This document shows, in pieces, positions 1-64,000 of a stretch of DNA of 64,000 nucleotides (position 1 is the stretch's first letter; each line of letters begins with the position of its first letter). The stretch is from Cycas panzhihuaensis (lineage: Eukaryota > Plantae > Cycadophyta). The notes under the pieces were generated by a model that saw only the letters and a list, made by a program, of their open reading frames with translations, made no database searches and was not told the origin of the DNA. The position numbers and the translations under genes were made by a program. The stretch covers positions 222,711,741 through 222,775,740 of the forward strand of contig CM041465.1 in the NCBI GenBank assembly GCA_023213395.1. Reading direction: 5' to 3'.

Positions 1-367
1 CCACACCAAGAAAGCAGGTGAAGAGGTGGTCATCTACACAGTTGACGGAGAGGAGAAGGTCGAGAAATAAGGACGAGGTGAAGGAACAAAAGCTAGGAGT
101 AATCGAGACACTGGCAAAAGATAGAAATAATCATAGGTGTTAATTAGAAGAGGATCTCATAAAAGAAGAATCAGTGCAAGTAATGTGTGTCGAAAGAAAT
201 AGCCAGCAAGATCCTACGAAAAAAGAAAATCTGCAGAAGGACGAAACACTAACGCCGAAAGAAAATTCTATTGAATTGGGAATATATAGTATAACCGAAC
301 AAGTTTTTTATCACCACCTGTTGGAGATTTGAACAGTCACATAATAAATCCTCTTTATAATCTATCA

Positions 368-1585
368 ATGGCAAGCCCAAATAGCAATATGGGAGGTGCA
401 ATGGGTAGTAATACACGTCCGGTAGGAGGATAAAGAAGTGTATTAGGTAGAGGAAATCAAGTAGGCACCACCCCCTATATCATTATGCAAAGTGACTCAA
501 TGTTCTCAAGCCTCCAATTTGATGGATCCATGGATCCAAGTGATCATTTGATGTTATTCAAAAATATGATCCAGATTAAAAGAATTATGGATGAAGGAGA
601 AATAAAAGCCCCTTTTTTTCGACGTTGAAAGAACCAGTCATTGTACGGTTTTAATATGTAGTAGCACAATAATTGAATTGGGAGCAATTACAAGAGCAAT
701 TTTTAAACAGATTCCAAAATTTGAGAGATCCAATAGCCATTCTACAGGCTTTGGAGGAGATCCAACAATATGTTGGAGAATCTATTAATGATTTTGATGA
801 ACAAATAAGAGTCGTTATGAATAAAATGTAATCTGTGATGATAATCAATTCCATATTGGTGATGAAATATTCTGTGCAAGCATTGATACCACAACTTAGA
901 GATAAGGTTGTGCTACCATCTAATGAGTAACTATGAACAAGTAAGTGAGTTAGCTCTTAAATTTGAAAATTAGATAAAGTTAGCTTACTCCTAAATGACA
1001 ACATAATCATCAATGTATTTTTCGATAATGAGCATCATAACACAGTCTATGCAAACACCACAAATGGGCACCAATCCAAAAATCGAAGCCTTGAGGAAGG
1101 AGGTGGAAGCATTAAAGCAGCAACCACTTATTTTTATCCTATTCAACATATAAAAAAATCAGGAGTTACAGAAGCTACGTGTAGAATTATCCCGTTTATG
1201 ATTTAAAAAATCAAAGAAAAATATTTGGTATCTCCCACCTTGCAATTAGCAAGGGCACCTGAAGAATTAGCATGGAGGATTAACGAAATTGTGCAATAAT
1301 TGTCAAAGAAATAATCACAATACATGGGAATATTATTTTAAACCCAAAAGCAACAAAGAAAAAGTTCATAACGTTTATTCTGAAATAACAGAACATGGAA
1401 CACCAAAGCAATACAAAGAAAAAATAAGACCAATTCGTTGTTTCTTATGTCAGAGATGGGGATATTATAAATCTGAGTGTATACTAGAGAAAAAAGGAGG
1501 AGAATTTATTTGTGAAAAATGTAGACTAGCAGATCACGAATGGGCAAACTGCCCAAAGAATAATAAAATTCAAAATGAAATTTAG
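368..1585 (+). pseudogene. gag: gag of element A (capsid plus multiple CCHC zinc knuckles), disrupted
   Basis: Reads through stops as PQFDGSMDPSDHL..NWEQLQEQFLNRF. ORF 1289-1585 contains CNNCQRNNH, CFLCQRWGYYKSEC and CEKCRLADHEWANC. Confidence 0.8.
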
Positions 1586-1896
1586 TAGACGTGGTTTTGG
1601 ACCCAAAAAAGTCAGTGTATTTACAAACGTGTAGTGACAGGACAATGGGACCTCCTCCCTAAGGTAATTTTCCAGATCCAATAGTAAAAATCCTTCAAAG
1701 AGTGGTAAAAATCCTTCAAGAAGCCATCAGGGAATCACAACAAGAAGAATTCCAATAAAAAAGATTCAAAGGCTTATATTATAAGCGGAGAGTGGCACAA
1801 CCACAACGAATATAAGAAAGTATGAATCCTTAGCAAGGATTACAAACTGTAAAAGATGTACTTACTGAATTAGGAGTATCAATTCTTATATCAATT

Positions 1897-2330
1897 ATGT
1901 TTAAATTGTGGGAAGCAGATTACTTCCAACAATTAGTACTAGAACAAATTGAAAAACAAGTACTTAGGGCTATAAAGGATGCAAGAGTAGGCCCCAAAGT
2001 TCTAATGATGGTATTTGGAACAACCCTATGCAAAACAATTACAGATGGGGGCTCTGGAGTGAATGTGTTACCTGAATCTTTGTGGATAGCTTTGGGAAGG
2101 CCTAATGTAGTTACCCTGGATTATTCCACTAAATCAGCCAATCAACTGCAGGTGAGGCCTATGGGTACATTGTTGAATGTCCCAGTAACCGTGGCAAAAG
2201 TTACCATATTATTAGATTTCGCAATAATCTAAATGCAAGATCAAAGGAGGACCTACCCAACCTTGTTAGGGAGACCTTAGCTACTGGCTACAAAAGCTAT
2301 CCAAGATTGGGGGAAACATGTATTCACCTT
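1897..2330 (+). pseudogene. aspartic protease of element A
   Basis: ITDGGSGVNVLP active-site motif; LLGRP*L motif at ~2265-2280. Confidence 0.85.
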
Positions 2331-2677
2331 GCCAGCAAAAAAAAAGATGATAAGTTTTCCATTGTGTTCAGATCGACCACAGATAAAGAAAATTGAAGAT
2401 GAAGGTTGAGCTTCATCTATAACAGCTACTACGAAATCGACAGTAAGTCCTTATTCCAAAATGACTTTTCAAATACAATCAATGTTGCCAACTAACCCTT
2501 CATCATCCTACATGTTGAATTGGCTTCACAACGCTTGGAAAGAAACAGAACTGACCTTGTGTTATCATTTGGAATAGTGCGCAGATTCTTCGGAAGATGA
2601 GGGAGGAGAAAAATATACAATCAAAACTACCATAAATAGAGAAGAATATACAAGGAAAATTAGCTTTCGCTAAAATA

Positions 2678-3150
2678 TTTTGTGAATTACCTAAATTTGA
2701 TGGTTGTCCAGACCAAGCCTGAAAACATCTAGAACAATGTATTGACATAATGAAGAATAAATAGCAGCAACAATTTTGATATCTTATGTTTCCTTGCTTT
2801 GTAATAAGCCAAGCACAATTATGGTATGATCCATATGCACAATTCTTTGATTCTTAGCAAGAAATAAGTAAGAACTTTCTAATTAAATTTCAAAAACATG
2901 AACTCCCTTTATTTTGGAATGGGGATAATCCCCACTTGCATGTACGGAATTGTGTCCTAAAGTGGATAACAGGTGGAATTCCCAAAAGGGATTAAACACA
3001 ATACTGAAGAATGACTTTTAAAAGAATTTCCATAGTTTGGTATAATTCCTATGAAAAGATGAAATTGATAGAATGGGATTCAATGGTAGAGAATTTCTAC
3101 TAAACTTTTGTATATTACATCAAAGATGAACATATTAAGAGAGTTTTACA
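2678..3150 (+). pseudogene. two tandem Gag-capsid-like domains embedded in pol between PR and RT (element A)
   Basis: In frame with ORF 3170: LPKFDG..HLEQC..QAQLWY..S*QEISKNFLIKF, then LPLFWNGDNPHLHVRNC..KW..VWY..EWDSMVENF. Homologous by eye to 23500-24000 in element B. Confidence 0.7.
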
Positions 3151-3479
3151 AATACTTAAAGAAAAAACCATGAAAAAAGAAAAGCATTACTTTCAAATTA
3201 AGGTTAAAGAAGAAGGGAATATTCAACAAGAAATTCAGTCTATTCCTCCAAGCTATTATGCATTAGAATATGGAGAACGTACCATAGACATTACACCAGC
3301 ATATACAATAAGCCCAGATAGTAAAATACTGAAGGTAGAAAATTTGAAAATAAGGGAAATCAACATTGGAACTGAGGAATAGCCTCAGACAATCAGTTTA
3401 AAAGATTATTGGAATAAGAAAATAGTGTAGCAAGCTATCTCTTTATTTTTAGAATATAAGTATGTATTTGCCTGGTCCT

Positions 3480-4800
3480 ATAAGAATTTAAAAGGCATCC
3501 CACCCGAATTGGATGAGCATAAGATCGAATTGGTGGAGGGAGCCAAACTAGTAAGACAATGACCATACCGCATAAATCTAAGATACTAGGAAAAAGTGAA
3601 AGCCAAACTCGATATACTATTGGAAGCAAATTATATCTTTGAAGCCAAAAATAGTGAATCGGTGAGTTTTGTTGTAGTTGTCCCCAAGAAAAAAGCAAAA
3701 CTTAAAGTTTGTGTCGATTACATGGCCTTAAATAAATCAACCAGAAAAGATTTATTTCTGATTCTATTTATTGAAGATATTTTAAATAAAGTTATAGGAC
3801 ATGAGGTCTACTCATTCACAGATGGGTTCAACAGACATAACTAGGTTTGGAGTGCACCAGAGGATCAATTAAAGATGACTTCATGATAGAATTGGGCACA
3901 TACGCGTTTAGAATAATGTCGTTCAGACTAACTAATGCTCCTACTACATTCCAAAGAGTAATTATCAATATTTTCAAGCGAACAATAGGAAAAACAATTG
4001 AGATATTTATGGATGATTGAACGCTGTTTATTCTATTGAAAGATCATCTTAGTTGTCTACATTTAATGCTTAAAGCATGTAGAGAAAATAAATTGTGTTT
4101 AAATCTCACAAAATGTACCTTTATGGTATCTTTTGGGACCTTATTGAGTCATGTAGTTACAAAGAATGGATTACTCATAGATCACAATAAGGTAACATTT
4201 ATTTTAAATTTTCTAGTACCGAAGAAGCAGAGACAAGTTAAAAGATTCCTAGGAATGACGGGGTACTATCGCACGTTTATAAAAAACTATGCTCAGATAG
4301 TTAATCCCTTAGAAAGTTTGCTAAAAAATTAAGACTGGATGGCAATGGAAGCTACAACAACAACTTGCATTTGAATTACTAAAAAGAAAAATTGTCCAAG
4401 CACCAATTCTCATATTTCCGAATTGGGATAAGTCGTTCCATGTGTATGTCGACACTTCCTTATTTGCTATTGGATGCATATTATCACAACCGAAAAATAA
4501 CAAAACAAACCTGCCAATCTATTTTGCAAGTTGAAAGTTAACAGAGATGGAGCGAAACAACTCGATGACGGAACGAGAAGGCCTGAGCATGGTCTATGCT
4601 CTTCAAAAATTCAAATATTATTTACTAACTAATCTATTTTTTTTGTAGATTATCAGGGCCTCTAGTATCTGATCAATAAACCCATACTATAGGGAAGAAT
4701 CAGTAGGTGGCTCATGTTGTTTCAAGAATTTAATTTTAAAACCATAGTTAAAAAGGGGGCCAAGCATACAATATGAGATTTATTATCAAGGGAAATAGAG
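3480..4800 (+). pseudogene. pol: reverse transcriptase and RNase H of element A
   Basis: VVVPKK..VCVDY, YSFTDGF, FMDD (4006-4017), FLGMTGYYR, FHVYVDTS, ISRWLMLFQEF. Confidence 0.92.
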
Positions 4801-4959
4801 GAAGAACCGATAATAGGAATCCAGGATGATTTTCCAGACGTGGAATTATTCTCCATTGAAGCAATCTCTAATTGGTACAAAGATATCGCACGATACTTGG
4901 CGACAGGGAATAGAATAAGTAGAACGACAGAGTTTCATTAAAAAAACCTTTCCCTTTCA

Positions 4960-6482
4960 GTTAATTCAAGGAATGTTATACAAGTTGGGACCGGATTAAG
5001 TTCTAAGAAGTTGTATAATGGAGCATAAAGTTAAAGTTGTCATGCAAGAGGCTCACAAGGGAGCCATGGCAAGACACCAAGGTACTAAACCCACAATTAA
5101 GAAAATTTTATTAGTAGGACTTTGGTGGCCAAACACCTTTGAAGATGTACAAAAGTAAGTTCGTAGTTGCAATGCATGTCAGCGAGTGGGGAAGTCGGCA
5201 AGAAATCATTTTATTCCCTTATGTCTTATATTAACCCAAACTCCATTTGAAAAGTGGAGACTGGATTTTGTCGGGCCCATTAGTCCATTGACCACGCGTA
5301 TGAATGCAAGATATATTTTGGTGGCTACGAACTTTTTAACAAAATGAACTAAAGTGAAAGCAATGAAGACATGTGATGCCCAAAGCGTAGCTTGATTTTT
5401 GTATAAGATGATAATCATTCGATTTGGTTGTCCCTTAGAAATTGTCTCTGATTAGATAAGTAATTTCCCCAATGAAACAATAAATCATCTCACGCAAACT
5501 TTTTTAATTCAACATTCGAAATCTTCTCCATATTACTCTCAAGCAACCGTGCAAGTAGAGAGTATGAATAAAATTTTAAAATTAGCACTATCCAAAATCT
5601 GTAACAAGGGATGAACATACTAGGCAAAGCATCTTCATTCTGTGTTATGGGTTGACAGGACAACAATGAAGAGACCCCATAAACAAACAACATTTCAATT
5701 GGTCTATGGGTTAGAAGACATACTTCATCTGGAGTTTCAGATGGAAAGCTTGCGGATAGCCTCCCAATTACAGCCATCAAAAGACAATTTGTGAGACCAA
5801 CGATTTTTAGAATTAATGAAGTTGGATGAAAAATGAGCAAGGGCTTTATGGGAATTGAAAGCAGAAAAGCAGAGACGAAAAGCATGGCATGATCTGTTAG
5901 AAATAATGTTTAATGTGTAATGTATGTGGGTCCTAGGATAATAAGTGATAGTCATAAGTCTTAGGGTCAAAAGGTCATCATAATACTATGTAAAAGGTTA
6001 TTAGTCTATTGGTCAAGTTAGTGGTGTAATGCTATTGGTCAGGACAAAGGTATTTGTCCCACATGCATTACTTGGAATGTATAGTCTCCCACCTCTTAGG
6101 TATATTAAGGTGGTTGAGGTAGTATGTAAAAATTATCACATCATCAAGGCTCACCTTGAGTCTTTGGTGCTTTGGTATATTAATACATTCTGTTTATATT
6201 GTGTTATTCTCTGTATGTTGATATTGTTCTTATGGTTGAATGTTCTCCATGTTAAAATCTCAACATGATCCACATCTTTAAGTCCTACAATTTTAAGAAG
6301 GATACCTCGTACTTTTGTATGACAGTAAATTTTGCATAATACCAAGAAAGTTAAAATTGCGATGACTCAATCTGTATAAGGTAAATCAAATTTGACATAA
6401 TAGAGCAGTGCAACTCCAACAGCTCGATGGAACATTATTCAATAAAACAGTCAATGAAAGTCGACTAAAATGATACATAGTA
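4960..6482 (+). pseudogene. integrase of element A, split by a solo LTR
   Basis: H..H..C..C zinc finger, LDFVGPI, RFGCPLEIVSD. The C-terminal LLYDSKF..VNESRLK resumes after 6270. Confidence 0.88.
5895..6265. mobile_element. solo LTR (371 bp)
   Basis: TGTTAG...CTCAACA termini; perfect 5-bp TSD TGATC (5890-5894 and 6266-6270); integrase coding sequence is continuous across it. Confidence 0.9.
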
Positions 6483-6610
6483 AGTTAAAAAAAATAGAGG
6501 GGGGGGAATCATGAGAGTAGATTTTTCTCAATAATTTCAAATTATGAAACTTGATTTTAAGATAATGACAACTTGGAATAAAAGAATGTCTCAATCAAGA
6601 TCGTAGAGCA

Positions 6611-7510
6611 TTTGCAACCCGAGACATAAAAGGTTGCAACCAAGAACAATAATCAATTGCAACCCAGAACGTAAAAGTTTACAACCAAGAACGCAAAGCG
6701 GTTACAACCTGGAATGCAGAAGGTTATAACCAGGAACAAGAATCCATTGTAACCCAGGACGCAAAAGGTTGCAACCAGGAAAGCAAAGTGGTTGCAACCC
6801 AAAATACAGAAGGTTGTAACCAAGAACGAGAATCGGTTGTAACCTGGAACGCAGAATGTTGTAACTAAGAACGCGAAGCAGTTGCAACCCTGAACGCAAA
6901 AGGTTGCAACCAGGAACAAGAATCGATTACAACCCAGGATGTAAAAAGTTACAACTAGGGAAACAAAGCGGTTGCAACCTAAAACGCAGAAGGTTACAAC
7001 CAAGAAAGCAAAGTGATTACAACCCGAGATGTAGAAGGTTGCAACTAGGAAAGTAAAGTGGTTGTAACCCGAGACGCAAAAGATTGTAACCAAAGACGTA
7101 AAGTGGTTACAACCCAAGACACACAAGGTTGCAACCAAGGATGTGAAGTGGTTGCAACCTATGACGCACAAGGTTGTAATCCAAGACACATGAGATTGCA
7201 ACTAGCTTGTAAAGCAATTGCAATCTAGGACATAAAAGATTGCAACCAAAAACAAGAAGTGGTTGTAACCTTGAAAGTAAAAGGTTGTGACCAGGTTGTA
7301 AAAGGGTTGCAACCAGATCGTAAAATAGTTGCAACCCGAAACAACAAAAAATTACAACCAAGTCACAAAATGGCACAAATAGGAACTGCAAAAAATCACA
7401 ACCTATGTCACAAAAGTTATAACTTTGTGATATAAATGGTTACGACTTAGACATAGAAAGGTGTAACTAGAAATGTGAGGCAGTTGCAACCTAGAATGGT
7501 TGCAACTAGA
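6611..7510. repeat. tandem array of 45-bp units (22+23 bp halves), each half centred on the palindrome GGTTGCAACC
   Basis: Palindromes start at 6767, 6790, 6812, 6835, 6857, 6880 and so on. Roughly 35-40 copies, decaying towards 7510. Confidence 0.95.
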
Positions 7511-7789
7511 AAGATGAAAAGTTTTGACCAAAGGAATAAACAGTGTAATTAACCAAGTATCAAAACATAGAATGCAATCGAGTATTAAGACACCTAAGGC
7601 AATCGAGTAATACAATCAAGTATAAACAAAGCCGGGAAGGAAGAAAGTATTGTCAAAGCAAAGATTGTAGTTGATATGATTGAAGAATGAAAGTGATAAT
7701 AAGAATATAATCAACAATAATCAAGAGAAGAAAGGGCGGTCATGTCGATTGACTAAAGCCATAAATTCAAAAGCAGGTGATCACATCAA

Positions 7790-8869
7790 AATGAGTAACA
7801 GAAAAAGAAAACGAAGAAGAGGAAATAAGGAATTAGAATCATCAGACGCGAAAACGGAAAAGGCAGGAATGAAGGAGGGGTACAAATAGTTAAAATTGAT
7901 GGCTGTCCATTTAGCGAAAATTTTTGGTAATCACAGTAGCAAGATTGGCCCTTGAATCGAGATGATTCGATAAGTAAATTGCAGCGACAAGTGGCTACCA
8001 TATATATCAGGAGGTTAAATATGACACGACTTGATTACAACTTAATTATTGAAATCATAATTTAGAATGATAGTAGTTTTGCATGGTCTACAAGGTACAA
8101 AACAACAAGAATGGAAGACAAAAAATAAGCCAAAGAACAGAAGAATTCCAAAGGTGATTGCAAAAGATCAGAAATGAAGAATACATTAAACATCCATGTT
8201 AACTTCCAAAAGACGGATAACGAGAATCAAAAATGAGTGGAGCAATATGCTAGAGAATGATGCAAGAAAAGTAAATCCGACAAATGCAGAATTTGCACAA
8301 TATGTGCCAACAGAATTATTTCCAATAGCAACGAAATTTTTATCTATGATGGTATATTCGGTAGTTTGTCAACCTGATCTCTTCGATATTTCAGCAAAGG
8401 CCATTGCGCAGGTTTTGGGGTTACTTGATTTAGGTGAGGAGGTGCCCAGGAATAAAATAATCCCATGGGAATAGGCAACAAAACAATTAGGCGCATAGGG
8501 ATCAAATATTTCTACATTTGAAATTCATATCACCAGCATTGTAGATGAACATAGGCGTTGGATGGCTCACTTCTTCTTTATTTGAGTGGTTTTGAGCCAC
8601 AAAAAATGATATGTGCCTATAGAGATGAGATCGATGCTTCTGCGAGTGCCGGAGGGAGACTAATTCAATTAGGCTTCATTCCTCTCAAGGAAGCTTTTAG
8701 AAAAGTTGCATAATATTAAGGCTAGTACACAATCTATTGTGTTCTATCACCAAACCTTGTTTCAGGAATTATTGTATTTACAATGTCCCAAATTAGAGCT
8801 ACCTTTGGCTGAGTAAGGGCAATCAACCATGACTAGATGGATGAATTATTTTAGAAGGTAGGGAAAAAT
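7790..8869 (+). pseudogene. extra 3' ORF of element A, N-terminal part (plant transposon-associated domain-like)
   Basis: KRKRRR basic stretch; LDYNLIIEII; FDISAKAIAQVLGLLDLGEEVP..IHITSIVDEHRRWMA..FN*ASFL. Interrupted by copia at 8870. Confidence 0.6.
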
Positions 8870-9500
8870 TGTTGAGAATACAAGGTCCCAAACCTTAAAC
8901 TGCCATAAAATCTGAACTATTTTGCAACTAGTTACAGGAATCGAAACTAAGATTTAACATGCAAGTTCTAAAATCAGAGATAATACAATAACATCAATAT
9001 ACAAGCTAAACATCACATATGCACCTGATATAACGTAGTAAAACCCTAGCAGTATGCTAGGGAAACATCCACACAGGAAATGTATCGATCTTTATTACTA
9101 TAGAATGGAGAAACAGTACATCTCAGTAGTAGAGTGCTCTCAGGAATAACAACCAACCACCGCCCTCTTCACAGTACATTACATTTTCATACAACATAAT
9201 AAGAAAAGCCCTAAAACGGGCTACATGAGAGGGACATCTAATACATGAATCTCAACCGTAGAATCTAGGGTATTTGTATCGAACGAACCTGATTCTCTTT
9301 ACATTTAATATGGTTTACAGGGCTAATTTTTCGGGTCGGGGGTTATCGCCCCCAAAACCCCTCATAGCGGAGGGCGTTCCACGCCCTCACTTTGACCAAG
9401 GGGCTCCGCCTTGAAACCCCGAGAAAGATTTGGGAGGGAAACCGCACCGAAAACATGCTAAAATTTTAGCCTTTAAATATTGTTGTCACAATATCCAACA
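8870..9500 (-). repeat. 3' LTR of Tork-like copia
   Basis: Direct repeat of 13533-14126; preceded on the minus strand by PPT-like AAAGTGGAGAT. Confidence 0.95.
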
Positions 9501-9547
9501 ATCTCCACTTTGACAACAATTTACCTAGTACCTTTCCTAGACCCTTC

Positions 9548-12500
9548 ATCATCTTTTCTGCAAGCCAAGAGAAGTGAAACACCATTTGAACTTCTCTACT
9601 GGTACTGACTTTGTGAATATATTAGCATAATTCTGATTGGTGTGAATCTTCTCAAGTGCCACTCCACCTGCTTCCACAACCTATCTAACAAAATGGTACT
9701 TAAAAGCAATATGCTTTGCTCTACTGTGATAAGTTCGATTCTTGGCTAAGTAAATGGCACTTTGATTGTCACAAAATACCTTTACATTTTCCTGTCTCCT
9801 TCCAAAGTCAACCAATAGACCCTGTAACCAGATTACTTCTTTACAAACATGTGCTGCAACAACATATTTAACTTCTGTAGTTGATTGTGCAATTGTGCTA
9901 TGCAATTTGGACATCCAACTAATTGGACCATTTGCAAGAGTGAAAATATTACCTTAAGTAGACCTTCTTTTGTCTAAATCTCCTGCAAAGTCTGAATCAA
10001 CATATCCACAAACCTAATTACCTGTACCTCCAAAGGTGATATAGTAGTCACTTGTGCCTCTCAAACACCAAAGCACCCATTTCACTGTAGCCCAATGTTC
10101 TTTCCCTAGATTTGCCATAAACACCTAAGTACAGCGCATGTGAAATATCAGGTCTTGTACATACCATGGCATACATCAAACTTCCTCTTTGACCGCATAA
10201 GGCACACGAGACATATAAACATTTTCTTCTTTACTACTAGGACTCATATTCGAAGAAAGCTTGAAGTGGGAAGCCAATGGGATACTCACTGGTTTCACAT
10301 TTGCCATACCAAACTTGGTTAGCACCTTCTCCACATATTTTTGTTGTGATAACCATAGCTTACCATTTTTCCTGTCTGTGTGTATCTCCATGCCTAAGAT
10401 TTGTTTTGCAGCTCCTAGATCCTTCATATCAAAAGTCCTAGCCAATTGAGCCTTTAACTTATTGATTTCTTCCATGCTCTTACTTGGAATCGGCATGTCA
10501 TCAACGTATAATACCAAGATAATGAATAAGCCATTGTCCATAAATTTAAAGTAAACACAATGATCATACTCGCTTCTTTTAAAATTTTGGCTCTCCATGA
10601 AAGCATCAAACTTTTTGTACCACTGCCTAGGCGATTGCTTTAGGCCATACAATGATTTTCTGAGACTGCAAATAAGTCTTTTTCTGTCATCCTGTACAAA
10701 CCCTTCTGGTTGATCCATATAAATCTCCTCATCTAAATCTCCATGTAGAAAAGTTGTTTTTACATCTAACTGCTCCAGCTCTAAATCAAGAGAAGCTACT
10801 AATGCTAACAGCACTTGAATTAAAACAAGTTTAACAACTGTGGAAAAGATCTCATGAAATTCAATACCTACTTTCTGTACATAGCCTTTAGCCACCAATC
10901 TTGCCCTGTATTTGTCAACCTTTCCACCAACATCTGTTTTCATCTTAAAAACCCACCTGCAACCAATAGACTTCCTGTCATGTGGAAGTTCTACCAAGTC
11001 CCATGAATTATTATTCTTTAATGCATCTATCTCTTCCTGCATAGCCCTCTTCCACTTCTCACTATGCATATCATTTACTGCTTCTTGATAACATGTAGGC
11101 TCACCATCATTAAAAACCAAAGCAATAGAAGTAGATGGGTTGTACCTGTCAGGTGGATGACTAACTCGTGTAGATCTTCTAACTGTTGGTAGAGGAGTGT
11201 CCACATACTCCTGTAAATCTGTTGCAGATTCATCTTCAGAAACATCTTTCTGCTCTTCTGATTCCAAAGATGGTTGGGTTTCAAACTTGACCTGTTGATG
11301 TTCATCTTTCTGCTCCTGTTTCATTTCAACTTCTCCACTGTCTGATTTTAGAAGGAGAGATTCATCAAATACAACATCTCTGTTAATGGTGATTTTGTGA
11401 GTAGTAGGATCCCACAACCTATATCCCTTCGTACCATCCTTATCACCATAACCAACAAAGATATATCTCTTGGATTTTAGGTCTAACTTTGAACATTTAC
11501 TTTTGTCAGTCCAGACATAAGCATCACAACCAAAAACTTTTAAATTTGAATAATCACATGGATGTCCAGTCCATACCTCTTCAAGAATCTTGCAATCTAT
11601 TGCAAGTGATGGTGACCTGTTTACTAGATAGCAAGTTGTTTGAACAACTTCTGCCCACAAACTCTGCTCCACTCCTGCATTACTTAGCATGCTTCTTGCT
11701 CTTTCCACGAGTGTCCTATTCATGCGCTCAGCAATGCCATTTTGCTTTGGAATATAGCTAGTGGTCTTGTGTCTTTCGATCTCAACTTCTCTATAATAGT
11801 TCCCAAACTCCAAAGAGTTGAACTCACCTCTATTGTCAGTTCTTAAACATTTGATTGTCTTGCCAGTACTGTTCTCAACTAGAGCCTTGAACTGCTTAAA
11901 CACACTAAAAACTTCAAATTTCCTTTTCAAAAATAAACCCATACCTTCCTAGAGTAATCATCTATAAATGTGACATAATACAATGATCCTCCACAAGAAA
12001 TTTTAGGGGATGGTCCCTATACATCTGAATGTATGTAATCTACAATGCCTTTACTAATGTGACTCCCTACTTAAACTTGAGTCTACACTGCTTTCCAAAA
12101 ATACAATATTTACAGAAAGCCAAATATGAAAGTTGCAAGTTAGGAAGCAACTTACGGTTTATCAGCACCTTAAGTCCTCTCTCACTCATGTGCCCAAGTC
12201 TCTGATGCCATAACTGAGCTGGATCTTCTACAGTCTTTGATGTTGTAGCTGCTTGGCTGATATCTGTACTTCCCACTAAAATGTAAAGATTTCCTTTCTT
12301 TAAGGCTTTCATAACAACCAAGGCGCCCTTTAACACCTTTAGGACTCATTCATGACCTGTATGCTTAAAACCACCCGAATCTAGTTCACCCAAGGAAATC
12401 AGATTCCTTTTCAGATTAGATACATGTCTAACCTCAATTAATGTTCTGACTACCCCATCGAACATCTTAATTCTGATGCTACCAATGCCCACTGTCTTAC

Positions 12501-13462
12501 AAGAAACTTCATTTCCCATAAGCACATCACCACCATTAAGAGGTTGGTATGATGAGAACCAACTCTTGTGTTGACACATGTGCGAAGCACCTGAATCTAA
12601 TAATCAGTCATGGCGATAATGAGAAACATTACAAGCGACCAAGACATCATCATCCATACCTTGATTTGACTCCACCTGATTCACTTCCTTGGCAGAATCT
12701 TCCTTTTTCTGGAACTCCTTCCTTTTGTAACAATCCTTCTTGAGGTGACTGGCCTTATTATAATGCCAACACCTGAACTTACTCTTTTTGCTCTTTGACT
12801 TGGACCTCGATGTATCCTTAGAGTTTTATCCTCTCTCAAACGTTCTACCCCTTACTGTCATGGCTTCTGGTGTGGAGGTTTCAAAACTGGATTTCCTCTG
12901 CACTTCTTCTATTAGCAAAGCACTCAATGTAATCATAATCCAATACATTTGTAGTGCTAAAACTAATTGAGATGACAATATTATCCCAGGATTTGGGTAA
13001 TGAGCATAACAAGGTAACAACCTTGTCCTCATCCTCAATTTTAACATCGATACTAGTCAACTGACAAATAAGAGTATTGAAAATATTTAAATGGTCAGCA
13101 ATTTTTGTACCTTCCTTCATTCGTAACGAGTACAGTTGCCTCTTTAGATAGATTTGATTCATTATTGATTTGGTTATATACAAGCCTTCCAACCGAGTCC
13201 ATAATCCTGCTGTTGTCTCTTCCCCTGCGATGTTAAACAAGACTTCATCTGCCAAGCACAATCATATTGTGCTAAGTGCTTTTTTGTCTAAATCATCCCA
13301 ATCATCATCGTCCATCCCTGTGGGTTTCTTCAATTTACCTGCAAGGCCTTTGTACAAACCCTGCTGTACAAAAATATCATGCACTTTTAGCTTCCACAAC
13401 TCGAAGTTGTTCTTGCCATTGAATTTCTCTACCTCAAACTTTGCACCTACTAGTTTTGCCAT
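9548..13462 (-). pseudogene. copia gag-pol polyprotein (gag, PR, INT, RT, RNase H) with stops and frameshifts
   Basis: ORFs 13262-13546, 12881-13261, 12346-12579, 12067-12336, 10176-11942 (LRTDNRGEF, RLVAKGY, LYVDD) and 9681-9914 (STTEVKY). Confidence 0.95.
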
Positions 13463-13517
13463 TTGGTGTAGAAAGATCGACACCAAAACCTTCACAGACT
13501 CGATGCAAAACAAAAGT

Positions 13518-13530
13518 GGCTCCGATACCA
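13518..13530 (-). promoter_or_regulatory. primer binding site, tRNA-iMet type
   Basis: Minus strand TGGTATCGGAGCC, 2 nt inside the 5' LTR. Confidence 0.9.
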
Positions 13531-13532
13531 CT

Positions 13533-14126
13533 TGTTGAGAATACAAGGTCCCAAACCTTAAACTGCCACAAAATCTGAACTATTTTGTAACTAGTTACAG
13601 GAATTGAAACTAAGATTTAACATGCAAGTTCTAAAATCAAAGATAATACAATAACATCAATATACAAGCTAAACATCATATATGCACCCGATATAACGTG
13701 ATAAAACCCTAGCAGTATGCTAGGGAAACATCCACACAAGAAATGTATCGATCTTTATTACTGTAGAATGGAGAAACAATACATCTCAGTAGCAGAGTGC
13801 TCTCAGGAATAACAACCAGCCACCGCCCTCTTCACAATACATTACATTTTCATACAATATAATAAGAAAAGCCCTAAAACAGGCTACATGAGAGGGACAT
13901 CCAATGCATGAATCTCAACCATAGAATCTAGGGTATTTGTATCGAACGACCCTGATTTTCTTTACATTTAATATGGTTTACAGGGCTAATTTTTCGGGTC
14001 GGGGGTTATCGCCCCCGAACCCCCTCCTTTTCCCTTGGAACCCCTCGAGAAAGATTAGGGGGGGAAACCGCGCCAAAAACATGCCAAAATTTTAACCTTT
14101 AAATATTGTTGTCACAATATCCAACA
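13533..14126 (-). repeat. 5' LTR of Tork-like copia
   Basis: TGTTGAGAAT...ATCCAACA, matches 8870-9500. Confidence 0.95.
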
Positions 14127-14131
14127 AAAAT

Positions 14132-15181
14132 AGGACAGAGTGAAATCTAGGAAAAAGTAAGGGACTACTTCTTGAGAAAAAGCCAAGTAGGCAACCCCTA
14201 ACCGATATCACCAGAGGTGAACCAAGAGAAACGACAACAAAAAGAGATGACCTCATCAACCGAAGAAAACATAAAAGAAAAGCAAAAGGAAACTGTGGAA
14301 GAAGTGGTAAGGGAGGAGAAAAATAAAAAAGATGAAATAAGAAGGGGAAAGCAAAAAATAAGAGAAGTTGGATGGCAGTTAAGCAGAAAATTGTGGAGAA
14401 AAAACAACAACTAGCCCTGCAGTCTAATAAGCCCGTGATCACAAAAGAATAAAGAAGAAAAAAAAAGAAAATTACAACAAAGAAAGTTAAGCAAGAAATA
14501 ATCAGAATTCTAAATAGTCAGACCGTCGAGGTAAATTTTGATTTCAGCAGTGAGGAATTGGTGGAGGAAGGGATCAATTCAATGGAGTACCAACTGCATA
14601 ATCTGGCACATTGGAAGGTCTCTTTCCTAGTTAAAGTTATCCATCAAATGGTAAACAAATTGGAATCCCAAAGCAAATGGCCACCACCAGATTAGCAGTG
14701 AATCCAAAAGGCAGAAGATTAGCTAATAGCCTGTGAAGTAAAGTTAGAATTTTTGATTAAATTCATTTTGCATTGGGTAAGAGATATGTCTAGAGTAAAT
14801 CACCTAGTGCCAGTTTTTTATGTGATGTTTGCCAAGCAAATCCCAGAGGGGCTGGAAAGCGTAATACATAAGTTGGGAGCATGGATTATGAAAATGCGAG
14901 ACAATGTCGAGTATGCAAATTGTTTCTAGTCGATGATTGCTTCATTAAGAAGCGATTTACTTTATATAGAAATGAGAAAGAGTGAATTAGAGGAAGAGAT
15001 CGAGCGGACATACTTAGGCGAGAAGGCAACAATGGCCCAGCTGCAAACATTGTGTGACGTCGGAATCCTCTATGACCATTATAAGAAGCAAGGCATAAAT
15101 CTACATTATACAGTTTACCGACCGGACCTACAAAGGATTCACGCTAAAATGGTGAAGATCAGAAAAGCACGAGAAAGCTAA
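14132..15181 (+). pseudogene. extra 3' ORF of element A, C-terminal part (E/K-rich, coiled-coil-like)
   Basis: Resumes after the copia TSD; E/K-rich ORF 14217-14414 and ORF 14933-15181. Confidence 0.5.
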
Positions 15182-15261
15182 AATTTCTTTTTTTATAACA
15201 ATTGTAATATTTTCTTATTATTTACGAGTGAAGGCAATCGTAAGAATTGTGGCAGGAGAGG

Positions 15262-15655
15262 TGTGCAGGCTGAGGTAGTTGCAACCCGACTAATGTAATT
15301 GATTATATCTGAAACCAATCTTTAAAGGAGGAATGGTTGCAACCAACTTTGCCTGCAGTTACAAAAAATGAAGAATAAATGTAGAGGCAATTCTGATGCT
15401 TGTGTGTGTGTATAGTTGTTTTTATTGCACAGTGTGATGCCCTTGTATATATTGTACTTGATATGTATTATCTTGAATGCCGCATGTACTACTCTAGGTT
15501 GCCTCTGGTTGTGAGAGAACTAGAAGCAACCCGTCATAATGCAACAATTATGATTTTTGCTTCGTGAACTTATTGTATTCCTAATGGTTCTGGTTGAATT
15601 GTATTAAGATATTGTCGCCTCTTGTGCCTATTTATGCAGGTTAATAGGTAGCACA
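15262..15655 (+). repeat. putative 3' LTR of element A
   Basis: Purine tract GGCAGGAGAGG (15251-15261), then TGTGC...GCACA inverted termini. Contains GTTGCAACC at ~15278 and GGTTGCAACC at ~15335. The partner LTR is outside the window. Confidence 0.6.
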
Positions 15656-16559
15656 TACACACCTAAATTTTAAAGCCAACTTCACTATTAAAAACTTTCA
15701 AATAATGCAATTCATGTCCATAGGTTTTTAAAACCAACTTCAAAGTTAGTCCAAAGATTTATTCTCTATGTTCCCCTCTTATTTCACTATAAATAGCTCT
15801 CACATGAAAGCTTTTTGGTTCACAATTTTTCATTTGCTCACATGTGCACTTGCTTCCTCATGCTTAAGTAAGGCTCTTCACATATTAATTGATTGTTATC
15901 TCTGATTCATTTTTGCATGTAATCAAAGGAGTTCATATGCCCTAGTTATTGCCTTCGTGTTTATAAAGATCTTTTATCATTTTTCTCTCAAATTGTTAGC
16001 TCTATTCCATACTACAGTTGTACAAGAATATCACTATTCCATACAATTGATTTTATACTACCATCTAACAATATTCCTCTTCTCATACTACAAATTATAC
16101 ATTATGATCCAATAATATCCATCTTGTAATACCACAGATCTGGCACTTTTTCAATAACATCACCGTGGACCTAATGTTGTCTTTCAATAGTACACTATGA
16201 GTTTCTTACACTATTTAAATAGTATTATTCATAATATCATGGATTTTGCACTATATTTCAATGGTATCCATCAAATTAGTTTGATCACTTCACTCTCTCA
16301 CAATCTATTTTATTTTATTTCACTCTCTCACATTATTTCATTTTTTTTATTTTCTTTTTTTTTTGTTTCTTGCATACATTTGGACTGCTTTATTGCCTTA
16401 AATGGTCTGTTAAGTCTCTATTGACTCAACTCATACTTAACATTATCCCTATCTTGAAGCAACCCTCCTCCATCCTCATATAGGCTTCCTTTTGGAATTT
16501 CTCATGTTAATAGTTAACAAGTACATAACAATATTTTTATTTTGATATTGTTTTATAGG

Positions 16560-17653
16560 AAGAAGATTGAAAAGGAATATCATACACACTCTCATCAATA
16601 AGGATCCGTAGTCAAGCAACAAAGTAAGAGCGACTCACATATTTGGTTTAATTGTTTTAACAAAGGGAATAATAAGAGGTTGCAATAAAAAATCCCAGAA
16701 ACCTTTACTGAAAAATAATTTGTTGTGCACATATAAATACTTTCATCACTTGTAGGATTACATGTTCTTTGTGAAATGAATTTTATTTCTTTCTTCTCGA
16801 GTATATTTCTACACTAGGTATTATCTTAGATCAAAAAAATGAAGCCCCATTCCCAAGCAAACAACATAATTTCAATCTTAGAGAAAAACTTAGCACCATA
16901 CAATGCATTTAGTAACTTGTTAATACAGTGAATACGATATTCATTTTCTATGACAACATTATTCAAGATCCAATAGTCTACATATAGCCAAAATGACCCA
17001 TATTTCTTCTAAAGTTAAAATAACTAATGTTGCAAATGGAAACTTTCCAAGTTATGTTGACCTATTTTCAAGAGGTCATGCACCACTCTTTTAATTGTAT
17101 TTTATGTGTGACAAGTTGTAAGTACGATCAAATAATAATAGGTATAATTCACACATCTAATTCAATTGTTTACTCCATTCCTTGATTAGGAGTTATGCCT
17201 ATTCGTAAATCTCTAAAGAGAACTATACATCATGTTAACACTTCCTTTATAAACTAATTTCTTGTAGGGAGGATTTATGCCCTGCAATGAAAAAGGTAAA
17301 GCTAGCATACCACTGACTTCTGTGAAATTCTTTCTCCATTCTATAAGAGGACACAACCTCGATTACTAGGAGGTTAAATTTCAAATACAATTTCTCACAG
17401 TTGAAATATGTGTTCCCTAGGGTTCGACCTCTAACAAGAAAGTACTACTTTATCCTCTCTATAGGAATGATGCAGAGATCAATCTCTATAGTGAATCTTC
17501 CAACACTAAGCTTCAAGTTGGGACACATCCTTTTATGTGGTATGGCTTCCCTGTTGCCATTTTTTATCATGAAATTTATTATCTTTACCATTACCAAATA
17601 ACGTTTGGGTATTGTTCATCACTCAATAATTTACATGTAGTCCTTAGGCTTTG
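16560..17653 (-). pseudogene. heavily decayed gypsy (chromovirus-like) protease-RT relic; target of the element B insertion
   Basis: Minus-strand remnants MCPNLKLSVG..IDLCIIP, LQGINPP, KKYGSFWLYVDY and DLR. Confidence 0.55.
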
Positions 17654-18484
17654 TGTTGACTGCTGGGTGTCTTATTACACTTACAAGATACCCCTTTCAC
17701 TTGTCAAGGTTACCCAGTGTTATAGTCTAGTTCAGGATACTGTCAACATGGTCATTCACATACATTCCACATATAATTCACATATATTTCACAGAATGGT
17801 ACATGAAATGCAATCAATACATACTCAGCAATTTATCATCACAATACAAAGAATACACCATTTTCCACGTAACTCTTCCTTTTATTAAGTAATCAAGTCA
17901 ATTTACACAGAGGCTGGAATGCATTCCTAAGCATTCCGGTGACATCTGATCCTTACATTACACATGCGTACCCAGATGGTACTTATCATACAGTGCTGCT
18001 CCAATTGGCTGACATACGTGCTAGCTTCTGCACCTTTGCGTACCCATGATAATCGGCTCTCACCCTAACCTGGTGGTTCATGCGTACCTCCTTAAGTACT
18101 CATGTTGGTGCCTTTTGGCTGAAGGGTTATGACTACCTGTCATAACCGTACCCCTTCAGTCATACGTACCTTTCTATTAATCACTTGTTTAGGCACTTAA
18201 TTAATTATCCTTTATGTCTGTACGTTCATACGTACGTCTGGCAACTCAACAAGTCTTCACTAGTCCCTTTGAGTCATGCGTACCACTTCCGCTCGGTTCT
18301 GTTCCGCCGTTGGTACGTATCTGTCATACGTACCCGTTCAGTGCGTGCACATCATACGTGCCGAATCGATTTCTCTGCCGTTTTGCCTCGTGCGTACCTC
18401 CGTACGGTCCGTACCTACACAACTTAGGTTACCTGACCTACCTCTGGTCCTCTCACAGCCATTGGATCACTTTAGACTCCAACA
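17654..18484 (-). repeat. 3' LTR of element B
   Basis: TGTTGACTG...CTCCAACA; repeat of 27391-28225; rich in TGCGTAC and TACGTAC motifs. Confidence 0.96.
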
Positions 18485-18659
18485 TCTATCCCGGGTCAAT
18501 AGTTATGGGTTTGAGCATCCTTGCTCAACAAAACTCAAAAATTTTCAAAATTTCGGGGTATCCCTCCCCCGCTCTGTCTCAAGGCGGCTCCTGCTGCCTC
18601 TATCCTCCCAAAATCTCCTCATTTATCTGTGTCAGGGTGGCAATAATAGCATCCTTCTC

Positions 18660-19700
18660 TTTTATTTTGTCCTGAAGGGCAGCTATCTCAGCTTTATACC
18701 CTTCCTCCATTTCCCGAATCATTTGAATTATAGGTCCCGCTTTATCTTATGGTGTAGGAGGTGTTGAAGGTTCCCCTGCCTCCGTTGCCTGTGGGAAGTC
18801 TTCCCATTCTTCCTAGGATGCTTCTGCTTCTTCTTCCTCCTCTTTTGATTCTTCTTCTCCCTTCTTCCTCTTTCCTCGTCGATGGATAGCCTGTTTTGTC
18901 CAATGAAAAATGGGTGTTCCTGGTGTTTTTTGTAGCCAGGTAAGTACCTTTTGCATCTGTTTTTGTACTTTCCTCTTTGCTTCCAGACATTCATTGTGTT
19001 CTGAAATTACTAACGCCTTCGCAATGATTGGTTCCCGCGGAGAAATAGTGGTCCTGGTCAACTGCACCTCACGGACCTTTGGTAGAATAAAATTGCCAAA
19101 AGCAATGAAGGATGGCAGAATGGGTGTGTCCTAATATCCTTTAGTCACGCCTCATGTTTTACGCCAAGAATTCGGACCAATTCATCTTTTCCCGTCTCGG
19201 ATTTTCAACAACACGCATCGTGCCTCCACGAATGTAGGTGTACTTCGTTTGACAAAACACGGAATTGATCACTTTGGCCACCTACTGAAGTCTAGCATCC
19301 ATGATGTCTGCTACACGGATCCCACCGGACATAATCTGAGTGTTGGGTTGGCATAATTCTCTCAACCACATTTCTCTGTCCACTTCTAACCTTTTTGTTC
19401 CCAGTGGAATCTCTCCTTCCTTGGGAAGTCTGGTAATGGTATGGACTATGTCTGCGTCCATTTTAGCCTTCCTGCTGTCCTCCTTCAAGGCCATTAGGAT
19501 TTGGTCCATGAGTTCAGGGTCATAGTACATTGGGTTACAGTAGATGTAGTCTCCCCAACCTGCTTGTTTAACCCTGGCCTGGAATGGAGCTGGTAGAGCT
19601 TGTAGCTCTTACTTGAGTTTCGGTATATAAGCCTCCTGGCACCCTGCTATCCTCGTACTGGCTGCGAAGTCCCAGAGATAAGAAAGAAAACCTAAGCGTA
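18660..19700 (-). pseudogene. extra 3' sense ORF of element B (homolog of the element A extra ORF)
   Basis: AGWGDYIYCNPMYYDPELMDQIL..MDADIVHTITRLPKEGE..GIRVADIMDARLQ*VAK..KMNWSEFLA, then an E/K/R-rich tail. Confidence 0.65.
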
Positions 19701-19902
19701 CAAATCGGAACCCTACGTATGTACCTCTAAGGAACGCTTGCCGTTTTTAGGTCTTTGCATACTGCGATGCGTACCGAAGTGAATTCTTTGCGTTCCGTGT
19801 CGTACGGATGTCGGGCGAACTTTCCGGAGTCTGTTCCGCTCTGCATACTTCGCGAGAATGCTCGCAGGTACATAATGATTTGTCGTTTTGCGGATTTTTG
19901 TC

Positions 19903-20322
19903 TTATACGTACTGTCGGTACGTATAATGTTAAGAGTTTCCATTATACGTACTCGATTACATACTTTCTTTAGTACGTATAATGTAACTAAGCACCTGAG
20001 TGTATTTTACACAGTGCGTACCCGACTACGTACTTTTTTTTGGTACGTATAATGTAGTCGTTTAACTTAATTCTCTTTGCACTGTGCGTATCTACCTACG
20101 TACTTTTCAGGTACGTATAATGTATTTGAGCCACTTAAAATTTGTTTACATCGTGCGTACCAAACTGCGTACTGTTTAGGTACGTATAGTGTGATTTTGA
20201 ATCACTTTTTTGAACTGTGCATACTTCAATGTGTTTCCTTGGTACGTATAGTATCTTTTTCAAATTTGATCACCTTTTTCAACTGTACGTACCTGGTAAC
20301 ATACCTTTTTGGTACGTATACC
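19903..20322. repeat. array of ~43-bp palindromic repeats separated by 21-27-bp variable spacers (period ~69 bp)
   Basis: GGTACGTATA(A/G)TGT-like cores at 19917, 19972, 20042, 20110, 20179, 20241 and 20311. Confidence 0.9.
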
Positions 20323-20548
20323 ATATTTTATTTGTATGCTGTTGAATTTCCCTCTGATTTTCTCAGATGATGATGTTGTTACTTATGTCTGGGATGAGTT
20401 ATGGTTGTTTTTTTATTTTTTCCAATTTTTTTCCTCTTTTTGTATCCATACCGAACTAGATCATGGCTCGGTATCAAGCCATTTGATTGTGCCTCAATGT
20501 CATGCAATATAATATAGTACAACCAGCTGATCCTACTAGTAGGCTGGG

Positions 20549-21673
20549 CTACTTAATATATGGCTTGAGTCTGCTACCGTTTATCCGAGTTGGTAGCAAA
20601 GGTCCGTCGATCTCTCGAAGCTGCACCGATCCATTCTCAAAGATTCGTTCTGCGATGTATGGTCCCAACCACCGCATCTTGAGTTTTCCGGGGTGCGTTT
20701 TGAATTTGCTATCGTACAACAACACTTGATCACCTTTGTTGAATTGAGGTTTCCATAGATGGCAGTCGTGCCATACTTTTTGCCGCCGCTTCTCCACATG
20801 TTGCAACCAGTTTGCCAGGTGTCGTTTCTCTTCTAGTCGCACTAAGTCTTCCAATCGTCGTTCCAAAGACTGGAGGTCATCTAATCAACATTGTATTGCA
20901 ACTCGTAGACTGGGTATCTCAAATTCTGTCAGGAGAATGGCTTCTGTGCCATACACAAGCTGGAATGGAGTTTGTCCAGTTGACCTCTTGTATGTCCTTC
21001 GAAATGCCCATAGCACAGATGGTAATTTCTTGGCCCAATCAAATCTGTCGATGTCGCATATCTTCTGCAAGCAATTCTTGATTATCTTGTTTGAGCTCTC
21101 TGCTTGACCATTGGCTCTCAAGTAGTATGGAGTAGATTTCTGGTGGCTAATCATAAAGGCAGATGTCAGTGTTTTGACAGTTTGATTGAGGAAGTGGGCA
21201 CCTTGGTCACTTACAATCTCCAAGGGGCATCCAAATCGTGTAATCACTACCTCATACAGAAATCTTATTGTGCTTTCCGCATTGGCTTTTCGTAATGCGT
21301 GTGCTTCTACCCACTTTGTCGTGTAGTTGGTTGCCACCAGAATGTATCGAGCTTTCGATCTACGCGCGGCTGGTTTGATTGGCCCCACAAAGTCGAGCCC
21401 CCACTTCTCGAATGGTACCAAGGGTAATATGGGATGTAACAGTTGGAAATCCTGTCGATTAGGTTTCCACACCCGTTGGCAATAGTTGCAGGCTTGAATC
21501 CATTTTTTGACATCCTCGAACATAGGCGGCCACCAGAACCTAGACGTCAAGATCTTCCGCCATGTGGCCAATTTCCCCATGTGGCCACCCCCTACTCCTT
21601 CATGTGCCTGCGACATGATCTGGTTTATCTCATGTTGTCGAACACAACGTCGTGATACGCCGTCTGGTCCCAA
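20549..21673 (-). pseudogene. integrase of element B with GPY/F tail
   Basis: AHEGVGGGH..CNYCQ, WGLDFVGPI, IVSDQG, NGQAESSNK, RWLGPY. Confidence 0.95.
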
Positions 21674-21689
21674 TTTGTATAACTCTCCA

Positions 21690-23250
21690 CTGATGAGTTG
21701 ATAAGGCTCCGCTTTTCTGATAAAATTTCTCTTTCCCGTTCTGGTGGTACTTCTCCAGTCGCTAGATATTCTGGTATTCCCTCATACCAGTCTGTTGGAA
21801 CTGCTTCCACGCTGAACAGAGCTGCATCTGGAAAATCGTCTTGCACTCCCGTGGCTTTTTCTCCGTTTTTTATTCTCGACAACTGATCGGGAATGATATG
21901 GGCTTTGCCAGGTTTCACAATAACTTTGAAAGAAAATTCTTGAAACAACATCAACCACCTACTGATTCTCCCTCGCATAATCAGTTTATTCACCAAATAC
22001 ATTAACGCTTGGTGATCAACGAAAAACAAGAATGGATTTGATAATAAATAGTGTCGAAACTTTTGCAATGCATAGACCATGCCGAGTGCTTCTCTCTCTG
22101 TCGTTGTATAATTTTGCTCGGCTCTCGTAAGTTTCCGACTGGCGAAATAGATTGGATGATCTGTTTTGTCATCATTAGGCTGTGCCAATACGCATCCAAT
22201 GGCGTATTGCGACGCACCCACATGCACATGAAAAGTCTTCTTCCAATCTGGGAATCGCAGTATAGGTGCTGCTACAATGGTTTGTTTCAATGTTTCGAAC
22301 GCTCGTTGTTGTTCTTCTGTCCATGCCCATTCAATATTCTTTTTCAACAACTCTTCCAGAGGTCCAGATATGTATGCATACCCCCTGATAAACTTTCTAT
22401 AATATCCTGTCAAACCTAGAAAACCTTTCAGCTGTTTTCTTGTAATTGGTGTCGAAAAGTGCAGAATGGTAGATACTTTTGCTGGATCTGTCAGCAATCC
22501 TTCTTTGCTGATTATATGTCCCAATAAGTTTCTGAAGGGTACCAGAAAGGTACACTTTTCTGGATTGAGACAACTTATTTTCCCAGCACGTTTGCAACAT
22601 TTCCCCCAGATTTTCCATGTGATCTTTCATCAGTCCATACAATGTCCAGTCGTCTAAGAATACAACAATTTTTTCTCCAATAAACTTCTAAAAGATATTA
22701 ATTACAATTCGCTGGAATGTAGCTGGTGCATTCGTGAGACCGAATGGCATCACTTTGTAGGCGTATGTTCCCCATTCTGTTACGAATGTAGTTTTTGTCT
22801 GATCCTCTAGGGCAATCTGCACTTGATTGTACCCACTGAATCCGTCTGTGAAGGAATAAATCTCATTTCCCCCAACTGCTTCTAAAATATCCTCCGTAAA
22901 AGGTAGCAGAATGGATCCTTCTTTGTTACCTTATTCAAGCTGTCTGTAGTCCACACAGTGAATTTTCCCATTTTTCTTGGGAACCACCACTACAGGGCTC
23001 ACCCAGTCATTGTAGTCGATCTCGTAGATATAACCCGCTTCCAACATTTTGTCAAGTTCAGCTTTCGCTTTCTCTTTGTATTTCGGATTCATCTGGTATG
23101 GCCATTGTTTCACCGGTTTTGCATCCTCCACTAAGTCAATGTGATGCATTCCTATCTCCGTAGGAATGCCTTTCAGGTCCTTATACAACCATGCAAATAC
23201 ATCACAGAATTCTTCGAATAACTGCTGGGCTTCCGCTACTGTCTGAGGGT
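21690..23250 (-). pseudogene. pol: reverse transcriptase and RNase H of element B
   Basis: [40 protein letters not shown] (22649-22660), FLGLTGYYR, NYTTTEREAL. Confidence 0.95.
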
Positions 23251-23499
23251 CCCAATAGTTTCCGATTTGAATGAATTTAGGATTTTCCTGATTACCAACA
23301 TTAATCTCTGTAGTTTTTAACTTTGTTACACCCGCATCTTCTGTATTTCCAGTTTTGTGTCCCGGAGTGTCTTCGAGCTTTCTTTCTCCAACATTGAATT
23401 CTGTAAATTTTGCAGGATAGTTTATAACTTCTTCTTCTTCACTATGTGTAGATTTTATCTCTTCTTGGTCTGTTAGGTGTTGTTCTAATTTTATACTCA

Positions 23500-24000
23500 T
23501 TACTCTAATATGTTTCAGGATTTTGTCTATTTCTTTGTTATCAGTATGCCTAAAGGTTTTATGAAGGATTTCTTTAAGTTTCCCATGTTATATCTAAATT
23601 TTGTTCCTTCAGGAACAGGTCCTTCGCTACTCTCCCCAAGGTGTGGTAGAAATAGTTAGGCCAATTCTGTTTAGGTATACTTAAAGATCTCCATTTTTGT
23701 TTACAATTATGTATATGTTTCTTAGGATTGTGACCTACGTAGAATACTGGAATGGTTAGTTGGGTTAGATGATCGAACCGTATTCGAAACATCGTTTGTA
23801 AATCTTTCCAATTCCTAAGAGTGGCTTGGTGAGATAGATACCAGTACCAAGCTTTTCCCCGTAAGGTTAGGATCAAGTCCTGCTGCCATTGGGTTTTATC
23901 CCAATTCCCATGTTCCATCCAATATTCCATACAATGCGTTAAATGGGTAGTCCCATATAACTGCTCCCCACAGAATGGTTTAATATAGTTCCCAATGTAA
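23500..24000 (-). pseudogene. two tandem Gag-capsid-like domains inside pol of element B
   Basis: ORF 23574-24086: KPFCG..HLTHC..LTLRGKAWYWY..NWKDLQTMFRIRF, then IPVFYVGHNPKKHIHNC..W..FYHTLG..A..W. A 1-nt frameshift continues it as LKKSFIK. Confidence 0.75.
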
Positions 24001-24699
24001 ATTTGATGATCTATTTTCTCTAGGATGATGACTCTACTGTCTAGACCAAAATCGCTAGAAGTACTTACCAGCGATCCTCCTTCCATTTCCTCAGTTTTGG
24101 CGCCAATGGTTGGAAGAGATCTGTGGCTGGGTGGGTGTACCTCTAAGGAAGAGGAGGAAGGAATATTACTTCCTTCCTCAGGTTGTAATAGGGGGGGGGG
24201 GGTAGGAAATCTACCTCAGGACCCATGCCTGAAGTAGATGGGGTGTCAGGATTACTATTAACTACAAAAAAACTACGAAAATTATTAGGTAAACTAAAGG
24301 TTTGTTGGTCTAGGTTATTGTCATTCTTTGAACTATCGTTAGTCAGCATATACTCAAAAGAATCTGAATTATTATCAATGTCTGTAGATACATATTTAGA
24401 TAACAAATTACATCTATAAGAAGAAAAGTTTACTTCATACGCATCCTATAGCCAGTAATCCACAAACCTCATATCGTGTTCGTCGTCCGAAGAGTTGTAT
24501 ATCTCCCCGAAATATGTCAGTTCTTCTCGCTAGTTATTATTTGATGTGGTGGGCTCTTCTGCCATATGGTAGATATGTTCTTCCCCAATGGAAGAGAATG
24601 TTGTGTCGCTCATAACCATTGTACTGGATCCTTCATCTGGAATCATTTCGATCAAGCTTCTCCCCAGCATCGGCAATACCACTTTGTTTCTGCTGTCTG

Positions 24700-25030
24700 T
24701 TAAGGTGAAGGTTACGTTCTTCCAATTCTGAAGGCATTGCATTTTATACAACCATGGCCTTCCCAAAAGTGCTAGATAGGGTGTTGCCTATTTCTCTGTT
24801 TCCACAATTGTGAAGTCAATTCGTACCACTATCCCCACCACATCTACCTTGATGTCAACCAGTCTGCCCATAGGTCATACCAATAATTCGTTGGCCAGCT
24901 TTAACGAATAGGTTGCTGCTTCCAGCTTCGGGCTTCCCAATTTACGCCATGTTGAAGCCGGTAACACGTTCACTGCTGCGCCTCCATCAACAATTACCCG
25001 TGGGAATGTTTCTCCCAAGACTGTCATGGT
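24700..25030 (-). pseudogene. aspartic protease of element B
   Basis: VIVDGGAAVNVLP (~24960-24995); LLGRPWL. Confidence 0.9.
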
Positions 25031-25290
25031 TTCCATCAGATCCATATCAAATGATGGTATGATTTGCTTCAGACTCTTGGTGATTCCCCGCTATAACACT
25101 CCTTTGATCCAATCGATAACTTGGCATAGAGGAATAGTCAACTGTAGCTGCTTCACCAAATTTTCCATTAATAGCAACATTCTGGGAATATCCTCTGCTG
25201 GCAATCCTTTAAAAACTCCTCCATTTGCACCATTTGGGGCTTCACCTTAGGTTCTTCCAGTAGATTTTCTTATTCCTTTTGTTTATTCTT

Positions 25291-27250
25291 TCATACATAG
25301 ACGTATTTGGTTTCCGGTTTACCTATTGGTAATGTGTTCTCTTCCCGGACTAGGCCATCCAAGACTTGTTTTGCTTTTCTGTATCGATCCATTTCTGTCG
25401 ATGGATCCGAATATCCTTCATTCAATTTCTCCTTTTGTTTATTTTGTAGTTTGACATTTTTTGTTTCCGGTATGATTGTCATTAGGTTGGTCGCTTTGGC
25501 TTTCCCTTTGCAATCTTCTGTTTTGTGGTCACTTGGGCCCACGATTACTATCTGAATGGCTTGTCAGATTCACCTTCGTTGGGCATTCTGACTTCCAGTG
25601 CCCAAATTGTAGACAGATGAGGCATCTACCCATTGGCGGTTTTTTCCTCGAGGGTTCTGGTACACCCCTTGTTGTATAAACATTCTGAGGTAGGTTGCCT
25701 CCCCTTCCCCTACCTCGTCCTCTGAAGGGTTTTCCCCTGGGATTGTAGAAACAATCCTTAGTTGTATGTGTATCAACGTCGCATATATGGCACCATCTCT
25801 CTTGTTGGTGCAACGCACTATTTTTTAAATTCAAGTCACATTACTTGGTGGTATGTGAATTTTCTTCACAAATGTGGCACCATTTGGTTACTCTTCCCAC
25901 ATGGTCCTTCTTTTTTGGTGTTTCTTCTTCTTCTCGATTGTTTCTGATTTTCAATCTAGCCACTTCTTTTCTCAATGCTTCCAATTCTGATTCCTCTTCT
26001 GCTACCCCTACCTGGCAGAAGGGTCGGTTGTATTGATTTTGCTTCAATTCTCTGATCTCATCTTGTAATCTTAGCAGCAGGGAGTCTTGTCCTCCTGCCT
26101 GCGCGTCCATTTCCATTTCAAAATCTAACGCTAGATCTTGAGCATTCTTAAACGATTTCAGTGGATGAGCATGCATCATAGCTCGCAATTTCTCGTTCAA
26201 CCCTCTTACAAAGTAGTTTTTCATATTGTGATCTGTTATTGTCTCATTAATCATGCTAGCCGCAATGATTTTCATTCTGCTAATGTAGGTTAGGACGGAT
26301 TCTCCCGGCCTTTGTCTGATTTCTCTTAACACAATTTCCACTGTTTCATTACTGCGAAACTTTTGAAATCTTTCTTCGAATGCTTTCTTAAGCTTTACCC
26401 ATGGTTCATTCTTATTTGTTTCCTTGTACCATGCCAATGGTACTCCTCTCAACATATAGGCGAATCGTGCTTTGATTTCTTTGATTTCGTCTTCGTCTGT
26501 AATCTTTTTTACATCAATAAGACTCTGAAATAGATACGCATGCTCTGTTGCATCTGAAGTATCATTAAAAATCAGTTTCTCAAAGTCTCTATAGTCATCC
26601 ATTTTGGGAGATTGCAACTGTCCCCCACCTGGTGGTGACTTTTCCTTTCTTCCCTCCTTCGGGGATGCCTTTGGGAGTGCCTACATTTGTACTATCTTTT
26701 CCAAGCAATGATTCTTGAATGGAGTTTTGATGTGTATGGGTTCCACTACACCTGGAACTTGTATAGTCAATGGTGTCACTGTAATATATGATTGATCAAA
26801 TCCCCTTTCTGTCGAATCTTCGAAAAGCTGTCTCGTTAGCTTGTTCTCCCAATATGCCGAGGGACCTTCCTCCACCTTCTTATCACTGTCACCTGGGTCC
26901 TTCGGACTGTCCTCCACAGGTATACTTCCCTCTTCTAAGGTTTCTGGATGTTTTTCATCCACTTTTGGTTTCCCTTCAATCTCTGGGCTAAATAAATCAT
27001 CTCTGATTGGGCTGGTGTCAATACCATGTGTTCGCCATTAGTTTCCTCTTCCTGAGGTGTCTGGGCTCCACTTGCCTCAGATCCTTCAGCAATGTCCCTT
27101 AGTCTCGTTGTTTTGCGAACTTAATCTCCTCGCCCTTCTGAGTTTTGCTTCCTTCGACCATCTTAGTGCCCTTTGTCTGTTGGTCTCCTTTTCCTTGGGT
27201 GAAGTATCCTTCTGGGGCTCCTCCGACCTTGAAGGCCTCTTAGATGACAT
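25291..27250 (-). pseudogene. gag: gag of element B with low-complexity N-terminal extension and multiple CCHC knuckles
   Basis: LRGVPLAWY..WVKLKKAFEERF..IRQRPGESV; knuckles CHICEENSHTTK*C, CHICDVDTHTTKDC and CLICLQFGHWKSEC. Confidence 0.9.
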
Positions 27251-27376
27251 TGGAAGGTCCCCTGGCTGCCGGTGGCTTAGTTACAGCCCGCCATCACGAC
27301 GATAGCCAGGGTCCTCTGCCCTTTACACATTCTTTTCTTTGAAACCCCTAGGTCCTGTCCCTCCTCAACGGACGTA

Positions 27377-27389
27377 GGCAACGGAACCA
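27377..27389 (-). promoter_or_regulatory. primer binding site of element B, complementary to the tRNA-Glu 3' end
   Basis: Minus strand TGGTTCCGTTGCC, 1 nt from the LTR. As recalled, plant cytosolic tRNA-Glu ends GGCAACGGAA-CCA. Confidence 0.75.
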
Positions 27390-27390
27390 A

Positions 27391-28225
27391 TGTTGACTGT
27401 TGGGTGTCTTATTACACTTACAAGATACCCCTTTCACTTGTCAAGGTTACCCAGTGTTATAGTCTAGTTCAGGATACTGTCAACATGGTCATTCATATAC
27501 ATTCCACATATAATTCACATATATTTCACAGAATGGTACATAGAAGTACAGAAATCAATACATACTCAGCAATTTATCACCACAACACAGAGAATACACC
27601 ATTTTCCACGTAACTCTTCCTTTTATTAAGTAATCAAGTCAATTTACAGAATGGAATGCATTCACGAGCATTCCAAAGACATCGATCCTTTTGTTACACA
27701 TGCGTACCCGGATGGTACTTATCATACAGTCTTTGCTCAATTGGCTGACATACGTGCTGGCTTCCGCACCTTTGCGTACCCGTGATAATTGACTCTCACC
27801 CTAACCTGGTGGTTCATGCGTACCTCCTTAAGTACTCATGTTGGTGCCTTTTGGCTGAAGGGTTATATTTTGCCGTCATAAGCTGTACCTCGATCATACG
27901 TGCCTTTCCATTAATCACTTGTTTAGGCACTTAATTAATTATCCTTTGTGTCCGTGCGTCAAATGCGTACGTCTGGCAGCTCAACAGGTCTTCACTGGTC
28001 CCTTTGAGTCATGCGTACCGCTTCCGCTCAGTTCCATTTCGCCGTTGGTACGTATCTGTCATACGTACCCGTTCTAGGTACGTACCTATCATACGTACCC
28101 AGAATGTCGATTTCTCTGCCGTTTTGCCTCGTGCGTACCTTCGTACGGTCCGTACCTGCACAACTTTGGTTGCCTAACCTACCTCTGGTCCTCTCACAGC
28201 CATTGGATCACTTTAGACTCCAACA
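27391..28225 (-). repeat. 5' LTR of element B
   Basis: Direct repeat of 17654-18484, adjacent to the PBS. Confidence 0.96.
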
Positions 28226-30542
28226 CTTTGATGCCTCCTTTTCCCATACCACAACACTTCACATCTAATGCATCCATAATATTGGACTCTCTATAAAATA
28301 ATTTAAGTTATTCATCCTCATTTATCTCACCCTTAGCCCCTTATGATATTAGAAAATAAGGGCACAACCTTCTTGTTATGATAACCTTATGTCTACCATT
28401 CTTGAAAGTTACTCCTTTTAAGGGATTAAAGCCAATTGATGGTCTATAAGTTTGCCGACTTTGATAGCACTTAAACTATGTCTTATTGTTACACTTCTTA
28501 AAAATGCCACCACACTACCAAATAAGTTTAATGCTAGAGAGCTATTATAGTAGGCCAAAGATACCAAATAACTAGAATTATAAGGAACAATAATATACCT
28601 AATCATGATAGTAAATAAAGGAAATTAATGATAATATTATTATAAAAATATTCATAGTCAAAATATCCTTATAATCAATGATATATAGGCAACTACTTTG
28701 TGCCTCAAGAGTACTCCTATGGAGCTTTCTACTCAAGTTTATCATAACTTGTCCTCAATTAGCATAGCCTGCAGCTATTTCTATCTCACTTTAGTCTTAA
28801 TCAACTTCACCTTCCCTGTCTCTTCATATTATGACCTTTGGCCTCTCAACTTCATTATCTCTTCACCTTTTAACTTTTGACCTTTCATCTTCCATGTTTA
28901 TTCGCTTTCTACTTTAAGCCTTTTAGTTTCTAATATTCTCTTTGCCTTCTTTGTCTATTTAACTTTTGAAATAATCTTCCTTTTTCTCCACGTCTCCTCT
29001 TCCTATACCTTCATTCCAACAACCCTTTAACCTATTACACATTAGAGCACTTAAAGAGAGAGACTAAATAAAAACTTTTTATAGACTCATTAAATGAAGT
29101 TATAACTAAAGTTGAGGCATATATTTTTCCATAATTAGGACCTTTTGAGACCCCAGATAATCTCATTATACTCCCTTTACCAATCAATGTAAAAATAAAT
29201 CTCCTTCAATATTACAATGCCTTTGTGATGCATAACCACTATCTTCCTAGTAATGTTGGTTAAAGTCTGAATGACCCTATTATGATTGTAGGATCTTTTG
29301 GTATTGTAATATGTACCACTATGAGGTTAAATAGAGTCCCCAGTCGTTAGTATTTATTTGAGTAGCCCTTTTCGTAAAGTGTGTTGATATTACCAAACCT
29401 AGCTAGTAGGTTTTTTATGACTAAAGGTTCTTAGAAGTGTCATGTCAAACTAGGTATATGACTTTAGAATGATGCTAGGTTGGAAATCCCCATTTGTCAA
29501 ATTAGAAATCTAGAAATAGATGTTTATAATCTTATGATCAAATTTTCCTTGCAACTTCTACAACTCAACACCCATGTCGCCAATTCCACAAATCAAAGCA
29601 AATTACTTAGGAAAAAAATCCAAACACACAATCAAGTACACCTTTTGTTCCATGGGCTAAACATCTATGGTATCACAATGTTCTCTTATTGATTTAACAA
29701 GATCAAAGTCTGACTATGGAACAGTCATAAGGCAAGTCTATTGAGAAGAAAACCCTTATGACTTGATTGCATTTTGTAAAATTTATGTATACATGAGGAA
29801 AAATTAATTGGCATGACCTTTTCATGTCTGTAAGATAACTAATTTTATTGCCAGTTAGTTTTTCATTAGGCGCAATTATGTGTAATAATTGCCTTTCGAT
29901 CATGCTAAAGGGAAGCCCCTTCAACTTGCTTTGAAGGGACATCTATATTTTCCAAATGATCACATACCTTCACATCAATCCAAAGAGAAATTTTCAAAAC
30001 TTGGGCTCAACTACTTTTCTCGCATTTGTACATCAAAATCTTGACTTCACAAAATGGTCACTACATCATATTTGTTCAAATCTCAAGCCCAAAAACACAT
30101 CATGAAGTGTATCAATATATCAAAAGCAAAAATCCATAAGCAATCAAATAGATGACAAATTTGACATAGATAAGGACCAAAATAGGCCTCATCATTTCCC
30201 TCCCAAACCCAAACTCTATGTCAGAGGATCAATCTGGTTGCTTTTACTTTCCTTTGCTATTGTCCCCTTCCTAACATTTCTTTAGTTGCCCTCATGCTTA
30301 AAAATGGAATGCTTACAAAGTACTTTCACTTTGAGGATATGCCTCTCTCAAATTCAACATTTGAGAGGATTTCTTCAATTACTTGGCCATTGGTTTCCTC
30401 AACAATTCATCTTGCATATCAAATCTGTGAACTAGCCCCTACAAATGTTGAATATCAAATGGCATATAGAGAAGGGAGGGTTGATACGTCATGTTACTCT
30501 CTTTAATATGATACTTCACAAATCAATAGATTAGCTCATCCA

Positions 30543-30750
30543 CACAAATTGAGGCTAATGCATATGTCTCAACATCAAATGGCTCTATTTCCTTAACCTC
30601 ATTTATCAACTCCTATTATCTTCCTTTTCTAGTGATTTATGCCCATACGAATCGAGGCTAATGCATATGTATCAATATTAAATAGCACTATTTCCTCAAC
30701 TTCATCCAAAATATCCTACAATCTTCCTTTTTTAGTGATTTTTGCCTTCT
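30543..30750. repeat. diverged ~103-bp tandem duplication
   Basis: GAGGCTAATGCATATGT at 30551 and 30654; ATCTTCCTTTT..AGTGATTT in both copies. Confidence 0.8.
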
Positions 30751-32209
30751 CCATTATATGCTTATTATCCTATGCCCAACGATGAATCAATGTTGGTTGA
30801 CTAGAGGCATAGGCCTCCTATAATATGGCATCCTTCATTAATATTTTATGAAGCATGAGAACAAATTCACCATCACTACCATTCGCTCTTAATCTTTGGG
30901 GAACCTCTATTTCTTTTCTACTATGCTCAATGACACACTTAGCTCTATAAATCTCAATTCTCTAGACTAACCTTAATGTTTTCAAGTGGATATTTCCCAT
31001 CAAAATATTGGAGTTATGATCCTTTCGCTCTTGGAAGTCCCCTATGAGGAACAAGCATGCTAGTAAGTCCTTATTCCTTTCATCATAAATAGTTTGAATA
31101 TCTTTTAGTGACTCCCTAGAATTGTTCATTAGAAGGCATTTGGTCAAAAGAGACCTCAACTCAAAGCCATTGTTCATTCTAAATATATTAAGGAACATGT
31201 TCATGATGACCGTCTGCAATTAATCATCAAGGCAATCATCCTTGAATAAAGTTGATCAAACTTGGAGGTATCTTACCTCCATGTTACTCCAAAGGTTAAC
31301 TCTTTTCTTCAATCATCGCCATTCTCTCCCTCGCAATTGTCACTTCCTACCTTAATGTTGTCAATCCAATACCTTGAAATAGAACTAGTATGCAATTTAT
31401 TTCTCTTTCCTCTATGTACCTCCGCAAGCAAAATATCTTGCTCTTTCAAGGCTTATATGCTTCTTTTAACTTAGTCGCATCTCCCTTCAAACTAAGTTGA
31501 AAGGAATGCAACTTCGTTTTGGTTCTCTTCCTTCAAAACATAAAGCTATGTATCTTGTAACAAATGTACCTCTCTTTCTGCTAAGCCCTTGAGATCTTGA
31601 TGCAATTCTACTATTTGGAAAGTATGAAGATACAGACACTCGAGTCAAATGCCCCTTGTAATCCAGTAGTCCATCTAGTTCTTGGAGCAACCCCTTTTTA
31701 GAGAGTTACTCTCTTTTTCTCCTTTTTGTGGCTAAACTCTATTAGCTTGCATGTTCAAGTCTTAATTTTTTCTTAAAGCCAACATTTTGTATAACAAATC
31801 TAACAACAATATGATGTACTCTTTTGTATATGATATAACATATTATTAAATTAATATAATTGCTTACAATAAATTTTATATAATAACCTTGATGTCTTTC
31901 CTCAAATACAAAGCATCACAAAGTAAATTGAGTTAGCATCTTCTTGAAAGATACTCCTCTTCTTGAACTTACCTACCACCAATGTAAACAACAACAAAGA
32001 ACTTCCAAATCTCTAAAATGTTGAAAACAAGGTCATATGGAAACCCTTTTTAAGTGGCCATAATGCTTGCTTTCCAACTGAAAATAAACTATGACTATTT
32101 GGAAAATAGGATAATTAAATCATAAGAGTTGATATACATTTGAGATTCAGCTTCTGTTGAAGCAAATAAATAACCACTAGGTTAGACATTCCATTGATCA
32201 TCTTACCCC

Positions 32210-34662
32210 ACAACCACCTCTTTATGGGCCGATCACAACAATGAACCTCTATAACAACATATTAACCAATAGCACGACTCTTAATATAGCCCACCTATTA
32301 AGAGTGCCTCAAATATGTGCATTCCCTGGTCAACATAAGGGATAGTAATAACATGAATTTAATATTACATCCCAACAATTTCCCATATAAGATTTAATTC
32401 GTGTCACCAATCAAAGATTACCAACAAAACAGTGCAAAGCCTTCATTAGACTGCAACCTATTTACTGATTTACTGTAAATCTAACCAACATATCACACGA
32501 ATATCATATAGATAAAAAACAACCTAAATGCATTAGAACCATGTAAACCATCAACACTTGTTGCAAAGCCCATGGAACAATTTGACTCTCATCCATTGCT
32601 CCCAATACAGTCTATAGGTCTATCTTCTCCTACAAAGTGCACTTCCCTTGTGCATATACACCTTCATCTCCAAACCTGAGCAAAGAACATGGGCTATTCA
32701 ACAACCCTTCACAAGTCTTGCAAATAACCATTACAACTGTCAAAAACCTTTCTGAACATGAACCTGTCACCTAGTTTATCTGAAGCACACTTGCACTATA
32801 ATGTGGCAAATTTCAACACATTGACCATGCACAACTCATAAGTTTTCATCAAAACTATGTTAAATATATGCAAACTGAACCATGCCTAAAATTTTGCCCA
32901 AAAAGAACCCTTTTTTAAATGTTTCACCATGAAAGCATCAAGTTTTCTTATTAAAATCTCCTTATCGATAAAATAGGTCATGTGGCCGCTCGTTTTAACC
33001 GCGTCAAAGCAAGGAATCTAATGAAATAGATGACGCCTCAATCTGACACCTCAATAAAATGTTATGGAAGAAACATTGCCAGTAAGTCATAAAAAAAAAA
33101 GAAAAAAAAAATGGGCAAAAAATCAAATAAGCCCCCTTCATAAATGCCCTCAGTCACTTTTAAAATGCCATACAACCAATCCAAGGGAATTGTGGACTAC
33201 ACACCACATTCCAAAACATTTTAATGTCATAATCTAATGTTTGAAAACATTAGAATGTGAAAAATAAATTTCAATGTTAACGTCGCACAACTCGTGTGAC
33301 TTCCATGAGCATTCTAGCAACTCCCATGCTCATTCTGAGCAATCAAATGATCTACAAAACACCAGACCAGGGTTTTTTGATGTTAAGAATCTAACGACAG
33401 CATTCATTTTTATAAAAAATTACCACAAAATGAGAAAATTGCAATTGGTAGGCTCCCAACAAGCTGCCAAATCCACCCAACACATTGCCAAGGTTTCCAA
33501 CAGATACAAAACTCACTTCTCAGGTCTCTGCAAGCAACTCTAAAACAATGGTACCTTCATTAATGACTACAATCATACTTGAAGAGACAAAACAATAGTT
33601 GGGAGATGCCCAACCATCCTTTGAAATTGCTAAACCCTAGATTAAGTGCCCAACAGTGGTGTACACCCTGCAGCAAGCAAGCAGATCACAAAACCAATGC
33701 CCAGCAACTCAGATCTACCATGAAATAGTCCACACAAGCAAACAACAGTGTGCAACCTCAGCCATTCGTCTTCACACCTCCATATTCTGGTTCGAATCAA
33801 AAATGAAAGGAATTTCATCAACTAAATTCGTTGCACCATATTTATCATTGCCCAACAGCCCCAAAATAAGGACTCTTCTCTGCACTGACTAGCCGCTGCT
33901 TCAACAAATGAACAGGACCCCTATACATAGCAGCAACCTTTAATTGGCAAAGTTCTTAAGATTTGGTATACACCTCAAATCTCCAAGAACTCAGTCTTCT
34001 TCAACATGCAACATTCTTGCTCAACATCGTCCCATGTTGGCAAATTTTAGCAATCAAATTGGGACGTCTCCACTATCTTCATCAACTACTCACCTTTACA
34101 ACAACCAACAATCTTCACTTCTCGTGCAATGAAGGTCCAAATCCTGCATGCATCCAGGTGTCCACAGGTGCCATAGTGGCTTTGACTCTAGGGCTCCCCC
34201 ACAATTGAATGCTCTTCACATCCAGCAGTATACCAACAAACATAACAGCGACCTAACTGCAAAACAGGTTTTAAACCAAAAATATAATTTTGAAAACACT
34301 TAACATATATGCTCACTACACATCAAACCTTATGGCTCTAATATTAGATGTTAGAAAATAAAAGACTAAACCATGCATAAAACATAAACAAAGAGATCAA
34401 ATAACCATATACTATGAAAACATGTCAATAGAATTAATGGAAGAATGCACATCCCTCAAAAGGTTTGCATTTATGATAAGTACATATATAGTGACAACGA
34501 GCTCTTTTGTAGGCTAATCACAATAGTGAGCCTCTATAACAACCTATGAACCAATAGCACGACTCTTAACATAGCCCACCTATTAAGAGTGCCTCAAACA
34601 TGTGCATCCCCTAGTCAACACAACGGATAGTAATAACATGAATTTAATATTACATTCCAACA
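32210..34662 (-). mobile_element. non-autonomous LTR element with no recognisable coding domains
   Basis: LTR 34349-34662 (TG..CA) and truncated copy ~32210-32377; degenerate Met PBS at ~34334-34346; short PPT beside 32377. Confidence 0.72.
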
Positions 34663-36899
34663 AGTTGTTTATAGAATATTCCACTACACCATCATAGATA
34701 GTTAGTTGGTTGATTACACTACTATTTTGAATTTACCCCTTTTCAAACTAAGAGTATTTGAAAAGAAAATAAAACTGAAATGAAATGTACTTCCTCCCTC
34801 CTGTATAGTGTTTCAACCTGGCAACCAATAGTGAGAATAGGCCCTGACAACATCCGTTGAAAGAAATCCAACACAACTCAATGCAAGAAAATGCGACTTG
34901 ATTGCTCCAAAACCATATGCTTTATCTACATTGTTACCATGTCCAAGTTCACTCTTGAATGGACCCTTAAGTGTTTATTGTTATAGAACTGTCTTCACAT
35001 TTGACTAGAATATCAATTGTTTGATTCAAAACATTTCTGCCTAGACACTAGTTGATCACCATCTCATATCATGCACTGGTCCTTGACACTTGACTCGCCA
35101 CTTTCATCATAAAGATTTAAAATATACTTCCTCCATAAAATTATCTTCTAGCATAGAAATTGAATATATGGCCATGTGCACAGTTATAAAACATCAAAAC
35201 AAGCGCACCCTAGTAACTCTTGGAAAGACAAAGCTCCACATAAACACAAAAGAGACATGGCTAACTCAATTATTTGACCTGAAACAAGATTGAGGAGAAA
35301 TAAGTTGAATTTATGGCAACAATTGTTTTCTATTGATCAGAAGCCAGTCAAGCTAGTAAGTATAAAGAATGTGGAAGTAAACATTTTCTGTCAGAATAGA
35401 TCTTCTATCATAGGGCATGCCAAGATGTCACGTGCATACTCAATATAGCAATAACAAAGAATTTTAAGGCATGGAAGCAAGAAGTTCTTCCTCTGCTGTC
35501 TCTGCTAATAGGTTGGTAATAAATAAAGCATTCTTTTACCTCAACAATGTCCCAGATGCAAAGGTAACCACTTTCTGTAAAACTGTATCTAGTATCATAG
35601 GGCATGCCCAGGTGCCACACACATGTTTCATATATGTATACCAAACATAGGATTTCAAGTGTTGGAAGCAAGAGACTTTTCCTCTGTTGTCTTTGTTTAA
35701 GGATCGGTAGTAATTTTATCACTCAAACAATGTCTGGGTCTTTAACCATGAATTCTGAATTGTCAATGATAAAGGAAAGCAAGTTCTCCACCTATCTGTA
35801 CAAGCATATGAAGAATGATGTCACCAAACTGAACTATGAGGAAAGCAAAGAGAACAGAAGAAATTTTATCAAAAGCTTGGATCAGATTTGGATTACAGGT
35901 ATCTTCTTAAGTTTTAAAAGGAGAGAAGGAACATTCTCCAATTATCTTGACAAAGTCAGCTAGACTATGCCGTGTCTCCATAAAAATCACCCACCGTCAA
36001 AGAAGAGGAGATCAGCAGAAAGAATGATTCAGAACTAGATCAAAAGAGGATCCCAAACTCTATTACTATGCTGTCATTAACCAACAGGGAATACCTTTTA
36101 ACTTCATACAGTCGCTAGTTGAGCCCCTTAGTATTGTCAACTGCTAGGGATGAACACAGCTAAAGCCCAGATTCAGAGACAATGCACCTAAAGCAGGTGT
36201 CTGTACCCTTAGTGAATCTATGCTATAAAAATCAGACATAAAACAGGCCACCAAAAGCAAGCATTGCATATACTACGGATGCATAAAAGGTAGACAAAAG
36301 TCTCTGCTACCAACTTAACCAAGACCCGGAAAAGACGTTAGTCCTAACCTCAAAGATCATCTTACTTGTATGCAGCCCAATCATCAACGCTACCACACTA
36401 TCCAGCTCACACCTCCAAGACAAAGTCTGCAAGAACCATTAGAGAGGAAAGGACTGCAACCAGAACAACAGCCAAACAAACTCTGCTGCTAGGCTAACTC
36501 CACCAGACCCATAAGGCTGTAGGACTGCAAAATAAGCCAAAAAGCAGCCTTAAGCAACTAGAAAAGGGATGAGGAAAATTGAAAGATCAAAAAAGAAAAA
36601 CTTTAAAATAGTATTATTATTTCCATTAGCAATAAAAGGGCCTGTTTTGGACATAGAATTTTCTTTTGGGTTAGGCAGTGGGATCCCTATTAAGGCTAGG
36701 GGTATAGGGTTGACACTTTCATTATTGATAGTACACCAGCCTCCGCACCGAACTGTGTGGTGCCATTGGATTCATAAGGATCACAATTATTGTTGCATGG
36801 TTGAGGCTCCAATTCACAAAAAGGTACCTTTATGCCCCATCCTCCAACATTCATATTCTGTAAGTGTTGTGTGATTCAGCACTTGTTGAATCTTTTTTG

Positions 36900-39800
36900 C
36901 AAGATTCAAGCCATGGCGCCAAAGACAGCAACAAAGCTTATCCCAGAAATCTACAATGAGGTGAGTCATTTCCTGCCCCTGCAGACTATTTTGATCAAAG
37001 ACTTGTTGCAGTCGCTATGGGTGAAGTCTACTATTGAATCTTTATTGCTTAATTTGTTGGTCATCCTCTACCAGAGTCTATCCTCAAGCAATGGATAAAG
37101 GAGAACCTGCAAGTTTTTAAATGGAAGGTTACCTTGGTGAAGAACCTTTCCAAAGGTTTTTACACTTATTTTCAATGCTCAGATGCCTCCAACCAAGTGC
37201 TCAAAAGGGGGCCATAGCTATGCAGACACAACCTGTTCACATTCAACTGATGGGACCTCGCTTCTCAATAGATAATACAGCTGCATTTAAATGTCTAGTC
37301 TAGGTTGAGTTTCCCAGGCCCTCTGTACTTGTGGATCTTCATGAAAGACCACATATAGGCATTTGGCAAGTTTATTTCACTAGAGCATCATGGAAATTTG
37401 TCTTAGGCCCCATATCTAGGTATGTGCTCAGATAAACCTTTTTAAGGAGTTACCTAATCATGTAATTATTAAATGTAGCTACCAAGCCATTAAAGAAGTT
37501 GTTTTCCCAAATGTCTAGAATGCTTACTTCAAGTGCCATTCTAGGGATCATCATATTTGTATTCAACATTGCCCACTTGTCTTGGCCCAATTTGAATCTA
37601 CTGCACCAATCCAACCCAAAAGTCAGGCACTAGTCATTTGAGTATGAGAATGGGCTGATTGAGATCTACAACAAATGGAACCTCCTATCAAGCCCCGCAG
37701 GCCCAAGCCTCAACAAGTGATACATAAACAATGGTGAAGCCCTCTAACAAGCCCCCTGTAGGGACTACTTAAGATTCAAGAGTGAATAGCATGTTAAAGA
37801 AAAAGCTACAAGAGACTACACACTAGTGTCAAGACCCCCTGGATGTAGTTCCAAAGCCTGCCCACTTTTGACTTGCCTCATCCATAGAAGGGCAAATCCA
37901 AGGTAGATGAATTGAAGCCAAAGCAATCTATATGTAAGTATATTTTGATCCTCCAGTCGAGGGACAGAAGCTGAACTGGAATAACTTTTAAGTACTTTAC
38001 TCCATCCCAGAGGAAGAGGGAGGAGACCCAAAGATTCAAGAGGTCAATCATGATGTACACAACAAACAGGAATGTGTGAAGTCTTTTTCTTTGCAGGAAG
38101 TTAAATGTGTTGGTAGCAATCTTAAATCTACTTTGTCATATGTATGGCTAGGTTATGTCCCTTTCATCACTAATCATTGTGAAGGCAACGATGACACAAG
38201 CATTTTGCTCAAACCCACTCTCACACACAAGGTAGTTGTTTCTAGCTCAAACTTAAGGAATAGATGTGTCCGGCTTGGGTTGCATGGGGAGAAACTTAAG
38301 CTTGGGGTTATTAACATTTGTGCCCCTAATCTTCCCTCTAAAAGAGAAGCTCTTTGGTTTTGGTCAAGTGAGAAACTTTCAAACACCTCCTGGCTTTTTT
38401 ACAACAATTTCAATATGGTAAAATAAGTCACTGACAGTGTTGGCAGTAGACCTTTTAAATGGCATCAAGATGAAAAATGTGCATGGATGCAACCAAAAGC
38501 CAACCTTGGTCTGTATGATGACAATGTCAATAGGCAACCTGAAGACATCTAGCTCACATAGTCTAATCTTCAATTTTATGTTTCCTTTTAAATTGAGAGA
38601 GGGCTATCTAACAACCTTCAAAATTGATCACAACAAAAAGGAAGTGCCTAGTTTCACACTTAAGAGAGCACAAGGTAATATGATTTCATCAAACATACTT
38701 AGCATAAAAGATTGGTAGCAAAAGCAATAACTAGTTAGTCATCATTTGTTAGAATTTTTTTTCAACTTGTCAAGCCAATCATTGACCCTTTTAAGCTCTT
38801 AAACCATAGCTTGAATTATGCCTAAAGATTCTTGAACCCACTCAGAAATATTATTGCTACTACCAACACTAGTCATAGTAGAGGAATCTGAGACCATTTC
38901 TTGAGAAATAGGTGAAGACTGAACTTCCTAGATTATCATCACTACATCTTTGTTGTTGATGATAGCTAGTGTCTCAAGCAACTATCCAACACTCAACCAT
39001 TAAATCAGGGCTTCTTGCACCAATTGAGCTATTTGGTAACCAATCACATTCCACCCAAGGAAGTATCATTTGGAAACTATACAATGGGGACCCAACCTTT
39101 CCCTAGAGCAACCTATTGCAAATCCCCCTAACAAGATTAACCTTAAGGCAAATCTTTAGTTTCAAAACCACTGCTTGCCCTTGTCCAACTAGAGCATTGA
39201 CTAGTGTTGTAAACAAAAAAATACAACACAAATAAAAGAAGCAATGATGAAAGTGCAGAAGAGAAAGACAGCAGTACTTATTTGGTCTGAATGCCAGGAT
39301 CCCAAGCATCACGTGGGCAATAGTCCTAGGAGTCCACTATTGCAAATGTTATCCTCTTTGAGGTGAGGAGTCCTGTTGCTTGTCCAAGGGGGCGCCCAAC
39401 TACAGATCTGCCAAAGAAAAGAAGACTTTCTCTAGGCTAGTTGAGGCCTATAAATAGGAGAGTAAATAAGGAGAGGGTCAGCCAGAAGGAGAGTCGGCCA
39501 CCAAACAACCTAAATAAATACTAAAAGGTCGGCCTCAAATAGTTTTGCTACAACTAGAGCTATGTTGACTAATGATAATAATTTGAGAAATGTTTTCTAA
39601 AGGTGGTAGCCTATCCAAGTCTTAGACAATGCTACTCTATATGACCACTTTCCAATCCCCTTTCTTATTTCTTTTGGGTGGGGAGGAGGTGTTTGGGTGT
39701 GTGGCAGGAGGAGGTGGGGAAAGAAGTAAGAAACTGAGCCAAGGAAGCTCAATTAGGCTCAATGTTTCCCGCTGTCAAACCCTATTTGCCTAAGCACCAT

Positions 39801-41650
39801 CAAACAAATATGGCACCATTCTCAATTCCCCTTATCCAACTCCAAATGGATCACTTGGGAAGTAAAGGCCATCAATAGAACTCTACTTTGTCTTTATGCA
39901 CATATGGCAAGCAATCAAGTCTCATCAAAAAAAAACTTGAGGGGAAGACCCAAAAAGTTGGTTGAGATTAGACCTCTCCTCAAATTAAACCCATTCAACA
40001 AAACCTTTTTGAGCCCAAACAACCCAACTCTCATACGAGCTTAAGTGGATGAGCTTAGGAATGACAAGCAAGCCCAAATCTATGCTAGACTTAACTGGAT
40101 TCAAAAAAAGGATGGGTGTTCAAAGTTCTTTTTTCAAGCACTAAAGTGCAAATGTTCCTCTAGAGACATTCCATGCCTCAAAACAACTGAGGGCAGCATC
40201 ACCTCTAGGGAGAACACTACCAATGAGTTTCCTTAACATTGTACCAGAGTTTTCTAAGCTTAGGAACCAACCTCAAACACTAAAGATGCTCTCCAAATAT
40301 GCCTTCAAGTTGTCTCCATTAAGTTTAGCACCTCATCAAGAGAAAGTTGCAAGGCTCCACTTAAGCTAAAAAAGCTATATGATGCACTTTAGGAAATAGC
40401 TGACAAAAAAGCCCCTATCATTAACAAATTCTCTTGTGATTTTTATAAGGTCACTTGTGATTTCACCGGCCTTGCCCTTGTTATGTTCTATCAGGGAGTC
40501 TTGTTATTGGTTCCCTAGGATCCATAATCAATCAGGGTAATGAGGGCTACAGAGGGTGATGAGCCTTGGAATTTTTAATCAAACCTATCCTTAGCCAAGC
40601 CTTACCCTAGGGTCAACGAGAGGTCTCATTACCCCCTAATATTACCCTTATCTCTCCTATAGCTATTAGGGTGGCCAGTTCCCCCATCTTCAAGAGAATT
40701 TGGGCTACATGGGAGACTTGCAAGAAATTCTTAAACTAGTAACGGAATGAGCCCAATATAGGTCTCTCAATCAAGGAACACTCCATTTGGTGGTCACTGC
40801 CACTTTAAAAGAATGGCTACTACTTGGGTCAAAATCCCTACTTTGAAACAAAATTGCTCAACATGAAAGGCCTCAAGACATTAGAGCAGTTATTTGATTA
40901 GGGAAGACAAACATGGAGATATTGGACTAATATCAATCAATTATCCATCTCAAAGGCCCTAACAAGTTTGCTTTGGAGAAAATCTGGAATTGCTTCCCTA
41001 TGTCGCAAGTCCTCAATCTGCACTAGACCTAGAATTGCTCTAAATCTTTTTCAAAATTCTCCATGTCCCATTTATATACACTCCTCCTTACTCTACAAGG
41101 GAGTGATAGGCTAAATAAGATCTACAAATGTAACAATGAGAGAGTGTGGGGCAAAAGATTTGAAAAGTTGTGGCAAGCCTCCCTTAAACCAAAAAGGCCT
41201 TTTTTGCTTGGTCTTTAATTCATAATGGTTTTTCTATGAAATCCAAGCTAGCCAAATGTCAAAACACTCACCTAGCTTGTGCCATTTGTGGTCAGCTAGA
41301 CACCATCATACATCTATTCTAGTAGTGTCCATTAGACAAGTCTACTTGGTCATAAGTACGTGCGTTTTCTAATAAACCTATTATCTTTGAGGCCTTTAGG
41401 TGGAATGCTACACTCATTGGAGATAATAAATCATTTTCTCAAACCTTTACCCTTGTTTGGGACATTCTCAAGGTAGAGGTGCCATATAGCATATTGAGAA
41501 ACAAGAATGCCATTCTTATTGCTACTCAAACTCACTAAATTTTCTTTTACTAATATAATTCAGTCCATGGTATTCTTTAACTATGCTTCGGTATGCAAGC
41601 GAATAAGGTCTAGGCTGAGCCCTCCCATGTCCTTGAGTTCATTGATCGCT
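36900..41650 (+). mobile_element. decayed L1-like LINE (ORF1, APE endonuclease, RT N-part, zf-RVT-like C-terminus)
   Basis: ORF1 V*VEFPG and FKCHSRDH; endonuclease LQEVK, INICAPN, FNMV; WIQKKDGCSKFFF; KAP..FSCDFYK; CAICGQLDTIIHLF. Confidence 0.75.
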
Positions 41651-43872
41651 AGAGTCAGTTCCATGCACTATTAGTTGGGTGCCCCTTAAAGAAGGTAGCT
41701 CCCATCACAAAGAAGGCAGCTCACATCACAGTTAGAGTACAAATCGAAGTAGGAATGTGAATGTGAATTGTAGAAAGGAGAGATGCAAGAGGACAAGAAT
41801 GACCTACAAGACCCCTTCCCTTAAGCATGCCAAAGCAAAAATTGCCATACACACTATGGTGTAGAATTTGGGTTTTCTTACATGTCCCCTTGGGATGGCA
41901 AGTCAAAGATGTGGTGAATCCTAATACTATAAAAATCAAAGCCAATCCATCATTTATCTTATGATACACCTTTTCTAATTCTAGGAGTACAACCAGTTAT
42001 CCCTCATCAAATAGTACTCCACATCAGAGTAGTCGAAGGATGAGTCGTCTAATTCTCCATACACCTAGCAATAAGGACACGTGAAAAGAAAGTGTTTAGA
42101 CATTCAAAACTTTTGGCCACAAGGACCTCTCTTCCAAAAATCTTTCCTTACAGTTCTTGTTTTTCAGATAAAGCATAAAAGGGACTCCAAACCACTTAGT
42201 AAATGTCAAAACACACCCCCTGAAAGTAAACACCTGTGAACTGTGATGAATATATTTCGGTATGCAACTATTCATGGGAAAAGCAAATAAGTTAAAACAT
42301 GCACAACAGTAATTCAACAATAAAAAAATATGCCAATGTACAGGTTTTATGCACACTAGGGTTCTGCAATTAAAAACTCTCCTCAAACCCTTGGCCTCCG
42401 GACAAAGGGAGCAGTTCCTAATTCAGCTTCACACATCTGGCTTTCAATGATAATCCTTCTACATCAGAAAGGAATCATAATTGTTGAACCCAATAGATAA
42501 GTGATGGTATGCTCGAGATATGTCCCAAAATTGTCAATGTGAAAGAAGAATAGCTGTTAAAACCATACAATGTCTGAATCTAACCATGCTCCAAACATTG
42601 TCATTCAAATGCACTTGCTATTGCCAGAATAAATCTTCAAAATTATTTTATTGACTTGCTTGCTGCTTGACAAAATCCTAGCTAAGAGAAAATTATTGTG
42701 CTCCACAGGCAAAATTCAGATCATCTCTGATGAAGATTAACATCAATATTGGATCTGGATAAGCAAATTTGAAACAATTACTCTCTGTAAGACAATTGTC
42801 TTATCATTTTCACTGCCTCCATCAACAAACTATAAGTTTGAATCCTATGAAAAACGTTTCTGGAGTTAAACCCTTATCTGTGTACTGTGTTTTTCTTTGC
42901 ACTTAAATATACCTCATTTTCCTTATAGATTCCACTTCCTTTCAATCAATCCTTGTGAACATGCTACATAAGGCACAGATAGGTTCTCCCTTTCTACCCG
43001 AATTCTGTCTAGATGCTTAACGCCTTTGTTTCAAAGGCACTCTGCAGGAAGTAAATGTAATTTCTTATCCCTTAGAATAGTTTGGATATGAACATGCCTA
43101 GGCACTATGTGAAACTCAGCTTAGATAGATGCCATTGGTTAGTGAAGCAAATTTGAGCAGGAATGAAGAATCAACAAACCTATTCTCGATTCCAAATAAT
43201 TTGGCTGAGAGATTGTAAAGATCATTTGCTAGGAAATCAATATTCTGCAACTTGTCACTTGATCTATGAGCCACCCCCAAAATCATAGGTGGGCCTCTGT
43301 TTTACGAGAGAGGGCAAAGCAGTGCAGAGTGCAGCATCCAACCGCAGGATGTGCTGAAAAGCCAGAAAATGATGCAATGAAAAACCATAAACTATACAAA
43401 GAACTCCCCGAAGATCTGTCAGGAGAATCTGGCTTAAAGTGTTGTTTTATAAATGGTCAATGAATTGAAGGATTTCCAACAAAAAAGAGAATAAGTTAGA
43501 AGTTCATGAATCACATGATACTTCCCAATAAAAGCAGCTGCTAGATTATCAGAAATTATGACAGATACGGAAAATCATTCGCAGAAAGAGTTTGAAAAAG
43601 TGAGTATGAAAATGATCATACTAGAATAGTTTCTGCCAATGTCGGATTTTAAAAAGTCAATTTGAAAGATGTGAACTCAAATGCAAGTAATGAATTGTAA
43701 TATGAACAAGAATGCATGAATTGCAGGTACACTTGGACATGATTAGATGCTTTATGAAACTAACTCACAGCACAATGTTTCTCCCCATTACAGCAAGGTC
43801 ACATCTGACTGTTGAATATTACCACCCATATACTAGACAGATTTCCACATCTTGCTTGAAACAGTAGACCTC

Positions 43873-43988
43873 AAGCAGATAAAAATCAAGAAAAGAAGTA
43901 CAAACAAATTCCTAAGATGGGATTAAAATCAAGCAGATAAAAATCATCAAGAGAAGTACAAACAAATTCCTAAGATGGGATTAAAATA
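43873..43988. repeat. 58-bp tandem duplication
   Basis: AAGCAGATAAAAATC..GTACAAACAAATTCCTAAGATGGGATTAAAAT occurs twice. Confidence 0.9.
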
Positions 43989-44229
43989 CAGAAGAATATG
44001 CAGAAGACAGGGTAATCTTAAAACAGTTGAATCATCTTGAAATTAAGAATGCAAAAAGGCACCTACCTGAGTACTCCTCCTCAATTGTTTTTCATAATCG
44101 CATTGCACAGGTAAACATGATTCCTAGGTACACCCCACATATTCATACCGTCCTTGGCATAAAATTCAAAAATCATTGTGTGTTGATGCTACATACACTG
44201 CAGATGGGTTTAGTCATTGTTAGAAGGAA

Positions 44230-44685
44230 TGCTGCTTGCCCTTTTCCATTTAAATTTTACACACCGTATCACCTCCCATGACACAAAACCATTTATAAAG
44301 CATCCCTTCATCAACCTCAAAATAAAGAACACCTATCCAGTAACACAACTTTTAAGCTTCATTCACCCCAATAGAGTTCATTTCATCCAGATCCTATACC
44401 CAAGACTTGACATTCTCTCCCCCGCTCCATACAATGGAAAACTAAGCCTAGACAATATTTTCACAGGCGGAAACTTGACAAAAATAATAAGCACTTACTG
44501 GGAAACAAGGGAATACACTTGCCCTTTCCCGTTTAAAGTTTACACTCACCATATCACCACCCACAACACAAGATCATCTATAAAAAATTTCACCAAACTC
44601 AAACCTACTGAATAACACAACTTGTGGTCCTTATTCTTCACCTGAACAGAGTGCATTACATCTAGATCCCGTACCCAACATTTGA
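44230..44685. repeat. diverged ~280-bp duplication
   Basis: CTTGCCCTTT.CC.TTTAAA.TTTACAC, TAACACAACTT and AGATCC..TACCCAA recur at ~280-bp spacing. Confidence 0.7.
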
Positions 44686-45280
44686 GTGCTTAGGAATGCA
44701 TGAAAACCACCAATCTTGGTATAGGATGAATGCCATAGTAGAATTTTAGATATTAAGTGTGACCCAGCCCAGAGAAACATGTCACTCTACTACTAAGCAT
44801 GTGTCAACTAACATGTTCAAAGGTGCAGAAAAATCCAATGGTATCAGGAAAGACACACATCAATTTGCAAGTTGGCTAAATTTATTGTATATTGGCAAAC
44901 AATACACAGAGTCTTTGTAGACTTCTATTGGAGCATTTTTAACAAATCTTTCAATGGTATCCAAGATGGAGAAACTGAGAGAAAGTGCATTTTTCTTAAC
45001 GATTGCTGATTGTGCCTTGTCCTCTCAAGCATGCCCACAAGATTTACCATTATTGCTAAGCCGTGGGGGATTTATTCCTTGTCAAGGGAACCTTATGGCC
45101 ATCGCAGACAACATACCCCATAATCACCCTAAGAGTAGCTCTGGTAGGACTGTAGATCCATCATAGCCTAACCCAACCACAGTACTACTCGGCCCTAGCT
45201 GTAGTAGATTAGGGTGTGTGACGAAGTTCTATTGTATGTATTTTTTGTTATTGGAAACGCTGTTGTTTTATTTTCCTGAA

Positions 45281-46260
45281 GGTATGTTTGTCTCTGTAAT
45301 TTATTATGTAACATCCTGCTTGTAAGATGGAAACTTTTTCCATGCTCCATCAGGTGTTTCAAGATACACCATTTTGTTGATAAGTTTGGTAGACTTATAA
45401 TAGATGTAATTGTAAACAACAATTGTGATAGTGCAAACAATGCACTGTTTCTTTTGTAAACTCTGTAAATTGCAGCCTTCTTGATTTATAAAGAGGCAGC
45501 CAAATTGTTCAGAAGACAAAATATACGAGAGAGTGCATGATCTAAATGAGGGAGGAATAAGAGGTAGTTAGGCTAGGGAAATTTTGACTGCAGGTCAGTT
45601 TTTGCAAGAATGCCAGTTTACCAGAGCTTCGCTAGTTGGCACTTCACCGAGAACAGAGTTTTAGGGAAGTCCTTGATGGTATGAATCAGCGAAGAAAAAG
45701 TTTGTAGAGTACATGAACTTTGCAAGTTAGTGCTTTGTCAAGAAGCAGAATTTTGAACAAATCCACATGGTATGTTTGCCTCTGTAATTTATTATGTAAC
45801 ATCCTGCTTGTAAGATGGAAGCTTTTTCCATACTCTGTTAGGTGTTTCAAGATACATCATTTTGTTGATAAATTTGGTAGACTTATAATAGATGTAATTG
45901 TACAACTAAACAGAAACTGTGATAGTGCGAACAATGCACAGTTTCTTTTGTAAACTCTGTAAATTGCAACCTTCTTGATTTAATAAAGAGGCAGCCAAAT
46001 TGCTCAGAAGACAAAATATATGGGAGAGTCCATGATCTAAATGAGGGAGGAACAGGGGATAGTTAGGCAAGGAAAATTTTGATTACAGGTCAGTTTTTGC
46101 AAGAATGCCAGTTTACCAAAGCTTCACTAGTTGACACCTCCTAGAGGACACAGTTTTAGGGAAGTCCTTGATGGTATAAATCAGCGAAGGAAAACTTTGC
46201 CAAGTACATGAACTTTGCAAGTTAGTGCTTTGCCGAGAAGCAAAACTTTGAACAAGTTCA
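45281..46260. repeat. 488-bp tandem duplication (two copies), probably within the LTR/5' region of element C
   Basis: GGTATGTTTG(T/C)CTCTGTAATTTATTATGTAACATCC at 45281 and 45769, colinear to ~46260. Confidence 0.93.
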
Positions 46261-47943
46261 CGACAATTGACTTCAACAAGAGAAAGTCCACGAAGGAAGG
46301 GTTCCGTGAGTTAACTCTTCAAGGGTAGTTGTCTTGCTAGAAGAGAGTGTCAGAAGGATGAATAGCTGCAAAACGTATATCCAGGAGTGAGCAAAATACG
46401 GAAAGAGTGGAGACCATTGGATCTACAGATGCATGGTAGCATATAAGGAAGTTCACAACGAGGCTTCTCATTTGCTTGGGCCACAAGGAGAATCTTAGAG
46501 ATTTGGAAAAGGTGAAAAGTGAGTATTCACAAAGAAGGCATCAGGTGCATAGAGTGGGTCCATGTTCCCATTTGAGCATGTGGGATTACGAGTCACAGGA
46601 TGACTGACTATTGAATAGTGATAGGATGAACATCAATTGTGCAATAAGAAAGACACCTATTGACATATTGCACATCTGAGCTTTGCATCTGTGGTAAGAG
46701 CTCCGGACCAGGAGGTTGAAGAAGTTGAGTGCACGAGGCCACAAAGTGGCAAAGCGATAAGTTCACAAGCATGTGAAGTTGCGAGACATGAGAAGTCTTT
46801 GAAGTGGTGATTCTGCAAAGTGGTGAGTTTGCGAATTTATGAGTTGCAAAGAATGGAACCTCAAGGATAGCGCCACACAAAAATGACACAACTTAGTATG
46901 TAGCCACTATGTACATTCCACCCCTCAGGGGAAATCTCTCTGAAAGTACCACCAGCCTATGCATGGTAATTGAGTGCCCAGCGACATGCCAAAGTGAAAA
47001 GCAACAGAGCATCTAGATACCATGGGAGTTATGCGTAGAGGCTATCTTGGATCTTGGGAAAGGAAAGGAAAGAGGAGAGATAAGGAGACATGGAGAGACA
47101 AATGCGCAAAGAGAGCCGGGAAAGACAAAAGAATTACTATGAGTGAATGTAGAGTGAGGTAGAGTATTCTTGAATTGAATTCCATAGGGGACAATTCTTC
47201 AAGGATCTACTCCTTTAATTATGCCATCATCCTATAAAGGGCTCTAATATGGTAGGGATTATGAGCATAGGCCAAGAAAGAAAATACTTCCATTTGGGTT
47301 GCGAAAGAGCATAGACAAAGAAAGAAAGCACTTCAATTTGAGTTACGAAAGGTCAAACTGCCTACCTTCAGTGGAGAAATCGAAGATGAAGGAGAAGTTG
47401 AAGCTTAGATCATAAACATTAAAAAATGCTTCGAGCTGCATGAATTTACTTCTAATGAGAGAGCAAGAATAGGTGTGTACAATTTGATAGGGAGAGAGAC
47501 CATGTGGTCAAAACACCACAAAAAGGTGGAAAACATTCGAGAAAGGGATTTAGGTTGGAGCAAATTCGTTAAATAGTTTAAATGGAAGTACCTTTCTAAA
47601 CACTACTTTGATAAGAAAGCAAAGGTTTTCTATGATCTGAAGCAAGGGAAGATGTCAATGGAAGAGTATGAAAGGCAATTCCTGGACCACCTGCAATATG
47701 CTCCTTACATTCAAGGAGAGAAGACAAAGGTACACCAATTAATCAAAGGCTTGAATGAGAGTGTACAAAATAGAATCAAGATTCACGAGCCAAGGACTTT
47801 GAAGGAGGCCATATGCAAATCAAGGTGCTATGAAGACCAGTGAGTGAAGTATCAAAGGAAGGTCCCTATATAGATTGAGATCACAAAGGAGGAATTTCCA
47901 ACCTCATCAACAACACCAAGATGCAAGGAATTTTGGTCAACTC

Positions 47944-50900
47944 TAAGAGTCTTAGATCAAAATTGGAACCAAACAAATACTTGACACAGGTCTATCCAGT
48001 AGAATTAGTCTACCTTCAAACTAAACTTGAATTCATTAAGAATCCATTCCAATGATCAAAACACAATAATGTACAAATAGAAATACAGGCAAGATCAATA
48101 ACGGTCCACACGCAAACTTGAAACTTCCCTGACATGTGTCGTAAGCCTATTAAGGGCTTTGACGACTCATCTATCCAATATGTCCTAATATGAACATTAA
48201 TCTAACACTCCCCCTTAATGTTCATATCATTGGATTTAATGCCAATACAAAATTTGAATTTATCAAACATGTCCTTGGGTAAAGGCTTGGTGAAAATATC
48301 AACAAGTTGCTCCTCTATCAGTCTATACAAAAGCTTGATGTCTCCATTCTAGATTTGCTCTCGGATAAGATGATGATGCACCTCGATGTGTTTGGTGTGA
48401 GCATGGACACTAGATTCTTAACAAACTTCAAGGTGTTTTGATTGTCACAATATAATGTAGTCGCCTCATCCTAATGTAATCCCAAATCACCAAGCACCTG
48501 TCTCAATCAGATGGCCTCACAAGTTGCTATGATAACAACTTTGTACTCTACCTTAATAGATGATAAAGCAACATTAGATTGCTTCTTACTACTCCAAATG
48601 ACAATAGTAGAACCCACACTGAAGTAATATCATGAAGTGGACCTTTTGCTATCCTCACATCCAACCCAATAAAAATTTGAATATCCTATTAACCGAAAAT
48701 TGTTGTTCTAGCTAAACTCCAATCCTAGGTGCAGTGTCCCCTACAAATATCTCAAGATCTTCTTTGCAACTTTCCAATGGATCAACTTTGGTTCAACCAT
48801 GGACCTCAACACCATACCAACTACAAAAGAAATATCAGGTCTAGTAGTAGTCAAGTAGATCAAACTGCCAACTAGTTGTTTAAACATCATGCCATCAACT
48901 CATTCCTCATCATCATCCAAAGTTGTTAACTTTAATCCTATTTCCATGGGGGTATGTACAGATTTACAATCCTCTATTATAAATCTCTTCAAAATATTCC
49001 ATGCATACTTAACCTATGAAATGAAGATTTTCCCAAGCTTTTGCCACACTTCCGCTCCTAAAAAGTAGTGGAGCAATCCAAGATTTGTCATCTCAAATGT
49101 CTTCTTGAGATCATCCTTCAAGTCTTCAACCTTCTAGATGTTGTTCCTTGTGATCACAAGATCATCTACATACAACACTATGAAGATGATTGAATTTCCT
49201 TCACCCTTGATGTACAAGTTTGGATCAATTGGCAACCTCTCAAAACCGTTGTCTAAAAAATACGGATCGATCTTAGAATACCAAACTCTAAGAGCCTGAT
49301 TCAAGGCATACAAAGCCATCTTCAAGCAACATACCAAATGTTCTTTGCCCTAAACAACATATCCAGGTGGTTGCTCCATATAGACTTCCTCTGTAAGATC
49401 TCCTTTAAGGAAGGCACTTTTGACATCAAGCTGGTGTAACTACCATTTGAATCGAGCAGTTATCACCAATATTAATCTAATCATCATCATCTTTGCTACT
49501 GAAGCAAACATCTCCTAGTAATCAATCCTTTCTTTTTGCTTGAATCCTTTGGCTACCAATCTAGCCTTGTGTTTATCAACAGAGCAATCAAGTCTGAATT
49601 TGCTTTTATAGACCCATTTACAACCAATTGCTTGTTTGCCTACTAGAAAATCAACCAAATCCTAAGTTTTGTTCTACTCAATAGCTCAGATTTTAACATC
49701 CATTGTTGTTCTTCACTTCTATTGCTAGTTAGCCTCCTCAAAACTCGAAGGCTCATCAACATCCAAAATTGGTCGTATCAGGTCTCACCCTTGACTTTTG
49801 TTTTGCTTCTATCTCAGGCAACTAAGCTTCTACCATGGTTTTCAAATAACACTTAGGGAATTTCTTGGTAGGTGAAGTGACCTCAGGCTACAACTTTAGT
49901 TGTGCCTTCTAAGCATCTTCATACTCCTCCTCCTCAACTTCGTCCTCCTTTTTAACTTCATCCTCCTCCTTCAACTCAGTATTGGGCTCAACAAACTACT
50001 AACTCGAAGAACTAGATTTAGGTTGTTCCTCGATTTGCTCCCCTTTGTCTTGCCAAATCTTCAAAGTATCCAAGTTTTGAACCTGATCTGAACCCTGATT
50101 CTCAACTTCTTCAAACATGATATCTCGAGTTGAGTGTAACTTCTTAGTTGCCAACTCATATACTCAGTACGCTTCACTTTCTTCGTTGTATCCCACGAAG
50201 ATGCATTTAAAACTTTTATCATCAAACTTATGGTGTTTCTCTTTAGGAACATGCATATATGCCATGCTTCCAAAGATTCTAAGATGGCTCACTATAGGTT
50301 CACATCCTAACCATGCTTCTTTAGGCGTCTTATTCCATACAACTTTAGTTACACTCCTATTAGTCAAATACACTATTGTACAAACAACTTTAGCCTAAAA
50401 GATATCTGAGAGGTTCTTTGCCTTCATCATCAATTTGGCCTTGTTGACCAACATTCTATTCATTCTCCCAGCTACTTCATTCTATTATGGGGCGTATGTT
50501 GTCATTGACTACTTTTTTATACCATGGTCCTTGCAAAACTAGACAAAGGAATTGGAAGTGTATTCTCCCCCATTACTTGATCTAAGTATCTTAATCCTTT
50601 GACCGATTTCATTCTCCGCTTTCACCTTAAATTCCCTGAATGTGTCAAATGTCGGGGACTTCTCCTTTAAGGGATATACTCAGACTTTCTTGGAAAAATC
50701 ATCAATAAAGGTCAAGAACTATCTTGCACCTCTAAGAGCAATGGTTGGCATAGGACCACAAACATTAAAGTGGATTGGGCTCAAGTTTTTAGCTACCCTC
50801 CAAGCCTTACCTTTACAAAACTTCTCCCTATGCTACTTCCCATAAATATAGAGTTCACAAATACCCTTCTCTGCCTTAAACTTCGAAAGACCATGCACCA

Positions 50901-53158
50901 TGTTCAACTTATTCATCACACGTAGGTCAGGGAAGTGCAAATGCCCCAATCTCTCATGCCACAACTAAATTTTATTTGACACATTTGCATTCAAATATGC
51001 TCTTTAGCTTACTGACTTACCTAAGAGCTTATAAGGACGGTTTTCTCTTACACCTTTCGTGACCATTTTCCCTTCACGATCACTAATAATAGCCTTTTCG
51101 TCATTAAAGAGAACACTCATCCCATTCTCCTCTATCTAACTGACAAAAATAAAGTTCATCTTTAGTTCGTGCACGTACAAAACATCCTCCATATAGTAAT
51201 CATCTCTATCAAGAGTTATAACTGGGACCTCCCCTATGCCCTTGACAGTTAAATTTTATTGTCTCCCAGAATAACAGTATATCTGATAGCTTCTGACATG
51301 TGCCTGAACGAACCAAGCCTACCTGTCATGTGCCTAGAAACCCTTGAATCGATGTGCTATACATCGTTGGAGCCTCTTTTATGTACTACCACATTCTATT
51401 AAATAATCCTATCCTGCAAACTATGAACATGCTCCTGACCAGTCTACAACAGTCTATAGTTTTTCTTAATGTGACCTGGCTTGTTGCAGTTATAGTAGGT
51501 CTTTCGAGGTAGTTTTTTAGGACAAGAAAACAAGTATTTTCCACCCATTTTAATATGTAAAATACAACAAAATAACACATAACAACTAAAACATAGTGAA
51601 TGTTAAACAACTCTAACACATCACACACCATTTTATTAAAAATAAACATATGTGGGGTCCTTGGTCACTATGCAAAGTGCTGACAAAATAAAAAAATCTT
51701 TGGACACCACACAGGGAGCTAGAATCTCGTCATATAACCATGTTCATCATGAAGAGCACAAAAAGTACAATAGTGGAGTGGTCTCAGTTTTTGCAATAAG
51801 CTCCTCAATGAGCCAAAAAAAGCTTTAGCACTTTCCATACCATGTGACTAGGGGTTTACTTAACAAGTGGGTTAATTGGACTTCAAAAGCAAATTAAAAA
51901 CACTTCAATTTTTTGTTAACATTACAAAAAAAAGAATTTTTTTTTATCCTATAGTTTTATGGCAACAAATTTTGTTTGTATTTGGCGCCACATTACGATT
52001 TTTTTTCATCGAATTTGTGTCGATTTACGTCGATCAAACTCATAATGACAATTTGTTTCTTCGTTCAACTCATCTATTGCATTCCTAGTTTGCATGGGCG
52101 ACTAGTATTCTCCTAGCATTCGTGTATTGTAATCATTCGCAATGTCACTGTTAGCATATTTTCGTCCTACGTTTGCACAGGTCCACAAGCAACTATTATC
52201 AAGATGTGCATGGATTTGAATGTATCGTCATCATCTATTCTTCTAACTTCTATGCCCCCTACTTGGGTAACACACTCACCTGACTAAGTTCAGCATCGAT
52301 GTCTCCATTGATGCAATGTTTACTATTTTTCCTATTCAGCATTTGCCATTACTACAAGTTGCATACACATCACTTTTTAATCACTGCATTTAGTTGCCAT
52401 CATGAGCTACGGAGGTAGGTTTGTGTGGCCACGGAGATGCCCTCCAACAATGTAGTAATATGCAAAGACACCCCTTTTCTAATCATTCAATTAATGCCCC
52501 AATTCAATATGCCTATGCTAGCCTCTTATGGTTATCCATACTTGGCATCTTCATAGAATTCAAAAAAGAAAAATGTCCTATGATTGCCATAGATTGCCAC
52601 AAATTGAGATAAAACCTAGCTCAAAATGGTGCCCTAGACTAGCATCTCTCAAACAACACCTTCATACACAGCTACTGCCCATAAGCATTGATCCTTTTTT
52701 TTTTGTTTTTTTCCCTAATTTCTCCACACAAGCTTTAACTAGGCTCCACATAACAATCTAATTTCACAGCAATAATTAGCAAAAAAAATTTGAACTGAAA
52801 TCACCTACACACACAGTCACAAAACCTGCTTGGCTCCACATGTCACAAGTTGAAAACTTAATCAACAACTAGTGACTAATCGTGCTCTAATACCAAATGA
52901 GAGTTTTAGATCAGAATTGGAACCAAACAAACACTTGAAACAGGTTAATCTGGTATAATTAATCTACCTTCAAACTAAACTTACATTCATTAAGAATCCA
53001 TTCCAATGATCAAAACATAACATTGTATAGATATACGTACAAGAGAAATAGGTAAGTCCACACATGAACTCATAACCACCCTGACACGTGTCGTAAGCCT
53101 ATTAAGGGATCTGACAACTCATCTACCCAATTTGTCCTATATGAACATTAATCTAATA
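47944..53158 (-). mobile_element. Ty1/copia element (PR-INT-RT-RH remnants, gag not detectable)
   Basis: LTRs 47944-48207 and 52898-53158; TSD AACTC/GACTC; PBS TGGTATTAGAGC (52884-52895); PPT AAGGGGGAG; LYVDDL, KCIFVGY and IDSRVSRHMTG motifs. Confidence 0.92.
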
Positions 53159-56110
53159 GACTCGAGGCAATTTTAGACTAAACCAACCCTATGGGAATGC
53201 ATCTAGACCTATTGAACCCCAAAGGTGTTATCGATGCAATGAGTTGGGACATTTAGCAAATAGATGTCTATAAGGGAAACAAATTGGAGGAAGAGCCTAC
53301 AATGTGGAGGCACAACTGAGAATGACCAATGCAGCCCAAGAGGGGCAATTGATGCACATATATGTTGCTACTGACAATCGTCAGGTGGACCGTCAATTGA
53401 TAATGGTGCAAGCACCAAGTAGGATAGTTGGTCAAAATATGATCATATTAATTGATTTAGGTAGAGTCATAATTTCCTAAACCCCCAAATCGTAAAAGAG
53501 TGTAAGTTGAAGATTCAAGGGCATAAGGCCGTATGGACTGTACACATGGCAAACGGGAATAGGAAGAAGGGGATAGAATTTATCCTAGACTGCAAGTTGG
53601 AATGGAAGGGATGGGATACCTAGGCTACATTCCAATTACAACTTGGAGACTATGATGCTATAATAGACCTAGAATGGTTGTTGAAACACTAAACCAAAAT
53701 AGATTGTTGTAACAAGTGGTAGAGTGCCTTGATGACAATAACCAATCCAAGCTCATCCACAGACAAAAACTCCCAATCATCACCCAACAAATATCAGCTA
53801 CCTAGGTGAAGAAAATTTTCTGAAAGGGTTGCCATGCTTATGTAGTGCATGTTGACATGGAAAGTAGCCAAAAGGGACCTAGCCTTGAGAATTATCCTAT
53901 AGTGAAGGAGTTTTCCAATGTATTTCCTAAAGAATTGCCCGGTCTCCCTCCAAAGAGGGATGTAGATTATGCAATTGAATTAATTTCAAGATTGAATCAC
54001 TTTTGAAAGCACTGTATTACATGGTTGCACCTGAGTTAACGAAATTTAAGATGCAGTTGCAAAAACTACTCACTAAAAGTTTCATTAGACCCAGCATATT
54101 GCCATGGGGAATGCCAATTTTATTTATGAGTATGAAATATGGAACATTATGACTATGTATTGACTATAGATAATTGAATAAGGCAATAGTGAAGAACAAA
54201 TACCCATTGCCAAGAATTGAAGACTTGTTCGATTAGATGAAAGGAACAAAGTTATTTTTTAAGATTGATTTGAGATCAGGTTACTACCATATTCAAATCA
54301 AGGAAGATGATATATTTAAAACAACGTTTAGAACAAGGTACGGGCACTATGAGTTCACGGTAATGCCATTTGGCTTAACCAATGCCTCAACAACATTCAT
54401 GTGCCTACAGAAAAAAGTGTTTAGAAAGTACATGGATTGGTTCATTATAGTATTCATAGACGGCATTCTAATCTATTTAAAGCCTAAAGAAGAGCATAAA
54501 TAACATATGAGGATCATATTATAACTTCTAAGAAACTCTATGCAAAGTTAATTAAATGTGACTTCTATAAAGAACAAGTACTTTACTTGGGTCACTTTAT
54601 CTCAAAAGAAGGAATTTTAGTTGATCCCCAAAAAACTACTGCAATTATTGATTGGCCCACTTCGAAGAATGTGAATAAAGTAAGATGTTTCCTGGGTACA
54701 GCAAGATCCTATCACAAATATGTGAAAGAATTTTTGAGAATAGCAAGCCCTATCACCTCTCTATTAAGAAAAGGAATGAAGTTCAAATGGACTAAAAGGT
54801 GCAAAGAAAGATTTCAATAATTGAAGAAGTTACTCACCACCACACCAGTACTCACAATACCTAATCTGGATGTTGAGAATGTGGTATGCACAGATGTATG
54901 CAAAGAAGGTATTGGAGTAGTACTTGTGCAAAACAAAAGAGTGATTTCTTATGAATCACGAAAATTGAAGGGTCAAGAAAAAAACTATCCAACATGACTT
55001 GGTGCTCATGGCAATGATGCATGCTTTGAGTGCATAAAGGCAGTATCTTCTCAAAAAGAAACATACGCTAAAAACAAATCATGACAATCTGAAGCATATC
55101 TTTGCATAGCAACAACGGAATGCTAGAGAAAGGAGATTGATGGAATACCTATGTAAGTATGATTTACAAGTGCAACATGTAAAAGTAAAGAAAATTAGGT
55201 AGTTGATGTTCTCAATCGAAGGAGGTACATAGCTTCCATAAGCACTCTCGAGCTAAGTTTAAAGGAAACCATAAAGTTGAAATTGCTCAATGATAAACTA
55301 TACAAAGAAGTGTAGGACTTCCTAGAAAAGAAGAAGGAAGCAGAATTAGTAGATGCTAAACTATTGCGTATATATGAAGGCTATGGGATGACAAATGATG
55401 GACTACTCACATTTTGAGGATAGATCTATATGCGGACAAATAAGGACATTTGAACCTTAATCATCAAGGAAGCACACGACACTCCTTATGGAAGATACCC
55501 ACATTATCAAAAGACCTACACAGATGTCAAGAGGTATTACTTCTAGTCTAACAAGAAGAAAGACATAATGGAGTATGTTGTGAAGTGCTTGTAATGCCAA
55601 AAAGTGAAATTAGAACCTAGACATCTAGTTGGACTACTCTAGCCTTTGGAAATTCCATAATAGAAATGGGAAGTTATTTCGATGGACTTCATCACATTTT
55701 TACCTAGAATTTCCTATCATCATGATGCAATTATGTTGGTAGTTGATAAATTAACCAAGCCTACACATTTCATCCCAGTTCGCACCACTCACACTTTGGA
55801 CATAGCTAAAATTTTCATGAAGGAGATTGTGAGGATGCACGGCATTCCAAAGGCCATTGTTTCAAATACAAATGTAAAGTTCACTAAGGGTGAACCAAGT
55901 GCGAGAGGACATGCTTCGCATATACACAATGGAACAACCAACTAAGTGGGAGCCCTACCCACATTTGGTGGAGTTCGCATATACCGACACCTGCCACTCT
56001 TCATTAGGCATGGGTCCTTTTGAGGCATTGTATGGGCAGCCATGCAACACACCACTCAAATGGGAGAACTTGGAGGATTGTCAAGTGATTCGCCCACACA
56101 TGCTTCAAGA

Positions 56111-59100
56111 ATTTATGGACCTTTCTTGTCCACTACTACTATCTTCTCTCTCTTCTTCGATGTACTCTCTCTCTCTTTTCCAATGTATTTCTCTTCTTCT
56201 TATTTTCTCTTTTGTCCCACATGCACAAGTACAAGGTTGAGGGCATGACAGTTCACATATATATGTATGCACCACCTTGTCTTCGGGAGATATTAGGAGG
56301 TTGTGCCCTCAAAGTGGCTTGAATAATATAAGTATTCAACATTGTGCACTCTTGTATTATGAGATATTGTTATATTACGTTACAAGTGCATCACAATTGG
56401 TATCAGAGCAATTTGATTGGGAAGGCCTTGTAAAAAAAGGATAAGATTCGAAATTTTTTAGTCAAATTTTTCTCTCTTTTTTTTTTTGCATTATTGGTGC
56501 CCTGCATTGGGAATAGCACCTATAAAGATTGTTACACACACATGCAAAATATATTCTCCTAGTGAGGCTGACCTGCTATGAAAAATTACGTTAATCAATT
56601 GAGACATGGTATGCTACAAGTGAATATTTGAGACAGTGTATAGCATAAAGGGCCGAGGTGTTACACAAAATTTTAGCGGCCCCAAAGAGACTGAGGTAGA
56701 CTTAGAAAAGATGAATTCCATGGTTACAGAAGTAAAGCCCTTAGTCGAGGATCTATCATTTTTGGCTAAGCACATTTGGTGATAAGTCGGCATGTGAAGT
56801 GAGGTGAGATATTCACTAATTCCCAAGCTTCAGACAAAACTGGCTCAACACTAAGGGTTATTGAAACAAGGGAGACACTTCTTTAACAAAATTTTGGCCA
56901 TATCTATTTATCATTGTTCCTACCACAATAGAAACCCCATACAACTGCAAAATTTTTAGCACCTTATAACTTTTTTGTTTGAAGCCAAATGTCAGTTTTG
57001 ACTAGAGATTTGGTTTTTGGAAAAAAAAGGAAAACAGAAAAAATATCAAACCCAAAATCTTTTACCACTATTTCTCAATTGTCCCATTGTAACAAGGGCA
57101 TTGCGGCCTTTATTTTCCACTAGGACAATTTTAACCAACAATTTTGGGCCAACTACCTATAGACACCTTAGGCCTAACATTTGTGCATTTTCTCACCCAT
57201 ATCGTTTCAATGAGGACATTGTACCTATCAAAATGCACTAGGCCATTTTCTTACATAAATTTTCGGGGAAATAACATATAAGAAGCACCTTTCACTTCTT
57301 TTTCATTCCACCTTTAAAAATTAAACTAAGGTCAAGATTCACAAAAATGGCACCAAGATCCAATATAGAATGGTCTCAAGAATTCAATGATGCAATGCTT
57401 ATGATATCCATCAATCCTTCCATGAGATGAAGAATACATCCAATCATTGACTAGTCAAATTAGTTGCCACCAACCAAAAGTTGAAAATGTGAGGGATAGA
57501 GAGGAAGAAAGGAAGGATAGATATGCTTAAAATGCAGGAGGGGAAAGATCCCTAGACTTTTTGAGCAAATTTCCTTCCTAAGGTAGAGGTTTGTAAATTC
57601 AATCAAAGGGATATTTGGACCTAGATGAATGAAATGGAACAACATTTCAACCTCCACCAAGTACCTGCAAATAAGAAGATTGCATTAGCTTCCTTGCACA
57701 TAGAAACATAATCGTTCCAATGGCACCAATGGATGAAAAGGAAAATTGATGGGTTGTCATACAAGTGGGATAACTTTGTGGAGGACATCTCAGCACAATT
57801 CGACAATGTTTGGGGCAATGACTACTTTAGCCAACTCACTAAGGTAAGACAACTAGGGATAATGTTGGGTCCAAGGCCATAGATGTACAAAAGATGCATT
57901 TTCATCATAGAAGACACCCATGACGAGGATGACGAAGAACAAGGCATCTCTAAAGAGTCATGCGAGGCTGATAAGGAGGAAACAAGAACCATTTTAGTTC
58001 ATGCCTTGGCAAGTATTGCAACCCCCCAAACATTGAAGATCATAGGGTACATTAAAAAATGAAAGGTGGTAACACTCTTGAAGCATGCATAATTTCATTA
58101 ACAAGAAATTGGCCAAAGAACTCAATTGCATCCCCTACCCTATTAAAAACTTCCAAATAATAGTTGTGAATGGGGGAAGAATACCTTCTAAGGGGAAGTG
58201 CCACAATATAAAATTGAGCACGGAATACCATATTTTGTCCTCACCCATGTATGTGATTCTAGTAGACGACATGGATGCGGTCTTGTGTGTCAAATGGCTC
58301 AAAACTTTGGGCACCATCCCACTAAATCTAAAGGAGCTCTTCATTTGATTCCCTTCACATGGAAAGGAATATCAACTTAATGGAATTACCACCCCACTCC
58401 AACTCCCAAATTGTTAGCTCACATAGAATGGAGAAGCTTATTAGAAATTGTAGTAATGGGCTCATTGCCAAATGTTATGCCTTAGAAGGGTATGCCATAC
58501 AGGGGGAAGGAAATCCTAACCAAGGTATTGACATACCATAGGACCTAAAAATGGTCCCCCTTAGACAGAGTCAAGTCTTCGAGGATATTCCTAAGGAGCT
58601 TCCACCAAAAAGGTAATAGGATCATGCTATTGAGTTCATATCAAGCAACAATCCTCTAAGTATATGTCCCTACAAATATCCCTATCACCAAAAGAATGAA
58701 ATAGAAAGATCGATGCAGGAACTATTAGAGGCATGTATAATCAGGGAAAGCAAGAGTACCTTTTCAACCCCAATAGTATTGGTTAGGAAAAAGGGCAGTT
58801 CCTTCAAGATATGCATGGATTATAAGGAACTAAACAACTATCAAGGACAAGATTCCATACCAATGGTTGATGAATTAAATGGGTCCCTCTCCTTTTCCTA
58901 GTTGGATTTGAGCTCAAGATACTACCATATCAGAATTAAAGCAAAAGATGTTCATAAGATTGCCTTCCATACTCATGAGGGCCATTATGAATTCTTAGTC
59001 ATGCCCTTTGGCTTGCCCAACATTCCAATGAATCATAAACAAGATTTTTTGAATTTATTTAAGAAAGTATGTCATCGTATTTTTTGATGACATATTGAAT

Positions 59101-61662
59101 TTTATCCAGATGTGGGAAGATCACATCTGTCATATTGACAAGGTCTTACAAATGCTTGAAGACAACCACCCCTATGCCAAAAGATCCAAATGCAACTTTG
59201 GAAGGTAGGAAGTTGAATATCTGGGCCATATCATCTCTAGGGAAGGGGTCAAGTTGGATCCTAAAAAGATTCAAGCCCTCGTCAACTAGCCCACACCCAA
59301 AAACATCAAGGCCCTGAGGGCATTTCTTGGGTTAATTGGTTATTACCAAAAATTCATTAATGGATATGCACGACTAGCAAACTCCCTAACTTAGTTGTTG
59401 AAAAGGAATGCCTTTCAATGGAATGAAGCAACTAGTCAGGCTTTCCAATAGTTAAAAGGTGCTATAATTTGCACCCCAATTCTAGCCACTACTTATTTTA
59501 CTAAGACTTTCACCATTGAGTGTCATGCTTCAGGCCATGGTATGGGGACAATACTAATGCAAGAGGAACAATCCCTAGCCTTTGAAAATCATGAATTCAA
59601 ATCCTAGGACTTAGAAAAATCAACTTATGAAAAGGAGATAATGGCCATATTACATGCAATCCAAAAGTGTTGGCAATATCTCTTGGGAACATACTTCAAG
59701 GTCAAGATTGATCATGATAGCTTGAAGTGCTTCTTGGACCAAAGGGTGGGACCAGGAAAACAAAAAAAGTGGGTGACTAAAATGCAAAGCTATGACTTTA
59801 AAATAATACACAAAAAGGGCAAGGGAAATGTAGCAACAAATGCCTTGTCTAGATGGGACAAAGATTCCACCCTATACTCCTTAACAACCATAGTTCCTGC
59901 TTGGGTTGACGAAGCTAGAGTAGAATGAGAAAAGGACCATCACCAAGCAAAAGATACAAGACACTCCAGCAGGTAAGGAAGTTTACAAGCATTTCAATTG
60001 GAAGGACAACACCTTATAGTATAAAAACAAGATATATGTAAGCCCCTAATCAAAGCTTAGGGGCAAGGTATTGCATGATGCACATGCCCCACTTACAATT
60101 GGCCATTCTGAGTTCTTGAAATCTTACCAAAGAGTAAAACAATCCTTTTATTGGGAAGGACTCAAGGGGGACATTCAAAGATCATAGTTGCATGTGAGAC
60201 TTATCAAAGGTACAAGGGTGAGATAGTTAAAATGCCAAGGTCGTTACAACCTTTGTCCATACCAACCCAAAGGTGGGAGGAAATATCCATGGACTTTGTT
60301 ACTAGACTTCCCAAATCTGATGGAAAGGATGATATACTAGTAGTCATGGATTGGTTGACTAAGTACTTCTATAGCATCCAACAAGGTTATAAGGCCAACT
60401 ACATAGCAGAAATCTTCATTAAGGAAATGCATAGGATCCATGGAATCTCAAAAGTAACTGTTAGCAATCGCAATCCAACGTTTACTAGTAACTTTTGGAC
60501 AGAACTCTTCAAAACATTGAGAACTCAGCTATCTATGAACACCACCTATCATCCACAAACAGATGGGAAAATAGAGGTCGTTATCAAATGTCTCAAAGGC
60601 TACCTCCAATGTTATACTTCGAACAAACAGGGACAATAACATAGATGACTTCCACTAGAAAAATGGTGACACAACACAACTTATCACACAACCACCAAAA
60701 TGACTCCCTTCCAAGCACTATACTGATACAAACCACTGAGCATCAACAGTTATGCAATAAACAATTCTAAGGTACAAGCTGTGGCTGACCATACCCAACA
60801 AGTTGATAAGGTACTTAGACTACTCAAGGAGAACCTAAGTATTTCACAAAATAGAATGAAGCAACAAGCAAATAAAGGTAGGAGCAAATGACAATTATGC
60901 AATAAACAATTCTAAGGTATAGGCAATGGCCGACCATACCCAACAAGTTGATGACATACTTAGACTTCACAAAATAGAATGAATCAACAAGCAAACAAAG
61001 GTATGAGTGAATGATAGTTCTAGCCAAATGACTAGGTCTATTTATATTTGCAACCATAAAAGCAATCCTCGCTCAAGAAAAAGGGGGGTGGGGTGTGCGA
61101 GGGGGAACAAATTAGAGCCAAAATTTGTGGACCATATAGAGTCATCAAGCGAGTCGGCCAAGTAGCTTACATGTTGGAATTACCAGTAACATCCAAGATT
61201 CATAATGTTTTCCATGCATTCCATCTTAAAGAGGTAATGGGACAAGAAGTACAGATTCAAATCGACTTGCCAGTTCTGGATGATGAAGGATGACTTCAAC
61301 TAGTACCGAAGAGAATTTCAAAGGACAAGGTTAGGACAATTTGTTCTAAGCAGATCATAGAGTACCTCATCAAATGGAAGCAAATGCCACTAGAAGGCTC
61401 CACTTGGGAGAGCTATGAATTTGTCAAGCAGCATCCAGAGTTAACAAAGCCTTGAGGTCAAAGCTTTCTAAAAAAAGGGGGACATGTTACGAACCATTCT
61501 TGTCCACTACCACTCTCTTCTTCCATCTTTGTTCTCTAATGTACTTCTCTCTCTCTCTTCTCTAATGTACTTCTTTTCTTCTCTTCTTATTTTCTCTTTT
61601 GTCCCACATGCACAAGTACAATAAGTCAAAGGCATGATAAGTGCCATATATATATATATATA

Positions 61663-61711
<49 letters not shown>

Positions 61712-61888
61712 ATATATATATATATATATATATATATGCAGGCACCTTCTTGTCTTGGGGAGATACAAGTGATCTTGTTATGTATTAGGAGGTGGCCCCC
61801 CTGAAAGTGGCTTAAGTAATATAAGTATTCAACATTGTGCACTCTTATGTTATGAGATATTGTAATATTATGTTGCAGGTGCATCACA
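56111..61888 (+). mobile_element. Element D: chromovirus gypsy (Reina-like) with chromodomain, decayed
   Basis: LTRs ~56111-56395 and 61485-61888; PBS TGGTATCAGAGC (56398); PPT AAAAAAGGGGG; partial gag, PR, RT ([13 protein letters not shown]), RH, INT (WEEISMDFV), GPY; chromodomain EYLIKWKQMPLEGSTWE (~61360-61410). Confidence 0.92.
61646..61737. repeat. (TA)n microsatellite inside the 3' LTR of element D
   Basis: About 92 bp of TA dinucleotide with two C interruptions. Confidence 0.98.
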
Positions 61889-62022
61889 AAAACAGAGCAG
61901 CAAGTTGCCAACATCTGACAGCACTTGAAGGTAGCTCAAGATAAGCAAAAGAGCTATGCAGACATGAAAAGGTCAAGGAATGAGTACAATGTTGGAAAGC
62001 ACATTTTCCATTGAGTTAGATT

Positions 62023-64000
62023 TGTTAACGTTTTTACTTAGATTTTTTTATTGTTTCTCTTAAGTCAATGTTAACTTAGAGTCTTTAGTTAGAGCACAAG
62101 TTATGTTATTATTAAAAGTCGTGAAAAGTGTTTTCTTTTGGCTCTCTCTCATTGGCTCCTGTTTGTGGCCTTTAAGGTACATGTATATAAGAATCTCTCA
62201 CTAGTAAGTAATGAGAAGAAGACATTATTCTAGAGCAAAATGCTTGTCTGTTTTTTTCTAACATGGTATCAAAGCAGGATTGAAGGGACCATCTATTGGA
62301 GTCTTTAGTTTTCTCCCTATATCAATCCAAGGAAGTCTAAAGGGACCACTTGGTGGAGGCTTCAAAAGACAATCCTAGGAAACAGTACAACCTACAAATT
62401 GAGTCTATACATAAGTGCACATACCTATACAAGCAAGGAAATTTCGAATCTGTCGGATCGAGACAAAACTTTCCTAGATTGAGCACCTCTTTATGGAGAT
62501 CAGTTTTCTCTAAAGGATCAACCTCAAATTCGACCTTCATCAATAAGAGTCTGAGCTTTTTTTAAAATACGAGTTTTAGTATTCCTCAGTTGATTTCTCT
62601 TCACCTGCATTCTGATAGTGACTTTGTGGAGCTTGGGGATAATTCCAACCTAAAGATTGGAGGAAGAGGAACTATTGTTGTTAGAATCAAAGGAGAAATT
62701 TAGAAAATAGGCAATGTCCTTTTTGTACTTGGCTTAAGGAAAAATCTTTTATCTGTCTCACAACTAAAGAAGAAGAAAAAGCTTTGTATTATCTTTGATG
62801 GAGATTAATGATTCATTTGTGACAAAATGAAAAATAATACTATAATAGTTGAATGAATAGAGACTAATAAGTTATATAAATTAGTCTCTACACCTATTAT
62901 TTAAACTCTCTCTGTATACAACTTTGATAATAATAAAATTTGGCATTCTCAGTATGGGCACATCTCAAATGACAAGTTAAAAATGCTCAAAATGTCTGAT
63001 ATGGTTCATGGTCTTCCAACTATCTCATTTAACTCTAATGTCTATGAAGGGTGCATGCTAGGAAAGCAACACAGATCTCATTTTCAACCAAGCACATGGA
63101 GAGCCCAAACAAAGCTTGAACTAGTACACAATGATTTACGCAAACCAATTTCCCCAAATTCCATCAATGGTGCTAGGTATTTCCTCACCTTCATAGATGA
63201 TTTTCGCAAAAAAGTTTGGGTGTACTTCATTACCAACAAATCAGAAGTTTTCAATGTATTCAACGAATTCAAAGTTATGGTTGAATTAGAGAGTGGGCAT
63301 AAGCTTAAAGTCCTAAGGACAGATAGGGGAGGGGAATACACCTCTAATGACTTCTACAAGTGTTGTAAAACCCATGGCATTCATAGGCAGTTCACCACTG
63401 CTTAGACTCCCCAATCAAATGGGGTCGCAAAAAGGCTTAACAGATCAATAATAGAAATGGCTAGATGCATGCTAAAAGAGAAAGGACTCTCAAATGTTTG
63501 TTGGGTTGAAGCAGTCAATGCTACAGTCTACCTTCTAAATAGATGTCCCACTAGTGCCCTTGAAAAACTCACTCTTGAAGAAGCTTGGCACAAAAAGAAA
63601 CCAAACATTTGCCATCTCAAAAACTTTGGAAGCACTAGTTATGTACATATCCCAAACCAAAAAAGAACTAAGCTAGATGATAAGAGCATCAGATGCATCC
63701 TAGTCGGATACAGTAACAAGTCCAAAGCATATAGATGCTTGGACTTGAAGATAAACAAAATCTACAATAGTAGAGATGTAACCTTTGATGAAATGTCAAA
63801 GGAAGAGATCTAAGAAGTTGCCTCCCCCAAAAGATTAGTATAGGGAGAAATCATACCTCCTCAACAGTCAATATGAAATCAACCATTAGTTTCACAAGAA
63901 GGAAATGACTTGAGAGAAGGTACCACAAATATTATCTCTCTAGTAGTGAATGGACAGCCAAGGAAATCCTATCAATCTTATACTAGAATACCCAAATGGC
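62023..64000 (+). mobile_element. Ty1/copia element, 5' part (LTR, PBS, partial protease, integrase); runs off the window
   Basis: LTR 62023-62263 (TG..CA); PBS TGGTATCAAAGC (62264); NLLSVSQL; CMLGKQHR, FLTFIDDF, LRTDRGGEY, RCILVGY. Confidence 0.9.

What the first reader, a model, noticed from the sequence alone, without database searches (positions are those of the whole stretch)
19903..20322. Repeat-spacer array with hairpin repeats in element B (CRISPR-like layout, not a CRISPR)
Seen in sequence: about 7 repeats, consensus roughly ACTGTGCGTACnnnACTACGTACTTTTnnGGTACGTATAATGT. Each can fold as a TACGTAC/GTACGTA stem over a T-rich loop. Most are separated by 21-27-nt spacers far more divergent than the repeats (e.g. 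AACTAAGCACCTGAGTGTATTTTAC, AGTCGTTTAACTTAATTCTCTTTGC, ATTTGAGCCACTTAAAATTTGTTTAC). CpG-containing cores persist although other parts of the window show heavy C>T decay, which suggests selection on the motif or hairpin and on spacing.
Basis: seen in the sequence. Interest (0 to 1): 0.7.

Follow-up and report, generated by a model that had tools for sequence, protein, structure and literature searches.

The report
Palindrome array before retrotransposon extra gene
This is not a CRISPR-like record of captured sequence but an old string of short palindromic DNA words inside a plant jumping gene, repeated both in front of its unexplained extra gene and in its end repeats, which likely serves as a protein-binding control region; a neighbouring relative has the same layout with a different word.

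Summary
The array is real: seven units, conserved boxes (69% alike), linkers no more alike than shuffles (50%). It lies in a 10.6-kb Ty3/gypsy LTR retrotransposon (17654-28225, minus strand), between the end of pol and an unnamed sense extra ORF whose relatives reach Ginkgo. The boxes are the same TRCGTAC word that is clustered in both LTRs (9 and 11 copies; 0 in gag-pol). Contigs of other copies carry the same linkers in the same order, so there is no sign of polar acquisition. Hairpins form but show no covariation and pair better on the antisense strand. An older relative in the same window has the same layout: pol, array of another palindrome (GTTGCAAC), homologous extra ORF, same word in its probable LTR. 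This matches the Sirevirus 'RM box' layout (LTR plus upstream of the env-like gene), here in a gypsy lineage. Likely a DNA-level protein-binding control region; the binder (host factor or the element's own protein, VANC-like) is untested. The scan has noted related motif-plus-extra-gene layouts in other genomes. New variant of a known kind; moderate interest.

The parts
19903..20322 (.). Array of seven units, each with up to three TRCGTAC/GTACGTA boxes (direct, direct, inverted) and an AT-rich linker; non-coding
   Evidence: 16 boxes, 0.94 expected; stops in all six frames
17654..18484 (-). 3' LTR of element B (TG...CA); box cluster in its first ~530 nt (probable U3)
   Evidence: (9 boxes, 0.4 expected)
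27391..28225 (-). 5' LTR of element B; same box cluster
   Evidence: 11 boxes, 0.32 expected; 63 differences in 823 aligned columns between the LTRs
17649..17653 (+). Target-site duplication CTTTG (second copy 28226-28230)
27372..27389 (-). Primer-binding-site position, begins TGG one base after the 5' LTR; tRNA type not tested
20549..27280 (-). gag-protease-RT-RNaseH-integrase, Ty3/gypsy order, broken by stops and frameshifts; no box copies
   Evidence: integrase 54% to Adiantum proteins, 38-44% to pine proteins
18603..19860 (-). Sense extra ORF, broken in this copy (start not fixed; homology core 19147-19638); N-terminal domain, basic/acidic stretch, predicted coiled-coil end; no Pfam family
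6610..7507 (.). Element A (older relative): array of 22/23-bp units with palindromic core GTTGCAAC, after pol
   Evidence: (13 of the window's 16 exact GTTGCAAC)
8349..8711 (+). Element A extra ORF, homologous to that of B
   Evidence: E 1.9e-9 within the window's six frames, profile of natural homologues
15278..15343 (.). Two GTTGCAAC copies 20 and 78 nt after a purine tract + TG, probable start of element A's 3' LTR (partner LTR is outside the window, so unconfirmed)
   Evidence: 2 observed, 0.018 expected, 0 of 5000 shuffles

Best explanation
The array is an old tandem expansion of the retrotransposon's own LTR motif, placed in front of its extra gene, and likely works as a DNA docking site for host transcription factors that would give that gene an internal promoter or enhancer. 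Shown: position between pol and the extra ORF, identity of the word with the LTR cluster, absence from gag-pol, inheritance of linkers across copies, occasional whole-unit loss or duplication, a parallel layout with another word in element A. Inferred: units arose by duplication (slippage or template switching), linkers drifted to saturation while boxes were held by selection in active lineages, and bound proteins keep this CpG-rich patch open. The GTAC-rich boxes resemble SBP/SPL sites (maize GTACGTRC; 10.1101/2024.09.13.612952, passages), a lead only.
For: Boxes: 16 in the array, 9 and 11 in the LTRs, 0 in 6811 nt of gag-pol, 1 in 35,701 nt to the right and 0 in 1-17000. GTAC density 37/kb in the array, 19-22/kb in LTRs, 2/kb in gag-pol. 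Between the two LTRs, 17 of 19 CpGs in box context are unchanged against 8 of 17 outside (Fisher p=0.01; one other change left out). Each of the five long linkers is bridged by at least one contig of another copy with 10-18% other letters (table 8 records 6, 11-14, 22, 23, 30; record 1). Element A repeats the layout with a homologous ORF. [quoted passage not shown]
Against: No binding, transcript start or methylation data. No TATA-like word between array and ORF start (only one at 19629, inside the ORF). Only 1 exact GTACGTRC and no GTACGG in the array, and element A's word has no GTAC, so no single host factor explains both. The CpG test rests on one LTR pair, a box context chosen after seeing the data, and uneven LTR divergence (1 difference in the first 100 columns, 6-11 per 100 after). 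The array folds better than controls that keep the 7-mer boxes (z -4.4 and -3.8).
Confidence: 0.5

Rival explanations
1. The binder is the element's own extra-ORF protein: a family-specific self-recognition system that would counter DNA methylation, as VANC does for VANDAL transposons.
For: Two related families share the ORF (14% identity in alignment; profile match) but carry different words, each in array and LTR; box CpGs are spared between LTRs; ORF has a basic stretch and a predicted C-terminal coiled coil. [quoted passage not shown]
Against: No PMD, Transposase_28 or Athila ORF-1 match in any of 15 family members scanned. Co-variation of protein and word in two linked cases is expected from shared descent. 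Boxes do decay in this copy, and C>T/G>A changes are the commonest among other copies.
Confidence: 0.2
2. A neutral minisatellite of the recombination-prone pol-3'LTR region; the boxes look conserved only because units were partly homogenised.
For: Tandem arrays are common there in non-chromoviruses, family-specific, function unknown (PMC11963269; PMC6317226). Unit-size skips and returns occur (12 joints listed, 1-2 contigs each). A weak shared word CACYT in 4 of 5 linkers and 3 of 7 alternative linkers hints at common descent.
Against: Sharp box/linker contrast; same word dispersed, without tandem period, in the LTR; two families do the same with different words. The CACYT hint fails a look-elsewhere test (38% of shuffles).
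Confidence: 0.16
3. The units act as RNA hairpins (packaging, dimerisation, splicing control, or small-RNA precursors).
For: MFE z -6.9 (sense) and -8.7 (antisense) against dinucleotide shuffles, still about -4 with boxes kept; 90% of outer-stem cells pair. Sirevirus palindromes form hairpins and are siRNA hotspots (PMC4728375, passages).
Against: Two stem positions are G-U in 5 and 4 of 6 units on the + strand and become A-C mismatches in the element's own RNA. Any string of palindromic words folds. No Rfam match at E<=1.
Confidence: 0.13
4. A CRISPR-like array that acquires spacers.
For: Layout only; some contigs carry other linkers after the same arm (table 5c).
Against: Linkers inherited in order across copies in four runs with four organism labels; joints are internal (9 of 12 start at 20118-20139), not at one end; best match of each linker elsewhere in the window equals shuffle level; repeats only 69% alike.
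Confidence: 0.01

Closest known systems
Sirevirus repeated motif (RM) boxes (Ty1/copia; PMC2829016 passages and section 19 read; PMC4728375 passages)
   Same: Family-specific palindromic CG-containing word, many copies, divergent flanks, clustered in the upstream half of the LTR and again upstream of the extra (env-like) gene, CpG-rich, hairpin-forming.
   Different: Here a Ty3/gypsy element of a probably non-flowering plant; no CGG-CCG core; boxes arranged as a spaced 69-bp three-box unit; extra ORF is an unnamed family.
[quoted passage not shown]
   Same: Same superfamily and position, family-specific units, neighbouring extra ORF, function unknown.
   Different: Extra ORF is sense, not antisense TRP28; no archaeal RNase H found; units strongly diverged outside the boxes; word shared with the LTR.
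VANC/VANDAL target repeats (PMC5735166 passages)
   Same: Short word accumulated by tandem repeat formation in non-coding parts, differing between related families that carry a homologous accessory gene.
   Different: DNA transposon; binding and demethylation shown there, untested here; no sequence or fold link of this ORF to VANC/PMD obtained.

Membership tests
Ty3/gypsy LTR retrotransposon | Two LTRs with TG...CA ends and 4-6 bp target-site duplication | tested here: met
Ty3/gypsy LTR retrotransposon | Domain order gag-PR-RT-RH-INT | tested here: met
Tat clade (TatI-III, Ogre, Retand) | Additional archaeal RNase H domain | tested here: inconclusive
   No such Pfam hit in 15 stop-to-stop ORFs; a 213-aa unassigned stretch lies between protease and RT; the copy is broken
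Athila / other non-chromovirus lineage | Placement by RT-RH-INT phylogeny | not tested
   No reference set at hand; no chromodomain hit after integrase; nearest named integrases from fern, pine, liverwort
Sirevirus RM-type layout | Repeated palindromic word in LTR upstream half and upstream of the extra gene | tested here: met
   B; A, LTR unconfirmed
Sirevirus RM-type layout | CGG-CCG core, in a Ty1/copia Sirevirus | tested here: not met
   Cores are CGTAC and GTTGCAAC; element is gypsy. Works-like, not a member
VANC-type anti-silencing system | Accessory protein related to VANC/MAIN (PMD) | tested here: inconclusive
   No Pfam hit; models too poor (pLDDT 54 and 48); fold searches found only the coiled coil
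VANC-type anti-silencing system | Protein binds the word and lowers methylation | not testable with these tools
   Needs binding and methylome data
CRISPR array | Near-identical repeats with unique acquired spacers gained at one end | tested here: not met

The most novel reading that the evidence does not exclude
Gypsy retrotransposons of ferns and gymnosperms carry an undescribed accessory protein that recognises a family-specific palindromic word arrayed in front of its own gene and in the LTR, shielding those CpGs from silencing: a VANC-like self-recognition system in an LTR retrotransposon, old enough to be shared with Ginkgo.
Probability: 0.2. Interest if true: 0.8.

Novelty: new variant of a known kind. 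Interest (0 to 1): 0.42.

Why it matters
The function of the tandem arrays and extra genes in the 3' region of plant gypsy elements is an open question (PMC11963269 says origin and function are unknown). Two families side by side with the same accessory gene and different words, each repeated in array and LTR, tie the arrays to the LTR control region and show the Sirevirus two-site layout in the other superfamily. It gives a direct swap test (word A or B against protein A or B, or against host factors) in a very abundant family of a large plant genome.

Tried and rejected
No whole genome is held, so copies were seen only as short contigs; difference tables were cut (40 of 277 rows; 40 of 1576), so per-site rates of boxes and linkers across copies could not be computed. 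Among the 40 rows, 15 fall in the array, 2 of them in linkers; this is a biased sample. Pattern scan of metagenomes: 9 of 9 hits were unrelated GTAC-rich simple repeats with no blastn match to the window. Viral contigs: no relative. No RNA holder on record; four guessed-RNA runs cover all 30 bins of the element and show no splice-like joint across the array among 15 of 50 joints listed: no evidence either way. Linker-internal word: looked significant as a fixed pattern but not after look-elsewhere correction (96% and 38% of shuffles); 3 of 7 alternative linkers of 13 nt or more, counted by eye, carry it (p 0.02-0.07); shorter inserts and one row starting outside the array were left out. First word-index search for the extra ORF found nothing; PDB sequence search nothing below E 0.3; both structure models were low-confidence and the second was not searched; the protein atlas gave no result, so the fold of the extra protein stays open. 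Element A's array as coding repeats: rejected, 22/23-bp steps with runs of 22 and stops in all frames. Gag duplication between protease and RT: E 0.16, not shown. Literature: searches found no paper describing the LTR-plus-upstream motif layout in a gypsy element; the library lacks most subscription papers and no supplements were read.

Full report
Observation. The array is in the sequence as described. GTACGTAT occurs seven times between 19918 and 20312 at spacings of 55, 70, 68, 69, 62 and 70, against 0.12 expected. A full unit holds two direct TRCGTAC boxes 12 nt apart, a T-rich stretch, an inverted box GGTACGTAT with a short extension, and a 20-25-nt linker. Cores are 69% alike, linkers 50%, the level of shuffled linkers. 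All six frames contain stops, Rfam has no match, and no tRNA gene is in the window.

Context. The array lies in a Ty3/gypsy retrotransposon on the minus strand: LTRs 17654-18484 and 27391-28225, target duplication CTTTG, gag-PR-RT-RH-INT broken by stops. The nearest named integrases are from the fern Adiantum (54%), then liverwort and pine, so the host is probably a non-flowering land plant (inference). Read in the element's direction, the order is pol stop (20549), about 230 nt, array, then a sense extra ORF. That ORF has 7 relatives at E<=0.001 among 1.84 billion representatives: six unnamed Logan proteins at 41-58% and one Ginkgo protein at 27%; a profile search added six more Ginkgo proteins. 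None of 15 members scanned matches a Pfam family below E 0.1, and two structure models were too poor to place the fold.

The word is the LTR word. TRCGTAC or its inverse occurs 16 times in the array, 9 and 11 times in the first ~530 nt of the two LTRs, once in the extra ORF, never in 6811 nt of gag-pol, once in 35,701 nt right of the element and never in 1-17000. [quoted passage not shown] Between the two LTRs, 17 of 19 CpGs in box context are unchanged, but only 8 of 17 others (p=0.01). This is one pair and a context chosen afterwards, so it is suggestive, not proof; boxes at 19958 and 20218 have decayed in this copy.

Other copies. Twenty of 24 listed runs, from 13 studies, hold part of the stretch. 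In four runs with four organism labels, 4,000-5,300 contigs each lay on 19600-20700 and all 30 bins are covered. Each long linker is bridged by at least one contig at 10-18% other letters, in the same order (table 8; record 1). Twelve listed joints skip or repeat units, each in one or two low-depth contigs, 9 of them starting at 20118-20139; some carry other linkers (tables 5, 5c). So linkers differ between units but are inherited between copies; change comes by internal unit gain and loss and by subfamily divergence, not by polar acquisition. No linker matches elsewhere in the window above shuffles.

Hairpins. The region folds well (z -6.9 sense, -8.7 antisense), and still about four SD better than controls that keep the 7-mer boxes, because the arms are longer inverted copies of one motif. 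But covariation among six units is not above shuffles, and two stem positions are G-U pairs on the + strand, which are A-C mismatches in the element's RNA. Folding is best read as a by-product of alternating box orientation, though six units give little power.

A second case in the window. Element A (plus strand, 51-62% protein identity to B in RT-RH-INT) has after pol an array of 22/23-bp units with the palindrome GTTGCAAC (6610-7507), then an ORF homologous to B's extra ORF (8349-8711, E 1.9e-9). Two more exact copies of A's word lie 20 and 78 nt after a purine tract and TG at about 15259, the probable 3' LTR start (0 of 5000 shuffles); the partner LTR is outside the window. A has no B boxes; B has one A word, in pol.

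Mechanism. Most likely the array is a second copy of the LTR control region: duplicated units whose boxes were kept by selection for protein binding on DNA while linkers drifted, giving the extra gene its own promoter or enhancer (0.5). The GTAC-rich boxes resemble SBP/SPL sites (10.1101/2024.09.13.612952, passages), but only one exact maize-type site is in the array and A's word has no GTAC. The bolder reading, that the extra protein itself reads the word as VANC does (PMC5735166, passages; PMC13547354, passages), fits the family-specific words and spared CpGs but has no direct support (0.2). Together, DNA-level protein binding is about 0.7. Neutral minisatellite (0.16), RNA hairpins (0.13) and spacer acquisition (0.01) follow. 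Binding, promoter activity and methylation are all untested.

Comparison. Sireviruses have palindromic RM boxes in the LTR and upstream of the env-like gene, with divergent flanks and CpG islands, and an internal promoter was proposed (PMC2829016, passages and section 19); their palindromes form hairpins and attract siRNAs (PMC4728375, passages). [quoted passage not shown] PMC12844716 (passages) leaves open whether LTR extra ORFs alter methylation. This finding works like the Sirevirus layout but is not a Sirevirus. Six searches found no description of that two-site layout in a gypsy element; supplements were not read. Unchecked notes of this scan describe related motif-plus-extra-gene layouts in other genomes and warn that such co-variation can come from linkage alone.

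Verdict.

Noticed in passing
window 1-16000 (+): Element A: older gypsy relative of B (67% DNA identity over 1.3 kb of RT-RH) with its own palindrome array and homologous extra ORF; interrupted inside that ORF by a copia element.
   Followed up: yes
window 8869-14127: Ty1/copia-like element with LTRs 89% identical and a 590-aa open RT-containing stretch on the minus strand.
   Followed up: no
window 23574-24215 (-): 213-aa unassigned stretch between protease and RT of element B with a weak gag-like segment (E 0.16 to B's own gag); not an RNase H by Pfam.
   Followed up: partly
window 17654-18484 vs 27391-28225: LTR divergence is uneven: 1 difference in the first 100 columns and none in the last 44, 6-11 per 100 elsewhere; may be a recombinant LTR pair, so dating by LTR distance (K2P 0.082) is unsafe.
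   Followed up: partly
window 19654-19850: Looser CGTAC/GCATAC copies continue from the array into the 5' part of the extra ORF, as reported for some Sireviruses at the start of env.
   Followed up: partly
Ginkgo proteins P0129-P0135: Seven annotated Ginkgo gene models belong to the unnamed extra-ORF family and are probably retrotransposon-derived.
   Followed up: partly
window 45281-46261; 61646-61737: A 495-bp tandem duplication (89%) and an (AT)46 microsatellite inside other repeats.
   Followed up: no
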